Shown here piece after piece: positions 1 through 64,000 of a stretch of 64,000 nucleotides of DNA. Under the pieces are notes generated by a model. The model ran no database searches and was not told the origin of the DNA. It worked only from the letters and a program-made list of their open reading frames with translations. This stretch comes from Patescibacteria group bacterium (GTDB lineage Bacteria; Patescibacteriota; Doudnabacteria; UBA920), in assembly GCA_036726225.1 (NCBI GenBank), contig DAIMCS010000001.1, forward strand, positions 397,856-461,855. The letters run 5' to 3'. Position numbers and translations under genes: made by a program. Position 1 is the stretch's first letter, and the number at the start of each line of letters is the position of its first letter.

Positions 1-137
1 TGCTGCGAGAATCGGAAGACCGTGCCAGTAAAAAGATTTCTGGCGAGGTTGTAATTTCGGCTTGCAGAATTAACCGAAACACGGGAAAGCCAATACCCAC
101 CAGTTACAGAAAGCTCGGGGAGACATCTAATCAGGAT

Positions 138-1217
138 TTGCGGATCCAGGTAAAAAATGGATTCTGGCAAAGCCCGGATTGGGACTACCGATATTGGGCA
201 GACCAAGGTATTAACGGCCTTGTAATGGAGTTAGAAGGCGAGCAATGGTACACCAGTGTTTACCAGCTCGTTCGGCCGGAAGAACACAGAAAGAAAGTTT
301 TGGTCCCAACGAGGATATCAGAACCTCAAATTCAAACATCGGTGGATGATATAAATCCGGCGATAATGAAATATGCAGTCGCGTTCACCCTGTTAGACCA
401 AAACGGTGATCCGATTGCCGGAAAGGTTCCAGTTCAGTTCGGCATTACCAATGGTATGCTTGAATCTGATCCGGAATTTCCGGGGGTTTGTTTCGACAAC
501 GTCTCCATAAAGGGATTCGGACAAAAGTCAGAGTACAAAATTTTTCTGCCTCCAAAGACGCCAAGAATTTTGACGTTTGAAGGGCCGAAAAAGTCGACAT
601 CACCCACTATGAAGGCATTAACGGATCTGATATTTACTGGCAAGCCGCACCCTACCGACAGGACCAAAATGCTCTACACCGTTCTTTGGACGGTGGAGGG
701 CAGTAACAGCCAGGCCTTTAAACAGCCTACTGTTTTTCGGTCTTTTGGCGGCAATGTCCAGCCGATCACCGGCGACGACAAAGGCGTGTGTAGGGAGGAT
801 AATGTGGAGGTAACCAAGACGGAAACCTACACAGTGTTTATTCCCGGCGTAACAGGCGAAAACGTTCGCAAGAGCGCGGAGCTCCAAGGGCCGGCAAAGT
901 CTGCTCCTGAAGAACCTGAAGTTTTGGAAGTCGATTTGCCGCGCTGCGCTAATGCCAGTGGTTGGTTTATGGTTACGGTTCGTATTAAGAAGGGCGACAA
1001 ACAACAGCCGGGTCGAAGGTTCCGGCTAACTTCTGTTGAAGCCCTAACTGCGACCGGTTTGGATCTGACATCTTTAGGTCAAGGGAACTCATTCGAGCTC
1101 CCGACGGGCCCGGACGGTAGCCTGACTTTTCTGCTAACTTTTTGGAATCCGGTCAAGGCGGAGGTAGTTTTTAGCCTGCCGAACGGATCTCCACAACCGA
1201 AACTGCTAGTAAAATAA
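138..1217 (+). CDS. hypothetical protein, beta-rich, no recognisable domain; probably 5'-partial (frame open to position 3, ORF-track start is a TTG)
   Basis: Long ORF; the same frame has no stop back to the window edge; good RBS-spaced gene follows 16 nt downstream; higher GC than surrounding DNA. Confidence 0.5.
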   Translation: MRIQVKNGFWQSPDWDYRYWADQGINGLVMELEGEQWYTSVYQLVRPEEHRKKVLVPTRISEPQIQTSVDDINPAIMKYAVAFTLLDQNGDPIAGKVPVQFGITNGMLESDPEFPGVCFDNVSIKGFGQKSEYKIFLPPKTPRILTFEGPKKSTSPTMKALTDLIFTGKPHPTDRTKMLYTVLWTVEGSNSQAFKQPTVFRSFGGNVQPITGDDKGVCREDNVEVTKTETYTVFIPGVTGENVRKSAELQGPAKSAPEEPEVLEVDLPRCANASGWFMVTVRIKKGDKQQPGRRFRLTSVEALTATGLDLTSLGQGNSFELPTGPDGSLTFLLTFWNPVKAEVVFSLPNGSPQPKLLVK

Positions 1218-1232
1218 GAAAGGAAGAAACAG

Positions 1233-1922
1233 ATGTCTTGGATAAAAGAAGTTGCTGACGCAGTGCCCAAGCTTTTAGGGATGACTTCGGATCTTTTGCA
1301 TCTTGGGGGAGTTTTGACTAAGACCGGCGAGGGGGAAAGTGCAATATTTGCATTGGATCCCAAGGCCGTTCGAACCCATTTTCCAAGGATGAGTAAGACA
1401 GCCGAACATGAGTCACGTTGGACTGTAATTACGGCCAAACTCGAAGCAGCTCACCGACAGGCAATCTTGAGGCATTTTATGCCTAGCCTACAAGAGGAGC
1501 AACAGGCAGATTTAATTCAGTCTGCCGCAGACGCTGCTGTAATTACGCCCGACGGAGAAGAACAGGTGCTCGAGCATCTCCGCCACATTGCGGAGTTGCC
1601 AGTCCCTCAAGCTCAGATTGATTACGCCGATTCCCTCAACTGGATAAAAGGCGATCCTAACGAATATTGGATTGTCAAAATTCAGGGGTGGGCAGGCAGA
1701 CGTTTTGTCAATCTGCAGCAGATCGTCATCTGGCTCAACGACCCGGGACCGACCGGTTTTCGTGCAAAGGCTATGGCTGCAGAACCGGTTATTGGTGATG
1801 CTGCCGTAGAAATCCGCGCCGCATTAAACAACGCGGCGTTAACCCTCAACAACCGTTCCCAGCAAATAAATGACCGAGTTAATGGCTGGAGATCTTTGTG
1901 GCTGGGCAGGCTCATTCGGTAA
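1233..1922 (+). CDS. hypothetical protein (229 aa), no recognisable domain
   Basis: ORF with AAGGAAG RBS 6 nt upstream of ATG; tight operon spacing with neighbours. Confidence 0.55.
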   Translation: MSWIKEVADAVPKLLGMTSDLLHLGGVLTKTGEGESAIFALDPKAVRTHFPRMSKTAEHESRWTVITAKLEAAHRQAILRHFMPSLQEEQQADLIQSAADAAVITPDGEEQVLEHLRHIAELPVPQAQIDYADSLNWIKGDPNEYWIVKIQGWAGRRFVNLQQIVIWLNDPGPTGFRAKAMAAEPVIGDAAVEIRAALNNAALTLNNRSQQINDRVNGWRSLWLGRLIR

Positions 1923-1953
1923 ACAACCTTCACACCTTCACAGGAGAAAAGCT

Positions 1954-2856
1954 ATGAACTTTTTGATTGGCATCGGTATCGTGATTGCGTCCATCTTCGG
2001 CCTCGCGGTTCAAGTCGTGATCGGCGGGGCGTTGATAGCCTTCGGGCTCGTCAATATGGTTAATGCTTACCGGAGACAAATCAAGCTCTGGAGCATTTAC
2101 GCTTTCTGCTGGGTCACGCTGTATTTTGGCGGACACATATTGATTGCGTATCTCGATCCTGTCTACTTCAGCAACTGGACCACGGTCTGGACACTGTTCT
2201 TTCCCGCAGTCTCGGCTTTAGGCCTTTGGGTTTTTGGTGGATTTGCAGTGGACATGACTTTGATACTCAGCAAGTTGTCCGATCAAGAGTTCCACAGATT
2301 GATCCATACCCTAAGAGTCGAGACAGCTGACCAAAGACCGCCGCTCACCGAGCCGGTGCGGATTTTGGTACATTACTTCAAAACAACCGCCAATTATCCG
2401 ACAGAGATGCTTATTTTCATGTTGGAGTTATGGAGGCGACTGGGCAAAAGTGTGTTGCAATTTCTTCGTTTTGCCTTTATGGTTGGAGCTCTGGCTGGGT
2501 TGTATTTTCATTTCTTCCCACCGAGCAACAACTGGCGAATGTTCGGCGTTGCTGCTGTTGCCTTCTTCTGCTATTGTCTTGCCGGAATTCATTTTAACTG
2601 GACAATGTGGAGGAGAGTTTCAATTGTTGCAATGGCGGTGGCCACTTTAGCCGGCCAACTGACCCCATATGTCTCTAACCTGCCGACAATTACAATGCCA
2701 AGAGCGAACTTGTTAAACATTGGCTTGGCGTGTATTGCATTAGGGCTGTTTGGCAGCTATGTAGGCAGTTTCTTCAAATGGTTGTTTCCGGATGCTTCAA
2801 GTAGCGACAAACCTTCAACTTCCAACCCTCTTGTAGGAGAACATCATGAGCACTAG
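1954..2856 (+). CDS. polytopic integral membrane protein, unknown function (start taken at internal ATG with AGGAG RBS rather than ORF-track 1870)
   Basis: Multiple hydrophobic helices; AGGAGAAAAGCT-ATG at 1941-1956. Confidence 0.55.
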   Translation: MNFLIGIGIVIASIFGLAVQVVIGGALIAFGLVNMVNAYRRQIKLWSIYAFCWVTLYFGGHILIAYLDPVYFSNWTTVWTLFFPAVSALGLWVFGGFAVDMTLILSKLSDQEFHRLIHTLRVETADQRPPLTEPVRILVHYFKTTANYPTEMLIFMLELWRRLGKSVLQFLRFAFMVGALAGLYFHFFPPSNNWRMFGVAAVAFFCYCLAGIHFNWTMWRRVSIVAMAVATLAGQLTPYVSNLPTITMPRANLLNIGLACIALGLFGSYVGSFFKWLFPDASSSDKPSTSNPLVGEHHEH

Positions 2857-3463
2857 TACTGGTTCTGGAAAGAGAAAGTTTAAATGGATTTTGGTTCCGG
2901 TCGGAATTCTGCTGGTCCTGGTTTATCAATTGGGTATCGGCGGCCTTTTGCCCCGCGATAAGTGGGCAAAAAACGGAATGCGCTCCTTGGCCTTCAGCGT
3001 TTTTGAGGACCGGGTTGAGGATGCCAAAAAGGCTCCGACGTTCCACGAAAGCGCCCGCATTTACGACGGAGCAAAAGTGGAATTGAAAGACAACCAAAAC
3101 TCAATTGAGCAGTACCTTCCGCCTTGCCCTCAAGCCACCCGCTGGGAAGACAATTTAAAGCGGATGGATTTGACCGGTTGTTATGTCGGCAATACCATAT
3201 GGCCGCAGCTCAAAGATCCTTACGAAGTCCAGCGCTATTCCGTTACGTTTTACAAGTACGGCAAGGGCGCGCCCCAGACTGAGTTGGAAAACAAGTTTGG
3301 GAAGCAGCTCATAAGGATTGAGAGTAATACCGTCATCGAGGTGATGCGGCAAAGTCCCCACTTTGTCGCCAACGAAGTCAGTCCGGGAATATATGACCTG
3401 GGCGGAGAAGTAAAATGGACACACCTCGGAGATGCCGACGCTGTAACATTGGAGCTGCAATAA
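2846..3463 (+). CDS. hypothetical membrane-anchored protein (one N-terminal TM, soluble domain)
   Basis: ORF with GTAGGAGAAC RBS; 11-nt overlap with upstream gene (translational coupling). Confidence 0.55.
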   Translation: MSTSTGSGKRKFKWILVPVGILLVLVYQLGIGGLLPRDKWAKNGMRSLAFSVFEDRVEDAKKAPTFHESARIYDGAKVELKDNQNSIEQYLPPCPQATRWEDNLKRMDLTGCYVGNTIWPQLKDPYEVQRYSVTFYKYGKGAPQTELENKFGKQLIRIESNTVIEVMRQSPHFVANEVSPGIYDLGGEVKWTHLGDADAVTLELQ

Positions 3464-3570
3464 TGAGCTCCAAATACTTGACTATAATGAAAACGTATAG
3501 ACCCCGCCCACCCGCGAGATTTATACGACCACCTTGATGACGAAGACTCAACATCCTCGTCATCATTTCA

Positions 3571-3606
3571 AAAACCCCAAAGGCACAAAGCCTTTGGGGT
3601 TTTTGA
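3571..3606. terminator. bidirectional rho-independent terminator (AAAACCCCAAAGGC-ACAA-GCCTTTGGGGTTTTT)
   Basis: Perfect 12-bp GC-rich stem flanked by A-run and T-run between convergent genes. Confidence 0.8.
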
Positions 3607-3620
3607 ATGCTTAAATAAAT

Positions 3621-4754
3621 TTAAGACAAGTATCTTTCAATATGCGTAGAGCTTACGCTCTTGACCCTGGCTCTCAATATATTTTGCACTATTGCTACCA
3701 TACTAAAGGAAAGCAGGGCAATGACCAAACCTAAAATTGCATAAGTAATAGTTTTTTTTGCTTTCAGCACGCCTTCCTCATTACCCGCCGCTGCAACCAT
3801 TTGAAAACCTCCCACTATAATAAATATTACCGCCCAAATTCCAACAATGGCTAAAAAGCCCTGTATTATAATTAAAAAGACGTGGGTCAACTCGTCGTCT
3901 GGCAGAGGATTGTAAAGGCAATTTTTGGGGTCTACGCAGGGTTCTGAGTTTGGACTTCCAGGGCCGCCGCTTTGATTGGATGACACAAAAATTGTAACAA
4001 CTCCGTCATCTGCCAAACTAATTTGGTTTCCATTTGAGTCCCTTAATGTGACTGCAATAGTATTGTTTGCATTTTCGTTAAAACCATTTTCTTTGCTGAC
4101 CGTAATTGGGGTGGCTCCCGGGACAGTCAATTCCGAGCTTTCCCCGCCGTTTATTTTATACGCCCCACTAGAACCTGTACCGGCCCCATTTATAGAAATA
4201 TGTATGGTTTCCCCCATAGATGGTCTTCTATTGTCAACGCTGACTGTGGCGCCAGATACAGATCTGGTAGTTAAGTTGAATTCCGGAGTTTGCCAAAGAA
4301 CATTTTGAGAAGCAAAGGTGCCAAGGGCGCTGCCCAGTACACTCGGGTCAACTTGCTTAGAGTTACAATAAAATACTCCATAGTACCTGTTCCGTGTACC
4401 GCCGGTTAAGGAATTAAAATCATAGCCCATAGACGCTCCAGCGCCGCTTGCACGATATTCAATATTTGCGGCTTCCCCATTTATGGCATGCGCAACGGCA
4501 TGATAAATTTGTTTACCGCTTTCGCAGGTGGGCGCGGAATTAGTAGCGTTATTAATTACAAAAAACTGTAAGCTGACATTTGTATTTGGGTCTATACCGT
4601 TTGAATTTGCTGGCAGGCTGGAAATGAAAGTTGCACAAATGGAACCGTACTGACAATTTTGTTTAGTCAGAACGCTTGACTGCGCATAAGAGACAGGGCT
4701 TGAAAGTAAAAAAAGCCAAGAGGTAATAAAAATAATGTGTATAAATTTTACCAT
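3621..4754 (-). CDS. secreted protein with signal peptide, Gly/Ser/Asn-rich extracellular region and C-terminal double-TM hairpin (pilin-like / TrbC-VirB2-like topology)
   Basis: N-terminal signal (…SSPVSYAQ), C-terminal two hydrophobic helices separated by AAAGNEEG loop. Confidence 0.6.
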   Translation of the reverse strand: MVKFIHIIFITSWLFLLSSPVSYAQSSVLTKQNCQYGSICATFISSLPANSNGIDPNTNVSLQFFVINNATNSAPTCESGKQIYHAVAHAINGEAANIEYRASGAGASMGYDFNSLTGGTRNRYYGVFYCNSKQVDPSVLGSALGTFASQNVLWQTPEFNLTTRSVSGATVSVDNRRPSMGETIHISINGAGTGSSGAYKINGGESSELTVPGATPITVSKENGFNENANNTIAVTLRDSNGNQISLADDGVVTIFVSSNQSGGPGSPNSEPCVDPKNCLYNPLPDDELTHVFLIIIQGFLAIVGIWAVIFIIVGGFQMVAAAGNEEGVLKAKKTITYAILGLVIALLSFSMVAIVQNILRARVKSVSSTHIERYLS

Positions 4755-4767
4755 GGATTTTTATTTT

Positions 4768-4980
4768 TTAATTTTGATTAATTTTGTTTCGTAATTCTTC
4801 CAAGGCCGCATTTTCTAAGGCCTTGTTGGTTGCCTTATTCTCTGACTTTAATTTTTCAAATTCAAGGTTGAGCTTGAACGGTCTCGGTCTTTTGGCTTCT
4901 TTTGGTTTAGGGCTTTCTTGATTTAGGAAATGTCCTATACCTTTTTCTATTCTTAGTATATAAATGAGCTTAATTAGCAT
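4768..4980 (-). CDS. small lysine-rich hypothetical protein
   Basis: ORF only; co-directional with and 14 nt upstream of the pilin-like gene. Confidence 0.3.
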   Translation of the reverse strand: MLIKLIYILRIEKGIGHFLNQESPKPKEAKRPRPFKLNLEFEKLKSENKATNKALENAALEELRNKINQN

Positions 4981-5102
4981 ATATATTATACATCAAATTT
5001 TAAGAATATGGAATTTTGTGCTAATTATTTGCTGTGCTATAATCCGGTTAATGTGCGCTTGATTTTATTTTGATTATCTATTATTGTTAATTTATAAATC
5101 TG

Positions 5103-6290
5103 ATGAAAAAAATGGAAGTTAAACCGAAAATTGAAACTTTTGCCAGGATTAAGGTATTGGGCATTGGGGGATCGGGCACCAATGCAGTTAACCGTATGAG
5201 CCAGCTGGGCATTCGCGGCGTGGAATTTATTTCCATAAATACCGACGCGCAGGCTTTGCATAACAACCAGGCCGACCGAAAAGTCCACATTGGCCGCGGT
5301 GCCACCAAGGGCCTGGGCAGCGGCATGAACCCGGATTTGGGCAGGCAGGCGGCAGAGGAAAGTGTTGAGGAACTCGAAGACGTTATAGACAACGCCGACA
5401 TGGTTTTTATTACCTGCGGCCTTGGCGGCGGCACGGGCAGCGGCGCTGCGCCCATTGTGGCTGAACTTGCAAAAAATAAAGGCATCTTAACCGTTGGCGT
5501 GGTTACCAAGCCTTTTACTTTTGAAGGCAGCAAAAGAAAAGAAGTCGCAGAGACCGCTTACGATAATTTAAAAGACAAAGTAGACGCTGTAATTTCTGTT
5601 CACAACGACCGTATTTTACAAATTATAGACAAGAAAACTTCTTTAATAGATGCTTTTAAAACTGTAGATGAAGTTTTGCGCCAGGGCATTGCGGGCATAT
5701 CCGATTTAATTACCACTCACGGAATTGTGAACGCGGACTTTGCAGACGTTAAATCCATAATGCAAGACGCAGGCACCGCGCTTATGGGTATTGGCAGGGC
5801 GGCCGGCGATAACCGTGCGCAAGACGCGGCTAAGGCAGCCATTAACTCTCCGCTTTTAGAAATGACCATAGACGGCGCCAAAGGCGTGCTGTTTAACATT
5901 ACCGGTGGGCCTTCGCTTGGTATGTTTGAAATAGACGAGGCCGCAAAAGTAATTACCAGAAGCATAGACCCCGACGCAAAAGTGAAGTTTGGCGCGGTAA
6001 TAGACGAAAGCATGGGCGACGAAGTCCGCATTACAGTAATTGCCACAGGTTTTGAGGAAGGCAGCAAGCGCCCCACACAAGCGTCTTTAATTTTAAACGA
6101 TGAACCTAAAAAACCAAAGCTTTCGGAAAGCAAATTTATAAATCCACCGTCGGTTATGGAAGCCCGCAAGCCAATGTTTAACCCAAAACCGGCCCCGCCG
6201 GTTGAGCCTATGGATGAGCCATCGGCCTCTGCCTCTCCCAGCGATGACGAACTGGACATCCCGGCGTTCATAAGGAAGAAAATGAAGTAG
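5103..6290 (+). CDS. ftsZ: cell division GTPase FtsZ
   Basis: Tubulin signature GGGTGSGAAP, N-terminal GIGGSGTNAVNRM, extended acidic/Pro-rich C-terminal tail. Confidence 0.95.
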   Translation: MKKMEVKPKIETFARIKVLGIGGSGTNAVNRMSQLGIRGVEFISINTDAQALHNNQADRKVHIGRGATKGLGSGMNPDLGRQAAEESVEELEDVIDNADMVFITCGLGGGTGSGAAPIVAELAKNKGILTVGVVTKPFTFEGSKRKEVAETAYDNLKDKVDAVISVHNDRILQIIDKKTSLIDAFKTVDEVLRQGIAGISDLITTHGIVNADFADVKSIMQDAGTALMGIGRAAGDNRAQDAAKAAINSPLLEMTIDGAKGVLFNITGGPSLGMFEIDEAAKVITRSIDPDAKVKFGAVIDESMGDEVRITVIATGFEEGSKRPTQASLILNDEPKKPKLSESKFINPPSVMEARKPMFNPKPAPPVEPMDEPSASASPSDDELDIPAFIRKKMK

Positions 6291-6332
6291 AGTAAGAAAG
6301 TAAGTATGTAAGAATACAAGAATATAAGTATT

Positions 6333-6366
6333 AACTGCTTAGAAAAATTTCTAAGCAGTTTTTTTA
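6333..6366 (+). terminator. rho-independent terminator after ftsZ (AACTGCTTAGAAAAATTTCTAAGCAGTT + T-run)
   Basis: Perfect palindrome followed by TTTTTT. Confidence 0.75.
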
Positions 6367-6405
6367 ACTACTGTATACTTGTGTGCTTGTATTCTTAATT
6401 TACGC

Positions 6406-6434
6406 TTGCAAAATTTCCTCAGGTGTGCTATAAT
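6406..6434 (+). promoter_or_regulatory. sigma70-type promoter TTGCAA-17-TATAAT
   Basis: Near-consensus -35/-10 hexamers with 17-nt spacer upstream of ORF 6623. Confidence 0.55.
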
Positions 6435-6622
6435 ATATGTAATAAGGTATTTTATTGGTCGATCGCCGCGAAAATAGCGGTGTGAAATACCCAACAATTA
6501 GAAATTACCCTTTAGAAATAAAGATGAATTTCTAAATAAGAAACAAAAATATACCTGTAAACTTTCTAGAGAAGTTCAGGTAAAAACAAAAATAAAATTT
6601 AACAAAAAACTCCTTTACACAA

Positions 6623-7123
6623 TTGGCTCTAACAATTGGAGAGCTAATTTTGATGTTAAAGCAGCCAAACTCTATGTTCTTTATTCAAGAAACTCCGGCT
6701 AAAGTTCTTAGCCTTCTGGGTACAGCAATGTTTTCTATGTTTTTGTTGTTTGGGGTTACGTTTACTAACGCCAGCTTCGAAAGAACGGAAAATATTATGC
6801 CAGATGTTTTTTCTCCCGCCAATGTAACCGCTATGTTAGACAATGTGTCGAGCGGTTATAGCAACTTTGTGCAACAAACTTTATTGGTACCATTGCAACA
6901 AGACTATGCTTTGGCCCAAGACAACATAGCGTTTATAATAGACGAAGCCGGTCCTTCCATTCTGGCCTTTACGGGCTTGGAAGGATTAGCCCAATACGAC
7001 AGGGAAAATAGCGTTACGCCTCAAGTGGCTGGCGCCTATACCGAGCCGGTCTATTATGAACCAATAGCGAGTGAGTCTTTTAGTGTAGATTTAATCTACA
7101 ATGTGTTAATTGGTGAGTACTAA
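6623..7123 (+). CDS. hypothetical protein with N-terminal membrane segment
   Basis: ORF followed by strong terminator hairpin at 7141-7176. Confidence 0.45.
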   Translation: MALTIGELILMLKQPNSMFFIQETPAKVLSLLGTAMFSMFLLFGVTFTNASFERTENIMPDVFSPANVTAMLDNVSSGYSNFVQQTLLVPLQQDYALAQDNIAFIIDEAGPSILAFTGLEGLAQYDRENSVTPQVAGAYTEPVYYEPIASESFSVDLIYNVLIGEY

Positions 7124-7140
7124 TTAGCTCAATTTAGAAT

Positions 7141-7176
7141 AAAAACTCCTAGATGTGCCCCTAGGAGTTTTTTTGT
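7141..7176 (+). terminator. rho-independent terminator (AAAAACTCCTAG…CTAGGAGTTTTTTT)
   Basis: 10-bp stem plus T-run. Confidence 0.75.
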
Positions 7177-7574
7177 TGGCTGTGCCCGCCTCGACTCGCG
7201 TAGTTATAGTCTATACAAGTCGACGCGAGGCGGGCCCCCGGAGTTGTTTTTTTATTTTTTGTGGATATCTGTGCTTAACTTTTACTAACTTTCAAAAATC
7301 CCAATATTTGGGGGACTTGAAAAAAACTATATGTGGTATTACAATATAAATGTAGACACTATAGGTAGAAGATCTTCCTGCCCCAAGGCAGGTAAGCAGA
7401 AATCAAAATACAAACATTAAATTTAGCAAAAATCTCCGGCCTTGGAAGCAAGGATTGTTAAAAGACCCTCAAATTAGAAGAAATTAAGAATTTAGCACAG
7501 TTAATTAGTTATCATCGAACATTTTAAAAAGGAATAAGCTTGGTTTATTTCCTTTCTTTCCCAAAGAATTATTT

Positions 7575-8021
7575 ATGAAATGCCCTAATTGCCAAAACGA
7601 TGATACTAAAGTGTTAGATAGCAGGCCGGTAGATGAGGGTACAGCTATAAGAAGGCGGCGGGAATGTGAAAAGTGCGAGTTTCGGTTTAGTACTTACGAA
7701 GAAATAGAAATACTCGACCTAACAGTAGTAAAGAAGGACGGCAGCAAGCAAATGTTTTCCAAGGAGAAGCTGGAGCGGGCTATCCGCCTGCCGTTAGACA
7801 AACGACCTCATACAGATGAAACTTTAAGAAAACTCCTTTCCGCCATAGAAATAGAAATCCAGCGCAAAGCCAAAGACAGTGAAATTAAAAGTTCGGAAAT
7901 TGGCGAGATTGTTATGAAGAAACTTAAGAAGGTAGACAAGGTAGCTTATGTGAGGTTTGCGGCAGTATACAGACAGTTTGAGGACGTAGACGAATTTAAG
8001 GAAGAATTAGAAAAATTGTAA
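7575..8021 (+). CDS. nrdR: transcriptional repressor NrdR (Zn-ribbon + ATP-cone)
   Basis: MKCPNCQNDDTKVLDSRPVDEG…RRRRECEKCEFRFSTYEEIE is the canonical NrdR N-terminus. Confidence 0.9.
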   Translation: MKCPNCQNDDTKVLDSRPVDEGTAIRRRRECEKCEFRFSTYEEIEILDLTVVKKDGSKQMFSKEKLERAIRLPLDKRPHTDETLRKLLSAIEIEIQRKAKDSEIKSSEIGEIVMKKLKKVDKVAYVRFAAVYRQFEDVDEFKEELEKL

Positions 8022-8092
8022 ATCAGTGAACAGTGCGCAGTGATCAGTGAATAGAATTTTCACTGTACACCGTCCACTGACCACTGCTCACT
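8022..8092. repeat. imperfect long palindrome containing the GTGATCAGTG/CAGTGCGCAGTG element, between nrdR and nrdJ
   Basis: AATCAGTGAACAGTGCGCAGTGATCAGTGAATAG… pairs with …TTTTCACTGTACACCGTCCACTGACCACTGCTCAC. Confidence 0.55.
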
Positions 8093-8117
8093 TATAAAGA
8101 ATTAACCAAGCAACCAT

Positions 8118-10814
8118 ATGCAATCCAAAGTCAATTTACAAGACCGAAATAAAAACGCGCTCTCCGAATTAGGTGAGAAAATTTTTTTAGACAGGTACGC
8201 TGTTAAAGACATTAAACGCGAAACGCTCACCGAAGGCGACACGGTGGTGGTTTTGGTAAACCCAAAAACCGGCCAGCGCGAAATTGGGATTATTGAAAGC
8301 ATAAACCAACAGACCAGCGAAGTTGGTGTCCGTATGCGCAACGGCGATTTAGAATACCGACGCCTTGAGCACGTAGACAAACCGCTTGAGCTTGCACCCG
8401 AACAAATGTTTGACCGGATTGCCAAACATATTTCCAGCGTGGAAAAGACAGAGGAAAAAAAAGTTGAATGGGACGAAAAGTTCCGTAAACTTATGGACGA
8501 CTGGAAATACGTGCCGGCCGGCAGAATTTTTACCGGAGCGGGCACGGGACAGAATTTAACTTTTTATAATTGCTACGTTATTCCTCACCCTAAAGACTCC
8601 AGGGCCGGGATTTTTGAAACTTTGTCGCAAATGGCGGAAATTATGTCACGCGGCGGCGGAGTTGGAATTAATGTTTCGTCACTTCGTCCAAGGTACGCTT
8701 ATGTTAAAGGTGTAAACGGCCGCTCTTCCGGCGCGGTGTCCTGGGCATCGCTCTATAGTTTTGTAACCGGACTTATTGAGCAGGGCGGGTCTAGACGTGG
8801 AGCGCTTATGCTTATTTTAAACTGCTGGCATCCGGATGTCTTAGATTTTATTAATGCAAAAAAAGAAGCGGGAAAAATTACCAATGCAAACATTTCCGTT
8901 GGCATTACCGACGACTTTATGCAGGCAGTTAAAGAAGACAAGCCGTGGGACTTAGTTTTCCCGGACACATCCGACCCGCTTTATGCTACCAAGTGGGACG
9001 GCAACATTAAACGCTGGCAGGAAATTGGCGGCAAAATTATAAAACACAAAACCGTCCGCGCGGCTGACATTTGGGACAACATTATAACCTCTGCCTGGGC
9101 TTCGGCTGAACCGGGAATGTATTTTATAGACAGGGCTAACTATTATTCCAACTCCTGGTATTTTGCGGACCTTCCCTGCACTAACCCCTGCGGCGAACAG
9201 CCGCTGCCTGCCTGGGGCGTGTGTAATTTGGGGCATGTAAACCTTGCTAAACATATAAACCGTGATACCGGGGAAATAATGTGGAATGACCTTAAACAAA
9301 CCGTTTCCTGGGCCGTGCGTTTTCAGGACAATGTAATAGACGCCACCCCTTACTTTTTTGACGAAAACAAAAAGCAACAGCTTTCCGAGCGCAGGGTAGG
9401 TATGGGCACTATTGGCCTTGCTGAAATGATGGTGTACAAAGGCATCCGCTACGGCAGTCCGCAGGCAGTTGAATTTATAGACAAGCTTTACCAGTTTATT
9501 GCAGTTACCGCTTACGAAACCTCGGTTGAACTTGCCCGTGAAAAAGGCGCGTTTGACCAGTTTGATGCTGACAAGTTTTTGCAGTCCGGCTTTATGAAAA
9601 ATATGCCGGAGTATATTCGTAATTTAGTTAAGCAGTACGGCGTTCGCAATGTCACTATAATGACCCAGGCGCCCACGGGGACTGTGGGAACTATGGTCGG
9701 CACATCCACAGGTATTGAGCCTTTCTTTTCCTGGACATATTTTAGGAAATCCAGACTTGGCGTGCACGAAGAAAAAATTAAAATGGCGCAGGATTGGCTG
9801 GACAAACACGAAGGAAAAGAATTGCCCGACTATTTTGTTACGGCTATGGAGCTGACTCCGGAAGAGCACGTGCGCGTGCAGGCAGCAGTCCAGCGCTGGA
9901 CAGATTCGGCTATAAGTAAAACCTGCAATGCGCCGGCTGAATATAGCATTGAACAGACAAAGCAGCTTTATCAGTTAATGTATGACTTGGGCTGCAAAGG
10001 CGGAACTATTTACCGCGACGGCAGCCGCGACGAGCAGATACTTGCAACTGACCATAAAAAACTTGGCAAAGACGCTTCTGACCAGGTGGAAGCCAAGAGG
10101 GATGCGGCCAACTCCGACGCTGCGGCTCCGACGCTGCGGTCGGAGCAGGTCGGAGCATCGGTTGCTTCGCAACCGATGGAGGTAATGTCTATTTCCGGAG
10201 ACAATATGCAAATTAAATTAGCTCCCCGCACCCGTCCGGACATTATGGGCGGCATAACTTACAAAATGCAAACTGCTTATGGCAATTTGTATGTAACTAT
10301 TAACGAGGACTCCCAAGGCCCGTTTGAAGTTTTTGCGGCTATGGGCAAAGCCGGCGGATTCTTTTCCGCGCAAACAGAAGCCATTACCCGTATGATATCT
10401 TTAGCGCTGCGTTCTAACGTTGCGGTGGAAGAAATTATAGAGCAGCTTAAAGGTATTCGCGGACCGGATGTATCGTTCTCCGATGGCGGAGTAGTGTTTA
10501 GTTTGCCGGACGCTATTGCTAAAATTTTGGACAAACATATTAAGCGGGTGGAAAAACAGCTGACTCTAGATTTGCCCGGTGCGGAATCTCCACAATTAAG
10601 ATTAGAAACCGACACCATTGTAGAAGAAAAAGTTGTAGAAACCATTTCCGAAGAAAAAATAAAGACCAACGGCCACTTAACTTACAAAAAGACGCAAAAA
10701 GTCAGCATCGCTAACTTAGGTAACGCCCCGGTCTGCCCTTCCTGTGCTAATATGATGGTTTTGGCTGAAGGTTGTATGAAGTGCGAGCATTGTGGATTTA
10801 GTAAATGCGGATAA
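8118..10814 (+). CDS. nrdJ: ribonucleotide reductase, class II (adenosylcobalamin-dependent), monomeric type with C-terminal Cys-rich Zn-ribbon
   Basis: Active-site motif CTNPCGEQPLP, C-terminal CPSCANMMV…CMKCEHCGF; immediately downstream of nrdR. Confidence 0.9.
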   Translation: MQSKVNLQDRNKNALSELGEKIFLDRYAVKDIKRETLTEGDTVVVLVNPKTGQREIGIIESINQQTSEVGVRMRNGDLEYRRLEHVDKPLELAPEQMFDRIAKHISSVEKTEEKKVEWDEKFRKLMDDWKYVPAGRIFTGAGTGQNLTFYNCYVIPHPKDSRAGIFETLSQMAEIMSRGGGVGINVSSLRPRYAYVKGVNGRSSGAVSWASLYSFVTGLIEQGGSRRGALMLILNCWHPDVLDFINAKKEAGKITNANISVGITDDFMQAVKEDKPWDLVFPDTSDPLYATKWDGNIKRWQEIGGKIIKHKTVRAADIWDNIITSAWASAEPGMYFIDRANYYSNSWYFADLPCTNPCGEQPLPAWGVCNLGHVNLAKHINRDTGEIMWNDLKQTVSWAVRFQDNVIDATPYFFDENKKQQLSERRVGMGTIGLAEMMVYKGIRYGSPQAVEFIDKLYQFIAVTAYETSVELAREKGAFDQFDADKFLQSGFMKNMPEYIRNLVKQYGVRNVTIMTQAPTGTVGTMVGTSTGIEPFFSWTYFRKSRLGVHEEKIKMAQDWLDKHEGKELPDYFVTAMELTPEEHVRVQAAVQRWTDSAISKTCNAPAEYSIEQTKQLYQLMYDLGCKGGTIYRDGSRDEQILATDHKKLGKDASDQVEAKRDAANSDAAAPTLRSEQVGASVASQPMEVMSISGDNMQIKLAPRTRPDIMGGITYKMQTAYGNLYVTINEDSQGPFEVFAAMGKAGGFFSAQTEAITRMISLALRSNVAVEEIIEQLKGIRGPDVSFSDGGVVFSLPDAIAKILDKHIKRVEKQLTLDLPGAESPQLRLETDTIVEEKVVETISEEKIKTNGHLTYKKTQKVSIANLGNAPVCPSCANMMVLAEGCMKCEHCGFSKCG

Positions 10815-10820
10815 AACAGT

Positions 10821-10852
10821 ATAAGGGAAAACCCTATAGGGTTTTCCCTTAT
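10821..10852 (+). terminator. rho-independent terminator after nrdJ (GGGAAAACCCTATAGGGTTTTCCC)
   Basis: Perfect 11-bp palindrome. Confidence 0.75.
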
Positions 10853-11041
10853 ACGCTCTCCGCCTGCGGCGGATCGCTGAACCCTTTCCCACAAAGTTGC
10901 CTCGACCGCGACGTAAAGTCGACGGTCTCGGCGCTATGAGTTTAAGAAATAAGTAAGGCGGCCGGCTTATGAGCCGTCCGCCTAAATCGTAATTTAAAAT
11001 AGCGACGCCCCGAGAGAAAAGTCTCGAGGCGGTCGGTTAAG

Positions 11042-11356
11042 TCAAGTAAGCTCACTCGAGCTCCTTGAGAACATGTACGTCCCAGCGCCGATAAGTCCGC
11101 TGATGAAAGCGAGAAGTATCGCAGCTATAGCGAGTTGGGTTGGGACTTTTGGCTTGACAATTATCTCCACAAAGCCTATAGCCATGGCCGAGGAGAGTGA
11201 TGTTATCAATCCCGCCACCAACACTCGCAGGCCGGAACGGTGAATTTTTGTAAGCTGTCTACAGATCACAAGTCCCGTCAGCGAGCTGAAGACAAAAGTG
11301 ACCATCAAAAACGCGCCGATATTGTCGTACAAAGATGCCTCCTTTTTTGTTTGCAA
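11042..11356 (-). CDS. small three-helix membrane protein, unknown function, in a GC-rich structured segment
   Basis: ORF with three hydrophobic helices; locally GC-rich. Confidence 0.4.
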   Translation of the reverse strand: MQTKKEASLYDNIGAFLMVTFVFSSLTGLVICRQLTKIHRSGLRVLVAGLITSLSSAMAIGFVEIIVKPKVPTQLAIAAILLAFISGLIGAGTYMFSRSSSELT

Positions 11357-11387
11357 AGTTTAACATATAAGTAAGAAACCATCAAGG

Positions 11388-12092
11388 ATGAGTCCAAAGA
11401 AAAAAATTAAAATGCCCACGGAGTTTTCCGACCAGCCCAAAGGCTTGGTAATTTGTTATGTTGGCGCGGGCAAGGGAAAGACTACTGCGGCAATGGGGAT
11501 GGCTGTTCGGGCTGCGGGGGACGGCAAAAATGTTTTTATTTTGCAGTTTGTTAAAGCTTCCAACAAAAATTCGGACAAAATTAAAGACGGCGAGTGGCCG
11601 GTTTCCTCGGAGATTAATTTTTTTAATTTTTTTGAAGAGCTGTATCACCCTCCCCTAACCCCTCCCATCAAGGGAGGGGAATCAAAGTTTTCCCTCCCCC
11701 TTGTGGGGAGGGCTAGGGAGGGGGGCATAGGCAGGATTCAGAACGAGCAGGTGGGTTTAGGTTTTGTGGGAATTTTGGGAGACAAAAAAGAAAAAGACAT
11801 ACACATTCGGCAGGCAATAAAAGGCCTTGAACGCGCAAGAGAAATTATCACGAGCGGGGAATACGAACTAGTTATCCTCGATGAAATAATTTCCGCGCTA
11901 GAAGTTGGTATACTGGAAGAGCGGGACATTATTGATCTTATTAAATTAAAAGGGCCGTTACAGCATCTTGTCATTACCGGCCATAATAAATATCCAAAAA
12001 TTTTGAAAGAGTGTGACTTGGTTACAGAAATGAAAATGATTCAACATCCTTACTATAAAGGCATCCTTGCACAGAAGGGCATAGACTACTAA
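11388..12092 (+). CDS. cobO: cob(I)yrinic acid a,c-diamide / corrinoid adenosyltransferase (CobO/BtuR family) carrying an in-frame low-complexity insertion
   Basis: P-loop CYVGAGKGKTTAAMGMAVRAAGDGKNVFILQFVK is diagnostic for CobA/CobO/BtuR; C-terminal ELVILDEI and HLVITGH motifs. Confidence 0.8.
   Translation: MSPKKKIKMPTEFSDQPKGLVICYVGAGKGKTTAAMGMAVRAAGDGKNVFILQFVKASNKNSDKIKDGEWPVSSEINFFNFFEELYHPPLTPPIKGGESKFSLPLVGRAREGGIGRIQNEQVGLGFVGILGDKKEKDIHIRQAIKGLERAREIITSGEYELVILDEIISALEVGILEERDIIDLIKLKGPLQHLVITGHNKYPKILKECDLVTEMKMIQHPYYKGILAQKGIDY
11646..11730. repeat. G/C-rich nested palindromic mini-element inserted in frame inside cobO (CCCCTCCCATCAAGGGAGGGG and CCCTCCCCCTTGTGGGGAGGG)
   Basis: Encodes HPPLTPPIKGGESKFSLPLVGRAREGGIG, absent from CobO homologues; two perfect hairpins. 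Confidence 0.6.
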
Positions 12093-12207
12093 CCATTTCG
12101 ACCGTAGGGAGAAATCTGTTTGTTGAGAATTTATTATTACAGATCTCTCGCTTCGCTCGAGATGGATACCTTTTAAATGCAAAAAGGCATAGACTACTAA
12201 AATAATT

Positions 12208-12295
12208 ACGAAAGGACAAAACCAAGGGTTTTTTCCTTTCGTAGGCTATCCTTTTTCCTTTAAAGAATTTTGGAAACTGGCAAAGCCAGATTTCC
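12208..12295. repeat. copy A of a ~90-bp dispersed repeat (inverted copy at 24890-24978), containing hairpin GGAAACTGG-CAAAG-CCAGATTTCC
   Basis: About 92% identity to the reverse complement of 24890-24978. Confidence 0.7.
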
Positions 12296-12305
12296 AAAAA
12301 CAACA

Positions 12306-12530
12306 ATGAAAATTACAGTTATTGTCCATCCTAACTCCAAAAAACCAAGGGTTCAAAAAGATTTGCTTGGGACTTTGAATGTTTACGTGAGTCCGCCGCC
12401 GCTGGAAGGCAAAGCTAATAAGGCAACCGTCGAAGCTTTGGCGGGCTATTTTAAAGTAGGCAAAAGTAGAGTAAAATTAGTCCGGGGGCAAAAGTCTAAG
12501 CTTAAAACCTTTGAAATTCAGCAAGAGTAA
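12306..12530 (+). CDS. DUF167 / YggU-family small protein
   Basis: MKITVIVHPNSKK…VYVSPPPLEGKANKATVEALAGYFKV matches the UPF0235/DUF167 pattern. Confidence 0.6.
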   Translation: MKITVIVHPNSKKPRVQKDLLGTLNVYVSPPPLEGKANKATVEALAGYFKVGKSRVKLVRGQKSKLKTFEIQQE

Positions 12531-13974
12531 AATTTTTATAGGCATTGCTATTAGTTTTGCTGTCGGAGTGCTGGTGGGTTCGAGATTTTACATAGAAACA
12601 TCGGCCATTTATATTTGTTTGGCAATTGCGGCCGGAGGGTTTACTTTGTCGTTTATGGGCAGTAAAAAATACGCAGCGCTTTTTGCGCTGTTTTTGTTTT
12701 GCGCAGGGCTTGGGGCGTTGCGTTTACAGGCATCGCTCGCCAATAACCAGTACACACAGTGGCTGGGTTTAAAGCAAAAAATTGAAGGTTATATTGTCCA
12801 AGACATAGACGTGCGTTCAGACAAACAACTAATTACTTTTCGGCCAGAAGGTTTTGAACAAAACATTTTAATTACCACGACTTTGGGACAGGAATTTTTT
12901 TACGGCGATTGGATATTAGCAGAAGGCAAGATAGCCGAGGTTAAAAATTTTTCTGACTTTGATTACCAAAAATATCTGGAGCGTTATAATGTCTACGCGG
13001 TTATGAGTTACCCTAAAGTTTTAATTTTAAAGAGCCATCAGTTAAACCCGGCAAAAGAATTTTTGCTTAAAATTAAATACGCGTTTGCCAAAAGGGTAGG
13101 GGGCTTTATTAAGGAACCCCAAAGCAGCCTGCTTATGGGCATACTTATTGGCGCGCGTAAAACTTTGCCGCAAAATATAATAGATAACTTTAACAACACC
13201 GGAACTTCACATATTATTGCGGTTTCCGGCTTTAACATTACCATTATTATTTCCGCACTCGGCAGTTTGGTATATTTGTTCGGCAGAAAAACAAGTTTTT
13301 GGCTGTCGGTTTTCGCTTTATTCGGATTTGTTATTATTGCGGGTGCTTCGGCCTCGGTAATCCGCGCGGCAATTATGGGCTTTTTGCTTTTGTTATCTTT
13401 TCGCTTAGGAAGGCAATATGCAGTTGCGCCGGCTTTGTTTTTGGCAGCGCTGGTTATGCTAATAATAAATCCCAAAATTTTATTTTGGGACGTAGGCTTC
13501 CAGCTTTCTTTTGCCGCAACTTTAGGCATTGTTTATTTTTTACCTCTTTTACAAAAGTTTTTGCAAAGGGTGCCGGAATTTTTTGGCGGGAAAACTTTAA
13601 TCCTCACCACTCTTTCCGCAATTATCGCCACCCTGCCTTTAATTCTTTTAACCTTTGGCAGGCTTTCGCTTTCAGCACTGCTGGTGAACGTTTTGGTTTT
13701 GCCGGCTGTGCCGTTTGCTATGTTGTTTGGTTTTTTGGCCGTGTTGCCGCTTGTGGGCCAGGGGTTTGCTTTTGCCGCCTCCGGCCTTTTGCTCTATATT
13801 TTAAAAATTACAGAAATTTTTGCCGGTCTGCCTTACAGTAGTTTGAATATTAAAATATCTCCCCAAATTTTTTGGGTTTTGGTGCTGGCCGTGCTTATGG
13901 CGTATTACGCTTTGCGCAGGCAAGCGCTCAAGTTGAATAAATCCGAGGCCTATGATAATATAGTAAGGAATTGA
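12511..13974 (+). CDS. ComEC/Rec2-like competence membrane channel protein (no metallo-beta-lactamase domain); start codon uncertain (TTG)
   Basis: Polytopic membrane protein with DUF4131-like N-terminus and competence-domain-like core. Confidence 0.6.
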   Translation: MKFSKSKIFIGIAISFAVGVLVGSRFYIETSAIYICLAIAAGGFTLSFMGSKKYAALFALFLFCAGLGALRLQASLANNQYTQWLGLKQKIEGYIVQDIDVRSDKQLITFRPEGFEQNILITTTLGQEFFYGDWILAEGKIAEVKNFSDFDYQKYLERYNVYAVMSYPKVLILKSHQLNPAKEFLLKIKYAFAKRVGGFIKEPQSSLLMGILIGARKTLPQNIIDNFNNTGTSHIIAVSGFNITIIISALGSLVYLFGRKTSFWLSVFALFGFVIIAGASASVIRAAIMGFLLLLSFRLGRQYAVAPALFLAALVMLIINPKILFWDVGFQLSFAATLGIVYFLPLLQKFLQRVPEFFGGKTLILTTLSAIIATLPLILLTFGRLSLSALLVNVLVLPAVPFAMLFGFLAVLPLVGQGFAFAASGLLLYILKITEIFAGLPYSSLNIKISPQIFWVLVLAVLMAYYALRRQALKLNKSEAYDNIVRN

Positions 13975-14010
13975 CAAGATTGATCATAATTGACCAAGAA
14001 TGACAAGAAT
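13971..14010. repeat. 40-bp element of tandem TTGACAAG-like sub-repeats (ATTGACAAGATTGATCATAATTGACCAAGAATGACAAGAAT)
   Basis: About 90% identical to the reverse complement of 17569-17608. Confidence 0.65.
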
Positions 14011-14060
14011 AAATTATGTTCATTTTTAAATTTTTTAAAATCGTAACCAACAAATAATTT

Positions 14061-14801
14061 ATGTCCAACAAAGCACTTATTACCATAATTATTGTAATTG
14101 TGGCTGCCTGCGGAGCCGCTGCCGGGCTTTTTTACTGGCAGCAAACCAAACCTTTAATAGTTACTGACGAAGACATAAAGCAGGCTCAGGAAGAGCAAGC
14201 CCAAAATAATCAAACTAACCAACAAAACCAACCTATGGCCCAAAATGAATGCGTGAGAAATTTTGACGAAAACAAACTTAAGAACGACAAAGTGGCCATT
14301 TCCGGCAGGCAGGTGGAAATAGACGTAAAAGATTTCGGCAAAATTGTTGTGGAATTCTACGACAAAGACGCGCCCAAGACAGTGGAGAATTTTTTGAGGC
14401 TTACCAATGCCGGCTATTATGATTGTATAACCTTTCACCGCGTGGCAAAAGGTTTTGTAATTCAGGGCGGCGACCCAACCGGCACCGGTGGCGGCGGGGA
14501 AAGCGCGTTTGGCGGCAAATTTGCAGACGAGCTTAATGCTAACACTCCAAGTTACAAAGCTGGTTATGTAAAAGGCGTGCTGGCCATGGCCAACAGCGGA
14601 CCTGGGACAAATGGCAGCCAATTTTTTATTATGCTGGCCGACAACCCGTTGCCCAATAACTACACAATTTTTGGTAAAGTTGTAAGCGGGCTGGATGTGG
14701 TGGATAAGATTGGCCAGGTGCAAATTACCCCGCAAATGGGACCTACCGACGGCGCTCCGGTTACGCCGGTGGTTATGCAAACTGTGAAAATCATAAAGTA
14801 G
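14061..14801 (+). CDS. cyclophilin-type peptidyl-prolyl cis-trans isomerase with N-terminal membrane anchor
   Basis: FHRVAKGFVIQGGDPTGTGGGGESAFGGKFADE cyclophilin core. Confidence 0.85.
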   Translation: MSNKALITIIIVIVAACGAAAGLFYWQQTKPLIVTDEDIKQAQEEQAQNNQTNQQNQPMAQNECVRNFDENKLKNDKVAISGRQVEIDVKDFGKIVVEFYDKDAPKTVENFLRLTNAGYYDCITFHRVAKGFVIQGGDPTGTGGGGESAFGGKFADELNANTPSYKAGYVKGVLAMANSGPGTNGSQFFIMLADNPLPNNYTIFGKVVSGLDVVDKIGQVQITPQMGPTDGAPVTPVVMQTVKIIK

Positions 14802-14829
14802 TGATCAGTGCGCAGTGCACAGTGATCAG
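14799..14829. repeat. GTGATCAG-TGCGCAGTGCACAG-TGATCAG intergenic element (related copy at 8022-8092)
   Basis: Shared core CAGTGCGCAGTG flanked by GTGATCAG direct repeats at two gene 3' ends. Confidence 0.55.
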
Positions 14830-14842
14830 AAAGGAAATAAAT

Positions 14843-15337
14843 ATGGAAAGAAGTTTAGTTATATTAAAACCCGATGCGGTTGACCGCGGATTAGTCGGAG
14901 AAATAATTCAGCGCTTTGAACGCGTGGGACTTAAAATTGCCGGCCTGAAAATGGTTTGGCCAAAAAAAGAACACGCATCCAAACATTATACGGAAGATTT
15001 AGCCCAAAGGCGGGGGCAGGCTGTTAGGGATTTAATGATAGAAATGCTTTCTTCCGGCCCGATTGTCGCAGTTGCGGTAGAAGGCGTGGAAGCGGTAGAA
15101 GTGGTAAGAAAAATGGTTGGCTCCACAGAGCCCAAGGCTGCGGCTCCCGGAACTATTCGCGGCGACTATTCCCACGTTTCTTTTAAGCACGCTGACAGTA
15201 AAAAAATGGGCGTTTACAATTTAGTTCATGCTTCCGGAAATGCAGAGGAAGCAGTGCAGGAAATTGCAGTTTGGTTTTCCGAAGATGAATTACATGGACA
15301 CACCCCGGGATATACTAAACATACAATAGCTTATTAG
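14843..15337 (+). CDS. ndk: nucleoside diphosphate kinase
   Basis: MERSLVILKPDAVDRGLVGEIIQRFE… and catalytic region NLVHASG. Confidence 0.9.
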   Translation: MERSLVILKPDAVDRGLVGEIIQRFERVGLKIAGLKMVWPKKEHASKHYTEDLAQRRGQAVRDLMIEMLSSGPIVAVAVEGVEAVEVVRKMVGSTEPKAAAPGTIRGDYSHVSFKHADSKKMGVYNLVHASGNAEEAVQEIAVWFSEDELHGHTPGYTKHTIAY

Positions 15338-15390
15338 AATCGCGGAATTCACGCGGAACTTAACGCAGAAAACACGCGGGAATAAAAAAA

Positions 15391-15416
15391 CAGGGCTTTA
15401 CAGGCCCTGTTTTTTA
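15391..15416 (+). terminator. rho-independent terminator after ndk (CAGGGC-TTTACA-GGCCCTG + T-run)
   Basis: Hairpin plus TTTTTT. Confidence 0.7.
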
Positions 15417-15478
15417 ATGCTATTATAATTTGTTTTTATTGGTTTTTTCTCAGCCATGACCAGAGTAAAGGAGGGACT

Positions 15479-15757
15479 ATGTTTTGGGATGTAGTAGCAA
15501 TAGCCTTGGGTGTTTGGGGTTTCTTCGACAAACAAAATCGCTTCAAGCAAATAGCCAGAATTTGCTTTTTATCCGGTGTTGGGGGTGGTTTATTGCTTGT
15601 CCTCTGGGGTGTGATTACCGGTTATTGGCAAACTGATTCCGGTAGCCTGCAAGCCTCTTCTCCGCTCTATGTATTTTTGTACTATGTTGTTGGGATATTT
15701 CTGTATTCCCTGATGTATTTGTTGGGAAGAGGAATACATACACTGTTTCAACGATGA
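15479..15757 (+). CDS. small membrane protein, unknown
   Basis: ORF with AAGGAGGG RBS; three hydrophobic helices. Confidence 0.4.
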   Translation: MFWDVVAIALGVWGFFDKQNRFKQIARICFLSGVGGGLLLVLWGVITGYWQTDSGSLQASSPLYVFLYYVVGIFLYSLMYLLGRGIHTLFQR

Positions 15758-15961
15758 GCCCGAAAAGCTACAAAGGGGGTCAAAACCTATGAAGCCCCGC
15801 GAGCTGTGATCAGTTCGCCGGGCTTCTTAAATTTACTTAGTTCTGGATCCCGGATATTTTTTATGTCATGATGACCATCTTTCATAAAAAATTCCGGGAT
15901 GACAAATACGGTTCAGCGTCATGTCAGCGTACCCATCAGCGTTAATTCAGCGAGCAAAGGT

Positions 15962-17476
15962 TTATTTTTTGCGAAAAAACCTCGGCAAAGAAAAATTTTG
16001 CAATTTTAGTTCTTTTATTCTGGCCATTATGCCTTTGTCATGTTCGTTTAAGTAGTGGCGTATTCTGTTTCGGGCATTGTGGGTTTTAGCCGCTTTTAGC
16101 CAGTCGCGGGAAATTACCGCTTCTTTTTTTATCTTAATTATTTCCACCACATCTTCACTTTCCAGTTCGTCAAAAATACTGCCCATTTTGCCGTTAATTT
16201 TTGCGCCCATCATATGGTAGCCCAAATCGCTATGCACGGCAAAAGCAAAATCTATAACCGTGGCGCCGGCCGGCAAGTCTTTAATGTCTCCTTTGGGCGT
16301 AAAGACAAAAATTCGGTCGCGGAAAAAATCTATTTTTAAACTTTCCAAAAATTCGTCCGGGTTACTGGTTTCTTCCTGCCAGGCCTGCAGCTCTTTTATC
16401 CATTTGGCCGAAACCCTGCCGGCTGCTTCCGGTTTGCCTTCTTCGGCGTAAAACCAGTGGGCCGCAACCCCGCGTTCCGCTTCTTCGTGCATTAAATCCG
16501 TGCGGATTTGGATTTCAAAACTTTTGCCGTCGCGGTTAAACACGGTGGTGTGTATGCTTTGGTAGCCGTTGGGTTTGGGCGTGGCAATAAAATCTTTAAT
16601 GCGTCCCGGCACGGGTTGGAAATGTTTGTGAATTACGCCAAGCACCGCGTAACAGTCGGCTGTAGATTTGGTTATTATACGCAGGGCAATAATGTCGTGA
16701 ATTTTTCTAAGGTCGCCGCTGTATTTTTGGTTCTTGCGGAAAAGCGAATACAAGCGTTTAATGCGGCCGGAAATTTCCAAATATTTAATGCCTTCGGTGT
16801 GCAGGGTGTGCGCCAGTAATTTTTCCATTTCTTTTACGCTTTCTTTGCGATTTTCCATTTCCCTTTCCAAAAGCGCCGTTGTTTCCTCGTACTCTTTGGG
16901 GAATACAATTTTAAAAGAAAGATTTTCCAGCTCGTCCTTCCAGTTGCCGATGCCCAAGCGCGCGGCAATGGGCGCGTAAATTTCCAGGGTTTCAGCCGCG
17001 ACTTTTTTTTGTTTTTCCTGGGGGATGAATTCAATAGTGCGCATATTATGTATGCGGTCGGCAAGCTTTATTAAAATAACCCGAATGTCCTGGCTGGTGG
17101 CAATAAACAGTTTGCGCAAATTTTCCACATAAAATTTGTCCTGGCTGTTTTTCATACGCACATGGCCGAGTTGGGTAACGCCGTCAATTAACTTGGCTAT
17201 TTCTTCGCCAAACTCCTTTTGGATATTTTCTAAGGTAACACTGGTATCTTCCGGCACGTCGTGAAGCAAAGTAGCCACCAAGGTGGAGGTGTCGGGGAAA
17301 ATTTGCCCTAAAATGGTAGCCGAGCCTGTGGCATGCGTAAAATAATCCTCACCACTTTTGCGCTTTTGGCCGTGGTGGGCTTTTTTGCCGAATTCGTACC
17401 CTTTTTTTAATAAGGCCTCTTCATCTGGCTTGAATTTATGGGGAATGGAGTTTAAAAAATTTGAAAATTGCTTCAT
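15962..17476 (-). CDS. rsh: bifunctional (p)ppGpp synthetase/hydrolase, RelA/SpoT (Rsh) family, short form (HD + synthetase + TGS, no ACT)
   Basis: HD-domain HGQKRKSGEDYFTHATGSATIL, synthetase-domain core, TGS-like C-terminus. Confidence 0.85.
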   Translation of the reverse strand: MKQFSNFLNSIPHKFKPDEEALLKKGYEFGKKAHHGQKRKSGEDYFTHATGSATILGQIFPDTSTLVATLLHDVPEDTSVTLENIQKEFGEEIAKLIDGVTQLGHVRMKNSQDKFYVENLRKLFIATSQDIRVILIKLADRIHNMRTIEFIPQEKQKKVAAETLEIYAPIAARLGIGNWKDELENLSFKIVFPKEYEETTALLEREMENRKESVKEMEKLLAHTLHTEGIKYLEISGRIKRLYSLFRKNQKYSGDLRKIHDIIALRIITKSTADCYAVLGVIHKHFQPVPGRIKDFIATPKPNGYQSIHTTVFNRDGKSFEIQIRTDLMHEEAERGVAAHWFYAEEGKPEAAGRVSAKWIKELQAWQEETSNPDEFLESLKIDFFRDRIFVFTPKGDIKDLPAGATVIDFAFAVHSDLGYHMMGAKINGKMGSIFDELESEDVVEIIKIKKEAVISRDWLKAAKTHNARNRIRHYLNEHDKGIMARIKELKLQNFSLPRFFRKK

Positions 17477-17568
17477 AGTAAATCAATTATATCACGTAAG
17501 ACATTGATGGTATAATTGGAATTGACAAGATTTAAAAGAATTAAAAGATTGAGCAAGCTTAAAATGCA

Positions 17569-17608
17569 TTCTTGTCATTTTTGGTCAATCATGTCAATCT
17601 TGTCAATC
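17569..17608. repeat. inverted copy of the TTGACAAG 40-bp element in the divergent rsh/fpg promoter region (an extra half-site ATTGACAAGAT at 17521-17531)
   Basis: Reverse complement reads ATTGACAAGATTGACATGATTGACCAAAAATGACAAGAAT. Confidence 0.65.
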
Positions 17609-17613
17609 GCTTC

Positions 17614-18540
17614 ATGCCGGAACTTCCAGAAGTACAAACCATAGTTAACGAGTTAAACCGTAAACTAAAAAATAAGACAATAAAAAAAATCACTGTTAAC
17701 GCGCCTAAAATTGTTGCGGTAGGGCATTTAACTTTATCGCCAAAGCGGATAGCTTCGAACAGTGTAGTCGAAAAGTTTAAAAAATTATTGGCTGGGCAAA
17801 AGTTTTTGTCAGTTAAAAGGCGCGCAAAGCTGCTTATCTTCGATTTGTCCGGCCCGCTTTCCATTCTAGTTCATTTAAAAATGACAGGCCAATTTATTTT
17901 TGAGGATAAAGCACTGAGAAAAAAAACTGGTGGAAAATACAGGCTGCTCAATAAATTAATGGCAACAAAAGAACAACTGCCATCCAAGCATACGCATGTA
18001 ATTTTTGAACTATCCGACAAATCGACTTTGTATTTCAACGACGTGCGCAAGTTTGGGTATTTAAAAGTTGTCCACGATAATGAGATTAATCAGGTAAAAG
18101 AACTACAAGCTTATGGCCCGGAACCGCTGGATAAAAAATTTACCTATAACATATTCTCATCAGCGGTTTTAAAAAGACTTAAAGGCAAGATAAAACAAGT
18201 TTTAATGGATTCCAAAGTGGTTGCCGGCATTGGTAATATTTATAGTGATGAAATTTTATTTCACGCAAAAGTAAAGCCGACTCGAAAAGTGTTATCGCTT
18301 TCTCAAAAAGAATTATTGGCAATTTATAAAAATATTAAGCCGGTCCTAATTAAAGGCATAAAAGCCAAAGGGTCATCGGTAGGGGATTTTGTAAGAACTG
18401 ACGGCAGTTGGGGACAAATGGGCAAGTATCACTTTGTTTACGGCCGCAAGGGACAGGAGTGTAAACGCTGCGGAACTATTATCGAAGCTATAAAACTAAA
18501 CGGCCGTACCGGTTCGTTTTGTCCCAAATGCCAAAAGTAA
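17614..18540 (+). CDS. mutM: formamidopyrimidine-DNA glycosylase (Fpg/MutM)
   Basis: N-terminal MPELPEVQT, C-terminal zinc finger CKRCG…CPKCQK. Confidence 0.85.
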   Translation: MPELPEVQTIVNELNRKLKNKTIKKITVNAPKIVAVGHLTLSPKRIASNSVVEKFKKLLAGQKFLSVKRRAKLLIFDLSGPLSILVHLKMTGQFIFEDKALRKKTGGKYRLLNKLMATKEQLPSKHTHVIFELSDKSTLYFNDVRKFGYLKVVHDNEINQVKELQAYGPEPLDKKFTYNIFSSAVLKRLKGKIKQVLMDSKVVAGIGNIYSDEILFHAKVKPTRKVLSLSQKELLAIYKNIKPVLIKGIKAKGSSVGDFVRTDGSWGQMGKYHFVYGRKGQECKRCGTIIEAIKLNGRTGSFCPKCQK

Positions 18541-18564
18541 AAGGCGGCTTTTTTGTAAGCCGCC

Positions 18565-18903
18565 TCAGTTAATTTTTCGAAGATGTTGTTGTAAGACCTT
18601 CCATTGTCTTTTTGAAAACAAGGTTTTAGGCGGGATATCTGACCACAATTCGTATAGTTGCACAAGAAAATCCTTTAAATGTCGGTAAGTCTTTGGCCGT
18701 GTGCTGTCTCTTAGGACTATGTTAGCCTCAACAAATCTTCCTATCCACTCGCCGTTTTTTTGCTTTTCCAAACTTATTGTCATCGGCTGAATTACGCGGT
18801 ATCCATCTTGAAAGGGACCTCGGCTTATAATTAATTTCATTTTCCCCTCTTTCCTGCGTATGGTAGAATGAGTATAGGCGAATAATTGAAAAACTTCAAT
18901 CAT
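18565..18903 (-). CDS. hypothetical protein
   Basis: ORF only. Confidence 0.35.
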   Translation of the reverse strand: MIEVFQLFAYTHSTIRRKEGKMKLIISRGPFQDGYRVIQPMTISLEKQKNGEWIGRFVEANIVLRDSTRPKTYRHLKDFLVQLYELWSDIPPKTLFSKRQWKVLQQHLRKIN

Positions 18904-19138
18904 GAAAAAGGTTATTATTTTATTGGTGATAACAATGTTAGCAGTTTTCTTTTCTTGGTTTTGGAACAGTGAGTTTGCTTTTAAGCATAATTTCAGGTCG
19001 CCGCGTGATTATCATGAATGCTTACTTGCAGGAGGAAAGAAAGCAGAAGTAACCTTAGAAAACAATCTTCATACGCCTACTTGTTATTTGAAGGATCAAG
19101 AATTTCGTTTAGACTTTTTAATAATTGAAAATCATTAA
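18902..19138 (+). CDS. small secreted/membrane hypothetical protein
   Basis: ORF with N-terminal hydrophobic segment. Confidence 0.3.
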   Translation: MKKVIILLVITMLAVFFSWFWNSEFAFKHNFRSPRDYHECLLAGGKKAEVTLENNLHTPTCYLKDQEFRLDFLIIENH

Positions 19139-19146
19139 TAAAATTT

Positions 19147-19368
19147 ATGGAAAACGATACAAATCAAATACCAGTGCCCCCAATGACCCAGGAAGAAATA
19201 TTGCTTGAGGTTTTGGAAAACAGCCGCAAAACTAAAACTTATATGAAATGGCAGCTTTACATCACAATCGTACTTGTGGTGTTACCTCTTTTAGCTGCAG
19301 TATTTTTAGTGCCAATGGCTATAAGCGGGCTTAGCAGCGCTTACAGCACCGCGGGGCTATTGCAGTAG
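19147..19368 (+). CDS. small membrane hypothetical protein
   Basis: ORF with one TM helix. Confidence 0.35.
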   Translation: MENDTNQIPVPPMTQEEILLEVLENSRKTKTYMKWQLYITIVLVVLPLLAAVFLVPMAISGLSSAYSTAGLLQ

Positions 19369-19430
19369 ACAGCATCAACCCCTCCCTAGCCCTCCCCAAA
19401 TCTTGGGGAGGGAAATTATAAAGAAAAACT

Positions 19431-19778
19431 ATGCAAGATGACCGCTGGCAACAATTAGTCGAAATGGCGCAAAAACATTTTAAAGGTGTAAAACTTTACA
19501 CGGAAGATTTAATAATGGACACGCAGGACGGACCAATTAAGCAGGGGGTTTGTGAAGTTGTGGAATTTGACCATCAAGACGGTAAAAGGTACAAGTTAGT
19601 CCGAGAAAACAGGCCGGTAGTTTTGGAAAAAAAGGAGTTGTATTCGCACAGGGCAGGACAGTCAGCCCAAACGCAGTATAAATTTTCAGATTCAGAATTT
19701 TCTCATAAGTTAAAAGTCTACAAGGAAGTAGATTTCGACGAGTGGGAAGCAATAACTTTGGATAGGTTGGGACTATAG
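19431..19778 (+). CDS. hypothetical protein
   Basis: ORF only. Confidence 0.4.
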   Translation: MQDDRWQQLVEMAQKHFKGVKLYTEDLIMDTQDGPIKQGVCEVVEFDHQDGKRYKLVRENRPVVLEKKELYSHRAGQSAQTQYKFSDSEFSHKLKVYKEVDFDEWEAITLDRLGL

Positions 19779-19869
19779 ATTTCTGTCATTGCGAGTGCAT
19801 CTGAAGCAATCTTTTAATTGACGATAAGAGATTGCCACGTCGGCCGGATAAAGCCCCGGCCTCCTCGCA

Positions 19870-20799
19870 ATGACACAGCAGCTTATGTTAAAAGAAAGAA
19901 TTTTATCTACGCTTAAATTTTTTGACCTGCAGGATTACCCGCTTACGCTTTTAGAATTGCATAAATATTTAATAGCTGACGTTGAATTTTTAAAACAGAA
20001 AATAGACACCCAGGGGGAGATTATTACCAGAGACTACACTCAAGAACCTGAAGTTTCAATTTTTGAAGTTTTAAAGTGCTTAGATGTTAAATGTGCCAAA
20101 GAGGTGCAAAATACACTTGGTTTTTATCATCTTGCGGGGCGGGGGGCTATTGCCCAGACAAGGCTTACTAATTATTTTTTTGGCATAAAGCGGGAAAAGT
20201 TAATAAAAAAATATGTGGGCGGACTTAGGCGGCTGCCTTTTATTCGTGGGGTTGCTTTAGGCGGCAGCCAGGCTATGGGATTGAGCAAAAGAGGCTCTGA
20301 TATAGATTTGCTTATAATTACTGACTCAAGGTTTTTGTGGCTGGGACGGACGATTGCCACTTTATACTTCCAAGTTTTAGGCAAAAGGCGGTATGGGGAA
20401 AAAATTGCCGACCGTTTTTGCCTCAACCATTATTTAGCCGGGCCCAAGGCTTTGGGCAATATAAAAAATTTATATTCCGCAATGGAGTATGCCCGTTTGC
20501 GTCCTTTAGTCGGGCAGGGTGTTGTTGCCAATTTTCAAAAAAATAATCTGGGCTGGATACGGCAATTTTTTCCTCAGTGGCGGTCTGTTCCGGCTTTACT
20601 GGAAAATTTTTTAGCTGTTCAAAAATTTTTAGAAAAGATACTTTCCGGACGCTTTGGCCTTTGGCTTGAAAGCAAATTAAAATCCTGGCAGCTACCCAGG
20701 ATTAAAAAAGGTAAGTTTATTATTGTGGAAGAAGACGAGCTGTCCTTCCACCCGGACAGCAAACAGCAGTTGCTTTTACAAAAGTTTTTTTACGAATAA
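19870..20799 (+). CDS. nucleotidyltransferase-fold protein (Pol-beta superfamily) of unknown specificity
   Basis: GGSQAMGLSKRGSDIDLLIITD matches the GS…[DE]h[DE]h NTase motif. Confidence 0.5.
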   Translation: MTQQLMLKERILSTLKFFDLQDYPLTLLELHKYLIADVEFLKQKIDTQGEIITRDYTQEPEVSIFEVLKCLDVKCAKEVQNTLGFYHLAGRGAIAQTRLTNYFFGIKREKLIKKYVGGLRRLPFIRGVALGGSQAMGLSKRGSDIDLLIITDSRFLWLGRTIATLYFQVLGKRRYGEKIADRFCLNHYLAGPKALGNIKNLYSAMEYARLRPLVGQGVVANFQKNNLGWIRQFFPQWRSVPALLENFLAVQKFLEKILSGRFGLWLESKLKSWQLPRIKKGKFIIVEEDELSFHPDSKQQLLLQKFFYE

Positions 20800-20974
20800 A
20801 AGTGTTTCAGGATTTACGCATTGAGCCGAATGCGAGGCATTTTGCGAGGATTTTTGGAGCTGTAGTCTACTACAACGATAAAAACCGCAGCAAAATAACG
20901 AAGCAGTCGGCCAAAGCCGTTTTCAGGGATCCGGCTTTGCCGGTCCAAAAAAACGGCGATGCGTAAATCCTGTT

Positions 20975-21745
20975 TTATTTCTTTTCAAATTCCAAAAGCA
21001 GGAGCAGCGGATAGCGGTAAAGCTGGTAGTTTAAGTCAAACTCCGGGCTGTCGGTTGGGGATTTAATTTCTACCGTGGCTTTAAGCATCAGGTCAGCTTT
21101 TGAGGCCTTAGTCGCGTAGTCTGCCAGTACATAGTAGTGTGACTTAATTTTGGTGTCCCCAAATTCTCTTTCAATCTCTATGCCCGGCGTGGGCGGAGAT
21201 TGAATTTTTAATTTTGGCTTCCTGCCTAAAAGTCCGTCCCACCAACTTTTTTTCCAAACAGCTGCCGGGTAAGTCAGTCCCGGGTTTGGAATAGTCATAA
21301 TTAGTTTACCTTTAGGTTTAAGCAGGTTGGAGAGATTCATAAAAGTATGGGTTAAGTGGTTTAAGTCCGGCCCGACCATATTTAAAATTACAAAGTCAAA
21401 GGAGTGTTTTTGGTAAGGCAAAACCTGGTCCATTTCCGCCAGCTTAAAATCTATATTTGGATATCTTATTTTTGCAAAATCTATAAAATAGTCGGAGTTG
21501 TCGCAACCCTCCACTTTGTCATATTCCAGTTTTAGTTTGTTGGTCAGCCAGCCCGGACCGCAGCCCGCATCTAAAATGGCAATTCCTCCGGGCCCCGGCA
21601 AGCGCGAGCGAATTGCCTTAAATAAGACCTCCTGTTGGATTTGTCCGTTGGGAGAGTTTAGAAATTCCAGGTAACTTTGGGCGGTTTGGGTATCTTGATA
21701 TGTGGCCATAACACTGCTATTATAACACGGCAATAATTTTGGCAA
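20975..21745 (-). CDS. class I SAM-dependent methyltransferase
   Basis: Motif I ILDAGCGPGWLT and downstream acidic beta-2 residue. Confidence 0.7.
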   Translation of the reverse strand: MPKLLPCYNSSVMATYQDTQTAQSYLEFLNSPNGQIQQEVLFKAIRSRLPGPGGIAILDAGCGPGWLTNKLKLEYDKVEGCDNSDYFIDFAKIRYPNIDFKLAEMDQVLPYQKHSFDFVILNMVGPDLNHLTHTFMNLSNLLKPKGKLIMTIPNPGLTYPAAVWKKSWWDGLLGRKPKLKIQSPPTPGIEIEREFGDTKIKSHYYVLADYATKASKADLMLKATVEIKSPTDSPEFDLNYQLYRYPLLLLLEFEKK

Positions 21746-21858
21746 GGGACTGTTATCAGTCTCTTGACACGAGTGATAAAAATAGTTTATTATCCATATA
21801 CATTAAAGAAAATTAAGCAACCCCGACGCTGTGGTCGGGACATTGAAGGAAACAAGAT

Positions 21859-22164
21859 ATGAAAGTAAAACCTTTAGGTAACCGCGTTCTGGTAAAACAG
21901 CTTTCCAGTGAGGAAGTAACCAAGAGCGGAATTGTTTTGCCGGACACGGCGGACAAAGAAAAAAAAGCCCAAGGCAAAATTGTTGAACTTGGCAACGGCA
22001 GTGAAATTGCCAGCTTAGGTTTAAAAGTAGGCGACACTGTGGTTTTTGGAAAATACGCCGGTGAGGAAGTGGAAATTGACGAAGACGGCAAAAAGAACGA
22101 GTACAAAATTTTATACGTCGGTAAGGAAAAAGACGACAGCGATATTTTAGCATTAATTGAATAA
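21859..22164 (+). CDS. groES: co-chaperonin GroES
   Basis: MKVKPLGNRVLVK…GIVLPDTA…. Confidence 0.9.
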   Translation: MKVKPLGNRVLVKQLSSEEVTKSGIVLPDTADKEKKAQGKIVELGNGSEIASLGLKVGDTVVFGKYAGEEVEIDEDGKKNEYKILYVGKEKDDSDILALIE

Positions 22165-22246
22165 ATATTGTCTACTAAATACGAAAGAATCTAAATACTA
22201 AATGGGACAGGGTTTTCGTATTCAGTAGAGGTTATAAAGGAATTTT

Positions 22247-23917
22247 ATGAGCAAACTTATTAAATATGGCTTTGAAGCCAAACAAGCTATAAAAGCCGGT
22301 GTGGACAAGGCTGCGAATGCAGTACGTGTTACGCTTGGCCCAACGGGCAAAGCAGTAATTTTAGACAAAGGCTATGGCAGCCCGATTGTAACTGACGACG
22401 GTGTTACCGTTGCCAAAGAAATTGAACTTGAAGACAAATTTGAAAACGTTGGCGCATCACTTATTCAGGAGGTTGCCAACAAAACCAACGAAGCAGCCGG
22501 CGACGGTACCACTACCGCAACCGTATTGGCCCAAAAAATGATTGAAGAATCTTTTGAAGCCGCAGCTTTGGCCTCCACCCAGGCTAACGAAATTAAAAAG
22601 GGTATGGACAATGCCGTAAAGTTCGTAGTGGGTGAATTAAATAAATTTAAAAAAGAAGTTAAGAAAAAGGAAGAAATTGAACAAGTCGCAACCATTGCTT
22701 CTTTAGACTCCGAAGTCGGTAAGCTTATTTCGGAAGCTATGGAAGAAGTTGGACACGACGGCGTTATTACCGTTGAAGAAGGCCAGACCATTGGCATAGA
22801 AAAGGAAGTAGTTAAGGGTATGCGTTTTGACAAAGGTTTTGTAAACCCTTATATGGTAACCAACCCGGAGAAAATGGAAGCTGTTTGGGAAGACCCGTAC
22901 ATTTTAATTACTGACGAAAAAGTTTCCAGTGTCCAGGAAATTCTGCCGGTTTTGGAAAAAGTTGCCCAAAGCGGCAAGAAAGATCTGGTAATAATTGCCG
23001 ACGAAATTGAAGGCGAAGCTTTGACCACTTTTGTGCTCAACAAGCTCAAAGGCACATTTAATGTGCTTGCAGTTAAAGCCCCGGGTTTTGGCGACAGGCG
23101 CAAAGAAATGCTCCAGGACATTGCGGTTTTAACCGGCGGCAATGTAATTACTAAAGATATGGGGCTTAAATTAGATAAAGCTGAAATTATAGATTTAGGC
23201 CGTGCCAGAAAAGTTATTGCCACCAAAGAAAACACTACTATAGTAGACGGCGCAGGTGACAAAACCAAGATCGACGCCCGCGTAAGCCAAATTAAAGCCG
23301 AGCACAAAGAATCCACCTCGGATTTTGACAAAGAAAAATTACAGGAACGAATGGCCCGTTTGGCCGGCGGCGTTGGTGTAATTAAAGTTGGCGCTTTTAC
23401 AGAAACTGAAATGAAAGCCAAAAAGTTTAAAATTGAAGACGCGCTTAACGCTACCCGCGCAGCGGTTGAAGAAGGTATTGTTGCCGGCGGTGGCGCGGCT
23501 TTAGTAAAAATAGTCCCGAGCTTAGAAAAAGAAATGGATAAGGTTAAAGGCGCTCACCGAATGGGTTATAAAATTATCCGCGCCGCGCTCGAGGCTCCGT
23601 TGCGGCAAATTGCGCACAACAGCGGCGTTGAGCCAACAGGAATTATTACTTTCATTCAGAGCAAAGGCACTCATGCAGGTTATGACTTTACTAAATATGA
23701 CGGAGCCGATTGGCAGACCGGAGTTGTAGAAGATATGATGCAGGTGGGTATTGTAGACCCGCTTAAAGTTACCAGGCTGGCGTTAGAGAACGCAGTTTCA
23801 ATTGCTTCTACATTGGTGACCACAGAAGCAATAGTAGTAGACAAGCCTGAACCAAAATCTGATGCTCCTGCCGGCGGTATGCCCGGTGGTATGGGCGGTA
23901 TGGGGGGAATGTACTAA
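22247..23917 (+). CDS. groEL: chaperonin GroEL
   Basis: AGDGTTTATVLA, VAGGGAAL, C-terminal GGMGGMGGMY. Confidence 0.95.
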   Translation: MSKLIKYGFEAKQAIKAGVDKAANAVRVTLGPTGKAVILDKGYGSPIVTDDGVTVAKEIELEDKFENVGASLIQEVANKTNEAAGDGTTTATVLAQKMIEESFEAAALASTQANEIKKGMDNAVKFVVGELNKFKKEVKKKEEIEQVATIASLDSEVGKLISEAMEEVGHDGVITVEEGQTIGIEKEVVKGMRFDKGFVNPYMVTNPEKMEAVWEDPYILITDEKVSSVQEILPVLEKVAQSGKKDLVIIADEIEGEALTTFVLNKLKGTFNVLAVKAPGFGDRRKEMLQDIAVLTGGNVITKDMGLKLDKAEIIDLGRARKVIATKENTTIVDGAGDKTKIDARVSQIKAEHKESTSDFDKEKLQERMARLAGGVGVIKVGAFTETEMKAKKFKIEDALNATRAAVEEGIVAGGGAALVKIVPSLEKEMDKVKGAHRMGYKIIRAALEAPLRQIAHNSGVEPTGIITFIQSKGTHAGYDFTKYDGADWQTGVVEDMMQVGIVDPLKVTRLALENAVSIASTLVTTEAIVVDKPEPKSDAPAGGMPGGMGGMGGMY

Positions 23918-23967
23918 AAGTTCGCTGATTGCACGCGGATAGTTACGCTGATTAGACGCTGAAATTA

Positions 23968-23998
23968 AAAGCCTCGTAAAGACGGGGCTTTTTTTATT
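23968..23998 (+). terminator. terminator after groEL
   Basis: AAAAGCCTCGTAAAGACGGGGCTTTTTTT. Confidence 0.6.
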
Positions 23999-24036
23999 TT
24001 TTAAAAAGTACTATGATACACAAAGTTTAAAGGGGG

Positions 24037-24534
24037 GTGAAAATGGAAAATCGGTTCAATTGGAATCCGCTAGTGAGTTTTACGGGCTTTGCGGCTTTGT
24101 TTGGGGGATTGGGCTGGCATTTTGACAACCAATACGCTCTTGTCAGCTACTGGCCGGTTCTGTCATTAGTCTTGTGGGTAATTGGAATGCGCGCGGCATT
24201 TAAAGTACGGCTCCTGCGGGGTGAGGTACCGATAATTGCCGTATGCTCAGCGTTCTTTGTTCTTGCCCTATGGAGGGATCCGGAAGCTACTCCCAAGCTG
24301 TCCGAAGGATTGCTGCTAACGGTAACTTGCGCCGGCATTTTTTTGCCGGTAATCTTTTATGCTTCATCTCGAAAAAGGGTCGAAGTGGGGCACCTTAAAG
24401 ACCCCAGAATGGTCTACGACCCCAACCGCGGCCAGATGACTTTTGACCAATGGGAACGAGAGAAGCTCAAAAAGATAAAAGATAAAAGAAAAAAGAGGAA
24501 GGAGGTTCGTATTCGCAGACGCGGGTTTTGCTAA
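24037..24534 (+). CDS. membrane protein with basic C-terminal tail, unknown
   Basis: ORF, GGGGTGAAA RBS, four hydrophobic helices. Confidence 0.45.
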   Translation: MKMENRFNWNPLVSFTGFAALFGGLGWHFDNQYALVSYWPVLSLVLWVIGMRAAFKVRLLRGEVPIIAVCSAFFVLALWRDPEATPKLSEGLLLTVTCAGIFLPVIFYASSRKRVEVGHLKDPRMVYDPNRGQMTFDQWEREKLKKIKDKRKKRKEVRIRRRGFC

Positions 24535-24542
24535 TTGTGGAT

Positions 24543-24578
24543 GGGTAACAAGGTGTTTTTTTGCCTTTGTTACCCATC
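24543..24578 (+). terminator. terminator (GGGTAACAAGGTGTTTTTTTGCCTTTGTTACCC)
   Basis: 11-bp stem. Confidence 0.65.
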
Positions 24579-24626
24579 CTTTTTGTTTTATTTAAGCCAA
24601 ATTTTGGTAAAACCTTTACATGGGGC

Positions 24627-24655
24627 TTGACAAAAGGGTAGTTTTGGTGTATACT
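24627..24655 (+). promoter_or_regulatory. consensus sigma70 promoter TTGACA-17-TATACT with no ORF downstream (candidate sRNA promoter)
   Basis: Perfect -35, 17-nt spacer, 5/6 -10. Confidence 0.55.
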
Positions 24656-24889
24656 AGCAAGTTACGATCCAAAAGTCGTAATTCTTTAAAAATCTATTAG
24701 TTTGTATGTTTTTGCAGGAGAACATACGGATTTACCCACGCACCAATTTTGGTAAATGGGTTTAGCCCTTACACCAATCTTCGTCAGATGTTCCAATACA
24801 GTCATGGTTGAGCAATAATTTTAGCGACCGAATATTGTTTTAGATAAGTTTTGATGGGGATTTGTGTAAGGGATATAATTTTAGCTTTC

Positions 24890-24978
24890 GGAAATCTGGC
24901 TTTGCCGGTTTCCGAAAATCCTTAAAGGAAAAAAGGATAGCCTATGAAAGGAAAAAAACCTTGGTTTTTGTCCTTTCA
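24890..24978. repeat. copy B (inverted) of the ~90-bp dispersed repeat; contains GGAAATCTGG-CTTTG-CCGGTTTCC hairpin and GAAAGGAAAAAAACCTTGGTTTTTGTCCTTTC hairpin
   Basis: Reverse complement matches 12208-12295. Confidence 0.7.
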
Positions 24979-25469
24979 TACATTCGATTCATGCTCCTAA
25001 TCTCGTTAACCCGAATTGGGGGCTCTAAAAAGCCGTATACTCCACAAGAATATTTTTACCAAGTTCTATTGTGTTGAGTTTACGGTTTTTTTGTTACTAC
25101 AGAAAGAAAATCCTAAATTGTTATGGCTTAATAGCTACAGATAACTACGGATTGTAAGTTCTGTAGTCATCTGTAGTGAATCTATTCTGTAGTTTTTGTA
25201 GCTACAATCGTGGACCTTAGGAGGGCAAAACTTTATAAGACACTGATGTGTCTTCGGCCTATATCTCTAAGATCCACAATTGTGTAAATAAATAACCATC
25301 CCCGACCTGATCGGGGATCCAGAAATCTGGCTTTTGCTGGATTCCCGCTTTCGCGGGAATGGAAGTATAAAAAGAAGAAATATGGCGGTAAGCTGGTTAT
25401 CCCTGCCTGCCGGCAGGTAGGTAGTTTGTTGCCAAATTTCTTCTTTTTTTATTGTGCTATAATTTATTT

Positions 25470-25736
25470 ATGGGAAAAAATCGCGGAGAAACAATTTTTA
25501 GCAACAATCCGGACAAGCCTATTATGCCACAAGACGTGAAAAAACATCACGCGAATTTGGAAAAGAAAAAATTACTTGCGGGCAGAAAACCAAAGAAATT
25601 TGTAATTCCTCCTGACCAAATGGAGAGCATAGAAGTTGACCATAAAGATATGGTTAAGCATGGCAAAGAGTTGCCGTCCGGCACCCAATCCGAAGTCGAT
25701 CATATTGAGATAAAAAGACACCAAAGCCGAACATAA
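25470..25736 (+). CDS. small basic hypothetical protein, probably leaderless (extended -10 TGCTATAAT 8 nt upstream of the ATG)
   Basis: ORF; TGnTATAAT at 25453-25461. Confidence 0.4.
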   Translation: MGKNRGETIFSNNPDKPIMPQDVKKHHANLEKKKLLAGRKPKKFVIPPDQMESIEVDHKDMVKHGKELPSGTQSEVDHIEIKRHQSRT

Positions 25737-25850
25737 GGAGCAGCCTGCGGAAAGCGACAAAGGGCCCGAAGTTGTAATTTTAACTTCGGGCCCTTTATAT
25801 TGACTTGAAACTTTTTCTGTATTATATTTTAGGGCTGACAGGAGGAACTA

Positions 25851-26123
25851 ATGGAACTGACAAAAACTCAAGCGGCGATTTTGGATATCTTGCGGGTGAA
25901 AAAAGGGTGCACGTTTGCAACCCTTTGTCTCAAGCTTAATCTGGCACTAGAGGTGAAGTTGACGTTGGATGCAGTTAAGCAAGAACTTCACCCTCTGGAA
26001 GAGATGAAATTGGTTGTTAAAAAAATGACCAAAGATCGCGAGCTCCACTATCACCTGACCTGGCGTGGGAATAAAACCAAGGTCAGACTAAAAAAAAGCT
26101 ATCAATCACAAGGGACGGGCTAA
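25851..26123 (+). CDS. small hypothetical protein, possibly winged-helix
   Basis: ORF with GGAGGAACTA RBS. Confidence 0.4.
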   Translation: MELTKTQAAILDILRVKKGCTFATLCLKLNLALEVKLTLDAVKQELHPLEEMKLVVKKMTKDRELHYHLTWRGNKTKVRLKKSYQSQGTG

Positions 26124-26292
26124 CGCCTGTCCCTTTACTTTTTCCCGGCTAAATGCTATTATTTTATCTACTAATTAAATATTTTCAACCCTTCTGTCCA
26201 ATTTGGTGGTAGGATCTAGGATCGGTTTTTTAACCTCTCCCCTGACCCCTCTCCATGAATTGGAGAGGGGAAATCTATAAGGAAAAACTATC

Positions 26293-26460
26293 ATGGGTGT
26301 ACCAAAAAAACATAAAACCCGTTCGGGGCGTAACCAGCGCAGAAGCCACCATGCTTTATCTGTGAAATCTTTTGCTGTTTGTAAAAATTGCGGGGCTTCA
26401 ACCATGCCTCATTTGCCTTGCAAGAACTGCGGATATTATAAAGGCAGAAAAGTTGTCTAA
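26293..26460 (+). CDS. rpmF: 50S ribosomal protein L32 (bL32); below the 60-aa cutoff of the ORF track
   Basis: MGVPKKHKTRSGRNQRRSHHAL…CKNCG…CKNCGYYKG is the L32 signature with two CxxC pairs. Confidence 0.8.
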   Translation: MGVPKKHKTRSGRNQRRSHHALSVKSFAVCKNCGASTMPHLPCKNCGYYKGRKVV

Positions 26461-26562
26461 GGTTGTATAAAGTATTAGGTATAAGGTATTATGTATAGGG
26501 GTTAAAAACCTTTATACTTGATACGTAATACTTAATACTTTTTTATTTGTGAAATAAAAATT

Positions 26563-27003
26563 ATGGCTAATCGTCATCTATCCCGTACCATTGCTATGCA
26601 GTCCCTTTTTGAATGGGATTTTAACGGACGGAGCGGGGATTTAAAATCCATCACCAAAAACCATATTGACGAATTTAACAGCAAAGGTGACGACACAGCT
26701 TTTATTTTTGACCTTGCGACCGGCGTTGGGAAAAATTTGACCGCCATAGACGAAATAATAGTAAAGCACGCCCCGGAATGGCCAATGGAGCAAATCCCAC
26801 CGGTGGACAGAAATGTCTTGCGGCTGGGAGTATATGAACTAATGTTTTTAAAACAGGTGCCGCCTAAGGTAGTTATTAATGAAGCGGTGGAATTGGGCAA
26901 AACTTTTGGGGGAGAATCTTCCGGCAAGTTTGTAAACGGAGTGCTGGGAGCGCTTTACAAAGAGTTGGGCTTTGAGGAAAACAAAGAGGAAAAACCCGAG
27001 TAA
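26563..27003 (+). CDS. nusB: transcription antitermination factor NusB
   Basis: NusB-like all-helical protein: [17 protein letters not shown]…. Confidence 0.8.
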
Positions 27004-27178
27004 CAAAAGAGGTTTTTCTCCGTTGTTAATTATACCAATAAGTGATTGTTTGTATAATTGGAAAATTTTGTAAAATCAGCTATAATGGTTACTGAAATAT
27101 AAATATAAAATAATAAGGCCCTCTAAAGGCGGGTCCCTGCCTACCGCAGGCAGGCGCCTGTGGCGGAAAAGGAGATTT

Positions 27179-27469
27179 ATGAATAAACTACAACTTACAG
27201 AGCAATTGGCAGCAAAATTAAGCATTACGCACAGCGAAGCGGAACGTTTCTTAAATACCTTAATTGGTATGGTTTACGACACCCTGCGCGGCGGTGAAAA
27301 AGTAAACATCTCCGGTTTTGGCCAGTTTAGTGTTTCGCATCGCGCTTCCAGAATTGGCGTAAATCCGCGAAATCCTTCCCAGCGAATTACCATTCCGGAA
27401 TTAAACACGCCCAAATTTAAAGCCGGTGAAGCTTTTAAAGAAGCGGTGAAGCTTAGGGCGCAAGCATAA
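27179..27469 (+). CDS. hup: DNA-binding protein HU/IHF family
   Basis: ISGFGQFSVSHRASRIGVNPRNPSQRITIPELNTPKFKAG beta-arm motif. Confidence 0.85.
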   Translation: MNKLQLTEQLAAKLSITHSEAERFLNTLIGMVYDTLRGGEKVNISGFGQFSVSHRASRIGVNPRNPSQRITIPELNTPKFKAGEAFKEAVKLRAQA

Positions 27470-27530
27470 TTAATGAACACGGATAATTACTGATTAACAC
27501 GCCTACCTTCCGTAGGCAGCTAAACAAAAA

Positions 27531-27578
27531 AAGCCCCTCCGCCCACTGGCGGATTTGGGGTTTTTTTGTTTTTGCAGA
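27531..27578 (+). terminator. terminator after hup
   Basis: GC stem followed by T-run. Confidence 0.55.
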
Positions 27579-27719
27579 AATTTAGGGTTCCCAAAAATCA
27601 GGAGCGCAGTCCCGCCGAAGGCGGGGCGAGCACGGATTTTTGGGAAGAGGGGCAACAAGACGAAGGCTACAGCGGCCCAAATACTTTTGGGACGCGAAGC
27701 CGCAGTCTTGATTGACCCG

Positions 27720-27793
27720 TGGAGCGGGTAGGGGGAATCGAACCCCCCGCAACAGCTTGGAAAGCTGTGGTATTACCACTATACGATACCCGC
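27720..27793 (-). tRNA. tRNA-Gly (anticodon TCC), CCA encoded
   Basis: Hand-folded cloverleaf: acceptor GCGGGTA/TACCCGC, D-stem GTAT/ATAC, anticodon stem ACAGC/GCTGT with loop TTTCCAA, T-arm GGGGG-TTCGATT-CCCCC. Confidence 0.85.
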
Positions 27794-27805
27794 GCGTCGC
27801 AACTT

Positions 27806-27996
27806 GCTCCGGGCTTGCGTCCCGATCTGGAATCGGGACTTACGCCCTACGCAGTTGCTCCTCATCCCAAAAATTCCTTATTCATTGCCTTCCTGAATTT
27901 TCGGGAGCCCTTTTTATCGCACCACGCTCCGAGCTTTCGTCCCGATATGGAATCGGGACTTACGCTCTCCGCGGGTGCTCCTCTCCCCAAATTTTC
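27806..27996. repeat. two tandem ~72-bp repeat units (period 120 bp, ~80% identical), each an imperfect long hairpin centred on GTCCCGATNTGGAATCGGGAC, abutting the 5' end of tRNA-Gly
   Basis: Units at 27806-27877 and 27926-27997; no ORF. Confidence 0.7.
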
Positions 27997-28140
27997 CCTG
28001 CATTAGTCTAAACGGAAAATTTGGGCCCCCCATAATATACATCTCGTTTTTGAGAGGTCTATTATCAGCAGTAATTTTATCTTTTTTGACAGAAAAAATC
28101 AACACGCTTTTTTGACAAAAAGCCGCCGGCCGATTAATGT

Positions 28141-28446
28141 ATGAAAATAGCGTATCTGAAACGGAGGCAACTGATGAAGAGGACGTGTTTAGTGATTATG
28201 GTTATGTCAGTGCTGCTTATGGGCTGCGGCAACGCTTTAAGCTTTCGCTTAAAAGAAGTCACCCAGCCAAAAGTAAACGGCATTGACATTCGGGTGCAAC
28301 CCTTCAAGCGGGTCTACCCGGCTGAACCTAAATTTGTGCCACAATCAGCCCCTTTCCTGCCTAAAAAACAGAAAAAGGAAAACCACCGACCGTCTATGTC
28401 GAAAAAAGTGCAGCTTGCAGGCAATCTGCACAGTGGCGGCCGGTGA
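28141..28446 (+). CDS. small putative lipoprotein (lipobox LLMGC)
   Basis: Signal peptide plus Cys lipobox; GC-rich. Confidence 0.45.
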   Translation: MKIAYLKRRQLMKRTCLVIMVMSVLLMGCGNALSFRLKEVTQPKVNGIDIRVQPFKRVYPAEPKFVPQSAPFLPKKQKKENHRPSMSKKVQLAGNLHSGGR

Positions 28447-28454
28447 GCGGCGCG

Positions 28455-28484
28455 GCGGGGATTGTGATTTATCACAATCCCCGC
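28455..28484 (+). terminator. terminator hairpin GCGGGGATTGTGA-TTTA-TCACAATCCCCGC
   Basis: Perfect 13-bp stem. Confidence 0.6.
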
Positions 28485-28499
28485 AATACATATCCCTAA

Positions 28500-28528
28500 T
28501 TGACAGCAAGCGGAAAAAAGAGTACAAT
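28500..28528 (+). promoter_or_regulatory. sigma70 promoter TTGACA-17-TACAAT driving the metK leader
   Basis: Consensus -35, 17-nt spacer. Confidence 0.55.
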
Positions 28529-28559
28529 ATTTAAAATTGTCTGCAATAGGCGGACTTAA

Positions 28560-28665
28560 ATAATTAATTATCAAGAGCCCCCGATGTCCATCGGGGCGGC
28601 AACCCGCTTTAAAGCTTTCCGGTTAAAGCGAAGGTGCCATCTCATCAATTTGATGAGGATAAAGA
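28560..28665 (+). ncRNA. candidate SAM riboswitch (SAM-I clan, possibly a SAM-I/IV-like variant) in the metK leader
   Basis: UUAUCAAGAG…GGCAACC…AAGGUGCCA core elements in the SAM-I order, hairpins in P2/P3 positions, terminal hairpin CTCATCAATTTGATGAG before the RBS; sits upstream of metK, the classic target. Confidence 0.5.
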
Positions 28666-28679
28666 AAGGAATTTTTTTA

Positions 28680-29858
28680 ATGCCAAAAAATAACAGCCAG
28701 GTAAAATTGTTCACTTCAGAATCCGTGACCGAAGGCCATCCTGACAAAGTTTGTGACCAGATTAGTGATGCCATCTACGACGAAATGATGCGCCAGGACA
28801 AAAAGACGCACGCGGGTATAGAATGTTTTGCCACCACCGGACTTGTAGTTGTGGGCGGGGAAGCCAGGACTAAAGCTTACGTAGACATTCAGGGAGTTGT
28901 AAGGCGGACTTTAAAAAAGATCGGTTACGACAAACCCGAATACGGTTTTTGTCATTCCGACGTTGGCGTAATTTCCACACTTCACGAACAATCGCCCGAC
29001 ATAGCCCAGGGGGTAGACGAAGGCAAAGGCGAATTTAAAGAAATGGGCGCCGGCGACCAGGGGCTGATGTTTGGTTTTGCGTGTGACGAAACGCCAGAGC
29101 TTATGCCCTTGCCAATAACTTTGGCTCATAAGCTAACTAAAAAATTGGCCGACGTACGTAAAAACAAAAAGCTGCCGTACTTGCGTCCTGACGGAAAGTC
29201 GCAGGTGAGCATTGAATATGTTGGAGGCAAACCCAAACGTGTGGCCACGGTAGTTATTGCGGCTCACCATAGTGAAGATGTAAGCACGGAAAAATTACGC
29301 GCCGATGTTTTAAAATTTGTAATTAAGCCGGTACTTGGAAAGTGGTTTAACAAGAACATCCAAATTTACATAAACTCCACGGGCAGGTTTGTGCTTGGCG
29401 GCCCGCCGGCAGATGCCGGCCTTACGGGACGCAAAATAATTGTCGACACTTACGGCGGCTACGCCCCTCATGGCGGCGGCTGCTTTTCGGGCAAGTGCGT
29501 TACTAAAGTTGACCGCAGCGCCGCGTACGCCGCGCGCTACATTGCTAAAAATGTGGTTGCATCGGGCTTGGCAAAAAAATGTTTGGTGCAGTTAGCCTAT
29601 GCCATTGGCGTGGCCAAACCGGTTTCGGTTTTTGTGGACACTTATGGTACCGGGAGGATCGCGGACAATAAATTGGAACGCATTATAGAACAAATTTTTC
29701 CTCTCAAACCAGCCGACATTATTAAACAGTTAAAATTAGAGCGCCCCATTTACGAGCAAACTGCGGCTTACGGCCACTTTGGCAGAAGCGACCTAAAACT
29801 ACCTTGGGAAAAGACGGACAAAATTTCGGAGTTAAGGAAGCTGGCAAACAAAAGGTAG
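28680..29858 (+). CDS. metK: S-adenosylmethionine synthetase
   Basis: [49 protein letters not shown]. Confidence 0.9.
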
Positions 29859-29901
29859 GAGTGGTATAATAGGCGCATCTAAAAAATAATAATTTAAACT
29901 T

Positions 29902-30819
29902 ATGACAATTGCTTATCTGATTTTAGGTTTTCTGGTGATTTTGGTTTTGTCCGGCATTCGAATTGTGCAGCAAAATTCTGTGTATGTAATTGAGTTTTTG
30001 GGTCGTTTTAACCGCATAATGACTGCGGGACTGAATTTTAAAATCCCGTTTTTAGAACGCGTCTCGGAACGCGTAACTTTACGCCAACAGAACTTTGCTT
30101 TAAAAAACACCTATCCTTCCAAAGACAAAGTTATTGTAGACATATCCACCAACCTTATTTACGCCGTTGACCCTACAGAAGAAGGGGTAAAGCGCTACAC
30201 TTATTCTTTAACCGCGCGTGGCCAGTCCATTGGCGCGATTATAGAAAATTCGCTTCGCACTTATGTGGCCAAAGAAACTCACGAAGGCATTTTGGAAAAA
30301 AAGGAAGAATTGGCCGCTCACATTCGGGGGGATTTGGAAAAGCAATTTGCCGAATGGGGTATGTTTATTTATTCTTTTCAAATTATGGAAATAAGTTTTC
30401 CGCCTACTATTACCCAGGCTATGAGTGAAGTTGTGGCATCGGAACAACTTAAAAAAGCAGCGGAGTATAAAGGTGATGCCATAAAAATCCAGGCGGTTAA
30501 AGAAGCCGAAGCCGAAAAAGAGCGCAAGCGTTTGCAGGGTGAAGGTATTGCGCTGGAGCGCGAGGCCATTGCCAAAGGACTTAAAGAGTCTATAGAAATT
30601 GTAAAAAATGCCACGGGCCAGAATTCCCGCGAAATTATTGCGTTGCTTACTTTAAACCAATATTTAGATACTATGAAAAGCATGGCCAACGACGCCAGAA
30701 GCAAAGTAATTTTTATGGACACTAGCGTTAAAACCACAACTAGTATGACTGAACAGTTAATAGCAGCTTTTGAGGCTCAAGGCGAAGACAGGGAGCCCAC
30801 AGTTCCTACAAAAAGGTAA
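29902..30819 (+). CDS. SPFH/band-7 (stomatin/prohibitin-like) membrane protein
   Basis: N-terminal TM then SPFH core and coiled-coil tail. Confidence 0.8.
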   Translation: MTIAYLILGFLVILVLSGIRIVQQNSVYVIEFLGRFNRIMTAGLNFKIPFLERVSERVTLRQQNFALKNTYPSKDKVIVDISTNLIYAVDPTEEGVKRYTYSLTARGQSIGAIIENSLRTYVAKETHEGILEKKEELAAHIRGDLEKQFAEWGMFIYSFQIMEISFPPTITQAMSEVVASEQLKKAAEYKGDAIKIQAVKEAEAEKERKRLQGEGIALEREAIAKGLKESIEIVKNATGQNSREIIALLTLNQYLDTMKSMANDARSKVIFMDTSVKTTTSMTEQLIAAFEAQGEDREPTVPTKR

Positions 30820-31238
30820 AATAACTCTTATTTATAGCAAAAAATAGGCACACTTATTGACAAAGTGCCTATTTTTTGCTATTGTTGTATGTTAACTTTT
30901 TAACAATACAATATATGTAAAAGCAAATATTACAGGAATATTTTGCTTTTTTTACGCCCGTAGAATGTTTTTTAAATATCTTCCTGCGGGTTTTTTATTT
31001 GAACAGAATTTTGTAAGTTGAATGTAATTTCCAAAGTTGTGTTCGAATAAGGTAAGCAAAGTCAGAAAAGGAAAAGGAGGAAGAACAGAAGAATGTTCAG
31101 GTCAATTTTTGTTTCAATTTTTGAGACCCTCTTCCCGCCCCTAGAATTGGGGCCAGAGCGGAGGGTTGAACGACAACAAAAACGATGCCGCAGGATTTGT
31201 AATAATCTGTCGGCAAAACTGGAACTGGCAAGGAGAAT

Positions 31239-31661
31239 TTGAACATGAACATGGATGAGAAGCAGGCCAAAAAAATCCGCCAACGGTTGGCGGATGAACA
31301 CCAAAAACTCATCGACATCATCCACCGTAACCGGTTGGCGGAGGAAGAAATAAACCAAGTGCACACGGAAGATGTGAGCGACTTGGCCACCATCAGCCAT
31401 AACAAGGAGCTCCTGCTTAACTTCCGCGAAGGCGACTTCCAGCGCCTCAAATCAATTGAGGAAGCGCGACAACGGTTGGACAGCGGGCGGTACGGAGAGT
31501 GCGTCCGCTGCGGCGAGGATATTGCCGAAAAACGGCTAAAAGCCGTGCCCTGGGCAACATTGTGCGTTAAGTGCCAGGAGCGCAATGAGTCGGCCAAAAA
31601 AAGCAGGCCTGTTCTGGTCGGCTTCGATAGTCAGGAAGAAGAGCCTGACGAAGAGGGCTAA
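31239..31661 (+). CDS. DksA/TraR-family C4 zinc-finger protein
   Basis: Coiled-coil N-terminus then CVRCGEDIAEKRLKAVPWATLCVKCQE. Confidence 0.65.
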   Translation: MNMNMDEKQAKKIRQRLADEHQKLIDIIHRNRLAEEEINQVHTEDVSDLATISHNKELLLNFREGDFQRLKSIEEARQRLDSGRYGECVRCGEDIAEKRLKAVPWATLCVKCQERNESAKKSRPVLVGFDSQEEEPDEEG

Positions 31662-31786
31662 ACTTGAGGCTATGGGAAAAGTGTATACGCCAGCGCGTTA
31701 CACTTTTCCCAACCTATTTTAAGAAAAAAGTTTTACTTCCAAATTTGTTTGCGAAATTGTTTCGTGGGCAGGTTTGAAAGTAAAAA

Positions 31787-32035
31787 TTGGAGGCAACAAT
31801 GGCAAAAAAAGGGAACTCGGAGTTAATGCCCGAGTTAGAGAAAGCGTTAAAGGATTGCAATAACCCGATGGAGAGGGTTGGTCTCGTTCGGAAATTATCT
31901 GAATTACTCGAGGCAAGAAGCGGAGAGTTGGTTTTGGATGACGAAAGAGGCCAGCTCGTTGTAAGGCTTGCATCGGGTGACCGGGAAAAGGTCATTCAAG
32001 CATTCATTGACAAGTATCCCCAAAAGTCTAAGTAA
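31787..32035 (+). CDS. small hypothetical protein
   Basis: ORF with GGAGG RBS. Confidence 0.35.
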   Translation: MEATMAKKGNSELMPELEKALKDCNNPMERVGLVRKLSELLEARSGELVLDDERGQLVVRLASGDREKVIQAFIDKYPQKSK

Positions 32036-32154
32036 ATTTTAGACCGGAGAAGGCGCTGCGATAGCCAGCCTTCTCCAAACCTTAAAATTCGTAATCCACC
32101 GGCCGGCGGATAATTGTGAATTTTGAAGTTTGACACAACAGAGGAGGAGAAGGT

Positions 32155-32871
32155 ATGAAATTAGGATTTTTGGTAGTGGTAATTTTGGTAGTTGCGTTCG
32201 GCTTGGGGAGCATTATGGACAAGCAGCCTCGGCCTTTCTCAGAAGAAGCGCCAAAGCTCCAGCCACCTCCTGTGGTGGCAACGGTGGAGAGCGCGGAGCG
32301 TCTCGGACATATAAAGCATCTCCAGGAAATTTGGAAATGCGTCGGAACAGACTGCTGGCAAACACGGAGGTTTGCCACGTACGAATGCCGAATGAGCAAC
32401 CGCTTTGCCGAGGTGCGTGAGCTGCACCAATCTCTGTCTTTGGAAAAAGCCATTGTAGTGGATCCAACTGTAGCGGACTTGTTAGTTAGTCCCACAGATC
32501 CACGAATGAATGTGGATATGGAAAAGTTGGAGGGCTTTCGTCAGAGAACCGGCAAGCTGTACGCAGAGCGCCTGGTCAGCGACTTTGAGGACTATGTAGA
32601 CAGAGACAAGCAGTCACTACAGCTGTGTGATCTTCACAACCCTCAAGCCACAGTGAGGCTCAACCTGGACGGTTTGCTGGGTCGTATAATGGAGGTGTCG
32701 GAGGACTCGGGCCTTAAGGGAAAGTTTCCGACCGACCGCGAAATTGGCAATATGGTCGATTTTACTATTGACGAACAGCTACGGCTGTATAAAAGTGGTA
32801 AAAGGACCGCCAGCCAGGTTCGGCTTTATATTGAAGCCTGGTTTAGGGATCCTGACAAATACCTTCCATAA
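32155..32871 (+). CDS. hypothetical membrane-anchored protein (one TM)
   Basis: ORF with GGAGGAGAAGGT RBS. Confidence 0.45.
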   Translation: MKLGFLVVVILVVAFGLGSIMDKQPRPFSEEAPKLQPPPVVATVESAERLGHIKHLQEIWKCVGTDCWQTRRFATYECRMSNRFAEVRELHQSLSLEKAIVVDPTVADLLVSPTDPRMNVDMEKLEGFRQRTGKLYAERLVSDFEDYVDRDKQSLQLCDLHNPQATVRLNLDGLLGRIMEVSEDSGLKGKFPTDREIGNMVDFTIDEQLRLYKSGKRTASQVRLYIEAWFRDPDKYLP

Positions 32872-33088
32872 ATCTGCCAGTTAAGGGAGCGCGCGATGTG
32901 CATTATAATCGCCGCTCCCTCCTTCCAAGTTGTCAGTGAGACTTGTTTTTTCATCCCGTCCTTTGTTTACAAAGAGCGGGAGGAAAATCCTGTACAGGTC
33001 TTGCTGGCAGCTTTGAGGGAAGCGCAAAACATAAACGCCATTAGGGCCTTTTTTGTTTGATTTACAAATTTAATGTAAAATAAAACAT

Positions 33089-35029
33089 ATGCAAAATAAC
33101 CTTGAAAGTTTAGCCAAGCTCGTCCGATATCATTCTTTAGTTTCCACCACAGCAGCAGGCAGCGGGCATCCGACTTCGTCTTTGTCGGCTGCAGATTTAA
33201 TGACAGTTTTAATGTTTGGCACATCGCAGAATCACGCGGAAGAGACTGCGATCACGGAATCATCCGCTTCCGCTAAAGCTTCGGCGGACAGGCGCGGAGA
33301 CGGAGCTTTTTTCCATTCAGATTTAGACAACCACGAAAACCCCAACAATGACCGGTTAATTTTTAGCAAAGGGCATGCCAGCCCTTTGTTTTATGCTTTG
33401 TACGCGGCGGCCGGAAAAATTACAGAAGATGAGCTTAAAACTTTACGCAAATTTGGAAGCAAGCTGGAAGGCCACCCGACTTTGGAATTTAAATATACCG
33501 AAGTACCGACGGGTTCTTTGGGCCAGGGTTTATCAGTCGGCCTGGGTATGGCGCTTAATGCGCGCTTAGAAAAATCTACTTATAAAACTTTTGTTTTGCT
33601 CGGCGACTCGGAGATGGCCGAAGGCAGTGTGTGGGAAGCCATGGCCGCGGCATCACATTCCAATCTTTCCAATCTCGTAGCAATTTTAGATTGCAACCGG
33701 CTGGGCCAAAGAGGCGAGACTATGTATGGCCACCATACGGAAATTTACGAAGCCCGCGCCAAAGCTTTTGGCTGGGAAACCGTGGTGGTGGATGGACATA
33801 ATATTAGCGAGATCGAGAAAGCTTATAAGTTAATAAGCGAATCAGTTAATAAGCCCTTAATGATTATTGGCAAGACTTTGAAAGGCAAAGGCGTATCGTT
33901 CATAGAAGACAAAGAGGGTAAGCACGGAGTGGCGCTTAAGCCGGATGAGTTGGAAAAAGCTTTGGCAGAATTGGGGACGATTGATAAAACGGTGGGGATG
34001 GTAGCAAAACCAGATAATAACTCCCCCCAACCCCCTCTTATTTTAAGAGGGGGTGCCGAAGGCGGGGGAGTTAAATTTACAGACTACCCTAAAGACAAAC
34101 CGGTTTCCACGCGCAAGGCTTATGGCAATATTTTGCCTAGTATAATTGAAAGTTTTACCAATGCCGTGGTGCTGGATGCGGAAGTCAGCAACTCGACTTT
34201 TGCCGAAACTGTGAAAAAAACGCATCCGGAAAAGTTTTTTGAAATGTACATTGCCGAACAAAATATGGTTGGCGCGGCTTTGGGTTTTTCGCGCCGGGGC
34301 AAAATTCCTTTTGTTTCCACTTTTGCCGCGTTTTTGTCCCGCGCTTTTGACCAAATCCGCATGTCCCAGTACGCCAAAGCCAACATTAAGTTTGTCGGCT
34401 CGCACGCAGGCGTTAGCATTGGGGAAGACGGTAGCAGCCAAATGGGTTTGGAAGAAATTGCAATATTTAGAACTTTGCTGGATTCGGTTGTGCTGTATCC
34501 TTCGGACGCAATTTCAGCAGAAAAATTAGTCCACGAGGCGGCCAAGCACCAGGGTAATGTTTATATACAAACAACACGCAAAGATACAGCTATTTTATAT
34601 ACACCTACCGATGAATTTAAAATTGGCGGCTCGCGCGTATTAAAATCATCTTCGACCGATAAAGCTACAGTAGTCGCCGCTGGCGTAACTTTGCACGAAG
34701 CAATGGCTGCTTACGAAGAATTGCAAAAAGAAAATATTAACATCCGGGTAATTGACCTTTATTCTATTAAACCTCTCGATGTTGCCACGCTGCAAAAGGC
34801 TGCAACTGAAACTAAACACCTAATTACAGTCGAAGACCATTTTGTGGAAGGGGGAATTGGCGAAGCGGTTTCGTTTGCGCTCTCTGCTCTGACAGAACCT
34901 AATTTGCATTTTAGTAATTTAGCGGTAAGAAAAATGCCAAAAAGCGGCAAGCCCGAAGAACTTTTGGCATTTGAGGAAATTGATAAAAAGGCTATAATTA
35001 GGGCAGTAAAGCAGATGCTGAATAAGTAA
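33089..35029 (+). CDS. tkt: transketolase, full-length (N- and C-halves fused) with an inserted linker
   Basis: GSGHPTSSLSAADLMTVL, DRLIFSKGHASP, C-half core, EDGSSQMG motif. Confidence 0.9.
   Translation: MQNNLESLAKLVRYHSLVSTTAAGSGHPTSSLSAADLMTVLMFGTSQNHAEETAITESSASAKASADRRGDGAFFHSDLDNHENPNNDRLIFSKGHASPLFYALYAAAGKITEDELKTLRKFGSKLEGHPTLEFKYTEVPTGSLGQGLSVGLGMALNARLEKSTYKTFVLLGDSEMAEGSVWEAMAAASHSNLSNLVAILDCNRLGQRGETMYGHHTEIYEARAKAFGWETVVVDGHNISEIEKAYKLISESVNKPLMIIGKTLKGKGVSFIEDKEGKHGVALKPDELEKALAELGTIDKTVGMVAKPDNNSPQPPLILRGGAEGGGVKFTDYPKDKPVSTRKAYGNILPSIIESFTNAVVLDAEVSNSTFAETVKKTHPEKFFEMYIAEQNMVGAALGFSRRGKIPFVSTFAAFLSRAFDQIRMSQYAKANIKFVGSHAGVSIGEDGSSQMGLEEIAIFRTLLDSVVLYPSDAISAEKLVHEAAKHQGNVYIQTTRKDTAILYTPTDEFKIGGSRVLKSSSTDKATVVAAGVTLHEAMAAYEELQKENINIRVIDLYSIKPLDVATLQKAATETKHLITVEDHFVEGGIGEAVSFALSALTEPNLHFSNLAVRKMPKSGKPEELLAFEEIDKKAIIRAVKQMLNK
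34018..34073. repeat. G/C-rich palindromic mini-element in frame inside tkt (AACTCCCCCC…CCCCCTCTTATTTTAAGAGGGGG…GGGGGAGTT)
   Basis: Encodes NNSPQPPLILRGGAEGGGV in the inter-domain linker; nested hairpins. Confidence 0.55.
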
Positions 35030-35450
35030 ACAGTATACTGTATACAGTAGACAGAATATGCCAATTCAAACTTACAAAGATATTATCGCTTGGCAGAAAT
35101 CACATGAATTAGTGCTTTTTGTTTACCAGCTGACAGAAAAATTTCCGAAGAGTGAGCTCTTTGGGTTAGTCAGTCAAATGAGAAGATGCGCTGTTTCGAT
35201 ACCGTCAAATTTAGCAGAAGGTTTCAAAAGAAAACATCTAAATGACTCTCTGCATTTTTATAATATTTCCCAAGGTTCTTTAGAAGAATTGCGGTATCAA
35301 TTGTTACTTTCTAAAGACTTAAAATATATTAAAGACGAAGAATATCAGAAAGCTGAAACATTAGCTGACGAAGCAGCAAAATTAATTTATTCTTGGATAA
35401 AAGGACATAATTAATACTTGTATACAGTCTACTGTGTACTGTTTACTAAA
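35030..35450. mobile_element. IR-bounded mini-cassette carrying a four-helix-bundle (23S-rRNA-IVS-type) gene
   Basis: Left AAACAGTATACTGTATACAGTAGACAG and right CTTGTATACAGTCTACTGTGTACTGTTTAC are inverted copies of one motif flanking the gene exactly. Confidence 0.5.
35058..35414 (+). CDS. four-helix-bundle protein (TIGR02436 / 23S rRNA intervening-sequence protein family)
   Basis: IAWQKSHELVLFVYQLTEKFPKSE…IPSNLAEGF signature. Confidence 0.75.
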   Translation: MPIQTYKDIIAWQKSHELVLFVYQLTEKFPKSELFGLVSQMRRCAVSIPSNLAEGFKRKHLNDSLHFYNISQGSLEELRYQLLLSKDLKYIKDEEYQKAETLADEAAKLIYSWIKGHN

Positions 35451-35452
35451 AT

Positions 35453-36391
35453 ATGGATCGAAATTTAGCTTTAGAGTTCGTGCGAGTAACCGAAGCCGCG
35501 GCAATTGCGGCTTCAAAGTGGGTGGGGAAGGGCGAGGCCAAAAAAGCGGACGGCGCGGCCGTGGACCAAATGCGCGCGCGCTTTAACCAAATAGATTTTT
35601 CCGGCAAAGTAGTTATTGGCGAAGGTAGTAAAGATGAAGCGCCGGAACTTTATACCGGCGAAATTGTCGGCACGGGTAAAGGGCCTAAGGTTGACCTTGC
35701 GGTGGATCCGCTTGAATGCACAGACAGTGTTGCCTATGGCCGCTACAATGCTATTGCAGTCATTGCCGCCGGCGCTCGCGGTTCACTTTTAAACGCGCCG
35801 GACACTTATATGGAAAAATTGGCTGTTGGCCCTAAAGCTGTTAAGGCCGTAAAAATGGGAGCACCGGTTAAGACAAATATAGAGAAGGTTGCCAAAGCTT
35901 TAGGCAAAAAGGTGGGTGATGTAACCGTGTGCGTTATGGACCGAGACCGCCACAAAGATTTAATCGCGCAAATTAGAAAAACCGGAGCGCGTGTTCGTTT
36001 AATAACGGACGGTGACGTGGCCGGAGCAATTGCGCCGTGTATGCCGGATAGCGGGATTGATTTGTTGATGGGGATCGGCGCCAGCGCTGAAGCAGTCTTG
36101 GCCGCCACAGCAATAAAAATTTTAGGCGGACAAATTTTTGCCCGGTTTAGCCCGCTAAAAGATGCTCACCATCAGCTTATAAAAAAACACGGATTGAATG
36201 ATAAAAAAGTTTATTCGGCCAACGATCTCGCCAAAGGAAAAATTTTAACTTTCACTGCCACTGGAATTATAGACGGCCCAATGCTTGAGGGAGTTCGATA
36301 CGTAGGTAACACAATCATTACGCATTCAATTGTCATCCGCGGCCAGAGTGGAACTATTAGATATGTAACAACTCATCATAAGGAAAAATAA
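35453..36391 (+). CDS. glpX: fructose-1,6-bisphosphatase class II (GlpX)
   Basis: LALEFVRVTEAAAIAASKWVGKGE…, metal-binding DPLECTD. Confidence 0.85.
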   Translation: MDRNLALEFVRVTEAAAIAASKWVGKGEAKKADGAAVDQMRARFNQIDFSGKVVIGEGSKDEAPELYTGEIVGTGKGPKVDLAVDPLECTDSVAYGRYNAIAVIAAGARGSLLNAPDTYMEKLAVGPKAVKAVKMGAPVKTNIEKVAKALGKKVGDVTVCVMDRDRHKDLIAQIRKTGARVRLITDGDVAGAIAPCMPDSGIDLLMGIGASAEAVLAATAIKILGGQIFARFSPLKDAHHQLIKKHGLNDKKVYSANDLAKGKILTFTATGIIDGPMLEGVRYVGNTIITHSIVIRGQSGTIRYVTTHHKEK

Positions 36392-36738
36392 TGAGACCGA
36401 GAAATCGCAATTTGCCACCCCTGGGAGGAGAAATTGTTGGTGGCCATATCCCGGTAGAAGATAATGATGTCTTGATTCCATGGATTGAAACTTTACACGG
36501 ATTGGGTTTTTCTGAAAATGATATACAATATATTGCAAAATTGAACTTCAAAGAATATGAAAGGACTAAGTTAGGAGGAGTTGCTAAGTCTAAGGAGTAC
36601 GAATTCGGTTTAAATCTTGCGAAAAGCTTGAGGGAAAAAGAAGAGAAAAGATTGAACAGAGAACTTACAAGAGAAGAAAAAATAGAATTGTTTAAAAGTA
36701 TTATTAAAGATCTTTTTAAAGGAAATGAAGAAGACTAA
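36391..36738 (+). CDS. hypothetical protein
   Basis: ORF start overlaps the glpX stop. Confidence 0.4.
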   Translation: MRPRNRNLPPLGGEIVGGHIPVEDNDVLIPWIETLHGLGFSENDIQYIAKLNFKEYERTKLGGVAKSKEYEFGLNLAKSLREKEEKRLNRELTREEKIELFKSIIKDLFKGNEED

Positions 36739-36751
36739 ACTCGCATAAATT

Positions 36752-37804
36752 ATGAACATCGAAGAACTCAACAAAATAGCAAAACAAATGGTAGCAGAGG
36801 GAAAAGGTATTTTAGCCGCGGATGAAAGTGAAAAAACAGTTGGCAAACGTTTTGCTTCCATTAATTTAGAGAACAATGAGCTTAACCGCAAAGCTTTCAG
36901 GGAAATGCTGCTCACAGCCCCGGGCGAGGCACAATTTATTAGCGGCGTGATTTTGCATGACGAAACTATTCGGCAATCTTTGGACGACGGCCGAAGTTTT
37001 GTTTCCATTCTTCAAGCCGAAGGCATTTTGCCGGGAATTAAAGTCGACGCGGGTTTAATTGACGATCCTGCATCGCCAACAGAAAAATTAACCAAGGGCT
37101 TAGACGGCTTAGATGAAAGATTAAAAGAATATGTGTCCTTGGGAGCAAAATTTTGTAAATGGCGCTCTGTAATCACCATTGGAGATGGTATCCCAACGGA
37201 TACAAACATTCGCCAAAATGCTAAAGATTTGGCAGCGTATGCTTTGGTTTGCCAGCAAAACGGGCTGGTGCCTATGGTTGAGCCCGAAGTTTTATTCGAC
37301 GGCAACCATACTATGGCCCAGGCCGAAGAGGCGAGTGAGAAAATTTTAACCGCCCTGTTTGAAGAGCTTGCAAAAGCCGGGGTTGCTGTAGAAGGCATTA
37401 TTTTAAAAACCAGCATGGTTTTGCCCGGTAAAGAATCGGCGGAAAAAGCGACTCCCGGGCAAGTTGCAGAAGCAACCTTAAGAGTTTTTAAAAAAGTTTT
37501 GCCAAAAGGGCTGGCCGGAGTAGCTTTTTTGTCCGGCGGACAAAAAGATTTGCAGGCTACCGAGAATTTAAATGCTATAAATAAGCAAAAAAACCTACCC
37601 TTACCGCTGACTTTTTCCTTTGCCCGCGCGCTCCAGGACGGCGCCACTAACGCCTGGCAGGGAAAAGCCGAAAACTTAAAACAGGCCCAAAATATTTTTT
37701 CCCACCGCCTTAAAATGAGCAGCCTGGCTTCTTTGGGAAAATATTTACCGGAACTTGAGCAGGGCGTTGTAGCATCTACAGATGCAACGGCCACACAGGA
37801 TTAA
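36752..37804 (+). CDS. fba: fructose-bisphosphate aldolase class I
   Basis: GKGILAADES…, Schiff-base Lys region. Confidence 0.85.
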   Translation: MNIEELNKIAKQMVAEGKGILAADESEKTVGKRFASINLENNELNRKAFREMLLTAPGEAQFISGVILHDETIRQSLDDGRSFVSILQAEGILPGIKVDAGLIDDPASPTEKLTKGLDGLDERLKEYVSLGAKFCKWRSVITIGDGIPTDTNIRQNAKDLAAYALVCQQNGLVPMVEPEVLFDGNHTMAQAEEASEKILTALFEELAKAGVAVEGIILKTSMVLPGKESAEKATPGQVAEATLRVFKKVLPKGLAGVAFLSGGQKDLQATENLNAINKQKNLPLPLTFSFARALQDGATNAWQGKAENLKQAQNIFSHRLKMSSLASLGKYLPELEQGVVASTDATATQD

Positions 37805-37831
37805 AGCAATATTAAATCTTAAACTTTTTTA

Positions 37832-38536
37832 ATGGCTTACACAAAAAAACCTAAATTCAAACCCATTGAGCATTTGGAAAAAGTACGCAAGGGAAATGTG
37901 AAAAAAATTCCGCAATGGATGATAAAAAAAATTAACGAGGAATTTACCAAAGGTTTTAAATTTTTAAGCAAGTACAAAAAGGCTGTTAGCATTATGGGTA
38001 GCGCCAGAACGGGGCTAAACCCTTATGTGTACGAAGAAGCCACGCAATTGGCAAATATGCTTTCCAAGTCCGGTTTTGCAATAATTACCGGCGGCGGCCC
38101 GGGCGTTATGGAAGCCGCTAACAAAGGCGCCCACGAAGCTAACGGGCAATCTATAGGCATAAACATCCGCCTGCCCTTTGAACAGCGCACCAACCAGTAT
38201 GTAAAAGAGTCCGAAGATTTTTCTTTCTTTTTTACCCGCAAAGTTATGCTGGAGTATGCTTCGCATATTTACGTTTTTTTCCCCGGCGGTTTTGGCACGC
38301 TGGATGAGTTTTTTGAAATGGTTACTTTAACTCAAACGCACAAAATTAAACCCGTGGCAATTATTTTAGTATACAAAGATTTTTGGCAGCCGCTTTTGGA
38401 CTGGATAAAGACTACTTTGTACGAAAAGTCGCACGCCATAGACGAAAAAGATATGGAAATTTACAGGTTAGTAGACAGCGCGGAAGAAGCCTACGAACAA
38501 ATTCAGGAACTTTCAAAAATAACAGACTTCTTTTAG
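37832..38536 (+). CDS. LOG-family (TIGR00730) cytokinin riboside 5'-monophosphate phosphoribohydrolase-like protein
   Basis: GGGPGVMEAANKGA and PGGFGTLDE motifs. Confidence 0.8.
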   Translation: MAYTKKPKFKPIEHLEKVRKGNVKKIPQWMIKKINEEFTKGFKFLSKYKKAVSIMGSARTGLNPYVYEEATQLANMLSKSGFAIITGGGPGVMEAANKGAHEANGQSIGINIRLPFEQRTNQYVKESEDFSFFFTRKVMLEYASHIYVFFPGGFGTLDEFFEMVTLTQTHKIKPVAIILVYKDFWQPLLDWIKTTLYEKSHAIDEKDMEIYRLVDSAEEAYEQIQELSKITDFF

Positions 38537-39012
38537 ACTTTACGGAGTACGGAAATATACGGATATACGGAAATGCAATCAAACAACAGAGCCAAAAAGG
38601 ATATTGTTTATGCTGATTTAAGCGGAAAGATTATCGGTGTAATTTTTGATGTATATAATCAATTAGGTTACGGACATGCGGAAATAACTTATCAAAAAGC
38701 GCTTTGTGTAGCTTTTTCCCAAAATAAGATAAAATTTGAGCAGCAATTATATGCACCAGTGATGTTTGGCGGAAAGGTCGTTGGTAAGAATTATTTTGAT
38801 TTTTTAATTGAAGGAAAGATTGTTTTAGAAATTAAAAGAGGCGACTATTTTGTAAAAGCTCATATTGATCAAGTCTATAAATACTTAGTTAGTAAAGATT
38901 TAAAGTTAGGAATTTTGGCCTATTTTGCTCCCAGGATAGTGCACTTGAAACGGGTTGTTAATTTAAAGTAATCCGTATATCCGTAACGTTCCCTCCGTAT
39001 TCCGTAAAGTCT
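38537..39012. mobile_element. IR-bounded mini-cassette carrying a GxxExxY-family gene
   Basis: Left GACTTTACGGAGTACGGAAATATACGGATATACGGA and right TCCGTATATCCGTAACGTTCCCTCCGTATTCCGTAAAGTC are inverted repeats. Confidence 0.5.
38573..38971 (+). CDS. GxxExxY protein (PD-(D/E)xK-like, 23S-IVS-associated family)
   Basis: IIGVIFDVYNQLGYGHAEITYQKAL… matches the GxxExxY family pattern. Confidence 0.75.
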   Translation: MQSNNRAKKDIVYADLSGKIIGVIFDVYNQLGYGHAEITYQKALCVAFSQNKIKFEQQLYAPVMFGGKVVGKNYFDFLIEGKIVLEIKRGDYFVKAHIDQVYKYLVSKDLKLGILAYFAPRIVHLKRVVNLK

Positions 39013-39861
39013 ATGAAGCCATCAAATTTAAATGCCAGAATTTTTCTCGACAGCGGCGACCCGGGGGAGACCCGGGCAGTTTTGTCTTTACTTGGTTTTT
39101 TAGACGGCCAAACTACGAATCCTTCACTTATTGCAAAAAATCCTAAAACCGCGGGCAAAAAATTTTCATCTGACGAGCTGCTTAAATTTTACAGCGGCGT
39201 GGTAAAAGATGTCTCGGAAATTATTCCGGAAGGCAGCGTGTCAGTGGAAGTGTACGCAGATGCAAACACCACAGCTGAAGAAATGTTTGAGCAGGGGAAG
39301 GAATTTAATGCCTGGATACCCAATGCGCATATTAAATATCCCACCACTTCAGCAGGCTTAAAAGCCGCTGAATTGAGCGTAAAAGAAGGTATGAGGGTGA
39401 ATATGACCCTGGTTTTTTCCCAGGAACAGGCTGCGGCGGTTTATGCGGCAACAAAGGGGGCTAAAAAGGGCCAGGTTTTTGTTTCCCCGTTTATTGGCAG
39501 GCTGGATGACAGGGGAGAGAACGGTATGGACTTAATAGCTAGCATAATCAAAATGTATGAGTCAGGGGACGGGCACGTAGAGGTCCTTACTGCCAGTGTG
39601 AGATCTAAAGACCACATTTTTAAAGCCATTCGACTTAAAAGCGACATTATTACAGCGCCGCTAAATGTATTGAAAGAGTGGGCAGAGGCCGGGTTGCAAT
39701 TACCAAACGAAAATTTTGTGTATGAACCAAAAAATTTAAAACTAATTGAGTACAAAGACATAGCTTTAGATAAAGTTTGGCAAGAGTATAATATTCATCA
39801 CGAGCTTACAGAAAAAGGTTTAGAAAAATTTGCACAAGATTGGAATAATTTAATTCATTGA
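39013..39861 (+). CDS. tal: transaldolase / fructose-6-phosphate aldolase family
   Basis: RIFLDSGDP…GQTTNPSLIAKN… motifs. Confidence 0.8.
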   Translation: MKPSNLNARIFLDSGDPGETRAVLSLLGFLDGQTTNPSLIAKNPKTAGKKFSSDELLKFYSGVVKDVSEIIPEGSVSVEVYADANTTAEEMFEQGKEFNAWIPNAHIKYPTTSAGLKAAELSVKEGMRVNMTLVFSQEQAAAVYAATKGAKKGQVFVSPFIGRLDDRGENGMDLIASIIKMYESGDGHVEVLTASVRSKDHIFKAIRLKSDIITAPLNVLKEWAEAGLQLPNENFVYEPKNLKLIEYKDIALDKVWQEYNIHHELTEKGLEKFAQDWNNLIH

Positions 39862-39896
39862 AAGAGGATTCCCCTCTGTCAGAGGGGAATCCTCTT
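39862..39896 (+). terminator. terminator after tal (AAGAGGATTCCCCTCTGTCAGAGGGGAATCCTCTT)
   Basis: 15-bp perfect stem; member of the CCCCTC…GAGGGG hairpin family. Confidence 0.75.
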
Positions 39897-39954
39897 AACA
39901 CTCTAAATAAAAAACAACCCCGATATTAATCGCGGTTGTTTTTTATTTGTAAAT

Positions 39955-40689
39955 TTACTTACCCCACGCAGCTTTAAAATCTGTCCTGGCTTTTTCTGCG
40001 GCGGCCTTAAAATCAGCTAAGGCTTTTTCCATAGCCTGTTTTCGGGCAGTAATTATTGCCGCGACATTTCTTTTTTCTATGGCAGCTCTGGCCGCGGCAA
40101 ATGCGTCTTGGGCAGCCTTCATACTTGCCTGAAAGGTTGTTTTTATAGTCTGGGGGCTTACTCCGGCAGCGCAATCCTGGACTGCTTTAGCTTTAGCCGC
40201 CTTTACCGCGTTTGTAAACGCAGTAACTGCGGAGCTGACAGCGGCTTTACGCGCGGCTATGGCCTCATCCATGCTTTTGCGGAAAGCAGATTTGGCTGCA
40301 TCCATAGCGGCTTTACGCGCGGCTATGGCAGCTTCCATGGCCCTTTTATACGCAACTACAGCCTGTTTTTGTGCATCTGTCGTTGCTTTGCTTTCTAGCG
40401 CGGCATATTCTTTGTTGCGGTTTTCAATCCATCTGTCCCGCACTTCTTTTAATTTCGCATCCCGGGCGCTGCGGTTTTCCGCCAACTTTTGCTGCCTTTC
40501 AGAAACTTTGGCATCAATTTGCCCTTTGCGCTCCTGCATTCTTTGGTCAACCTTGGCTGTTGCACCCGTAAGCCTTGTACAAAACATTCTGTCGGTTTCT
40601 GTAGTTTGGGCCAAAGCTATAGCAGGCAAAACAGCCTGCATAGCTAAAGCCGCTGCAAATGCAAAACTTAAAGTTTTTTTAGAATTCAT
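39955..40689 (-). CDS. secreted Ala/Lys-rich coiled-coil (apolipoprotein-like) protein with tandem 22-aa repeats
   Basis: Signal peptide MNSKKTLSFAFAAALAMQAVLPAIALAQ; tandem 66-bp DNA repeat (GGCTTTACGCGCGGCTATGGC twice). Confidence 0.55.
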   Translation of the reverse strand: MNSKKTLSFAFAAALAMQAVLPAIALAQTTETDRMFCTRLTGATAKVDQRMQERKGQIDAKVSERQQKLAENRSARDAKLKEVRDRWIENRNKEYAALESKATTDAQKQAVVAYKRAMEAAIAARKAAMDAAKSAFRKSMDEAIAARKAAVSSAVTAFTNAVKAAKAKAVQDCAAGVSPQTIKTTFQASMKAAQDAFAAARAAIEKRNVAAIITARKQAMEKALADFKAAAEKARTDFKAAWGK

Positions 40690-40948
40690 TTGGGTTATAA
40701 GATTGGCCAAAATCACCAATTTCTGCCGATTCGGAGTTGTAAAGCGACTGCTCTGCAGTGGCTTCTTCACTTAAAACCGCCTGTTCACTGGCTGAAGCGT
40801 TGAGCATGGAGTTTGTCACATCATCAACATTTCCGCTTGTGGCCGGCTGCTTCATTTCCACGTTTTTTGGGCTTTTGGCGGGCCGATAGAAAATAAATGC
40901 GGCTCCCAAAATAAGAATTAATACAACTATAGCAATTTTTCCGTTCAT
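40679..40948 (-). CDS. small membrane-anchored acidic protein
   Basis: ORF, one TM. Confidence 0.4.
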   Translation of the reverse strand: MNGKIAIVVLILILGAAFIFYRPAKSPKNVEMKQPATSGNVDDVTNSMLNASASEQAVLSEEATAEQSLYNSESAEIGDFGQSYNPNEF

Positions 40949-41088
40949 ATTTATGGTAAATTTGGATGTTAATTTTTAATTTTAGAGGTTCGACCTATTT
41001 ACCTCTCTGTAGTATTGTTAGTAAAATTTTAAAATAAAAAATATTTGTTGTCTATCTTATAACCTTAGCCGCAGGGACGATTGACCCT

Positions 41089-41162
41089 TGGTCGGGCTGC
41101 TGGGAATCGAACCCAGTCTATCTGCTCCCAAAGCAGACGTACTACCGGTATACTACAGCCCG
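41089..41162 (-). tRNA. tRNA-Pro (anticodon TGG), CCA encoded
   Basis: Hand-folded: acceptor CGGGCTG/CAGCCCG, anticodon stem TCTGC/GCAGA with loop TTTGGGA, T-arm CTGGG-TTCGATT-CCCAG. Confidence 0.85.
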
Positions 41163-41203
41163 TTTTTTCTTAACCCATAGATTCTAACATTAAAGAAGCT
41201 TCT

Positions 41204-41232
41204 TTGACAAATTTAGGGAGTTATATTATAAT
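41204..41232 (+). promoter_or_regulatory. consensus sigma70 promoter TTGACA-17-TATAAT about 545 nt upstream of the surface-protein gene
   Basis: Perfect hexamers, 17-nt spacer. Confidence 0.6.
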
Positions 41233-41776
41233 GTATTAAATTTGGAATTAAATCTTTTAGATATCCCCAAATGGGCTCAATATACATTAAAACTGTGAAT
41301 AAAAGTCAGGGAGAGTTTGCAAGCTAAAATAAGCTTTATTTAAAGCTAAAATTGTAAACTTTCCCTGGCTTTTTGCATAATAAAAACCGCAAAAAGGCTA
41401 AATTAAGACAGGTTGTAACATTCTACAAAAACCTCCGTCTTGCCTGTGGACAGTGAGAATAATTTCAGTTTTGGTTGTTTTGGAAGCACACTTCTCTTTA
41501 TTTATTGAACCTTATGGCTTAAGGCGAGCCATACGGGGTATTAAAATGCCTGGTCGATCTTATGGCGTTAATCCAACGCACCATTTATTGGTGTATGGGT
41601 AAAGTTCTACGTTATAAGGACTCAATAAACATTGTTTACCTGCAATTTTTGAGGTCTCTAGAACCCTAAAAACGGAAGGTAGATAATGAAATTAATTAAA
41701 TTTTTTTCCGCAAATTTATTTTTGATTATCTCAATTGAATAATCAAACTTAGCGGAAAAATGGAGTATTATTAAAA

Positions 41777-44700
41777 ATGCAAAATTCTTTAGCAAAGAAA
41801 TTCTTTGCTGTAGGATCTGCGGTGGCAATGACTTTGTCCTTAGCCGCGCCGTTTGCAGCGCAAGCTGCAGCGCACGCTGCCGGGACTAACGTTTCCACCT
41901 CCGACGGTACAGTCTGGTTTATTACACCAGAAGGTACCCGCAGAGCCTACACTTCTGCCGGCGCTTTCCTTTCCTACGGCTTCAATTCTTGGAGCCAGGT
42001 GGTAGCTGCCAATGCAGATGACCTGAGCTTGCCTGCCGGATCGTTCATTCCTCCTCAGGACGGAACGGTTTTCTGCGCAACTGCCACAAAAGGCAGTGAC
42101 GTAGCAGGTGAATGCTCTTTGGTAACTGCCGGTATGAAAGCCGCTTTTACTTCAGCTGCTGTGTTTGCCGGTCTTGGCTTTAGCTTCGCTAACGCCGAGT
42201 ACGGTGATTCTTCTTTCTTAAATAAGACTGTAGACATCAACAGCTCAACCGAAGCCCACAAAACCGGCGTGCTTGTTAACAATAACGGCACTGTCCAGTT
42301 AGTTGGCGCTACCGGTTTGCTTGGTATTCCAAGCTTAGACGTCTTTAACACCTGGGGCTATTCCTTTGCCAATGTCGTTCCGGCTAACGCCGCCGACAAG
42401 GCAATGACCCAGACCGGTGTTATGCAAGCCAGAACACCTGGCCAATTAAACCCGGTATGGACAGTTGGAACTCAGCCTCCGCCTCCGGTTGGTTCGGTCA
42501 CGGTCTCTTTGGCCTCCGACAACCCGGCTTCTGGCAGCATTGTTGCCAGTTCTTCAGCTGTAACTTTGGCTAAATTCAACTTCTCCGGAAGCGGAACAGT
42601 CAGCCAAATCCAGCTTAAGAGAATTGGTGTCTCTGCAGACTCTGTTCTTTCTAACGTTTACCTCTACGACGGAGCTATGCGCTTAACTGATGCAGCTTCT
42701 GTCGGCGGTAGCAGCCTAATTAGCTTCAATACCCCAGGCGGTATTTTTACAGTTTCAGGCAGCAAGACCATTTCCGTGGTCGCTGAAATTGCAGGCACAG
42801 CCACTTCCGGCCAAACTGTAGGCGTTCAGCTTACCGGTTTTGCCGTAGCTGGTTATAGCTTGGGCAGCGCCAGTGTTTCCGGTAACTTACACACCGTTGC
42901 TTCAGTCAGCGATCTCGCTACTGTTGACTTCGGTACTGTTACCCCGACTGGCCAGACTTTGGACGCTGCTGCGGGCTTAGAAGTCTTCCGCAGTTCAGTA
43001 AGCATTGGCACCCGCGATGTAACCTTGTCCCGTTTGGCAGTTCGCCAAATTGGATCAGTCAACTACAGCGATATCAAGAACTTAGTCTTGAAGGTAGACG
43101 GTACAACTCTTGGTTCAGTAGCCGGTTTGGATGTAAATGGCTACGCCATGTTCTCCTTCTCACCTACTACTCTTAAGAGCGGCACTCGCATTATCACCAT
43201 TTTGGGTGACATTGTTGGCGGCGCTACCAGGACTTTCCAGTTCCAAATTCGCAACAAGGTTGATGTCGACTTTACTGACACTAACTACAACGTAGTGGTT
43301 TCTCCTGTTGACACCTTCCCTGTAGGTTCAGGTTCTGCTAACACCATTAGAGAAGGTAGCCTTATTATTCAAAAAGCTACCGACACTCCGTCTGGCAACG
43401 TAACCGATGGTGCTACCAATGTAAAATTGGCCAAGTTCACAGCTAACGCTTATGGTGAACCTATGAAGATCGAAACCTTAACTGCTGCTGCAAGCTCTTC
43501 TGACACCAGCGTTACTTCGCTCCGAAATGGTAAAATTATGATCAACGGGGTTCAGTATGGTTCTACAGCCACTTTGGCCCAGTGTCTTGCATGTACCACC
43601 ACCGGTGGTACCTCTTACACTTTGAACTATACTGTGCAGCCGGGTACTGCGGTTACTATCGAAGTTTATGCCGATATGTATGACAATGACATTGGTGGAA
43701 ACAACCTTTCCAACGGCGACACCGTTACTGCTTACTTAATTGTTGGTTCTAACAACGTCCAAAAGATGACCTCTTTGGGCTATGTCAACGTTCCGTCTTC
43801 CGCAGTTTCGGGTAACCCGATTACCAACGTAACCGGCAGCGTAACCTTTGCCAAGAACCAAACTTACTCTAACCACGCTATTCCTCTCCCACAAACTGGC
43901 TACAAGATTGGTGCCTTCACCTTAGTCGGTAGCACCTCGGAAGATGTGACTATCTCGAGCATCTCAGTTCGCGATGTTTCATCCACCAGCTTGACCAGCT
44001 TGTACAACATAAAAGTATTGGTTAATGGCAGCATATTTGGAGCTCAGGCTAGCAGCATCTCCGTTGGAGGTACTTCTACCTTCTCCAGTACTTTGAACCT
44101 TGCCCAAGGAATGACTGTTCCGGTCGAAGTTTATGCTGACATAAACTTACCAACAGCCGGCTATGCCGCCGACACCTTCGGTGCCCAGGTTTCGATTTCC
44201 GGTACAGCTGTTAATTCCAGCGCTTCCATTGCTGCTTCTGCAGCCGGTCAGACTTTGACCATTGGTAGCGCCACCTTAACTGCGGCTCAAGATCCGTCTA
44301 CTCCGGTTGCTGCCATTACGGCCGGCAATCAGACCAAGACTGCTGCTGCCTTTAAGTGGACTTCAGCTAACGACCAATTTACGATTTCTGAACTCGTAAT
44401 TAGTGTCGCGGCCGTCACCACTGTTCAAAATGTCATAATCAAGGATGGCAGCAACGTCATTGCTACTCAGCCAGGCGCTGCTTCTACCACCTTCAGCAAT
44501 TTGAGCATTTCAGTCCCTGCCAATGCCACCAAGATCTTAACTGTAGAATTACAGTTGGGCGGTGTGGGAACCGGCGCGGGTACTTCTGGTGAAAACGTCT
44601 TCGTCACCTTGCACAGCTACAAGAAAGCTCCGGCTTCATCCGGCACAGTCTCTACCACAACTGTTGGTAACATTTCGGGTAATGCCTTGTATGTTTACAA

Positions 44701-45217
44701 AGCTATTCCTACTATTACCACGGTTGCCTTACCCACCAGCATTCCGGTTGCCGGCACCAACACTTTGGCTAAGTTCACCCTTTCATCCGGTGGAACTGGC
44801 ACAATTGCTTGGAGCAAGATGATCTTCGCAATTAGCACATCTACAGGTGTTACCTTAAGCAGTCCTACAGTTTGGGATGCTGACACTAACACTCAGATTG
44901 CTGGTAACGCGACTTTCGCAACAACCAACGTAACCTTCTACACTACCAATGAACAACAAATTACCGGAGCCAAGACTTATGTCTTGAAAGGTACTTTGGG
45001 TGGAACAATTGGTACAGATGGTAACTACATTAGCACGTCTATAGCACAGCCTTCGAGCTTTGTTGCTCCGGCGATTGCTTCTGCTGCTACTGTCAGCTCT
45101 GCTACCTTCGTGTGGTCTGATGTCTCGGCCCAAAGCCATAGCTTCTCGACCGCCGACTGGAACAATGACTACTTAGTCAAGAATCTGCCAACAGATTCCC
45201 AGAGCTTGATTCAGTAA
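41777..45217 (+). CDS. giant (1146 aa) secreted Thr/Ser/Gly/Val/Ala-rich beta-repeat surface (S-layer-like / adhesin-like) protein
   Basis: Signal peptide ending AAQAAAHA; low-complexity beta-rich composition; strong RBS. Confidence 0.7.
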   Translation: MQNSLAKKFFAVGSAVAMTLSLAAPFAAQAAAHAAGTNVSTSDGTVWFITPEGTRRAYTSAGAFLSYGFNSWSQVVAANADDLSLPAGSFIPPQDGTVFCATATKGSDVAGECSLVTAGMKAAFTSAAVFAGLGFSFANAEYGDSSFLNKTVDINSSTEAHKTGVLVNNNGTVQLVGATGLLGIPSLDVFNTWGYSFANVVPANAADKAMTQTGVMQARTPGQLNPVWTVGTQPPPPVGSVTVSLASDNPASGSIVASSSAVTLAKFNFSGSGTVSQIQLKRIGVSADSVLSNVYLYDGAMRLTDAASVGGSSLISFNTPGGIFTVSGSKTISVVAEIAGTATSGQTVGVQLTGFAVAGYSLGSASVSGNLHTVASVSDLATVDFGTVTPTGQTLDAAAGLEVFRSSVSIGTRDVTLSRLAVRQIGSVNYSDIKNLVLKVDGTTLGSVAGLDVNGYAMFSFSPTTLKSGTRIITILGDIVGGATRTFQFQIRNKVDVDFTDTNYNVVVSPVDTFPVGSGSANTIREGSLIIQKATDTPSGNVTDGATNVKLAKFTANAYGEPMKIETLTAAASSSDTSVTSLRNGKIMINGVQYGSTATLAQCLACTTTGGTSYTLNYTVQPGTAVTIEVYADMYDNDIGGNNLSNGDTVTAYLIVGSNNVQKMTSLGYVNVPSSAVSGNPITNVTGSVTFAKNQTYSNHAIPLPQTGYKIGAFTLVGSTSEDVTISSISVRDVSSTSLTSLYNIKVLVNGSIFGAQASSISVGGTSTFSSTLNLAQGMTVPVEVYADINLPTAGYAADTFGAQVSISGTAVNSSASIAASAAGQTLTIGSATLTAAQDPSTPVAAITAGNQTKTAAAFKWTSANDQFTISELVISVAAVTTVQNVIIKDGSNVIATQPGAASTTFSNLSISVPANATKILTVELQLGGVGTGAGTSGENVFVTLHSYKKAPASSGTVSTTTVGNISGNALYVYKAIPTITTVALPTSIPVAGTNTLAKFTLSSGGTGTIAWSKMIFAISTSTGVTLSSPTVWDADTNTQIAGNATFATTNVTFYTTNEQQITGAKTYVLKGTLGGTIGTDGNYISTSIAQPSSFVAPAIASAATVSSATFVWSDVSAQSHSFSTADWNNDYLVKNLPTDSQSLIQ

Positions 45218-45388
45218 AGTCTTTTAAGACTTAACTAACGTTCCTAAAACGGTCAATTTAGGCAAAACCCCGCTTCCAAAAGAGGCGGGGTTTTGTTAGC
45301 TAAAGAGAGCAAGTGTCCGGCTTTAGCCGGGTATTTTAGTATCTGCCGGACTCTTGAAAAAAGCCTGTTTTTTTAGTATATTTACTGT

Positions 45389-46078
45389 ATGTCTAAAAAA
45401 ATTGTCTTAGTTTTTTGTGTCATTATAGCCCTGGCTTTTACAGGCTATTTTTGGCAAAAAAATAAAAAAAACACCAACCAAAATAATGGCAAGGTTTTGG
45501 CAAATAAAGAAAGGAATTTAACGGCTGAACAAAAGCAAATTTATTTAGACCGTATACAAAAAGCAGAGGCGGATTTGCGCGGTTTAAACCCTACGGATGC
45601 AAATTATCATATTTCACAAATTAATGACCATATGTATTTAGGGCAACAATATTTTGGGTTGGGCCAAATGGAAAAATCTAAACAGGAATTTTTGACAGTT
45701 TTGCAAATTGAACCAAATTACGAGCCGGCTTTTGCCGCACTTGCCCTGACTTACAGTGATGCCGGCGAACTTCCAGAAGCCCAGTTGGCTTTAGAGTCAG
45801 CCATCAAAAGTAATTCTAAAAATTATAATATTTGGTTGCAGTATATTGGTGTTAGGCAGGCTATGGGCGCAAGCAATGAGGAGCTGGGCCAGCTTTACGA
45901 GGATGCGCTTTTGGCTACGTCCAGGTATACAGACATACTTACAAAATACGCCCAATTTGAGGAAAGCGTTGGTAATATAGCCGAGGCAATTGCTTTGTGG
46001 GAAGAAGCCTTAAAAAATTACCCTGAAAACGCGCAATTTTACAACACTGAAATTAACCGTTTGAAAAAGTTGAAATAA
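45389..46078 (+). CDS. membrane-anchored TPR-repeat protein
   Basis: N-terminal TM plus TPR-like helices. Confidence 0.6.
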   Translation: MSKKIVLVFCVIIALAFTGYFWQKNKKNTNQNNGKVLANKERNLTAEQKQIYLDRIQKAEADLRGLNPTDANYHISQINDHMYLGQQYFGLGQMEKSKQEFLTVLQIEPNYEPAFAALALTYSDAGELPEAQLALESAIKSNSKNYNIWLQYIGVRQAMGASNEELGQLYEDALLATSRYTDILTKYAQFEESVGNIAEAIALWEEALKNYPENAQFYNTEINRLKKLK

Positions 46079-46081
46079 GTT

Positions 46082-48304
46082 ATGACAAACTCTTTTGACA
46101 AAAAAATTTGGTATGTGTTTTTTGCCTTAGTTTTAGCTTCGCTCTTAACCCCGTTTTGGGTATTTTCCCAATTGTTGTTTCCGTTTATTACCAGCAAAGC
46201 TCTGTATTTCCGTTTTATGGTTGAGGCCGCGTTGCCTTTTTATATTTACTTAATGCTTGTTTCCCCGAAGCTCCGCCCCAAAATAAAACAACCTTTGAAT
46301 TTGGCGGTTTTAATTTTTGTGTTAATTAATATTGTTACTTCTTTTTCCGGCGTGAATGTAGACAGGAGCCTGTGGGGGACATTTGAACGCATGGGCGGGG
46401 TTTGGTATCTGCTCCATTTAGGCCTACTGTTTTTTTATGTCCAGGCTATTGGCCAGGCAGGGGGAAAGTATTTGAAGATTTTTTTGCAAAGCTTTATAGG
46501 CGTGGCAGTGGCTGTGAGTTTCAACGGGCTTTTAGGCAAAATTGGCATTGTCACTTTCTTTCCTGACCCTTCTTTGCCTGCCCGTGTTTCTTCTACTTTT
46601 GGCAACCCCATATTTTTCGCGAGCTTCCTTATTATACCTTTGTTTTTGGCCGTGTATTTTGCCGTGCAGGAAGAGAGGCGGGGGATGAAAATTATTTATT
46701 GGATAGCCGCCGCTTTACAGCTTTTGGGAATTTATTTTTCCGGTACGCGCGGAGCAGTTGTCGGTTTAATTTTGGGCCTGTTTGCAGCTTTGGTCGTTTA
46801 TGTCATCCTGACAAAAAAATCTAAATTCAGGCAGTACAGCTTAGTCATTTTGGGAGTATTGTTAATTGTTGCCGGAGGCCTGTACTTTAACCAAAAAAAA
46901 TTATCCCCCAGCTCTACACTTTACCGCATTGTCCATTTACGGGACAGCAATACTGAAGCTAGATTAATTCAGTGGCGTATGGCTTTGCAGGGCGTGAAAA
47001 AGCATTTATTGTTGGGTGTTGGCCCGGAAAATTATTATGTGGTATTCGATGAGTTCTACAATCCTGAAATGTACAAGTACGACCCTTCCTGGTTTGACAA
47101 GCCCCATAATTATCAGCTGGAAATTTTAGTTACAAATGGCATACTAGGACTGCTTGCTTACATCGCTATGTTCGTATTTAGTTTATACGCTTTATGGAAA
47201 GCGTATAAAGCTAATTTGTTGGGCCTGCTTGAAGGATGCGTACTTTTTGCCGGGGTGGTTGCTTACCAGGTACAAAATTTAACCGTTTTTGATACGGTTT
47301 CGGCAAGCGTGGCATTTTATGCTTTTATGGGTTTTGCCGCGTTCCTCTGGTACGAAAGTTATGCCCCTTCAAAACAAGAAACACAAAATAAATTAAGCGC
47401 CGGCCCGGCTCCCAAGGTTATTTTTGCCGTGCTTTGTCTGCTGCTGATATTTGTGGAATACGTTTCCAACTTTGCTTCATATCAGGCTTCCAAGCGCGTA
47501 AACTTGGGTTATTTTTACACATCTTACGACCCAAAAACAGCGGGGAATTATTTTACAAAGGCTTTAGAGGTTAAATATAATTTGGACAAGCGGGACACGG
47601 CAAATTATTATTCTGACTTTACAGCTAGGCTGGTCAATAATGCGGATGCCAAGGTGGATGATAAGTTTAAGCTTGAACATATGCAAAAAGCCCGCGAGAA
47701 CCAAAAAGCTATTGCGGAGAAAGTTCAAAATGACCCTTTGTTATGGATGAGACTGGCTATAGGCGAAATGAACCTGGCGCTTTTGCAGGGTCAAAATTTT
47801 GACCCTGCAAAAGAAGCCATTAGTAAGGCTGTTAATTTGGCTCCCAACAGAGTAGAGTTATTGCAATTATGGGTGCAGTGTTATGGTCTTTTGAAAGATT
47901 GGAAAAATTTGGTAATTGTTGCAGAAAAAATTGTTGAACTAAACCCCGGAAAACCTGACTTGCGCTGGCAATTAGCCATGGGATATTTTTTAAATGGGCA
48001 GCTGGAAGAGGCGGTTTTAGCAGGAGACGTCGCTGTTGCCCAGGGTTTTAAGTTTAATCAATTGCAGCAATTCGCCTGGTATATTCAGTATTATGAGGCA
48101 AAGAAGGACTGGCAAAAAGTAATTCCGCTTCTAGAGCAAGCTGTAACCTTGGAGTCCAACGAGATTGGTTTATACATAGATCTGGCAAAAGCTTACGCCA
48201 AAATAGGCGACAAAGAGCACGCTATTCTTTTAGCTCGGCAAGTCCAGCAGTCAGACCCCTCCCAGAGGGCAGCTATGGAAGAATTTATCAACTCACTCAA
48301 ATAG
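46082..48304 (+). CDS. Wzy_C-family (O-antigen ligase / PglL-PilO-like) polytopic membrane protein with C-terminal TPR domain, paralogue 1
   Basis: Wzy_C hallmark loop …FSGTRGAVVGL…, 10+ TM helices, C-terminal TPR array. Confidence 0.7.
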   Translation: MTNSFDKKIWYVFFALVLASLLTPFWVFSQLLFPFITSKALYFRFMVEAALPFYIYLMLVSPKLRPKIKQPLNLAVLIFVLINIVTSFSGVNVDRSLWGTFERMGGVWYLLHLGLLFFYVQAIGQAGGKYLKIFLQSFIGVAVAVSFNGLLGKIGIVTFFPDPSLPARVSSTFGNPIFFASFLIIPLFLAVYFAVQEERRGMKIIYWIAAALQLLGIYFSGTRGAVVGLILGLFAALVVYVILTKKSKFRQYSLVILGVLLIVAGGLYFNQKKLSPSSTLYRIVHLRDSNTEARLIQWRMALQGVKKHLLLGVGPENYYVVFDEFYNPEMYKYDPSWFDKPHNYQLEILVTNGILGLLAYIAMFVFSLYALWKAYKANLLGLLEGCVLFAGVVAYQVQNLTVFDTVSASVAFYAFMGFAAFLWYESYAPSKQETQNKLSAGPAPKVIFAVLCLLLIFVEYVSNFASYQASKRVNLGYFYTSYDPKTAGNYFTKALEVKYNLDKRDTANYYSDFTARLVNNADAKVDDKFKLEHMQKARENQKAIAEKVQNDPLLWMRLAIGEMNLALLQGQNFDPAKEAISKAVNLAPNRVELLQLWVQCYGLLKDWKNLVIVAEKIVELNPGKPDLRWQLAMGYFLNGQLEEAVLAGDVAVAQGFKFNQLQQFAWYIQYYEAKKDWQKVIPLLEQAVTLESNEIGLYIDLAKAYAKIGDKEHAILLARQVQQSDPSQRAAMEEFINSLK

Positions 48305-48314
48305 AAAGCAAATT

Positions 48315-49883
48315 ATGAAGATAAGGGAATTTTTTACAAAGAAGAGAATTATCTGGTCCGCAATAATTTTGTTGGTATTGTTTGTAATTGGTTATTTTAT
48401 TTTCAGGCCAAAAGATAACTCCGGCAATATACAGACTGAAATAGTTAAGAAACAAGATTTGAAGTCAACTGTCCTTGCAACCGGACAGGTGGTTTCGGGC
48501 ACAGATTTAAATTTAAGTTTTAAAACCAGCGGTTTTGTGCAAAGCGTAAAAGTTACGGAAGGCAGCAAAGTTAAGACCGGCGATGTGCTGGCAACTTTAG
48601 ACCAAAAAGATGCGTTAGCGAGTTTAACTTCGGCAAGAGGCGCACTGGCCCAGGCGCAGGCCAACTACAATAAAGTTTTAGCCGGCGCTTCTAACGAGGA
48701 AATTATAGTGGCTCAAAAAGCTGTTGACGCGGCCCAGGTGACTTTAGATACCGCCAAGGTCAATTTAAAAAATACCCAAAGCCAGCAGGAAACCGCTGTT
48801 AGTAACGCTTATTCTGCCCTTTTGAATTCTACTTTGGAAGCAGTGCCTAGCGCCGGGAATGCCGGGACCGGAATTGCTACTGTAAGCGGAACCTATACTG
48901 GAGCAGAGCAGGGTACTTATACCCTATCTCTCTACATTTCAGGTAATGGCATGATGTTCCAGCTTAGCGGTTTAGAAACTTCAAGCGGTGAATACAAAAG
49001 TTTTCCGGTACCTTTAGGAAGCAGAGGCTTATTTATAGAATTTTCGGGGACCTCCTATGCAAACGATCAATGGGTAGTGAAAATCCCAAACACCAGCGCC
49101 AGCACTTACGTTGCTAACTATAATGCCTACCAGTCATCCCTTAAAACCAGGCAGTCTTCAGTGGATGCCGCCCAGGCGCAGCTCAACAGCGCGCAGGTGG
49201 CTTTAGACCAGGCTATAGCAGCCTTAAACCTAAAAAAAGCCCAGGCCAGGCCTGCAGATTTACAAGTGGCCCAAGCCCAGGTACTCTCGGCTCAAGGACA
49301 GGTCCAGGCTGCGCAGTCGAACCTGGAAAATACAATTATGCGCGCGCCAACGGGCGGCACAATAACCAAAGTAGATGCTAAAGTGGGGCAGCAAGCCACA
49401 GCTATGCAGGCCTTAATAGTTTTGCAGGACGTTGGGAATTTGCATGTGGAGGCAAATATTAGCGAGGCTAATATTTCTTCCATAATTTCAGAGCAGCAGG
49501 TGGAAGTAACTTTCGACGCTTTAGGCGTGGACAGGAAATTTATAGCCAAAGTCCAAACCATAGACCCGGCCTCCACCGTAGTTTCCGGCGTGGTGAATTA
49601 TAAAGTTAAGGTTTCCTTGGAAAAATTGGAGCAAATTAAACCCGGTATGACCGCTAACTTAAATATTTTAACCGGTGAAAAAAGCGGCGTGTTAGCCGTG
49701 CCGCAGCGCGCGGTAATAAGCCGCGACGGAAAAAAGTTTGTCCGTGTAATTACAGACACTAAAAAGAAAGCCTACACCGAAGCAGAAGTTACCACCGGTA
49801 TGGAAGCGGACGGGGGGCTAGTGGAAATTGTAAGCGGAGTTTCAGAGGGCGCTGAGGTTGTGACCTTCATAAGATCTAACTAA
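48315..49883 (+). CDS. HlyD/RND-adaptor family periplasmic membrane-fusion protein (no partner transporter in window)
   Basis: N-terminal TM, biotinyl-lipoyl-like hairpin, long coiled coil, beta-barrel IMRAPTGGTITKV. Confidence 0.7.
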   Translation: MKIREFFTKKRIIWSAIILLVLFVIGYFIFRPKDNSGNIQTEIVKKQDLKSTVLATGQVVSGTDLNLSFKTSGFVQSVKVTEGSKVKTGDVLATLDQKDALASLTSARGALAQAQANYNKVLAGASNEEIIVAQKAVDAAQVTLDTAKVNLKNTQSQQETAVSNAYSALLNSTLEAVPSAGNAGTGIATVSGTYTGAEQGTYTLSLYISGNGMMFQLSGLETSSGEYKSFPVPLGSRGLFIEFSGTSYANDQWVVKIPNTSASTYVANYNAYQSSLKTRQSSVDAAQAQLNSAQVALDQAIAALNLKKAQARPADLQVAQAQVLSAQGQVQAAQSNLENTIMRAPTGGTITKVDAKVGQQATAMQALIVLQDVGNLHVEANISEANISSIISEQQVEVTFDALGVDRKFIAKVQTIDPASTVVSGVVNYKVKVSLEKLEQIKPGMTANLNILTGEKSGVLAVPQRAVISRDGKKFVRVITDTKKKAYTEAEVTTGMEADGGLVEIVSGVSEGAEVVTFIRSN

Positions 49884-49895
49884 ATTCATAGGATT

Positions 49896-51695
49896 ATGAA
49901 AAAGTTTTATTCACTATTTAAGTGTTACATATTTGTTTGCATTTTATTTAGCTTTCCTTTTAACATTGCTTTTAGTCAAGAGCTCGTTTTTAAGGATCCA
50001 TTTTTTAAGGATCAATATTATTTGACAAATATTAATGCTATTGAGGCTTGGCAACTCCAATCGAACGCAGCAAGCGTACTTGTGGCAGTTTTAGATGACG
50101 GTGTCTACGAAAAGCATCTTGATTTGGGTATGCAGTTTTGGCGTAACCAAAAGGAGTTAAACAATGGCATTGACGATGACAATAACGGTTACGTTGATGA
50201 TTTACAAGGGTGGGATTTTATACAAAATTCCAACGATATGAGGGTGTACGGAAATCACGGTACAATGGTTGCTGGCATTTTGACGGCCTTGCCAGATGAC
50301 TATGCTATAGTCGGTATTTCTCGGAATACTCAAATAATGCCATTATTAATTTGTGGAAATAGCGGCGAATGCTATCTTGATTTATTGCCAAAGGCCATTC
50401 GCTATGCTACAGATAATGGGGCTAATATTATTAATATTAGTTTAGGTGGGAGATACACAGATACGGTTGATGAAGCTATTAGGTATGCTTATAGCAAAGG
50501 AGTGGTTATTGTGGCTGCTGCAGGCAATCTTAATAACGAAACAAATTTTGGACAGGATTTAAGCGCCAATCCTCGTTCTCCGGTGTGTAATGATAACGGC
50601 CAGGATATGGTGTTGGGGGTTTCAGCGGTGGACAAGGAAAATAAAATGGTAAATTGGGCTGCTTATGGCAATTGTGTGGACGTCGTTGCGCCAGGGGTAG
50701 GTATTATGTCAACGGCTATGTATAGCGGTTTGGACCATGACCAAGGGTCTGGTACCTCATTTGCTGCTCCTATGGTAACTGCCCAAGCAGCTTTGTTAAA
50801 GGCGAAGTATCCGTCAATGACTAACCGACAAATTATAGATTCCATAAAACAAACCGCTAATCACGATAGTTCCTACAACGGGCTTTTGGGCAGCGGCTTA
50901 ATTGATGTTTATAAATCCTTAAGCCAGCCAGTTTTTAGTGCCCCGCAAAATGGTGTAAGCCAGGTTAATAGCAGTACCCATCCGGCTGGCACTGTTGTAT
51001 TAGGCAAAGATAAAAGGACGGTTTACATTATTGGAAACGGTGAAAAACGTGGTTTTGCCACTCCTGAGGAATATAATTCACATGGTTTTGTATTTTCAGA
51101 TATCGTAGTGGCGAACGATTTCGATTTGGGTCTGACTGACGGGGCTGTTGTTCCTTTTGCAGACGGAACCTTGGTATTGGATGCTTCAGATGGCAGAACC
51201 ATTTACATGATAGACAATAAAACGAAAAGGGGTTTTGTCAGCGCGGAGGTTTTTGAGCAACTTGGGTATACCTTTTCACAAGCCGTTTTGGGCAAGCTTG
51301 AAGGTTATTCCTTGGGTACACCTATAATATCCTCCAGCGAGCCTCACCCAGCCGGGGCAGTGGTCTTAGACGGTAGTTCACATTTTAAAATATTTGCAAA
51401 TGGAAAAAAACGGATTTTCAGTCAGGAGGTGCTAAACTCATGGCATTGGGATGAAACCCGTATTGTCAATGCTAACGTAGGCGATAAAAATTTACCGGAA
51501 ATTGCTATTATGCCCTTTCGTGATGGTACTCTCATTAAGACAAAAAATGGGGGTATATATATTGTTTCTAACGGGGACCTTAGGCCCTTTGCATCAATGG
51601 AAGTTTTTAACAAGCTCGGGTATAAAACTCAAAATATCGTAAACATATCAGACAGTGAATTTTATTTTTATAAGGTAGGTTCGGTAATAAATTAA
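49896..51695 (+). CDS. secreted subtilisin-like serine protease (S8) with four C-terminal ~50-aa repeats
   Basis: Signal peptide; catalytic triad motifs VAVLDDGV, HGTMVAGIL, GTSFAAPMV. Confidence 0.85.
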   Translation: MKKFYSLFKCYIFVCILFSFPFNIAFSQELVFKDPFFKDQYYLTNINAIEAWQLQSNAASVLVAVLDDGVYEKHLDLGMQFWRNQKELNNGIDDDNNGYVDDLQGWDFIQNSNDMRVYGNHGTMVAGILTALPDDYAIVGISRNTQIMPLLICGNSGECYLDLLPKAIRYATDNGANIINISLGGRYTDTVDEAIRYAYSKGVVIVAAAGNLNNETNFGQDLSANPRSPVCNDNGQDMVLGVSAVDKENKMVNWAAYGNCVDVVAPGVGIMSTAMYSGLDHDQGSGTSFAAPMVTAQAALLKAKYPSMTNRQIIDSIKQTANHDSSYNGLLGSGLIDVYKSLSQPVFSAPQNGVSQVNSSTHPAGTVVLGKDKRTVYIIGNGEKRGFATPEEYNSHGFVFSDIVVANDFDLGLTDGAVVPFADGTLVLDASDGRTIYMIDNKTKRGFVSAEVFEQLGYTFSQAVLGKLEGYSLGTPIISSSEPHPAGAVVLDGSSHFKIFANGKKRIFSQEVLNSWHWDETRIVNANVGDKNLPEIAIMPFRDGTLIKTKNGGIYIVSNGDLRPFASMEVFNKLGYKTQNIVNISDSEFYFYKVGSVIN

Positions 51696-51731
51696 GATAA
51701 AATTGGGGGCATAGCATATTCCTGACCAAGT

Positions 51732-53981
51732 ATGAAATTTTTAAAAGCCATATTTTTTGTTTTAGTCTGTGTTTCCGTAACCGCGGCTTTTTGGGTGTTT
51801 AAAGATTTGCTTTTTCCTTTTGTTACCAGCAAGGCTTTTTTCTTTAGGATTGCCATAGAATTAGCTTTCCCTCTCTATGCTTACTTTTTGGTGGTAGACG
51901 GAAGGCTTCGCCCGAATTTAAAAAATCCTTTAAATTTGGCCATGCTGGCGTTTATGTTGCTTAATTTTGCTTCGGCTTTTTCCGGGGTTAACTTAACGCG
52001 CAGCCTGTGGGGTAACTTTGAACGTATGGGCGGAGCTTACTATATTGCCCATTTAGTAGCTTTGTATTTTTACATTTTGTGTCTGGGGCAAATGGGCAGT
52101 TGGTATTTGCAATGGTTTTTAAAGGTTTTGTTGTGGGTAGGTATTGTGGTTGCGGGAAACGGAATTTTTGGCTGGCTGGGTTGGCCAACCCTGGTTTTAG
52201 ACCCAACCCTTCCCACCAGGGTTTCCAGCACTTTGGGTAACCCCATTTACCTGGGCAGTTTTTTAATTATCCCTTTTTTCCTAAGTTTGTTTTTTGGGCA
52301 TCAGACCGACAGCGGCATTAAACGCGCGGGCTATTATTTTTTGGGTTTTTTATGTTTGCTTGGAATTTTCCTAAGCGGCACGCGCGGTGCGGCGGTCGGG
52401 CTTTTATCCGCGAGTTTTTTAGGCGCGCTAATTTATTTGTTTTTCAATCCAAGTAAAAAAATTAAAATTTACGGTTTTGCTTTAGTCGGTATTTGTGTCA
52501 TTGCCGCCGGTTTGTTATTTGTAAACCATGAAAAATTACCGCAAGGCTCCACGGTTCGCAGGTTATTTAATTTAAATGACAGCAACACCCAAAGCCGTTT
52601 GCTGCAGTGGAAAGTGGCTTTAAGAGGTTTTGAAGACCGGCCGCTTTTGGGCACAGGCCCGGAAAATTATTATATTGTCGCCAACCAGTACTACGACCCC
52701 AAAATTGCGGAGTTCGACCCAAGCTGGTTTGACAAGCCGCACAATTATCTGTTGGAGATTTTGGTTACCGACGGCATACTCGGCTTTGCCGCGTATATGG
52801 GCATTTTAATTTTCTTGGTTTTTGCCTTATACAAAGGTTTTAAGTCAGGTTTGTATGGGTTGTTAGAATTTTGTTTTTTGCTCACCGCATTGCTTGCTTA
52901 CCAAATCCAAAATTTGTTCGTATTCGACACCGTTCCTACGAGCCTGATGTTTTTTGCCTTTGCCGGATTTGGCGGTTACATTTGGCAGATAAGCAGGCAG
53001 CAAGAGTCAGGCAAGCCAAAAATTTTTGTGGTTAGGGAAAACCGGGCTTTTGGAGTTAGCGTCTTAGTGGTTTGTTTGCTTTTAATGCTTTATGCCGAAT
53101 ATGCGACCAATTTGCTTCCTATGCGTATTTCTAAAAATGTAAACTACGGTTACGCTTATGCTTTTGCTGACTTAAACAAAGCGCATTCCTATTTCCAAAC
53201 TGCCGTCTCCTTGCCGTTCAATTTTGACGAAGCGGAAACAGCCAGCAAATTTGCCGAATTCGCCGCTAACATCGCTAGGTCTTCCACAGAACAAAACAGG
53301 GCTTTAGCCCTTAAAATTTTGGACGAATCAACGGTGTATTTAGAAAACGTTACCAAAGAGCAGGTCGACAGCCCTGTGCTTTGGCAAAGGCTTTCTATGG
53401 CTTACCTGTTTAAGTCAACGCAGGTGGGGGACAAAATAATTGTTCACCCAAAGGCGGAAGAGGCTATAAAAAAGGCTATAGGCTTGGCGCCCAGCCGTGA
53501 CGAAGCGAGCTTAACTTTGGCGCAAATAAGAAGCCTTGAGGGTAAGTTTGCGGAAGCAGAAACTATATTGCTAAAAGCCCTACAAAACATACCCAGTGAC
53601 AGAAGCGCCCGGCTGCAAATAATAAATTTATACCGGGCACAAAATAAAATTGACCTGGCCGTTGCCAAAATGGAAGAGCTTTTTAAACAGGGTTATAAAT
53701 TTTCCCAATACCAGGAAGTTAAATGGCTGGTAGGCTACTATGCAGACAAAAAAGAATTCGACAGAGCCATAGACCTGCAAAGGAAGGCAGGGGAGACGGA
53801 GCCTGGAAACCTTTTGGTCTTTATAGATTTAGCCAAGCTGTATGCGCTTGCCGGTAAATATGGTGAGGCAATAAACCTGGCGCAGAGCATTATAAAATTC
53901 GAACCCAGCAGACAAAAAGAAATGCAGGAATTTATAGATTCGCTTCCTAAAACCGCTTCCTCAACACCTGCTTCCAACTAA
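51732..53981 (+). CDS. Wzy_C-family membrane protein with C-terminal TPR domain, paralogue 2
   Basis: Collinear with 46082-48304 (LFPFVTSKAFFFRI vs LFPFITSKALYFRF; SGTRGAAVGL loop). Confidence 0.7.
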   Translation: MKFLKAIFFVLVCVSVTAAFWVFKDLLFPFVTSKAFFFRIAIELAFPLYAYFLVVDGRLRPNLKNPLNLAMLAFMLLNFASAFSGVNLTRSLWGNFERMGGAYYIAHLVALYFYILCLGQMGSWYLQWFLKVLLWVGIVVAGNGIFGWLGWPTLVLDPTLPTRVSSTLGNPIYLGSFLIIPFFLSLFFGHQTDSGIKRAGYYFLGFLCLLGIFLSGTRGAAVGLLSASFLGALIYLFFNPSKKIKIYGFALVGICVIAAGLLFVNHEKLPQGSTVRRLFNLNDSNTQSRLLQWKVALRGFEDRPLLGTGPENYYIVANQYYDPKIAEFDPSWFDKPHNYLLEILVTDGILGFAAYMGILIFLVFALYKGFKSGLYGLLEFCFLLTALLAYQIQNLFVFDTVPTSLMFFAFAGFGGYIWQISRQQESGKPKIFVVRENRAFGVSVLVVCLLLMLYAEYATNLLPMRISKNVNYGYAYAFADLNKAHSYFQTAVSLPFNFDEAETASKFAEFAANIARSSTEQNRALALKILDESTVYLENVTKEQVDSPVLWQRLSMAYLFKSTQVGDKIIVHPKAEEAIKKAIGLAPSRDEASLTLAQIRSLEGKFAEAETILLKALQNIPSDRSARLQIINLYRAQNKIDLAVAKMEELFKQGYKFSQYQEVKWLVGYYADKKEFDRAIDLQRKAGETEPGNLLVFIDLAKLYALAGKYGEAINLAQSIIKFEPSRQKEMQEFIDSLPKTASSTPASN

Positions 53982-53992
53982 AATGTCCCGCG

Positions 53993-55048
53993 CTAGCCGC
54001 GGGACATTTTTTCATATACTTTTTTTGTTTCTTCCAGCATTTTTTCCCGGGTAAACAGCTTTGACCGCGCAAGGGCCTTTTGGGATAACAGGTCGGCCAG
54101 TTCCTGGTCCGTAATTATTTTATCTACCGCTTCTACCAGGGCTTTAGGGTTTTCCGGTTCCACTAACAACCCGGCATCGCCCAAAGCTTCCGGAATGCCG
54201 CCAACTCTGGTTGCCACAATCGGCAAGCCGGCGGCCATGGCTTCTAGAACTACAAAAGGGAAGCCTTCTTTTCTGGAAGGTACGGCTAAAATGTCAAAAG
54301 CTTTTAAGTAAATTTGGGCATCTTTTACAAACCCCAGGTATTTAATGTTGTCTGTGGATTTTTTTTCATCCGACACGTTACCAATAATCACGGTTAAACA
54401 GTTGGACGACAGCGCTTTTTCCATTATATCCAAACCTTTGGTTTTGTACTCGTTAGCTATGGTCACCACAAGTTCTTTGTCTAAAGGCAGCCCAAGTTTT
54501 TGTCTGGCTTCCTGCCGCGGTAAAAAATTTATCTGGTCAATGCCGTTATGGATGGTGGAAATTTTGTCAGGCAAGGTTAAGTTATAGTCCATTGCGGACT
54601 TTCTGTCTGCTTCGGACACGCAAATAATGTAGTCGCGGTAAGAAGAAGCCGCTTTTTCCAAAGCTAAATAAAAAGATTTTAAAATCCAAGGCAGCGGCTC
54701 GTTGAAAATAAACCCGTGCGCGGTAAATACGACTTTAGTTTTAAGGCCTATGGCGGCAAAGCTGCCCACCACTCCGGCTTTGCTGGAATTTAAATGGACA
54801 ATCTCGGGCTTGTAGCTTTTAATTAGCTGCCGAATTTCCCAAACCGCCATAAAATCGTGCCAGGGGTTAATGGCTCGCCTTAAATGTTTTAGCGTAAAAG
54901 TATAAAGGCCCAAAGCGCGGGCTTCGTCAAACAGCTTGGGACTTTCCTCACCGGCGGCAATTGCGCCTTCAAAATGTTTGGCCAGATCCAGTGTGTATTT
55001 TTGGGCCCCGCCACCGTCAGCTTGGGTTATTATGTATAGTATTTTCAT
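53993..55048 (-). CDS. glycosyltransferase family 4 (GT-B)
   Basis: N-terminal GGAQ… and C-terminal EGFPFVVLEAMAAGLP motif. Confidence 0.8.
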   Translation of the reverse strand: MKILYIITQADGGGAQKYTLDLAKHFEGAIAAGEESPKLFDEARALGLYTFTLKHLRRAINPWHDFMAVWEIRQLIKSYKPEIVHLNSSKAGVVGSFAAIGLKTKVVFTAHGFIFNEPLPWILKSFYLALEKAASSYRDYIICVSEADRKSAMDYNLTLPDKISTIHNGIDQINFLPRQEARQKLGLPLDKELVVTIANEYKTKGLDIMEKALSSNCLTVIIGNVSDEKKSTDNIKYLGFVKDAQIYLKAFDILAVPSRKEGFPFVVLEAMAAGLPIVATRVGGIPEALGDAGLLVEPENPKALVEAVDKIITDQELADLLSQKALARSKLFTREKMLEETKKVYEKMSRG

Positions 55049-55206
55049 TTGATGATTTAAAAATAGAATATTTAAAGATAGAAAATTGCGTAATCTTTAA
55101 ATCTTTAAATTTTCAATCTTTCAATTATTGTTGATTGATTTATTGCCGTATTTATGGTAATTTATCTTAGTATAAAGTATAACGAATAAAGTATAAAGGC
55201 CTAAAA

Positions 55207-56223
55207 ATGTCAGATAAAAAAATTGCATTAGTTACGGGTATCACCGGCCAGGACGGTTCTTACCTGGCGGAATTACTACTCTCTAAGGGCTACGAAGTCC
55301 ACGGCATTGTGCGCCGCGCCAGTGTTTTTAACACCGAAAGAATAGACCATATTTACCAGGATCCGCACGAGTCCCACAGGCGGCTGTTTTTACATTACGG
55401 CGACTTGTCCGACGCTTCCAATTTAAATCAGCTGCTTAAAACCATTAAGCCGGACGAAATTTACAACCTTGGCGCGCAAAGCCACGTAAAGGTGAGTTTT
55501 GAAATTCCGGAATACACGGCCAACGTGGACGCGCTTGGGACTTTAAGATTGCTGGACGCAATTCGGGAAAGCGGCATCCCAACCAAACTTTACCAGGCCG
55601 GGTCTTCGGAAATGTTTGGGGATGTTTTAGAAACCCCGCAAAAAGAAACTACGCCTTTTAACCCCGCCTCTCCATACGGCGCTTCCAAAGTTTTTGGTTT
55701 TCACATTTGTAAAAATTACCGTATTGCTTACAATATGTTTATTTGTAACGGCATTTTGTTTAACCACGAATCTCCCAGGCGCGGCAAAACTTTTGTCACC
55801 CGTAAAATTACCACGGGCATTGCCGCAATTTTAGCCGGCCGGCAGGAAAAAATATATTTGGGAAATTTAGACGCCAAAAGGGACTGGGGTTTTGCTCCGG
55901 AATATGTTGAGGCTATGTGGAAAATGCTGCAGCAGGAAAAACCGGACGACTATGTTATTGCAACAGCTCAGACCCACTCCATTCGCGAATTTTTAGACGA
56001 AGCTTTTAAGCTGGTAAATATTGACAATTGGGAAAAATACATTGGCGTAGACCCGGCATACTACCGCCCCCAGGAAGTTAATTTGCTTTTGGGAGACCCT
56101 TCCAAAGCCAAAAAAAACTTAGGTTGGGAGCCAAAAGTTAAATTTAAAGAGCTTGTCAAAATAATGCTTGAGGCAGACCTAAAAGAAGCCGGCCTTGATC
56201 CGGTAAGATATTTAAAGATTTAA
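55207..56223 (+). CDS. gmd: GDP-mannose 4,6-dehydratase
   Basis: [28 protein letters not shown]…, YGASK. Confidence 0.9.
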
Positions 56224-56286
56224 AAAAAGAAAAATAAAAAGATTAATAATTTTTGAATTTTAAATTTTTCTATTTTTAAATTATTT

Positions 56287-57063
56287 ATGAAATTATTAAG
56301 TTTAAACATTTGGGGCGCAAGCCAAGGTAAAATATTTTTTGACTATATTGCACAACAATCGGTAAATACCGATATTTTTTGTTTTCAGGAAGTTTTTGAA
56401 GGGCCAAAGGAGTTTAAATTCGATCCTCTAGCAGACGGCACTCATCCGCGCTTGTTTACGGAATTGTCAGAAGCTTTAAAAGATTTTGTAGGCTTTTATG
56501 CGGTTACTTCTAAACACCATAGTTTGAAAACCGCTGTGCAAAATTTGTCCCACGGATTGGCTATTTTTGTGCATAAAAAACATGTGGTCACAGAGCAAAA
56601 TTTTAGTTTAATCCACGGTTCTCAAGCCCAAGAGGTAAAGTTAGACTTTACTAATTTGCCTTGTATACTTCAGTACGCACATGTTGGGAATTTAAATGTA
56701 TTTAATTACCACGGCATTCCTATGCCCGGGGACAAGTTAGATACCAAGGAGAGAATTGCGGCCTCACAAAAAATTTTGGAAGTTATGGCAAAAACATCCG
56801 GCCCTAAAATTTTATGCGGGGATTTTAATTTAATGCCTGACACAGAGAGCGTGCGTATGTTTGGGGAGGCAGGATTTAAGAATTTAATTAAAGATTTTAA
56901 AATTACCAACACCCGCAACGAAATTTCGTGGAATATGTACAGCAATAAGCAGTCTTTTGCGGACTTTACTTTTATTTCGCCCGAAATAAAAGTAAAGTCC
57001 TTTGAAGTGCCGTATAATTTAGTTTCCGATCATTTACCAATGGTAATGCAATTTCAAATTTAA
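56287..57063 (+). CDS. endonuclease/exonuclease/phosphatase (EEP) family protein
   Basis: LSLNIWG N-terminus, C-terminal SDHLP motif. Confidence 0.65.
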   Translation: MKLLSLNIWGASQGKIFFDYIAQQSVNTDIFCFQEVFEGPKEFKFDPLADGTHPRLFTELSEALKDFVGFYAVTSKHHSLKTAVQNLSHGLAIFVHKKHVVTEQNFSLIHGSQAQEVKLDFTNLPCILQYAHVGNLNVFNYHGIPMPGDKLDTKERIAASQKILEVMAKTSGPKILCGDFNLMPDTESVRMFGEAGFKNLIKDFKITNTRNEISWNMYSNKQSFADFTFISPEIKVKSFEVPYNLVSDHLPMVMQFQI

Positions 57064-57091
57064 AGATTAAAAAATAGAAAATTTAAACATT

Positions 57092-57484
57092 ATGAAATAC
57101 CAACAATTTGAAGATTTGCCAGTTTGGCAGCAATCGAGGCAGTTTGTTAACCAGGTTTATGGATTAATAGAACATAATCAAAAATTCAGCCGCGATTTTT
57201 CTTTGGTAGATCAGTTAAAACGAGCAGCTTTTTCTATTATGCTCAATATAGCTGAAGGATTTGAACGCGGAAGCAATAAGGAATTTGCAAATTTTATTAA
57301 TATAGCCAAAGGTTCCGCCGGGGAAGTCCGTTCAATCCTATATATACTTTTAGATCGTCGGTATGTTTCAGCAGATTTTTTTGAGGCCTCAAAAAAAGAA
57401 ATTTTGGAAATTTCTTCCAGTCTTTCTAATTTTAGAAAATATTTAGTAAACCATAATGAGTATAAAAAACTCCTGCCCCGATAA
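57092..57484 (+). CDS. four-helix-bundle protein (TIGR02436 / 23S-IVS family), second copy
   Basis: LPVWQQSRQFVNQVYGL…MLNIAEGFERGS…AKGSAGEVRS. Confidence 0.75.
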   Translation: MKYQQFEDLPVWQQSRQFVNQVYGLIEHNQKFSRDFSLVDQLKRAAFSIMLNIAEGFERGSNKEFANFINIAKGSAGEVRSILYILLDRRYVSADFFEASKKEILEISSSLSNFRKYLVNHNEYKKLLPR

Positions 57485-57513
57485 TCTTTAAATTTTAAAT
57501 CTTTTATTTTTAA

Positions 57514-58572
57514 ATGCTCAAACTACTATTTTGCGGACTTAAATACGAATATGGTAAGGCTTTTGCAGGGCTTTCTTTTGAGCATCAAAATTTTTTTGAG
57601 GTCTTAAGTCAAATACAGGGCATTGAAGCGGAAATGTTTGCGGTAGATGAAGTAATGCAGTCAGTTGGCCGGGACGAGATGAATAAAAAACTTATCCAAA
57701 AGGTGGAAGCGGACAAGCCCGATCTGCTGTTTTGTTTTCTTTTTACCGAAGAGCTAAAAAAAGAAACTATAGAGCATATTACAAAAAAAACTTCCACTAA
57801 AACTTTTAATTGGTTTGCCGATGACCATTGGCGTTTTCCCATCTATTCAAAATATTGGGCGCCATTGTTTACCGCTGTTTCCACTACCGACTCTCAGGCA
57901 GTTGAAAAATATAAAACAGTTGGCGTAGACGCTATCAAAACCCAGTGGGCGGCAAATGTAAACTTATATAAACCTAGTCAGTATACTGTAGACAGTAAAC
58001 AGTATGTAGATATTACTTTTGTGGGGAAAAATTATGGCAACAGAGCCGAATACATACAAACGCTAAAAGATAATCACATTTCTGCAGAAGGATATGGCAG
58101 TGGCTGGGAGAAGGGAAGGGTTGATTTTACCGATATGCTTGAAATTTTTAGTAATTCCAAAGTAAATTTAAATTTTACGGAAAGTTATTTTAACTGGCCG
58201 AAACAGCTAGTAAAGTTATTTGTAAAAAAAGAATTTGGCAGGTATTACTTTAATGCTCATCATCTGGTATCAAATTTCCAGTCCTTGCTGGGAGCCAAGC
58301 GCAAACAAATAAAAGGCAGGATTTTTGAAGTTCCTGCTTGTGGTGGTTTTCTTATTACAGGGGATGCAGATAATTTACGTGACTATTATGTTGAGGACAA
58401 AGAAATTGTAATTTTTAAAGACAAAAATGACTTAGTCGAAAAATGTAAATATTACTTAGCTCACGACAGTGAGAGGCAAGCTATAGCTAAGGCCGGATAT
58501 GAACGGACAATAAAAGAGCACACTTACGAGCAAAGGTTTAAGGAAATTTTTAAGACCTTAGATCTAATGTAA
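57514..58572 (+). CDS. CgeB-like / DUF3880-type glycosyltransferase
   Basis: C-terminal GT-B-like half …FEVPACGGFLITGDADNLRDYY…. Confidence 0.55.
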   Translation: MLKLLFCGLKYEYGKAFAGLSFEHQNFFEVLSQIQGIEAEMFAVDEVMQSVGRDEMNKKLIQKVEADKPDLLFCFLFTEELKKETIEHITKKTSTKTFNWFADDHWRFPIYSKYWAPLFTAVSTTDSQAVEKYKTVGVDAIKTQWAANVNLYKPSQYTVDSKQYVDITFVGKNYGNRAEYIQTLKDNHISAEGYGSGWEKGRVDFTDMLEIFSNSKVNLNFTESYFNWPKQLVKLFVKKEFGRYYFNAHHLVSNFQSLLGAKRKQIKGRIFEVPACGGFLITGDADNLRDYYVEDKEIVIFKDKNDLVEKCKYYLAHDSERQAIAKAGYERTIKEHTYEQRFKEIFKTLDLM

Positions 58573-58641
58573 AAAAACAACCGCAGACAACCCAAGGTAG
58601 TGCATTCCTTGTTTGTCTGCGGTTTTTGGTTTGTACGGTTG

Positions 58642-59466
58642 TTAGTTTTGGGCGACTATGTCGCCATCATAGGGGATTGTAATATTTCCCCCAAAGCCGG
58701 ACCTGCGGCAATCATCGTAGATTGCTTCGTTCGGATCCTGGCCGCTGAAGTGAAATAAAACCAAATGCCGCACTCCGGCTTCTTTGGCCATTTCGCCTGC
58801 TTGCCTTGGTGTCATATGTCCGTATTTGGCAGCTGAATTGAAATCGTCAATCCTTGCAGAAATTTCGCAGAGAAACAAGTCCGCGTCTTTTGCAAGTTCG
58901 ACAAGTGTAGGACAACGAGCAGTATCGCCGGAGTAGACAAACACTTCTCCGCCCGGCATTTCCAGCCTCGATCCGTTGCAATCCGTCTTTCCCTGGCTAT
59001 GGAAGACAGGCAACATCGTAAGTTCAGCCTTGCCAATTCGGTTTTCTTGTTCGGTATGGAAAGCGACTTCAATATTGCCGGGAAAGTTTCCGTCCAACTG
59101 TGGGAGCTGGAGTTTTACAATCTGGCGAAACGCCGCCTCCACACTCGGATGGCAGAAAACATCAAGCTTGAAATTTTGCCCCTTAAAACGCGGATCCCAG
59201 TCCGGTGTGGCCGAGAGAGCTTGAATGAGCTCTGCTGCACAGAAGTGGTCGGGGTGCACATGAGAAATAAAAACTTTCCTTATGTCACCGATGCTCATGA
59301 AGCGCTGACCGAGTCTGTAAGTGCTCCCGCCCGGATACTCAATAAGCAGATGCTTTTGGGAGTTATTTTCATGCCAGGTCAGCAAAAATCCCGGTGGACT
59401 TCGGTCAGTTTTAATTTCAGGTAAGTTGTGAACGCAAATCCCGGTCCCGAAGATGTTCAGAATCAT
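58642..59466 (-). CDS. metallo-beta-lactamase-fold hydrolase
   Basis: HxHxDH motif ISHVHPDHF; start taken at internal ATG (MILNIFGTG). Confidence 0.65.
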   Translation of the reverse strand: MILNIFGTGICVHNLPEIKTDRSPPGFLLTWHENNSQKHLLIEYPGGSTYRLGQRFMSIGDIRKVFISHVHPDHFCAAELIQALSATPDWDPRFKGQNFKLDVFCHPSVEAAFRQIVKLQLPQLDGNFPGNIEVAFHTEQENRIGKAELTMLPVFHSQGKTDCNGSRLEMPGGEVFVYSGDTARCPTLVELAKDADLFLCEISARIDDFNSAAKYGHMTPRQAGEMAKEAGVRHLVLFHFSGQDPNEAIYDDCRRSGFGGNITIPYDGDIVAQN

Positions 59467-59563
59467 TGTTGCCTCCTTAGAAAAGAACCAGATTAAATAT
59501 TTTACTGGTTTTAATGGCTTTTGTAAATAGTCAAAAAATGCTATTATCAATGGGTAAAAGCTT

Positions 59564-60514
59564 ATGTTTAATTTAAAAAATGCAAAAATTTTACTGACCG
59601 GCGGGCATGGATTTTTGGGAAAGAAAGTTTTCCAGGAATTGTTGAAGGCGGGGGCAAAGGCTGAACATATATCTGTTCCCAGGTCTAGAGATTTAGATTT
59701 GCGTGTAGCCGAAAGCTGCGCCAGGGCCGTTAAAAATAAAGACTTAATTATTCATTTGGCGGCAAATGTCGGCGGCATTGGTTATAATAACGAAAACCCG
59801 GGCCCGATTTTTTACGACAACGCCGCTATGGGCGTGAATTTAATAGAAGCCTCCCGTAAAGCCAAAGTAAAAAAATTTGTGCAAATTGGCACGGTTTGCG
59901 CGTACCCCAAGTTCCCGCCCCACATTCCGTTTAGGGAGGACGACTTATGGTCAGGTTATCCGGAAGAAACCAACGCGCCTTACGGCATTGCAAAAAAAAT
60001 GCTGCTGACAATGCTGGAAGCTTACCGCCGGCAGTACAAAATGAACGGGATTTTTTTATTGCCCGTAAATTTGTACGGGCCCGGCGACAACTTTAATCCC
60101 AAGCAGTCCCACGTAATCCCTGCACTCATTAAAAAATTTGTAGACTCCAAACAAAAAAATCAAAAACAAGTTATAGTTTGGGGGACCGGCAGGCCATCTA
60201 GGGAATTTTTGTATGTAGACGACGCTGCCCGGGCAATAGTTTTAGCAGTATTAAAATACAACAAAGCTGAGCCGGTTAATTTGGGCAGCAGTTACGAAAT
60301 AAAAATAAAAGATCTGGTCACAATTATTGCCAGGCTCACCGGTTTTAAAGGTAAAATTGTCTGGGACAAAACCAAGCCCGACGGGCAGCCAAGAAGAAAA
60401 CTAGACGTAAAAAGAGCGAAAAAAGAATTTGGGTTCGTTTCTCAAGTTAAATTTGAAGATGGTTTAAAGAAGACAATTGCTTGGTACAGGGCTAATAAGC
60501 TTAAATTAAAATAA
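59564..60514 (+). CDS. fcl: GDP-L-fucose synthase (GDP-4-keto-6-deoxymannose 3,5-epimerase/4-reductase)
   Basis: NLYGPGDNFNPKQSHVIPALI, VWGTGRPSREFLYVDD, KPDGQPRRKLDV. Confidence 0.85.
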   Translation: MFNLKNAKILLTGGHGFLGKKVFQELLKAGAKAEHISVPRSRDLDLRVAESCARAVKNKDLIIHLAANVGGIGYNNENPGPIFYDNAAMGVNLIEASRKAKVKKFVQIGTVCAYPKFPPHIPFREDDLWSGYPEETNAPYGIAKKMLLTMLEAYRRQYKMNGIFLLPVNLYGPGDNFNPKQSHVIPALIKKFVDSKQKNQKQVIVWGTGRPSREFLYVDDAARAIVLAVLKYNKAEPVNLGSSYEIKIKDLVTIIARLTGFKGKIVWDKTKPDGQPRRKLDVKRAKKEFGFVSQVKFEDGLKKTIAWYRANKLKLK

Positions 60515-61140
60515 TGAAAATTTTGGAAATAAAAACTTTGGTTTTACCGGAAGTGAAGATTATTGAATTTGAACGTTTTGCCGATGAACGCGGTTATTTT
60601 ACTGAAACTTACCGTGCAGAAGACCTGGCCGCTTTAGATTTTTTAAAAGGTATTAAATTTCAGCAGCAAAACGAAAGCTTTTCTAAAGCCAATGTAATGC
60701 GCGGTTTACATTTTCAGTGGAGCCCGCCTATGGGTAAAATGGTGCGGACAGTTTTTGGCCATATGGTGGATATGGTTATGGACATTCGCCAAGGCTCGCC
60801 TAACTTTGGCAAAATAATTTTATATAACATGCCCTCACACCCGGATCAAAATCGGAGCCAATGGATTTGGGTTCCGCCCGGGTTTGCCCACGGTAATTTT
60901 TTTACAGAGCCAACTTTAATTCAATATTTCTGCACCGAAGCCTACAAGCCTGAAAGTGAGGCAGGCATATCTCCATTATCGGCCGACCTTAACTGGTCGT
61001 TATGTGATCTTGAGCTAAACGAACTTTTTACTCAGCTTAAAGCCCGGGCCACCATTAGCGAGAAAGATAAAAATAATATGAGCTTAAGCCAGTGGAAGCA
61101 AGACAGCCGTAGCGAGAATTTTATATATGGCAGAGAATAA
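60514..61140 (+). CDS. dTDP-4-dehydrorhamnose 3,5-epimerase-like cupin (RmlC family)
   Basis: RmlC-family cupin core motifs. Confidence 0.7.
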   Translation: MKILEIKTLVLPEVKIIEFERFADERGYFTETYRAEDLAALDFLKGIKFQQQNESFSKANVMRGLHFQWSPPMGKMVRTVFGHMVDMVMDIRQGSPNFGKIILYNMPSHPDQNRSQWIWVPPGFAHGNFFTEPTLIQYFCTEAYKPESEAGISPLSADLNWSLCDLELNELFTQLKARATISEKDKNNMSLSQWKQDSRSENFIYGRE

Positions 61141-61999
61141 AAAAAAAGTTTTAGTTTTTGGGAATGGGCAACTGGGATACGATTTAATTCGAGTTTTAAA
61201 AAATGACTTCGAAGTCGTGGCTTTGGATCGTCAGGCAGTTGATGTAACTGACAAGCAAGCAGTCATCTCGGCCGTAAAGCAGGCAAATCCCGTTTTTGTA
61301 ATTAATGCCACGGCTTATAATAAAGTTGAGCAGGCTGAAAGTGAAAGGGACTTAGCTTTTCAAATTAACTCGCAAGCTGTCTGTAATTTAGGAGAAGCGG
61401 CAAAATTAGTTGATGCAATTTTTGTTCACGTTAGCACAGACTACGTTTTTGACGGAAGCCGTGATTTTTTTAAGGAGTCTGACGAACCTAACCCTTTAAA
61501 TGCATACGGCGCTTCTAAGCTGGAAGGGGAGAGCAAACTTAAGGACATTGGCGGAAAATTCTATTTAATCAGAACCAGTTCAGTTTTTGGGGTAAAACAA
61601 TCAGGGCAGAAAATGAATTTTGTAGATAAAATTATATCCCTGGCAAAAGAAGGAAAGCCTTTAAAGGTGGTAGCTGACCAAATTATGAGTCCAACCTATT
61701 CCTTAGACTTAGCCAATAAAATAAAAGAGATAATGGAAAAATTGCCTGCTTTTGGAATTTATCATATAACCAACCAGGGAAGCTGCTCATGGTATGAATT
61801 TGCCAAAGAAATTTTAGAAAATATGGGTTTGAAGGCTAATCTTGATAAAATAACCGCAGCAGAAAGCGGGAGCAAAGTTATTCGTCCAAAAATTAGCGTT
61901 TTAAAAAACACAGCATTGCTAAGCGCAGGTATAAACCTGTTACCATCATGGCAGGATGCAGTGGGCAGGTATTTGAAAGAAAAATATGGACCCCGTTAG
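61127..61999 (+). CDS. dTDP-4-dehydrorhamnose reductase-like (RmlD family)
   Basis: VLVFGNGQLG Rossmann N-terminus, YGASK. Confidence 0.7.
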   Translation: MAENKKKVLVFGNGQLGYDLIRVLKNDFEVVALDRQAVDVTDKQAVISAVKQANPVFVINATAYNKVEQAESERDLAFQINSQAVCNLGEAAKLVDAIFVHVSTDYVFDGSRDFFKESDEPNPLNAYGASKLEGESKLKDIGGKFYLIRTSSVFGVKQSGQKMNFVDKIISLAKEGKPLKVVADQIMSPTYSLDLANKIKEIMEKLPAFGIYHITNQGSCSWYEFAKEILENMGLKANLDKITAAESGSKVIRPKISVLKNTALLSAGINLLPSWQDAVGRYLKEKYGPR

Positions 62000-62088
62000 A
62001 AGTCGCTCACTATCAAGATAACAGGAAAATTATAATAATATTTTTAAAACATTGAAAAGTTTAATATTTAAAATTAACTTCTAACGGG

Positions 62089-63639
62089 GTGGATAACCAA
62101 TCTCTCTCCTACAAAACTTTAAAGAATTCAGCCTGGGGCTTTTTGGGTTATGTTATACCCATCCTTTTTTCTATTGTTGTAACTCCGGTTATCATCCACA
62201 AGCTGGGTATTGTAGATTATGGTGTTTTTGTTCTGGCTAATACCATAATTGCATTTTTGAGTTTGCTGGATTTTGGCTTTACTATTTCACTAATTAAGTA
62301 CGCTTCGGAAAATTATGCCAAGGGTGAAATTTCAGAGCTCAACAGCCTGCTGAACGCCGGACACAGTTTATATTTAGCAATAGGCGTAGTTGGTTTTGTG
62401 GTTTTTTATTTGGTGGGAACTTTTTTTCTGCCAATATTTAAAATTTCCGGTTCCAGCGTGTCTCATATTGGAATAGTTTTTTTGCTCGCGGGGCTTACAT
62501 TTTTTTTCTCCAGCCTGCTTTCTGTTTATCAGGTTGTTCCCCATGCCCTGCAGCGTTTTGACGTTACCACCAAACTTACCACTTCTCAGTTAATAATTGG
62601 GCAAATAGCCACCCTTATTGCCGTTTTGCTTGGCTATAAGTTGAAAGTAATGTTTTTAATAAGCTTAGTTACTACAATCGGCCTGTTTTTAGGATATAAA
62701 TGGTTTTGCAAAAGGTTGCTCCCGCAGGCTGAATTTGGTTTTTCTTTAAACCGGCAAGCTCTAAAAAAGATTTTTTACTTTGGCGGTTTTGCGGCCTTAA
62801 ATAATATTTCCTCCAGCGCATTAATACAGCTGGATCGTTTGATTATTCCGATTCTCTTAGGGCCGGCCCAGTTAAGCTATTACAGTGTTCCGGGCGGAGC
62901 GGTTACCAAAATTCCCGGATTTACCAGCAGTTTTTCAGGAATCTTTTTCCCGCTGTCCAGCAGTATGCAATCTTTGGGGGAAATGGACAGGCTAAAAGTT
63001 GTTTATATAAAAGCTTTTAGAAATTTAAGCGTACTGGCTGCGGCCTTAACTTTTGCTTTGGTTATTTTTGCACGCAAGATTTTGTATTTTTGGATAGGCC
63101 CGGAGTTTGCGGAAAATAGCACGGAAATTTTAGTTATCTTGGCGCTAACGCATTATGTTTTGGCCCTTTACGCGCCGTTGACTAATTTTTTGCTGGGCTT
63201 AGGCAAACTTAAAATCTTAGCTTTCAATTCCGTGGTCTTGGCCATAATTAACCTGATCCTGCTTGTAATTTTAATTCCGAAAATGGGAATTATTGGCGCA
63301 GCTTGGGCGTATTTAATTAGCGTGCTGCCTATGGTGTTTATTTTTTATTGGACAGAAAAAAAAGTTTTATTTTTAAGCGGCATTACCAAATTTTATTTGA
63401 GGCTTTACGCAAAACTAATTTGCACGGCAGCCGTTTCTTTTGTAATTGTAAAATTCCTGCTTTTGCCGCTTACGGTTAGCATCCAAACCCTGGTAGTATT
63501 TGGACCGCTATCAATTTTAATATTTTTGTCAGTTTACAAATTATTGGGTTTTGTTGACCAAGAAGACTGGGATTTGGCTAAAGGGTTTGCCTCGCAAGCT
63601 TTAGTGAGGTTGGGTTTGAAGAATGCTAAGGTAGATTGA
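62089..63639 (+). CDS. MOP-superfamily oligosaccharide flippase (Wzx-like)
   Basis: About 14 TM helices, typical Wzx size and topology. Confidence 0.65.
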   Translation: MDNQSLSYKTLKNSAWGFLGYVIPILFSIVVTPVIIHKLGIVDYGVFVLANTIIAFLSLLDFGFTISLIKYASENYAKGEISELNSLLNAGHSLYLAIGVVGFVVFYLVGTFFLPIFKISGSSVSHIGIVFLLAGLTFFFSSLLSVYQVVPHALQRFDVTTKLTTSQLIIGQIATLIAVLLGYKLKVMFLISLVTTIGLFLGYKWFCKRLLPQAEFGFSLNRQALKKIFYFGGFAALNNISSSALIQLDRLIIPILLGPAQLSYYSVPGGAVTKIPGFTSSFSGIFFPLSSSMQSLGEMDRLKVVYIKAFRNLSVLAAALTFALVIFARKILYFWIGPEFAENSTEILVILALTHYVLALYAPLTNFLLGLGKLKILAFNSVVLAIINLILLVILIPKMGIIGAAWAYLISVLPMVFIFYWTEKKVLFLSGITKFYLRLYAKLICTAAVSFVIVKFLLLPLTVSIQTLVVFGPLSILIFLSVYKLLGFVDQEDWDLAKGFASQALVRLGLKNAKVD

Positions 63640-63670
63640 TATTGCTCGGTTTTTCTAGTAGAATCAATTT

Positions 63671-64000
63671 ATGTCTAATATTAAAGCCGTACTTTTCGAC
63701 CTCGACGGCGTTTTGGTGGACGCGCGCGAATGGCACTACGATGCCCTAAACAAGGCTTTGGAGGTTTTTGGATATGGTATTAACCGGGAGGAGCACGATA
63801 GTTTTTATAACGGCTTGCCCACCTTTAAAAAGTTGGAAAAACTTTCTGCGGAAAAAGGTTTGCCGGTTTCACTTCACCAGTTAATTTACGATCTTAAACA
63901 ACAGCACACTAAACGTTCGCTTTACGGCAATACCCGCCCGTCATTTGAAAAGCAGTTAATGCTTAAACGTCTTAAAGGCGCAGGCTTAAAATTGGCTGTG
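63671..64000 (+). CDS. HAD-superfamily hydrolase (beta-phosphoglucomutase-like), 3'-partial at window end
   Basis: Motif I VLFDLDGVLVD. Confidence 0.7.
   Translation, partial: MSNIKAVLFDLDGVLVDAREWHYDALNKALEVFGYGINREEHDSFYNGLPTFKKLEKLSAEKGLPVSLHQLIYDLKQQHTKRSLYGNTRPSFEKQLMLKRLKGAGLKLAV

Follow-up and report, generated by a model that had tools for sequence, protein, structure and literature searches.

A four-gene operon and a convergent VirB2-like pilin gene form a candidate lineage-restricted envelope module in Candidatus Doudnabacteria

Organization of the operon

The window analyzed here, a 64,000-nucleotide stretch of a Candidatus Doudnabacteria (Patescibacteria/CPR) chromosome whose FtsA is ~80% identical to that of Doudnabacteria MAGs, opens with four co-directional plus-strand open reading frames (ORFs; positions 1-3463 in the ORF list). 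The remainder of the window is occupied by housekeeping genes. We named the four genes g5 to g8, since four further genes of the same genomic island precede them in the upstream flank, which was taken from an identical 496-kb contig (0 mismatches over 11.9 kb); the locus thus extended is referred to as L001. All four ORFs reported in a preliminary description of this DNA are present, including a first frame that stays open to position 1 and ends at 1217. Extension upstream, as that description had advised, showed that only 55 nt were missing. The g5 gene (1..1217, plus strand, with its first 19 codons outside the window) begins at a GTG codon 55 nt before position 1, with a stop codon directly upstream, and encodes a protein of 423 aa. 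It is followed by g6 (1233..1922, plus strand), encoding a 229-aa soluble protein, g7 (1954..2856, plus strand), encoding a 300-aa polytopic membrane protein with at least 6 hydrophobic segments, and g8 (2846..3463, plus strand), encoding a 205-aa bitopic protein with a single N-terminal transmembrane (TM) segment. Each start is preceded by an AGGAG-type ribosome-binding site, in agreement with the strong sites first noted. The tight spacing originally given as gaps or overlaps of 11-16 nt holds for the g5-g6 gap (15 nt) and the g7-g8 overlap (11 nt), but not for the g6-g7 gap, which is 31 nt.

The operon is delimited by signals on both sides. Downstream, the perfect terminator first placed at 3571-3606 was recovered with slightly wider boundaries (3567..3607); its 18-nt arms (3567-3584 and 3590-3607) are 100% complementary, enclose a 5-nt loop and carry A5/T5 flanks (dG = -29.9 kcal/mol, z = -7.5). 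This hairpin, which was detected as an inverted repeat and is unlisted in a simple terminator scan, is a bidirectional intrinsic terminator acting for both strands, common to the operon and a convergent pilin gene (3621..4754, minus strand). Upstream, the order is the terminator of the preceding gene, a consensus promoter (TTGACA-17 nt-TATAAT, at L001 8469-8497 just upstream of the window) and an AGGAGG sequence 8 nt before the GTG start, and the leader contains a long hairpin (z = -6.4), likewise just outside the window. The genes g5-g8 are thus a genuine operon with its own consensus promoter, structured leader and terminator. A 70-aa ORF (4768..4980, minus strand) lies downstream of the pilin gene; its membership in the group is uncertain. 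No homolog of it was found in the other loci described below, and a 101-aa gene fills the equivalent slot on one contig (P0010).

Properties of the encoded proteins

The suggestion that the first gene encodes a large, possibly secreted protein does not survive inspection of the complete sequence. Neither a signal peptide nor a TM segment is predicted in g5, a signal peptide is absent from every aligned member of its family, and 4 of the 22 members carry a cytoplasmic cold-shock domain (CSD). A full HMMER scan of 1.84e9 representatives returned 21 relatives, 7 of them with E < 1e-30, and the AF2 model reached a pLDDT of 93.3 from only 22 sequences; together these results indicate that the genes are real and constrained. 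The signature of the family is its C-terminal domain (about residues 325-423), which is constant, while the N-terminal part swaps between Ig-like arrays and the CSD. Big_1 was found in 4/22 members (best E = 1e-7), though g5 of the window itself has no match to this domain (PF02369). Based on the missing signal peptide and the CSD fusions, g5 is a cytoplasmic protein, modeled as four tandem Ig-like beta-sandwich domains. Tandem arrays of this kind are mostly found outside the cytoplasm, which sits poorly with this placement. The best Foldseek matches to the model were 4p99 (BIg repeats), E. coli alpha-2-macroglobulin and the MG domains of complement C3, all of them generic fold matches (BIg, MG, FN3). 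The predicted tandem beta-sandwiches thus recall the Big_1/BIg and macroglobulin-domain arrays of invasin/intimin, the MpIBP adhesin and alpha-2-macroglobulin. However, the similarity is confined to single domains (whole-chain TM-score <0.2, ~10% identity), g5 has neither a signal peptide nor an anchor, a thioester or any further functional domain, and in some relatives the CSD stands in place of the N-terminal part.

The g6 protein ends in a basic, amphipathic tail (GWRSLWLGRLIR). Homologs occupy the same position at five other loci (L092, L099, L100, L101 and L102) with 21-48% identity (alignment A7), rising locally to 56% for L102 by BLAST. Neither Pfam nor the PDB yielded a match, leaving a family that carries no annotation, and a single-sequence AF2 model (pLDDT 39) was too poor for use. 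The sole PADLOC match among the four proteins was a marginal one of g6 to PbeC (E = 0.033, 10.9 bits).

The polytopic g7, which has a cytoplasmic loop of ~55 residues, is conserved in position but poorly so in sequence. A polytopic protein of 204-468 aa fills this third slot in all homologous cassettes; homology between subgroups is undetectable, as it is for one subgroup of slot-2 proteins, and part of the conservation of the cassette is therefore positional and topological only. Neither g7 (E <= 1) nor three of its slot-3 counterparts (E <= 0.05) matched VirB6/TrbL or any other Pfam family.

In g8, the TM segment (residues 15-33) precedes an ectodomain of ~170 aa with a conserved cysteine pair, C94 and C112, which are invariant in the family alignment (A4) together with P95 and W100. 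Two g8 subgroups were linked by hhalign (97.6% probability), and slot-4 ectodomains across the loci are of at least two unrelated kinds. In topology and size g8 resembles a VirB8-like bitopic protein, but an NTF2-like periplasmic domain finds no sequence match in Pfam or the PDB sequences; indeed g8 matches nothing in either, even as a 4-sequence profile. At L099, slots 3 and 4 are fused into a single 589-aa protein, and the C-terminal domain of this fusion matches the slot-4 protein that L102 encodes separately. This fusion and the 11-nt overlap of g7 and g8 indicate that the two slots are coupled.

Taken together, the profile searches and structure predictions bear out the early impression that the proteins belong to no recognizable family: none of g5-g8 has a family-level match in Pfam, NCBIfam, PHROGs or PADLOC, nor any match in PDB sequences, phages or plasmids. 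Of the structure predictions advised for all four, that of g5 gave a usable model and that of g6 did not.

Conservation of the cassette and its pilin neighbor

The four-gene order (g5 family, soluble protein of ~225 aa, polytopic protein, bitopic protein) recurs in 10 other loci or contigs at 21-56% protein identity (L092, the P0010 contig, L095-097, L098, the P0016 contig, L099, L100, L101 and L102/103), and every neighborhood of a g5 relative with enough flank shows the identical order. Homology is confirmed for g5, g6 and g8. These loci are all metagenomic, with taxonomy established through synteny for L099 and L100 only, and they span at least four genomic contexts, including ftsA-ftsZ, DnaJ and FtsH/EamA. 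Where the downstream side is visible, a convergent PF18895-type pilin gene follows the cassette in 8 of 8 loci. The search for neighborhood conservation thus substantiates the link, first suspected from the window alone, between the operon and the pilin-like gene on the other strand.

The 377-aa surface protein encoded by this gene, the fifth conserved member of the module, matches PF18895 (T4SS_pilin; 34.1 bits against a cutoff of 26.6) and, weakly, NF045849. Behind its signal peptide lies a variable ectodomain of ~270 aa, and the protein ends in a VirB2-like two-helix pilin domain; over the C-terminal ~90 aa, the pilins beside homologous cassettes are 53-72% identical. The 64-kb window (~60 genes) contains no other pilin-like gene, and it is this neighbor, and none of g5-g8, that is of VirB2/TrbC type.

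The cassette is not a canonical type IV secretion system (VirB/D4, MPF-FATA), as neither a VirB4 ATPase nor a VirB6/TrbL channel matched by sequence. The idea of a secretion module, raised in the preliminary description, finds no support: the module contains no ATPase, homologs of VirB4, the coupling protein, VirB3, VirB6 and VirB8 were undetected in the cassette, no VirB4/TraG/VirD4-type domain occurs in the eight island genes or the ten largest other window ORFs, and g5-g8 match no component of a T4SS, pilus or other machine. A recent survey found VirB2-like pilins in 1,948 assemblies, of which only 1,135 have the pilin close to virB4, such that in ~40% of pilin-bearing assemblies the pilin lies away from any VirB4 gene and orphan pilin loci are common (2025, PMC12102498). 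The present module shares with those loci its PF18895 VirB2-like pilin gene, and differs from them in that the four partner families are absent from the components listed there and in the large N-terminal ectodomain (~270 aa) of the window pilin.

The ftsA-ftsZ island

Few gene pairs in bacteria are as conserved as ftsA-ftsZ. Of the 62 fetched loci with an identified ftsZ, 59 have the two genes adjacent, namely L024, L028 and 57 more distant species. In one Doudnabacteria subclade they are split by a hypervariable island, 11.5 kb long at L001, within which the cassette lies. The upstream side of the island is syntenic in 18 close relatives, and the content 3' of ftsA differs in each; across the subclade, mosaic genes fill 5 to >10 kb of the junction, and among them is one for a second FtsZ-family GTPase that is very divergent. 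At L001 this paralog lies 1.4 kb upstream of the cassette. It matches FtsZ in the PDB at E = 1e-5 and PF00091 (Tubulin) only weakly (E = 0.003), while a relative at L022 passes the Pfam Tubulin cutoff. Tubulin_2 is not matched, and T1-, T4- and T7-like motifs are retained in the sequence.

Around FtsZl1, in operons for which a role in membrane remodeling has been proposed, genes for vWA-domain proteins, for protein kinases and for numerous membrane proteins have been reported (Makarova and Koonin 2010, PMC2875224). The island is similar in that lineage-specific membrane proteins of no described family are encoded there together with a highly divergent FtsZ-family GTPase, and related cassettes are preceded by genes for vWA, PP2C and kinase proteins. 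However, no locus combines all three of the FtsZ-like gene, vWA/kinase genes and the g5-g8 cassette, and the cassette has its own promoter. An FtsZl1-centered membrane-remodeling operon was accordingly rejected for L001, where the match is to PF00091 only, no vWA protein was found in the island and g5-g8 form a separate transcription unit.

Discussion

Our findings describe a self-contained four-gene operon (window 1-3606) that travels with one specific pilin subfamily. The best reading of the locus is that the operon and the convergent VirB2-like pilin gene constitute a lineage-restricted, pilin-associated five-gene envelope module, and we assign this explanation as a whole, whose functional part is proposed from gene context and topology, a probability of about 0.5. 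In the mechanism that we propose, g7 and g8 would form a membrane complex exposing a disulfide-bonded, fast-evolving ectodomain. The g6 protein would dock at the inner face of the membrane via its basic amphipathic tail, and g5 may bind there via its conserved C-terminal domain. The resulting complex would insert, anchor, organize or signal from the pilin-anchored surface protein, for which contact with a host cell would be the most plausible role in an episymbiotic CPR cell.

Several observations sit uneasily with a pilin-handling module. The pilin gene lies on the opposite strand and is not co-transcribed with the operon, and the module lacks an energizing ATPase. The cassettes at L099 and L100, moreover, directly follow genes for a PP2C phosphatase, a vWA protein and a Ser/Thr kinase, which points to signaling.

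A bolder version of the module reading, which we consider distinctly speculative, is that the cassette represents a previously undescribed ATPase-less envelope apparatus dedicated to the VirB2-like pilin-anchored surface protein, with g7 and g8 as functional analogues of VirB6 and VirB8 and g5 and g6 as a cytoplasmic platform. The polytopic g7 and the bitopic g8 with its ectodomain are superficially parallel to these two components in topology, and to our knowledge VirB6 and VirB8 are largely undetectable in Patescibacteria.

The most durable alternative, though an improbable one, is that the cassette is a trans-membrane signaling or conflict module, acting as either the sensor or the output arm of a system of Ser/Thr-kinase, PP2C and vWA proteins. 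Here the polytopic and bitopic pair would sense the outside, g5 and g6 would be cytoplasmic adaptors or effectors with swappable N-terminal domains, and the pilin would merely co-travel. At L099 and L100 the cassette lies on the same strand as the PP2C, vWA, Zn-ribbon and Pkinase genes that precede it, at gaps of 1 and 25 nt, and both the exchange of Ig-like arrays for a CSD before a constant C-terminal domain in the g5 family and the multiple kinds of slot-4 ectodomain count in favor of this reading. However, kinase, phosphatase and vWA genes are absent at the window locus and among the genes called around the L092, L098, L101, L102 and P0010 cassettes, PADLOC offers no family-level match, and the kinase linkage (2/10) is less constant than the pilin linkage (8/8).

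Less probable still is that the region is recently acquired foreign DNA, either mobile-element cargo or a defense island, with no stable role in the lineage. The preliminary description had raised horizontal acquisition, and part of that suggestion holds, in that the operon does lie inside a hypervariable island: the 11.5 kb between ftsA and ftsZ are wholly different among close relatives whose upstream side is fully syntenic, toxin-antitoxin genes occupy the same spot in relatives, and the island averages a GC of ~0.50 against 0.43 for the window. The compositional argument does not carry further. For sixty ORFs of the window and upstream flank (73 kb of genome), the mean GC is 0.44 (sd 0.05) and GC3 0.45 (sd 0.08), and the values of g5-g8 (GC 0.48-0.51, GC3 0.50-0.59) are within ~1-1.5 sd of these. 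The higher GC reported relative to the following ftsZ-nrd region is thus a small but real rise of about +1 sd, equal to ftsA (0.507) and ftsZ (0.490), within gene-to-gene variance and shared by nine of ~50 non-island genes (GC >= 0.48), and it provides no evidence for foreign origin. Furthermore, no integrase or transposase domain occurs in g5-g8 or the other island genes, no flanking direct repeats or tRNA-type attachment signature were seen, tblastn against 50,697 phage and 72,556 plasmid records was without a match, scans of IMG/VR were negative, and PADLOC gave no family-level match. The cassette is therefore not a demonstrable recent transfer, and its relatives, at 21-56% identity and with a pilin of the same CPR type, indicate a long history in one lineage and not an outside source.

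Least probable is that the cassette serves as a cell-division accessory, remodeling the envelope at the septum beside an operon with a divergent FtsZ-like GTPase, for although it lies inside the ftsA-ftsZ junction at L001, L099 and L100, close to the FtsZ-like paralog at the first of these, and the tail of g6 may resemble an FtsA-type amphipathic membrane anchor, the cassette also occurs beside DnaJ and FtsH/EamA on contigs whose called genes include neither ftsA nor ftsZ, the FtsZ-like gene and the cassette are not conserved together (L022 has the former without the latter, L099 and L100 the reverse), a terminator and the operon's own promoter separate the two, the junction is a hotspot of variation in general, with PIN and AbiEii toxin genes found there too, and the close relatives L024 and L028, with adjacent ftsA and ftsZ and no cassette homolog in the fetched flanks, imply normal division without it.

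Patescibacteria depend on host-cell contact, and their VirB2-like pilins are abundant, in some cases essential, and mechanistically unexplained. In the reading of the locus as a pilin-associated envelope module, which we favor, the four conserved partners beside one pilin subfamily represent concrete candidates for surface-protein handling. Four protein families are newly described here (g5, g6, g8 and the slot-3 membrane protein), and what the work offers is a set of well-defined hypotheses, not a solved mechanism. Should an ATPase-less apparatus of the kind outlined above exist, the ‘orphan’ pilins of CPR bacteria that lie away from virB4 would possess partner machinery of their own, and the placement of such modules in the ftsA-ftsZ island, next to an additional FtsZ-like GTPase, would link the division site with functions of the cell surface and of host contact.

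The operon and its signals

The ORF listing and the raw sequence bear out the four co-directional plus-strand open reading frames that the preliminary description reported at the window's left end. The frame of ORF1 (g5) is open at position 1 and stops at 1217, and is followed by ORF2 (g6; 1233-1922, 229 aa), ORF3 (g7; 1954-2856, 300 aa from an ATG with AGGAG before it) and ORF4 (g8; 2846-3463, 205 aa). The junctions had been given as gaps or overlaps of 11-16 nt, which holds for the 15-nt gap between g5 and g6 and the 11-nt overlap of g7 with g8, but not for the 31-nt gap between g6 and g7. By hydropathy, ORF1 and ORF2 have no transmembrane segment, ORF3 has six or more, and ORF4 has one, at its N-terminus. 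After the operon lies a hairpin (3567-3607) whose 18-nt arms, 3567-3584 and 3590-3607, are perfectly complementary and flanked by A5 and T5; its dG is -29.9 kcal/mol (z = -7.5 against shuffles). This hairpin can act as a terminator for the operon and also for the convergent minus-strand gene at 3621-4754, which encodes a VirB2-like pilin (PF18895).

Exact-protein look-up placed the locus on 20 contigs, among them the 496-kb JGI contig Ga0137465_1000001, here L001, which is identical to the window across the shared 11.9 kb and extends it upstream. In this extension the GTG start codon of g5 lies 55 nt upstream of window position 1, with AGGAGG 8 nt ahead and a stop codon directly before, giving a protein of 423 aa without a signal peptide in place of the large, possibly secreted one originally proposed. 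The 418-nt spacer upstream of g5 in L001 contains, within 8402-8713 (window -366 to -55), a terminator-like hairpin of the gene before it, a perfect promoter (TTGACA-17 nt-TATAAT) and a ~215-nt leader. The leader forms a stem-loop almost 100 nt long (z = -6.4), accompanied by a second GC-rich hairpin ahead of the g5 ribosome-binding site. Because the spacer holds the preceding gene's terminator, a promoter and a leader, g5-g8 constitute a unit with its own signals, and this is a real, well-delimited operon. The leader, for which no Rfam family was matched, may act in attenuation, be a site of processing or give rise to a small RNA. For the island and leader together Rfam returned only one sub-threshold miRNA-precursor match, on the opposite strand, and a riboswitch or known sRNA was rejected.

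The four proteins and their families

That the four proteins match no recognised family was confirmed in Pfam, NCBIfam, PHROGs and PADLOC, which gave nothing significant for g5-g8, and phage, plasmid and IMG/VR searches likewise gave no match. A prophage or plasmid origin was rejected on the PHROGs, phage, plasmid and IMG/VR negatives, and all-against-all BLASTP detected no paralogy within the island. A word-indexed homolog search with g5 returned g5 itself alone, and a concatenated g6+g7+g8 word-index query was uninformative, as it missed its positive control (three proteins present). Scanned exhaustively with HMMER, 1.84 billion representatives yielded 21 g5 relatives at E <= 1e-3, of which seven have E < 1e-30; the word index had overlooked all 21.

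The signature of the g5 family is its conserved C-terminal ~100 residues, while the N-terminal parts differ between relatives, four of which carry a cold-shock domain (CSD) and four a Big_1 match. An N-terminal CSD with the conserved C-terminal beta-sandwich is found in the four relatives P0018, P0022, P0023 and P0028, with L100 8407-9282 as a gene of this form, an unusual pairing that argues for the g5 family working in the cytoplasm. AlphaFold2, given a 22-sequence alignment, modelled g5 as four tandem beta-sandwiches (pLDDT 93.3), for which Foldseek against PDB and viral libraries retrieved nothing more specific than generic arrays of BIg, macroglobulin and FN3 domains. The single-sequence model of g6 was unusable (pLDDT 39). 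The possibility of spurious ORFs was rejected on conservation and the pLDDT 93 model.

A conserved cassette linked to a pilin

Conservation of the gene neighbourhood, which the preliminary description proposed to check, is clear: the order of g5-g8 repeats at every g5 relative with a long enough contig. Slot 1 holds the g5-family protein, slot 2 a soluble one (216-245 aa), slot 3 a polytopic one (204-468 aa) and slot 4 a bitopic one (192-258 aa). The proteins of slots 1-4 measure 430, 224, 213 and 225 aa in L092; 420, 228, 308 and 213 aa on the P0010 contig; 439, 232, 380 and 192 aa in L096; 436, 216, 370 and 227 aa in L098; 423, 232, 252 and 210 aa on the P0016 contig; 291 (the CSD form), 228, 468 and 209 aa in L100; 437, 218, 204 and 195 aa in L101; 325, 245, 259 and 251 aa in L102/103; and 440, 236 and 589 aa in L099, where slots 3 and 4 are fused. 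Homology of g6 was confirmed in six loci (alignment A7, with 56% local BLAST identity to the protein of L102) and that of g8 in five (hhalign 97.6%), with C94 and C112 invariant. For the slot-3 proteins and one subgroup of slot 2, conservation extends to position and topology only, and hhalign probabilities linking the two slot-2 subgroups, or the slot-3 subgroups, were all below 7%.

Wherever the side beyond slot 4 can be seen, in eight loci of eight, the cassette is followed by a convergent pilin of a single subfamily, whose C-terminal domain is 53-72% identical between cassette loci. The window contains one pilin of this kind among ~60 genes, and chance adjacency is therefore negligible. 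Strain-level dN/dS gave no signal because the ten locus-carrying contigs compared are clonal: g5-g8, ftsZ and nrdA all show 0 differences. The pilin gene of L009 departs from this otherwise clonal set by one synonymous and four non-synonymous changes relative to window 3621-4754 (-), which hints at diversifying change in this surface protein. Beyond the pilin gene, L098 (7541-9914) and L099 (15346-17629) share a conserved pair of proteins of 655-697 aa and 92-102 aa, and a pair of comparable size (554 aa and a cut 74 aa) lies on the P0016 contig; the window genome lacks the conserved pair and has ftsZ in its place.

Together, g5-g8 and the pilin make up a five-gene module that has a membrane core and is restricted to this lineage. 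We infer that this module is a pilin-associated envelope complex, at a probability of about one half. This reading is favored because pilin linkage is the most constant feature, and because the outward parts (the slot-4 and pilin ectodomains) vary while the inward parts (the g5 C-terminal domain and g6) are conserved. The outer flanks of the cassettes vary, among them the ftsA-ftsZ island, DnaJ and FtsH/EamA. In L099 (4846-9999) and L100 (2908-8381), genes for a PP2C phosphatase, a vWA protein, a Zn-ribbon protein and a membrane Ser/Thr kinase directly precede the cassette, downstream of ftsA, and these vWA and kinase genes resemble the contexts reported for FtsZl1 genes. A signalling module tied to kinases, as this arrangement could be read, is less well supported than the pilin-associated envelope complex.

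The ftsA-ftsZ island

The operon forms the 3' half of eight plus-strand genes that, followed by two minus-strand genes, make up an island of ~11.5 kb between ftsA and ftsZ. Among FtsA-anchored loci fetched from 80 species, ftsZ was found in 62, and in 59 of these it lies 3-518 nt from ftsA. In the nearest Doudnabacteria subclade, defined by FtsA identity of at least 71%, three loci have ftsZ moved away by 5.4-9.9 kb and ten lack it in the 5-10 kb of downstream flank examined; adjacency is kept by the subclade members L024 and L028 and by 57 more distant species. The upstream side of ftsA is fully syntenic in the subclade and the inserted genes change from genome to genome, as a mosaic of recurrent, mostly unannotated families that includes PIN and AbiEii toxins, DUF5663, DUF5715 and giant proteins. 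Across L012-L028 and L055 the junction is a hypervariable hotspot in one Doudnabacteria subclade, with inserts of 5.4 to >10 kb in which the giant proteins, paired with DUF5663, reach 1,664 aa. No g5-g8 homolog was detected by tblastn in the FtsA-anchored flanks of the 80 related species.

The third island gene (L001 5551-7293, ~1.5-3.2 kb upstream of window position 1) encodes a divergent FtsZ/tubulin-family GTPase of 580 aa, with E = 0.003 against Pfam Tubulin, E = 1e-5 against PDB FtsZ, and T1-, T4- and T7-like motifs (GDGGGN, GQGGTGLG and VDYMDL); its C-terminal half, ~300 aa, has no assigned family. Only two relatives of it were recovered: P0002, which shares 42% identity and likewise directly follows ftsA, and a protein of 616 aa in L022 that exceeds the Pfam Tubulin cutoff. 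Neither genome_contigs nor metagenome_contigs gave a relative when scanned with its alignment, and metagenome_contigs gave none with that of g5; these negatives weigh little because the collections evidently lack the source samples. Divergent extra FtsZ copies have been noted before in some CPR genomes (PMC9871819). This gene lies between ftsA and the canonical ftsZ, alongside three genes for signal-peptide/TM proteins; a role for the cassette as a division accessory, which such a setting might suggest, is again less well supported than a pilin-associated complex.

The operon had been described as visibly more GC-rich than the ftsZ-nrd region that follows it. Over the 73 kb of genome compared, g5 to g8 have per-gene GC of 0.48-0.51 and GC3 of 0.50-0.59, against means of 0.44 (sd 0.05) and 0.45 (sd 0.08) for 60 ORFs of the window and upstream flank; ftsA (0.507) and ftsZ (0.490) are equally rich, and 9 of ~50 non-island genes have GC of at least 0.48. 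The regional rise is thus real but modest and common to flanking core genes, and foreign origin is not indicated; recently acquired cargo is also a less well supported account of the cassette.

Other features of the window

FtsA is ~80% identical to that of Candidatus Doudnabacteria MAGs, and the window is otherwise occupied by housekeeping genes, among them those for GroEL, RelA/SpoT, ComEC, MetK and transketolase. A 1,146-aa ORF at 41777-45217 (+) matches no Pfam family at E <= 1e-4, is unusually GC-rich at second positions (0.525) and sits in the window's only stretch of negative GC skew. At 46082-53981 (+), two paralogous membrane proteins of 740 and 749 aa, each Wzy_C (O-antigen ligase-like) plus TPR, enclose an HlyD-like membrane-fusion protein and a subtilase, which may be a surface-polymer or export cluster.

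Discussion

By the tests applied, the module belongs to no T4SS class, the pilin alone showing a T4SS hallmark, and a survey of T4SS in Patescibacteria (PMC12102498) lists no component like g5 to g8. The g5-g8 proteins define uncharacterised families, and their conserved partnership with a VirB2-like pilin, in a putative envelope complex, is new.

What the first reader, a model, noticed from the sequence alone, without database searches (positions are those of the whole stretch)
11646..11730. G/C-rich palindromic mini-elements, apparently inserted in frame into essential genes
A family of hairpins built on CCCCTC(C)…G(G)AGGGG occurs in intergenic spots (19376-19412, 26226-26270, 31126-31167, terminator 39862-39896). 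Two copies lie inside coding sequence without breaking the frame. The cobO-like gene gains HPPLTPPIKGGESKFSLPLVGRAREGGIG between conserved adenosyltransferase blocks. tkt gains NNSPQPPLILRGGAEGGGV exactly in the linker between its N- and C-terminal halves (34018-34073). This is the behaviour described for Rickettsia palindromic elements (RPEs), which insert in frame into ORFs and are tolerated in surface loops. I am not aware of it being described for this kind of genome.
Basis: partly seen in the sequence, partly recalled or inferred. Interest (0 to 1): 0.7.

Follow-up and report, generated by a model that had tools for sequence, protein, structure and literature searches.

The report
Triplex-motif mini-repeats inserted inside genes
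The G/C-rich hairpins are copies of a repeat found across bacteria (E. coli BoxC/PIT, the "intrastrand triplex motif"); here some sit in frame inside conserved enzymes, and related DNA shows the repeat regularly brackets a small nuclease gene of unknown function (DUF559), which may be what spreads it.

Summary
Four of the six listed hairpins are real members of one family: five units against about 0.13 expected by chance. Each unit is more than a hairpin. It has a C-rich tract, a 3-nt spacer (TAA/TAG/TGA/CAA), a C-rich arm, a loop and a G-rich arm. The tract is the mirror image of the arm (permutation test 0/5000). This is the published BoxC/PIT/TM intrastrand-triplex motif (Holder 2015), and it occurs across many bacterial phyla.

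The cobO-like gene carries an inverted pair of units as a +26-aa in-frame segment. About 40 orthologous loci lack it, and it is modelled as a disordered loop. Other lineages carry different units at the same loop. The tkt copy sits in a linker that is hypervariable in all relatives and is not extra length. In-frame copies also occur in fpg, uvrB, dus, comEC and a membrane protein in other genomes.

New lead: DUF559 (Vsr-like nuclease) genes are bracketed by inverted units in CPR, Proteobacteria, Planctomycetota and E. coli ycjD. The same cassette sits at different sites in two syntenic genomes. This suggests a system like REPIN/RAYT. No DUF559 gene lies in this window, and mobility is inferred, not shown. 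The sites at 31126 and 39862 are ordinary hairpins.

The parts
11388..12092 (+). cobO-like gene (CobA_CobO_BtuR family, 234 aa) that hosts the insert
   Evidence: Pfam PF02572, E 3.9e-49, matched in two stretches either side of the insert. Most homologues are 200-210 aa.
11648..11679 (+). Triplex-motif (TM) unit 1, in frame: CCCTCCCC taa CCCCTCCC atcaa GGGAGGGG (tract, spacer, arm, loop, arm); encodes PPLTPPIKGG
   Evidence: (mirror 8/8).
11680..11691 (.). 12-nt spacer between the two inverted units (AATCAAAGTTTT)
11692..11723 (-). TM unit 2, inverted. On the minus strand it reads CCCCTCCC tag CCCTCCCC acaag GGGGAGGG, the same blocks as the intergenic copy at 19379.
   Evidence: (mirror 8/8). 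The pair is predicted to fold into one long hairpin.
19379..19412 (+). Intergenic TM unit: CCCCTCCC tag CCCTCCCCAA atc TTGGGGAGGG. It lies between a stop codon (19366-19368) and the next start (19431).
19413..19430 (+). Tail shared with the 26234 copy (AAAT TATAAAGAAAAACTAT), running up to the ATG at 19431
   Evidence: the 16-mer TATAARGAAAAACTAT occurs only at these two sites (0.21 expected).
26234..26270 (+). Intergenic TM unit, variant: CCTCTCCCC tga CCCCTCTCCA tgaat TGGAGAGGGG
   Evidence: (mirror 8/8, both T positions mirrored).
26271..26292 (+). Shared tail (AAATCTATAAGGAAAAACTATC), directly before the ATG at 26293 of an L32-like gene (MGVPKKHKTRSGRNQR)
   Evidence: The gene identity is read from the sequence and was not tested.
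33089..35029 (+). Transketolase gene that hosts a unit in its inter-domain linker
   Evidence: Pfam Transketolase_N 79-297 and Transket_pyr 338-499.
34021..34072 (+). TM unit in tkt with an extra mini-hairpin: CTCCCCCC aa CCCCCTCTTA ttt TAAGAGGGGG t GCCGAAGGC GGGGGAGTT. The outer tract pairs with the last block. The minus strand reads C(TTCG)G.
   Evidence: The same hairpin CCCCCTCTTA..TAAGAGGGGG is inserted in cobO of another genome (L030) and occurs in L014.
31126..31167 (.).
39862..39896 (.). Perfect 16-bp hairpin right after a stop codon, not a tripartite unit. A T-run terminator-like hairpin follows at about 39905-39940.
   Evidence: (mirror 4/8).

Best explanation
[quoted passage not shown] One unit is about 33-37 nt. 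On the C-rich strand it reads: pyrimidine tract, a spacer of about 3 nt (TAA/TAG/TGA/CAA or CGG), pyrimidine arm, a 3-5 nt loop, purine arm. The arm and the purine block form a hairpin. The outer tract is the mirror image of the arm, so it can lie in the hairpin's major groove. On the C-rich strand this gives C+.G-C and T.A-T triples. On the G-rich strand it gives G.G-C, A.A-T and T.A-T triples.

**What they do here.** Units occur singly or as inverted pairs. In this genome and its relatives they have entered, or been overwritten at, permissive loops and linkers of conserved proteins. Only copies whose length is a multiple of three and that lack a stop in the used frame survive there. They are read as short P/S/L/T..G/R/E peptides in disordered surface loops.

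**How they most likely spread.** The most likely source of spread is a cassette of about 0.45 kb. In it a DUF559 (Vsr-like PD-(D/E)XK) nuclease gene is bracketed by two inverted units. Solitary and paired units would then be its non-autonomous relatives, as REP/REPIN elements are to RAYT genes.

**Shown**
- the unit architecture and its covariation
- membership of the published motif class
- the lineage-specific in-frame insert in cobO
- the link between DUF559 genes and TM units
- different positions of the cassette on a syntenic backbone

**Inferred**
- that the nuclease mobilises the units
- that a triplex forms in vivo
- that the inserts are translated

**Approximate sub-confidences:** motif-class membership 0.9; cobO insert being lineage-specific 0.9; elements being mobile or copied between sites 0.7; DUF559 being the mobilising enzyme 0.35-0.4.
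For: **Architecture and covariation**
- About 39 units were found in 699 kb of related DNA plus the window.
- In 38 units (28 distinct), the mirror score was 273/304 against 237.6 +/- 4.1 for permuted pairs (0 of 5000 permutations reached it).
- A direct-repeat model was not significant (242 against 236.4; 571 of 5000).
- Where the arm has T, the tract has T 32 times, A 12, G 3 and C 3. Where the arm has C, the tract has C in 164 of 170 positions.

**Match to the published class**
- Three-block layout, second loop TTA or CCG, inverted pairs.
- Purine-motif triplex shown in vitro by CD and NMR (PMC4666352).
- A strict TM_ECO pattern match is the in-frame fpg insert of L008, and another lies next to E. 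coli ycjD.

**Pan-bacterial spread**
- Nearly every hit is followed by a loop and a G-rich arm.

**Insertion**
- cobO is +26 aa relative to about 40 loci with the 38-aa form.
- Different units sit at the same loop in L006, L019, L030 and in proteins P0002/3/12/14/29/39/53/64/69/82/88.
- fpg carries 36-nt units of two types at one codon position in L008 and L046; the window's fpg has none.
- Pfam domains span the inserts in uvrB, dus and comEC.
- A membrane protein carries inserts at one loop in L008, L014, L017 and L019.
- The cobO insert is modelled as coil with pLDDT below 50.

**DUF559 link**
- All 6 DUF559 genes in the cobO-selected loci, which were not chosen for the motif, abut units. 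So do 8 genes in the motif-selected loci.
- Nine of the 14 show the canonical order: unit with its G-tract facing the ATG, then the gene, then the stop codon followed by tract-arm-loop-arm.
- By a regular-expression count, 46 of the 120 best homologues have C-terminal tails encoded by units; others end in truncated unit-like tails such as STSP or TTPHSPPS.
- E. coli K-12 ycjD runs into a degenerate unit, and a full TM_ECO lies about 190 nt downstream.
- L073 and L077 carry the same cassette at different intergenic positions of a syntenic region.
Against: - No DUF559 gene lies in the 64-kb window. The rest of the genome could not be read.
- No target-site duplication or clean empty site was seen. 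The nearest orthologues are only 70-80% identical, so insertion boundaries are approximate.
- The elements are identical in five assemblies of this species, so there is no polymorphism to show recent movement.
- The E. coli study found no link to mobile elements, no promoter or terminator activity, and no triplex in vivo by DMS footprinting.
- The DUF559 association could instead mean that the units regulate or terminate that gene, or that they land preferentially beside it.
- Paired units in ORFs have the order right end then left end, with tracts outward. This is not what a simple internal deletion of the cassette would leave.
- Recurrence at the same loop could reflect one old insertion followed by gene conversion between copies, rather than repeated insertion.
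Confidence: 0.6

Rival explanations
1. The elements are Rickettsia-type palindromic elements or classical MITEs. That is, non-autonomous deletion derivatives of an IS element, moved by a DDE transposase, with terminal inverted repeats and target-site duplications.
For: They are palindromic and dispersed, and they insert in frame into unrelated housekeeping genes, as RPEs do (RPE description in PMC10969869).
Against: - Units are about 35 nt, whereas RPEs are about 150 bp.
- No target-site duplication is visible at the cobO or fpg sites.
- The only gene found repeatedly next to them is DUF559, not a transposase.
- Identical 19-mers occur across many phyla.
- The mirror-tract architecture is not a feature of MITE ends.
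Confidence: 0.05
2. The elements are REP/REPIN elements, mobilised by a RAYT (IS200/IS605-like HUH tyrosine transposase) encoded elsewhere in the genome.
For: - Size of about 35 nt, single units and inverted doublets, and a small gene bracketed by inverted units all parallel the REPIN/RAYT layout (REPIN description in the abstract of PMC3337134).
- All four single units in the window share one orientation with the genes, which would fit single-strand transposition.
Against: - The bracketed gene is DUF559 (PF04480), a PD-(D/E)XK fold and not a Y1 transposase.
- Clustering of ORFs flanking 128 units gave no recurrent neighbour other than DUF559 and common housekeeping families.
- REPs are by definition extragenic, while about a third of the sites here are inside genes.
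- I did not run a dedicated Y1_Tnp search.
Confidence: 0.1
3. The units are not mobile. They arise or persist locally because their DNA or RNA structure is selected or mutationally favoured. Variants at one site are homogenised by gene conversion or slippage. Permissive protein loops simply tolerate them.
For: - The same loop carries different variants in different lineages.
- The unit's sequence space is tiny (C runs with one or two T), so convergence on identical 19-mers is conceivable.
- E. coli work links the units to local instability, deletion and mutation rather than to transposition.
- There is no polymorphism among five assemblies.
Against: - A 36-nt three-block structure appearing de novo inside fpg, cobO, uvrB, dus and comEC is very unlikely without copying from a template.
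- The same hairpin (CCCCCTCTTA..TAAGAGGGGG) is found in tkt here and in cobO of another genome.
- The whole DUF559 cassette changes position between syntenic genomes.
Confidence: 0.2
4. The units are cis-acting expression signals (5'-UTR or translation-initiation modules, or transcript-end stabilisers), and the coding copies are by-products.
For: - Intergenic copies sit 10-23 nt upstream of start codons and in the same direction as the gene (window 19379 and 26234; L023, L073, L077, L084).
- The two window copies share a 16-nt tail that ends at the ATG.
- The G-rich arm resembles a Shine-Dalgarno sequence.
- In cassettes the G-tract lies 2 nt before the DUF559 ATG.
Against: - PIT elements showed no promoter or terminator activity in E. 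coli and no consistent distance to ORFs.
- No sigma-70-like promoter was found at 19200-19500.
- Intergenic spaces in these genomes are so short that any intergenic element lies near a start codon.
- This reading does not explain the in-frame copies. It is not exclusive of the main explanation.
Confidence: 0.15
5. The extra peptide segments are ancestral low-complexity linkers, not insertions.
For: The tkt linker varies in every relative and the window's length is typical. Several cobO relatives also have long loops.
Against: - The 38-aa form of the cobO stretch is found in about 40 loci spread over the whole identity range of 42-77%.
- The long forms are scattered among lineages and are built from recognisable repeat units at the DNA level.
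Confidence: 0.03

Closest known systems
[quoted passage not shown]
   Same: - Three blocks of 8-9 nt (C-rich, G-rich, G-rich on one strand).
- First loop of 3-6 nt.
- Second loop TTA or CCG, which are TAA and CGG on the strand read here.
- Third block obeys triplex pairing rules.
- Length of 34-37 nt.
- Single units and inverted pairs.
- Present in many bacteria.
- No assigned function.
   Different: - The window's blocks (CCCTCCCC, CCTCTCCCC, CTCCCCC) do not fit the strict TM_ECO pattern CCCTCNCCC.
- In E. coli the units are reported as always intergenic and unlinked to mobile elements. Here three of five units are inside genes, in frame.
- A DUF559 gene association is seen, and the paper does not mention it ('ycjD' and 'endonuclease' occur 0 times).
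Rickettsia palindromic elements (RPEs; Ogata et al. 2000 and 2002, as summarised in PMC10969869)
   Same: Palindromic repeats inserted in frame into unrelated housekeeping genes of a small-genome bacterium. They are tolerated as extra peptide segments compatible with the protein fold.
   Different: - RPEs are about 150 bp, fall into about ten families that each encode a conserved peptide, and are restricted to Rickettsia.
- The units here are about 35 nt, have a triplex-type third block, and occur across phyla.
- No sequence relationship to RPEs was tested.
REP / REPIN elements with RAYT transposases (Bertels and Rainey; PMC3337134)
   Same: - Palindromic units of about 35 nt.
- Singlets and inverted doublets.
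- Far more units than genes.
- A small enzyme gene bracketed by inverted units.
   Different: - The bracketed gene is a DUF559 / Vsr-like PD-(D/E)XK nuclease, not an HUH tyrosine transposase.
- The units carry a mirror tract.
- The units occur inside coding sequence.
Vsr (very short patch repair endonuclease) and the DUF559 family (PF04480; PDB 3HRL; E. coli YcjD)
   Same: The cassette protein matches PF04480 with E 1e-30 to 1e-41, and matches 3HRL. Some sources name relatives 'very-short-patch-repair endonuclease'.
   Different: No function is known for DUF559. A role in moving or processing TM units is my inference and is not described in the papers I could search.

Membership tests
G/C-rich intrastrand triplex motif (BoxC/PIT/TM class) | Three consecutive blocks: C-rich, G-rich complement, and a second G-rich block (or the complement of this layout), each 6-15 nt | tested here: met
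   Five units in the window fit this layout. Blocks are 7-10 nt.
G/C-rich intrastrand triplex motif (BoxC/PIT/TM class) | The third block obeys triplex pairing with the hairpin's purine strand, i.e. it is the mirror of the pyrimidine arm | tested here: met
   Mirror 8/8 in four window units and 7/8 in tkt. Family-wide permutation test 0/5000. A or T at arm-T positions in 44 of 50 cases.
G/C-rich intrastrand triplex motif (BoxC/PIT/TM class) | Short loops: first 3-6 nt, second about 3 nt (TTA or CCG in E. coli) | tested here: met
   Spacers are TAA, TAG, TGA and CAA in the window, and CGG in L008. Loops are 3-5 nt.
G/C-rich intrastrand triplex motif (BoxC/PIT/TM class) | Strict TM_ECO pattern CCCTCNCCC N3-6 GGGNGAGGG N3 GGGNGAGGG | tested here: not met
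   0 matches in the window. Matches in L008 (in-frame fpg insert), L130 and E. coli next to ycjD. The window's copies are variants of the wider class.
G/C-rich intrastrand triplex motif (BoxC/PIT/TM class) | Folds into a triplex as an isolated strand | not testable with these tools
   Shown by CD and NMR for the E. coli sequence only, and not seen in vivo.
G/C-rich intrastrand triplex motif (BoxC/PIT/TM class) | Intergenic location (as reported for E. coli K-12) | tested here: not met
   Three of five window units are inside ORFs. This is a reported property in E. coli rather than a definition of the class.
Rickettsia palindromic elements | Length of about 100-150 bp, encoding a family-specific conserved peptide | tested here: not met
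   Units are 32-37 nt. The cobO pair is 76 nt. RPE size from PMC10969869.
Rickettsia palindromic elements | In-frame insertion into unrelated protein-coding genes | tested here: met
   cobO and tkt here; fpg, uvrB, dus, comEC and a membrane protein elsewhere.
Rickettsia palindromic elements | Sequence similarity to RPE-1 to RPE-10; restriction to Rickettsia | not tested
   No RPE sequences were compared. The host is a Patescibacteria/Doudnabacteria-like genome, judged by the names that sources give to homologues.
REP/REPIN-RAYT | Imperfect palindromes of about 20-40 nt, occurring as singlets and inverted doublets | tested here: met
REP/REPIN-RAYT | Associated HUH Y1 transposase (RAYT) gene flanked by the repeats | tested here: not met
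   The flanked gene is DUF559, PF04480. No other recurrent neighbour was found in 128 motif contexts. No dedicated Y1_Tnp search was run.
MITE | Terminal inverted repeats plus target-site duplication | tested here: inconclusive
   No duplication is visible at the cobO or fpg junctions, but the orthologues compared are only 60-80% identical.
DUF559 (PF04480), for the cassette gene found in related loci and not in the window | Match to the Pfam model above its gathering score | tested here: met
   103-140 bits against a cut-off of 20.6. PDB 3HRL, E 1.3e-18. NCBIfam PRK09767 matched below its cut-off.

The most novel reading that the evidence does not exclude
TM/BoxC/PIT units are the ends, and the non-autonomous derivatives, of a pan-bacterial family of tiny selfish cassettes of about 0.45 kb. 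The only gene in each cassette is a DUF559 Vsr-like nuclease that recognises the folded (hairpin or triplex) ends. This would be a counterpart of the REPIN/RAYT system built on a PD-(D/E)XK nuclease. It would explain both a repeat family that has lacked a function since the 1990s and a widespread domain of unknown function. In small genomes such as this one, it would be a regular source of new peptide loops in essential proteins.
Probability: 0.35. Interest if true: 0.85.

Novelty: new variant of a known kind. Interest (0 to 1): 0.65.

Why it matters
BoxC/PIT/TM units have been known since the 1990s. A triplex has been shown in vitro, but the units have no function, no source and no way of spreading (PMC4666352). 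DUF559 is a common bacterial domain with a solved structure and no known role.

Finding the two together makes both questions testable with simple experiments: YcjD protein on TM oligonucleotides, and TM gain or loss in ycjD mutants. The units bracket the gene in a fixed orientation in distant phyla, including E. coli K-12.

Separately, the in-frame copies show that DNA able to form these structures is tolerated inside conserved enzymes (cobO, tkt, fpg, uvrB, dus, comEC) and recurs at the same loops. This matters in three ways:
- for annotation, because P/S/L..G/R/E loops in such proteins are repeat DNA and not lineage-specific function;
- for how small genomes acquire new peptide segments;
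- for reading genome instability at these sites.

Tried and rejected
- **Rfam.** At gathering thresholds only two tRNAs match in the window. No described RNA family covers the units.
- **Direct-repeat model** for the upstream tract. Not better than permuted pairs.
- **G-quadruplex or i-motif reading.** It fits only CCCTCCCC-type units, not CTCCCCC or CCTCCTC types, which lack four runs. Judged from the sequences.
- **Anti-Shine-Dalgarno mimicry.** The resemblance of ATCACCCTCCCCTAA to the 16S 3' end was noted, but it is not consistent across copies.
- **Strain polymorphism.** The contigs found from five separate samples are 99.9-100% identical to the window and show no indel at the elements they cover.
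- **Other recurrent neighbour genes** around 128 motif copies. Only ABC-type/PAS-like housekeeping families and DUF559 were found.
- **Stop-free-frame test for coding status.** In high-GC genomes it is unreliable because long spurious frames appear. Coding status was therefore claimed only where Pfam domains span the unit.
- **Promoter scan** at 19200-19500: none found.
- **PADLOC.** No real defence-system match for DUF559.
- **Literature.** Searches for DUF559, for Vsr-like plus palindromic elements, and for CPR plus palindromic elements returned nothing linking these. One search on BoxC was swamped by unrelated 'boxcar' hits.
- **Paired units as internal-deletion derivatives of the cassette.** Their order (tracts outward) is the reverse of what that would give, so this idea was dropped and the origin of pairs is left open.
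Full report
**1. What is in the window.**

The window has 43% GC, and nearly all its genes are on the plus strand. Homologues of its proteins are named Candidatus Doudnabacteria or Patescibacteria by their sources.

The segment at 11646-11730 reads:

CCCTCCCC taa CCCCTCCC atcaa GGGAGGGG, then aatcaaagtttt, then CCCTCCCC cttgt GGGGAGGG cta GGGAGGGG.

It lies inside ORF 11388-12092. That ORF matches the CobA_CobO_BtuR family on both sides of the segment.

Similar sequences lie at three other sites:
- 19379-19412 (intergenic)
- 26234-26270 (intergenic)
- 34021-34072, inside tkt, between Transketolase_N and Transket_pyr

The simple pattern CCCCTC..GAGGGG occurs 4 times against 0.02 expected.

The hairpins at 31126 and 39862 have a different build. 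I do not count them as members.

**2. The unit is tripartite, not just a hairpin.**

I collected hairpins with a pyrimidine arm from the window plus 80 related cobO loci, 699 kb in all. This gave about 39 units with one architecture:
- a short lead (often ATCA or TAA)
- a C-rich tract
- a 2-5 nt spacer (mostly 3 nt: TAA, TAG, TGA, CAA or CGG)
- a C-rich arm
- a 3-5 nt loop
- a G-rich arm

The tract is the mirror image of the arm. This holds even where a direct repeat would differ, for example:
- CCCCCTC[caa]CTCCCCC
- CCCCTCC[tga]CCTCCCC
- CCCCCTCTCCC[tttat]CCCTCTCCCCC

Results for 38 units (28 distinct) were as follows.

| Model | Observed score | Permuted tract/arm pairs | Permutations reaching observed |
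|---|---|---|---|
| Mirror | 273 of 304 | 237.6 +/- 4.1 | 0 of 5000 |
| Direct repeat | 242 | 236.4 +/- 4.2 | 571 of 5000 |

At arm-T positions the tract carries T (32) or A (12) in 44 of 50 cases. At arm-C positions it carries C in 164 of 170.

A tract that is the parallel complement of the purine arm is the design of a single-strand triple helix. The T/A ambiguity fits the purine motif on the G-rich strand, where both A.A-T and T.A-T triples are allowed.

With a finder built on these rules the window holds 5 units. First-order Markov shuffles give about 0.13 per window.

**3. This motif is already published.**

A literature search found Holder et al. 2015 (PMC4666352). The paper reports the following.
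- The motif was first noted as BoxC in E. coli. It was then described as PIT (potential intrastrand triplex) elements, and later as TM_ECO.
- The TM_ECO pattern is CCCTCNCCC N3-6 GGGNGAGGG N3 GGGNGAGGG, with second loop TTA (type A) or CCG (type B).
- There are 3610 copies in 262 proteobacterial genomes, and many G/C-rich motifs in cyanobacteria.
- The isolated G-strand forms a purine-motif triplex by CD and NMR.
- No triplex is detected in vivo.
- PIT elements show no promoter or terminator activity.
- In E. coli K-12 the 23 copies are "always located intergenically". Five sites are inverted A+B pairs.
- No link to mobile elements was found.
- TM loci are unusually variable between strains.

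My spacers (TAA, CGG) are the complements of their loops.

The window's blocks do not fit the strict TM_ECO pattern. The in-frame fpg insert of L008 and a copy beside E. coli ycjD do fit it. So the window's elements are variants within a known class. The triplex reading that I derived independently is not new.

**4. The class is pan-bacterial.**

My rough estimate of chance matches is about ten.

Hits came from:
- Alpha-, Beta-, Gamma- and Deltaproteobacteria
- Bacteroidota
- Planctomycetota
- Chloroflexota
- Cyanobacteria and Melainabacteria
- Acidobacteriota
- Omnitrophota
- Chlamydiae
- Several CPR groups

Their GC content ranges from 32% to 73%.

Nearly every hit is followed by a loop and a G-rich arm. 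GGGGAGGG is exact in 52 of 128. The rest are variants such as GGGAGAGGG, often with longer stems.

**5. Are the coding copies insertions?**

*cobO: yes.*
- In the stretch from EWP to GFVGILGD, about 40 loci spanning 42-77% identity have 38 residues (NFFD-NVSY-xSx-IG). The window has 64.
- The extra DNA is exactly the inverted pair of units plus a short FFEELY extension.
- An AlphaFold model built on alignment A1 has mean pLDDT 70. It places residues about 87-116 in coil, with pLDDT below 50 for residues 92-111, between helix 74-86 and strand 117-124. This fits a tolerated surface loop.
- A minority of other lineages carry different units at the same loop. Examples are L006, L019 and L030, and proteins with HPSLTLPLKGRG, HPxPxPAAGHLLPEGEG or NLSRPFGAPSPSFGEG. 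L034 and L052 carry an unrelated hairpin family there.

*tkt: less clear.*
- Across 120 relatives the linker stretch ranges from 58 to 93 residues and is filled with many kinds of repeat-like peptides.
- The window's 65 residues is typical.
- The unit occupies a segment that turns over in every lineage, rather than adding length.
- Three relatives (P0162, P0177, P0126) have 20-30 extra residues of G/C-rich type at the same place.

*Other genes in other genomes.*

| Gene | Locus and organism | Observation |
|---|---|---|
| fpg | L008 (type B), L046 (type A) | 36-nt unit at the same codon position; the window's own fpg has none |
| uvrB | L101, Magasanikbacteria | Pfam domains span the insert |
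| dus | L194, Moranbacteria | two copies; Pfam domain spans them |
| comEC (Lactamase_B domain) | L147, Gallionellaceae (not CPR) | Pfam domain spans the insert |
| membrane protein next to cobO | L008, L014, L017, L019 | inserts at one loop; about 20 orthologues lack them |

By my count from the list, roughly a third of unit sites in the CPR loci are inside ORFs.

All coding copies keep the frame. Copies that break a gene would not have been recognised by my method.

**6. The DUF559 link (new lead).**

I clustered ORFs around 128 motif copies. One small protein family ended right at the units. It is DUF559 (PF04480, E 1e-30 to 1e-41). Its closest solved structure is 3HRL, "endonuclease-like protein". 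NCBIfam calls it only "DUF559 domain-containing protein". There is no real PADLOC match.

An HMM search of all fetched DNA found 14 such genes. Six are in the cobO-selected loci, which were not chosen for the motif (L014, L017, L045, L073, L077, L084). Practically all 14 have pyrimidine/purine hairpins within about 100 nt on one or both sides.

Nine of the 14 show the same oriented layout:

arm-loop-arm-Gtract, then ATG ... gene ... stop, then Ctract-arm-loop-arm

In L073 and L077 the G-tract AGGGGAGG lies 2 nt before the ATG. The downstream unit follows the stop codon in L073. In L077 it is read through as the tail LTPSNSPSRGGEPTV, whose TGA overlaps the cobO ATG.

L014 has multi-hairpin ends of about 75 nt, with outer inverted repeats CCGCGGAGC/GCTCCGCGG.

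Among the 120 best database homologues of the CPR protein, a regular expression flags 46 with tails encoded by units. Examples are STSPxPSLRRRGKE and TTPHSPPSQGGDE. Many more end in truncated versions of these tails. A few start with read-through of the upstream unit.

In E. coli K-12, the last codons of ycjD (annotated as DUF559) run into a degenerate unit. A full type-A TM_ECO lies about 190 nt downstream, after a duplicated fragment of the ycjD 3' end.

L073 and L077 share a syntenic backbone but carry the cassette at different places. L073 has it between the ribonucleotide reductase gene and a HAD-like gene. L077 has it directly upstream of cobO. The L073 site upstream of cobO is empty.

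I found no paper connecting DUF559 with these repeats. The searchable library is incomplete.

**7. How it most likely works.**

*Shown*
- The unit architecture and its covariation.
- Its identity with a published motif class.
- The lineage-specific in-frame insert in cobO, and comparable inserts elsewhere.
- The oriented DUF559-unit cassette in distant phyla.
- Positional change of that cassette.

*Inferred*
- The units are copied between sites.
- The DUF559 nuclease recognises the folded ends and starts that copying. It could do so by nicking followed by repair-templated copying, or through a single-strand intermediate. The analogy is with REPIN/RAYT.
- Only copies in permissive loops, with length divisible by three and read in a stop-free frame, persist in genes.

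*Points that do not fit neatly*
- Paired units in genes have tracts outward, while cassette ends have tracts inward.
- No DUF559 gene lies in this window.
- No target duplication or recent polymorphism was seen.
- Recurrence at the same loop could be repeated insertion into the few permissive sites. It could also be an old insertion kept similar to other genomic copies by conversion. I cannot tell which.

**8. Verdict.**

The RPE analogy is right as a description of behaviour, but wrong as a claim of family membership. The claim that the element type is undescribed is also wrong.

The element class is known. Two things appear new relative to the papers I could read:
- its regular presence in frame inside conserved genes, reported here mainly for CPR genomes and once outside them;
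- its tight, oriented association with DUF559 genes.

The second makes a long-standing question testable.

Noticed in passing
window 19413-19430 and 26271-26292: The two intergenic units share a further tail (AAAT[C]TATAA[A/G]GAAAAACTAT) that ends at the start codon of the next gene. One is an unknown 115-aa protein and the other is an L32-like gene. The 16-mer occurs nowhere else in the window. This suggests a longer element of about 58 nt that supplies the translation-initiation region.
   Followed up: partly
L052 about 617-640 and L034 about 469-492 (cobO loop): A different hairpin family, GATTCCCGC ttgc GCGGGAATGAC (peptide SRLRGND), is inserted in frame at the same cobO loop that holds the TM units in other lineages.
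   Followed up: no
window 33950-34100 and tkt homologues P0121-P0240: The tkt inter-domain linker of CPR relatives is filled with many kinds of short repeat-like peptides (VESEKLKVESE, SENRRIGESE, SNFQFPISNQF, NPKSEIRNPKQIPNPN). It looks like a general landing or turnover zone for repeat DNA. The DNA of these relatives was not examined.
   Followed up: no
L008 7918-9781, L013 7459-7567, L014 2391-3928, L017 2417-5373: A second, more complex element type combines a Py/Pu hairpin (CTCCTCCTT..AAGGAGGAG or CCCCTCCT..AGGAGGGG) with a mini-hairpin C(TTCG)G / GCGAAGC and a CCGCGG core (GCTCCGCGGAGC). It forms the ends of the L014 and L017 DUF559 cassettes, and it is inserted in frame as right-end plus left-end doublets in a membrane protein.
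   Followed up: partly
L090, L091, L100, L109, L133, L137, L142, L150, L151, L154 and others (Alphaproteobacteria): A recurrent variant has the stem CCCTCCCCCGC..GCGGGAGAGGG with a conserved C.A mismatch. The extra A in the purine arm is unmatched by both the arm and the tract. Its conservation across Azospirillum, Bradyrhizobium and relatives is unexplained.
   Followed up: no
L206 (E. coli K-12 NC_000913.3 about 1351210-1351410): Downstream of ycjD there is a duplicated fragment of the ycjD 3' end (GGAGACGGTGCTGGAGAATATTC...CTGAACCG), followed by a decayed unit and then an intact TM_ECO. It looks like a scar of rearrangement at the cassette end.
   Followed up: no
L045 416-857: The DUF559 gene here is split into two overlapping frames, so it is probably a frameshifted pseudogene. 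It is still flanked by hairpin units.
   Followed up: no
window 39862-39940: A perfect 16-bp hairpin (AAGAGGATTCCCCTCT gtc AGAGGGGAATCCTCTT) starts one base after a stop codon. It is followed about 10 nt later by a separate A-run / stem / T-run hairpin that looks like a bidirectional terminator. The function of the first hairpin is unknown.
   Followed up: no
window, all units; CPR loci: Single units in or next to genes almost always have the C-rich strand as the sense strand: 4 of 4 singles in the window, and about 9 of 10 in-gene singles elsewhere. Genes in the window also nearly all run with the positive GC skew, so bias from transcription and bias from replication cannot be told apart.
   Followed up: partly

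Follow-up and report, generated by a model that had tools for sequence, protein, structure and literature searches.

A candidate lineage-specific structured RNA gene downstream of groEL in Candidatus Doudnabacteria

The large structured RNAs OLE, ROOL, GOLLD and raiA are several hundred nucleotides long, belong to one lineage, consist of many hairpins with their own transcription signals, and are highly conserved in sequence along parts of their stems and junctions. A putative RNA with this same set of properties was found in Candidatus Doudnabacteria, and no description of it was found in the literature. CPR bacteria (Patescibacteria) have genomes of ~1 Mb with very little non-coding DNA, and to our knowledge almost nothing has been reported on their RNAs beyond rRNA, tRNA, RNase P, tmRNA and SRP RNA.

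The DNA analysed is a stretch of 64,000 nucleotides (the window), to which all positions refer. We consider it probable (at roughly 0.78) that the region 24535-25469 encodes a highly structured non-coding RNA specific to the Doudnabacteria lineage and without a match in Rfam, transcribed on the plus strand from its own near-consensus sigma-70 promoter. An interpretation made earlier from the letters of the window (the sequence-only reading) had proposed one or more sRNA genes here, and this proposal is supported by the promoter, a terminator-like hairpin and a folded core conserved with compensatory changes in ~22 lineages. The sequence features it reported are all present where it had placed them, with the adjustments in number and extent given below.

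Setting and promoter of the locus

The relatives sampled are Candidatus Doudnabacteria, tiny-genome CPR bacteria that form a single clade with GroEL proteins 77-89% identical. In every one of them the RNA locus, a gene-free stretch of ~900 bases in the window (24535-25469), lies between groEL and rpmF, and the order groES-groEL-(small variable ORF)-RNA-(variable small ORFs)-rpmF-nusB-hup is fixed, with one copy of the RNA core per locus. The longest ORF listed within 24535-25469 has 71 amino acids and a TTG start, and no gene is called there in the public records, the annotated copy of the identical contig included, in agreement with the earlier view that the region holds no credible ORF. It was found that 811 nt of the region fold far below shuffled sequence, with z = -13.4 on the plus strand and -11.4 on the minus strand.

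The region is bounded upstream by a terminator-like hairpin of the preceding gene (24037-24534), located at 24539-24589 on the plus strand and made of 13 perfect pairs, with arms GGATGGGTAACAA / TTGTTACCCATCC followed by TTTTTGTTTT. On the downstream side, an extended -10 box TGcTATAAT (25455-25463, plus strand) lies just before the ATG of an 88-aa ORF at 25470. This spacing would be consistent with a leaderless mRNA for the 88-aa ORF, and the box would belong to the next transcription unit and not to the RNA. The flanking ORFs of 165, 88 and 90 aa have no tblastn match in the relatives, and a Pfam search of the flanking ORFs of the window and of the relatives gave no match. Hence, no conserved neighbouring or partner protein gene, including any gene for a DNA-binding protein, was found beside the locus by tblastn and Pfam.

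A sigma-70-type promoter, TTGACA-17-TATACT, is located at 24627-24655 on the plus strand. The sequence-only reading had called it perfect; the site is confirmed, with 11 of 12 positions matching the consensus. The pattern TTGACA-N16-18-TATAVT occurs twice in 64 kb, compared with 0.05 expected occurrences. Conservation extends to ~22 related lineages: TTGACAA-N16-GTATACT is kept in 20 of the 22 sequences collected by pattern, as well as in L033 and L034, both of which were found via GroEL and therefore independently of the collecting pattern. Transcription is predicted to start at ~24660-24662.

The conserved core of the putative RNA

The segment from the predicted start to the first terminator-like hairpin, RNA1 (~24661-25092, plus strand), is ~432 nt long here and 243-516 nt in relatives. 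It consists of hairpins H1 and H2, the rod H3, hairpin H4 and the long terminator-like hairpin H6 with its U-run. H1 (24660-24683) forms the 5' hairpin of the RNA and is present in every lineage, with a stem sequence that differs each time. It is directly followed by a conserved single-stranded linker, UUAACAA..AAUA (24684-24698), and by H2 (24699-24732), which displays the conserved apex UUUUU(A/G)CAGGA(G/A)A and both-sided changes in 8 of 14 pairs (helices 1-2). H3 (24766-24872) is a rod-like hairpin of ~107 nt with a conserved stem CUAAUCUUC / GAUGGAGAUUGG; compensatory double changes are seen in 12 of its 21 outer pairs, and the rod is also formed in 17 lineages.

The most conserved segment is block 1 (24989-25092, plus strand), comprising H4 (24993-25023) and H6. 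Block 1 occurs once per locus, contains numerous conserved G·U pairs and has a mean column identity of 86%, a value to which H6 contributes an inflated apparent conservation, given that most homologues were collected by a pattern inside the H6 3' arm. H6 itself (25029-25088) is a long hairpin with an A-tract and a GC core at 25032-25085, and leads into a run of seven U (25086-25092) that gives RNA1 a terminator-like 3' end. The pairing GCCGUA../..UACGG, the U5-U7 that follow it in all lineages and the A-tract upstream are those of an intrinsic (Rho-independent) terminator, and H6 looks like a strong one from its sequence. The base of H6 (AGCCGUAU...UACGGUU) also recalls domain V of a group II intron, a resemblance judged coincidental as the length is wrong, other intron domains are lacking and the RNA has its own promoter.

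A coding reading of block 1 was also considered, as it has an ATG start and is open in the window (as part of the 71-aa ORF), yet the frame is broken in relatives. In about half of the lineages the H4 loop carries a 1-nt indel that puts the sequence after it out of frame. The nucleotides downstream are conserved all the same, and the coding reading was therefore rejected.

Across 70 pairs of RNA1, 95.3% of cells are paired and both sides have changed in 25 pairs, compared with 9.8 ± 2.2 such pairs in shuffles (0 of 500 reach 25), while 35 pairs of the downstream block 2 are 90% paired with double changes in 25, compared with 14.3 in shuffles (again 0 of 500); all sequences are from one clade, so that relatedness inflates these shuffle-based statistics and affects slid controls and pair-type counts less. 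When RNA1 is slid, 37-49% of cells are paired and 4-10 pairs change on both sides. Covariance-model scores are 56-105 bits on the plus strand and 17-46 bits on the minus strand. Together with the conserved G·U pairs and the folding energies of block 3 (MFE -43.9 on the plus strand, -31.3 on the minus strand), these scores favour transcription of the plus strand. With a conserved promoter of its own, compensatory substitutions and no conserved reading frame, the locus resembles what would be expected of a stand-alone non-coding RNA gene.

No known family was recovered by the covariance-model scans (6S, tmRNA, RNase P, SRP) that the sequence-only reading had suggested. At the Rfam 15 gathering thresholds the matches of the window are two tRNAs only. 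At E <= 10, the best match within 24300-25700 is a plant miRNA model, scoring 24 bits against a threshold of 60 and lying on the CTGTAG hairpin described below. An Rfam scan of three compact homologues (L020, L025 and L032) returned nothing relevant, and ARAGORN found no tmRNA. The conserved core has no match in IMG/VR, GenBank phages or PLSDB plasmids.

Downstream blocks, insertion points and rival readings

Block 2 (25197-25295, plus strand) is a conserved rod of ~100 nt, scoring 82 bits with covariance model R1 on the plus strand and 25 bits on the minus strand. It is built from P1a, a bulged C, P1b (GUGGG/CCCAC), P1c, P2 (GGGC/GCCU), an asymmetric loop (AAAACAUUUU) and a variable hairpin, P3. 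Exactly one covariance-model match per locus is found in 23 of 24 sources, and the fold arises in individual sequences of 20 lineages. Block 2 adjoins H6 in four lineages, leaving no space for a promoter. In several lineages (L017, L019, L027 and L030) -10-like boxes lie immediately upstream of it, so that it could be a separate small RNA. The strong-terminator look of H6 fits uneasily with co-transcription of block 2. On the 3' side of block 2, a second terminator-like hairpin is present in at least 10 lineages.

In the window, block 2 is followed by V3 (25300-25360, plus strand), three small lineage-specific hairpins (CCCCGA..UCGGGG, AUCCAG..CUGGAU and UUCCCGC..GCGGGAA) for which no alignment to the relatives was possible. 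Two of these correspond to the further hairpins of the sequence-only reading, CCCCGACCTGATCGGGG at 25300-25316 and ATTCCCGCTTTCGCGGGAAT at 25341-25360. Block 3 (25366-25451, plus strand) is a long hairpin with an apical GUUAUC motif (UUAU loop), to which this genome adds a further hairpin inside. A T-run (25444-25450) closes the 3' arm of the long hairpin and is probably the 3' end of a long transcript. A short isoform, RNA1, would start near 24661 and end at H6 and its U-run (25092). Read-through would carry the transcript on across block 2 to a 3' end at the hairpin and T-run of block 3 (~25451), giving a long isoform of ~790 nt here. Homologues of the block 3 hairpin occur in 9-10 lineages only, a restriction that counts against the RNA-gene reading.

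The core tolerates insertions at fixed points, namely after H2 and at V1, V2 and V3. The insertion after H2 is a small lineage-specific hairpin (24734-24761, plus strand; CCCAC..CCAAUUUUGG..UGGG) that is missing from most relatives and replaced by a different hairpin in L021. V1 (24878-24980, plus strand) consists of three hairpins and is copy A of a dispersed repeat of ~100 nt. Copy B lies 12.6 kb away on the minus strand (12207-12307) as a reverse complement ~86% identical to copy A, adjoining another insertion-like element. An inverted copy of a 90-bp repeat also present at 12208-12295 had been noted before; its presence is confirmed, its extent is slightly longer. Among the differences between the copies are two stem changes that are fully compensatory. 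A search with nhmmer found two copies, both in the window, and an exact degenerate pattern found no match in 185,579 GTDB species genomes or in IMG/VR. Terminal inverted repeats are not clearly seen in the cassette. V1 is missing from L003, L007 and others, and is clearly an insertion relative to other lineages; at the same point relatives carry either a CUACAGAUA..UAUCUGUGG hairpin or nothing.

V2 (25093-25196, plus strand; MFE -34.7, z = -4.7) is the spacer between H6 and block 2 and holds the CTACAG/CTGTAG array. Five exact copies of the hexamer fall within 96 nt, at 25097 and 25135 on the minus strand and at 25161, 25171 and 25187 on the plus strand, and CTACGG (25146) and TTGTAG (25196) are near-copies. 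The sequence-only reading had counted at least six copies with self-complementary ends on both sides; the array is real, the count is five exact and two near-copies, and an exact GTAGCTAC is present only at the 3' end (25197-25204), with AGCTACAG on the 5' side. The hexamer exceeds its background over the whole window (31 copies compared with 14.1 ± 3.8 expected), and a scan for clusters of any hexamer flags the CTGTAG locus only. Second-order Markov simulations also yield 0-4 such clusters per 64 kb, so that hexamer clustering alone is weaker evidence than the helices and the comparative data. V2 forms three nested helices, all through pairing of this same hexamer, and it is flanked by direct repeats, TTTTTGTTACTACA (25088-25101) and TTTTTGTAGCTACA (25193-25206).

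The sequence-only reading had interpreted the cluster as a multi-site operator for a DNA-binding protein (taken here to be sequence-specific and dimeric), and had thought of an origin-like iteron region as a more distant option. The crowding of the five exact and two near-copies in both orientations inside 110 bp does suit an operator, as does the fact that at least five relatives (L016, L017, L021, L022 and L028) have a related motif, CTACAGATA / TATCTGTGG, in their V1 hairpin. However, the copies are the two arms of the nested helices, and the 17 nt between them are themselves 88% complementary. The spacer varies from 0 to 521 nt across lineages, shrinking to 0-4 nt in four of them (L007, L020, L021 and L032) and holding elsewhere unrelated hairpins or arrays of CGCTGA (L026, L027) or CGAAT (L034, L019), such that the motif and its arrangement are not conserved at the same place in relatives. 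Furthermore, the window has at least three more intergenic hairpins of this construction, each with a reiterated motif of its own, and the locus has no conserved gene for a DNA-binding protein nearby. An operator is therefore highly unlikely. The V2 array is best taken as a lineage-specific hairpin insertion and as neither a protein operator nor a replication origin. V1 and V2 alike belong to a type of expansion or insertion hairpin that is common in this genome's intergenic DNA, and are not binding-site arrays. For an origin, which we regard as next to impossible, one can point to short repeats in non-coding DNA that is AT-rich (35-40% GC). Against it, the repeats are helix arms and not same-sense iterons, no dnaA or dnaN gene is nearby, and GC skew is positive throughout 22-28 kb, with the cumulative skew climbing steadily and no change of sign. 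No DnaA box (TTATCCACA with <= 1 mismatch) is found in 24535-25470, and its 18 sites in the window, compared with 14.1 expected, represent no enrichment.

Two further readings concern the locus as a whole. RNA1 might be a cis-regulatory leader (a riboswitch or attenuator) that senses a signal, with the H6 terminator gating read-through into block 2 and the small genes downstream. The order of promoter, conserved folded RNA, terminator hairpin with U-run and more conserved sequence is indeed that of an attenuator, and in most lineages ACAGGAGAA of the H2 loop has its complement, UUCUCCUGU, in the H6 3' arm, a pairing that could act as an anti-terminator. In the window this pairing would be weaker, by one mismatch and one G·U pair, and L033 has lost it; neither an anti-terminator nor a pseudoknot is claimed here. 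A leader is improbable. The genes downstream are not conserved (the 88- and 90-aa ORFs have no tblastn match in any relative) and differ among lineages. Between block 2 and the next gene, many lineages have a second terminator and a new promoter, a role filled in the window by block 3 and the TGcTATAAT box. An aptamer would rarely accept insertions of 30-200 nt at several places, as this RNA does, and there is no Rfam match to a riboswitch or leader family. Alternatively, the region could be a hotspot where miniature mobile or palindromic elements have inserted, with no RNA function of its own. V1, V2, V3 and the hairpin after H2 are all lineage-specific insertions, the 14-nt direct repeat around V2 resembles a target duplication, and the second copy of the 100-nt cassette lies beside another insertion-like element. 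This reading covers the variable parts only: between the insertions the core keeps its sequence, order and structure, along with its promoter and synteny, and its helices show compensatory changes, at GroEL identities of 77-89%. As an account of the locus we rate the hotspot as very unlikely, slightly more so than the operator.

The preferred reading thus remains that of a lineage-specific non-coding RNA. Such an RNA would act in trans, as a stable and probably protein-bound molecule and not as the leader of the next gene, with the three-hairpin V1 cassette (~100 nt) and the V2 CTACAG/CTGTAG element seated at fixed insertion points of its core. More tentatively, it could represent a new large modular RNA class (~350-800 nt) serving a housekeeping or symbiosis-related RNP need, its insertion points colonised by undescribed self-expanding hairpins; we consider this possible and rather doubtful. 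The arms of such hairpins, being one 5-7-nt motif reiterated, would allow many alternative or intermolecular pairings. A non-coding locus of 0.4-0.9 kb, found at the same place lineage-wide with a promoter and compensated helices, is a strong candidate for a functional RNA missed by annotation pipelines, and would account for the recurrent annotation gap downstream of groEL in these metagenome-assembled genomes. Metatranscriptome mapping, structure probing and partner-protein searches can be aimed at it directly, and it illustrates how hairpin insertions build up at defined points of an RNA gene.

Relation to described RNAs and repeats

TIGR arrays, reported from phages and parasitic bacteria, consist of 36-nt units with two alternating 8-12-nt repeats (box C/D) and 9-nt spacers, repeated 5-15 times and adjoining a Nop-domain Tas gene (PMC12045711). 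The CTGTAG array resembles them in its very short motifs every ~9-12 nt with variable sequence between. It differs in using one hexamer and its complement at irregular spacing (10, 16 and 38 nt), with arms that pair mutually. A TIGR array is ruled out by the published definition; no Nop-domain protein is nearby, and the flanking proteins have no Pfam match. A protein-sponge RNA of the CsrB/RsmZ type was likewise rejected, since each RNA has one conserved ACAGGA loop (H2) and not many GGA loops.

6S RNA (ssrS) is comparable, being a stable RNA with a gene of its own and a very strong sigma-70 promoter, dominated by a long irregular rod-like hairpin (in the present case H3, ~107 nt). In contrast to 6S RNA, the Doudnabacteria RNA has no match to RF00013 even at E <= 10, its 5' and 3' ends form no closing stem, no central bubble resembling an open promoter was identified in it, and H1, H2, H4, H6 and block 2 have no 6S counterpart. 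The cassette and the reiterated-motif hairpins are similar to REP/BIME, BOX and Correia/NEMIS elements in being short, structured, intergenic, lineage-specific and inserted, some with short direct repeats at their flanks. They depart from these elements in that just two copies of the cassette occur in 64 kb, it lacks clear terminal inverted repeats, and the arrayed hairpins each have their own 5-7-nt motif and share no family consensus.

With regard to OLE, ROOL, GOLLD and raiA, the Doudnabacteria RNA matches none of these Rfam 15 families in sequence or structure. The oapA gene adjoins OLE, whereas no conserved partner-protein gene lies alongside the RNA described here. Compared with RNAs of the OLE type, it looks like a string of rods, in which no long-range helices were detected, and it carries unusually many lineage-specific hairpin insertions.

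Setting of the gene-free region and its relatives

The gene-free gap at 24535-25469 is probably (at roughly 0.78, judged from sequence comparison) a gene for a structured non-coding RNA that has no Rfam match and is specific to Doudnabacteria as far as sampled. The gene carries several lineage-specific hairpin insertions, and a dispersed repeat and a CTGTAG hexamer array within the gap are two of these. A 496-kb JGI soil metagenome contig carries a protein 100% identical to the window's GroEL (22247-23917), whose nearest named relatives all belong to 'Candidatus Doudnabacteria' (CPR/Patescibacteria). The gap is flanked 5' by a 165-aa hydrophobic ORF (24037-24534), followed by the terminator-like hairpin and T-run of that gene (24539-24589), and 3' by an 88-aa ORF starting at 25470. 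An earlier sequence-only reading had seen no credible ORF here; indeed, the longest in our ORF list is a 71-aa TTG ORF, and public gene calls for the identical contig show the same gap with zero genes.

Related loci were fetched via GroEL homologues (79-89% identical), and in each, downstream of groEL comes a small ORF and then a stretch of 670-1150 bp free of genes. Alignment of these gaps shows conserved islands separated by unalignable stretches. A degenerate pattern built from the most conserved island, located inside the hairpin we term H6, matched once in each of 8 species genomes in GTDB and 15 metagenome contigs from JGI. Adding the window and the loci fetched through GroEL gives a comparison set of 22 distinct sequences. 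The synteny groES-groEL-...-RNA-...-rpmF-nusB-hup is found wherever the flanks are long enough, and two loci found by GroEL alone, without the pattern (L033 and L034), share the same promoter and conserved blocks. IMG/VR, GenBank phages and PLSDB plasmids gave zero matches.

Within the groEL-rpmF interval, the ORFs on either side of the RNA change between lineages (related loci L003-L035), placing the RNA locus within a small hypervariable island. Many of the downstream ORFs in relatives encode 40-60-aa hydrophobic peptides, and one flanking ORF (L025) appears PadR-like by eye. Pfam gave 0 hits for the flanking ORFs tested (8 from relatives, 3 from the window), including the 88-aa ORF and a 90-aa ORF (25851-26123) that have 0 homologues among the relatives' loci. 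The mRNA of the 88-aa ORF is probably leaderless, as proposed earlier: an extended -10 box, TGcTATAAT (25455-25463), lies 6 nt upstream of its ATG and there is no Shine-Dalgarno sequence.

Covariance-model scans, suggested by the sequence-only reading, found no Rfam 15 family match to the locus at gathering thresholds and nothing relevant at E <= 10 (window plus three compact homologues). ARAGORN did not find a tmRNA, and a search of the published literature yielded no account of this RNA.

Architecture and covariation of the conserved core

The proposed + strand RNA (RNA1, ~24661-25092) ranges from 243 to 516 nt among lineages and is 437 nt in the window if the count begins right after the -10 box. 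It opens with a 5' hairpin (H1) whose stem sequence is different in every lineage, followed by a conserved A/U-rich single-stranded linker (UUAACAA..AAUA). Hairpin H2 has a conserved apex, UUUUU(A/G)CAGGA(G/A)A, and H3 forms a rod of ~100-108 nt. A variable insertion point (V1, 24878-24980) separates H3 from H4, and H6 comes next, an interrupted 22-bp hairpin preceded by an A-tract and followed by U5-U7. H4 and H6 make up block 1 (24989-25092). Downstream of RNA1 lie a second variable point (V2, 25093-25196), a ~100-nt rod (block 2, 25197-25295) with the same fold in each lineage folded alone, and a long UUAU-apex hairpin with a T-run (block 3, 25366-25451), present in 9-10 lineages including the window. 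The V2 spacer of L024 holds a second, partial block-2-like start (CAACGTGGGCCTAACCCCGG...), suggesting local duplication of block 2 there.

Block 1 starts with ATG and has an open frame in the window. However, the H4 loop carries a 1-nt indel (TTAA-ACCGG versus GGAATACCGG) that leaves around half of the lineages frame-shifted while the downstream nucleotides are equally conserved, hence we rejected a coding role.

An 811-nt stretch folds at -295.8 kcal/mol on the + strand, against -193.9 ± 7.6 for shuffles (z = -13.4; z = -11.4 on the - strand), and both hairpins named previously after the array are present. For RNA1, using 18 real sequences and the RNAalifold structure, 70 base pairs are paired in 95.3% of cells and 25 changed on both sides, compared with 9.8 ± 2.2 in shuffles (0/500 reach 25); slid controls gave 37-49% of cells paired and 4-10 such pairs. 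The outer stem of H3 contributes 12 covarying pairs out of 21. For block 2, with 21 sequences aligned to its covariance model (R1), 35 base pairs are paired in 90% of cells and again 25 changed on both sides (14.3 in shuffles, 0/500 reaching 25; slid controls 38-49% paired), with a covariation score of 0.47 versus 0.19 in shuffles. In 23/24 sources, R1 detects a single copy at each locus. As the sequences represent a single clade and were mostly gathered with the pattern internal to H6, the shuffle statistics and H6 conservation are somewhat inflated; this touches the slid controls, the pair-type counts and L033 and L034, which were found independently, to a lesser degree. The + strand is clearly the RNA strand, given the many G·U among conserved pairs, the R1 scores (56-105 bits versus 17-46 bits on the - strand) and the block 3 fold energy (-43.9 versus -31.3 kcal/mol).

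Insertions at the two variable points

The dispersed repeat noted previously at ~90 bp holds up and extends a little further: read in reverse complement, 24878-24980 matches 12207-12307 at ~86% identity. Alignments with relatives show it to be an insertion at V1, absent with nothing in its place from L003, L007, L012, L015, L030, L032, L033 and L034, while several other lineages have a hairpin CUACAGAUA...UAUCUGUGG there instead. The cassette comprises three hairpins (MFE -38.2 kcal/mol, z = -5.0). Between its two copies, two stem pairs have changed in full compensation (C-G to U-A and U-A to C-G) and one G·U has become A-U. With two copies in the window, zero in the relatives' loci compared and none found in GTDB species genomes or IMG/VR, it is a young, species-specific element. 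The 12207-12307 copy runs up to the start codon (ATG, 12306) of a DUF167/YggU gene and directly adjoins 12069-12200, which looks like a small insertion with duplicated target: the last 24 nt of a CobA/BtuR-family gene (11388-12092), including the stop (12069-12092), are repeated at 12179-12200, and CCATTTCGA and TCGAGATGG form the inverted ends of the intervening 86 nt (12093-12178).

The window has 31 occurrences of CTGTAG/CTACAG versus 14.1 ± 3.8 expected. With all hexamers taken into account, simple clustering statistics are of only moderate strength. The cluster itself stands, while the 'at least six' copies initially counted resolve into five exact copies within 25097-25192 and two adjoining near-copies. 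These hexamers form the arms of helices: the 17 nt of 25135-25151 pair with 25160-25176 (88% complementary, 'spacers' included), and CUACAG (25097) pairs with CUGUAG (25187) in an outer stem (MFE -34.7 kcal/mol, z = -4.7). The array occupies V2 from the H6 U-run to block 2, bounded by direct repeats TTTTTGTTACTACA and TTTTTGTAGCTACA, which duplicate the junction that in compact lineages acts at once as terminator U-run and block 2 5' arm. V2 is 0-4 nt in L007, L020, L021 and L032 and 35-521 nt elsewhere, containing ordinary hairpins in some lineages, four or five CGCUGA copies opposite UCAGCG copies in L026 and L027, and CGAAU opposite AUUCG copies in L034 and L019. That the motif changes per lineage with constant architecture points to an origin in structure or mutation rather than to a conserved DNA-binding protein, and the proposed multi-site operator is not borne out.

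Long intergenic hairpins with arms built similarly from one reiterated short motif sit at gene ends elsewhere in the window: 6300-6403 (AAGAAUA.., z = -8.8), 8024-8086 (CAGUG x4 opposite CACUG x3, z = -4.5) and 26469-26541 (GUAUAA.., z = -7.3), the last just past rpmF and followed by six T's, with weaker examples at 55047-55128 and 56218-56281. Separately, tRNA-Gly (27720-27793) is directly preceded (- strand) by two 81-nt direct repeats (27797-27877 and 27917-27997) that share 83% identity, each contain a GTCCCGAT..ATCGGGAC hairpin and have no match at the Rfam gathering threshold. Inverted 29-nt ACAGTA-type arrays (35025-35053 and 35419-35447), 83% complementary to each other, flank a 118-aa ORF (35058-35414).

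Proposed transcript model and probable nature of the RNA

The promoter TTGACA-17-TATACT lies at 24627-24655 as first described, though it matches 11/12 consensus positions and is not perfect. TTGACA-N16-18-TATAVT occurs at only 2 sites in the 64 kb compared with 0.05 expected, and TTGACAA-N16-GTATACT is found 243-517 nt upstream of the block 1 search pattern in 20/22 sequences. A conserved A/T-rich element, (C)TTAAATAAGCCAAA, at 24590-24612, ~15-40 nt ahead of the -35 box, has the same position in L003, L005, L007, L033 and L034, and may be an UP element or regulator site. The window has just one further near-consensus promoter (TTGACA-17-TATAAT, 41204-41232, +), which adjoins tRNA-Pro (41089-41162, - strand) and lies upstream of a 1146-aa ORF at 41777.

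RNA1 would start ~6 nt past the -10 box, with H1 beginning almost immediately, and the H6 hairpin and U-run together resemble an efficient intrinsic terminator. Block 2 begins 0-4 nt past this U-run in four lineages, leaving no space for a separate promoter, and a second terminator-like hairpin follows ~30-150 nt past block 2 in at least 10 lineages, suggesting block 2 is co-transcribed with RNA1. We thus favour two putative isoforms, a short one (to 25092) and a long one (to ~25451). Block 2 may otherwise be made as an independent transcript, since lineages with a V2 insert have -10-like boxes immediately before it.

A riboswitch-type leader is unlikely, as downstream genes vary among lineages and terminators and promoters intervene between them and the RNA. 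Mobile-element debris would account for the variable parts, but fails for the conserved, covarying core. An origin or iteron region, raised earlier as a more distant option, is excluded by a steadily positive GC skew and zero DnaA boxes with <=1 mismatch in the region. A TIGR array is excluded by its published definition, i.e. 36-nt units with two alternating repeats and 9-nt spacers beside a Nop-domain gene (PMC12045711). The covarying core and near-consensus promoter instead agree with the sRNA gene first proposed. The near-consensus promoter, fixed synteny, single copy per locus, conserved stem and junction sequence and absence of a conserved downstream gene suggest that the product is most likely a stable, trans-acting and probably protein-bound RNA. 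The Doudnabacteria RNA belongs with the lineage-restricted large structured RNAs of bacteria.
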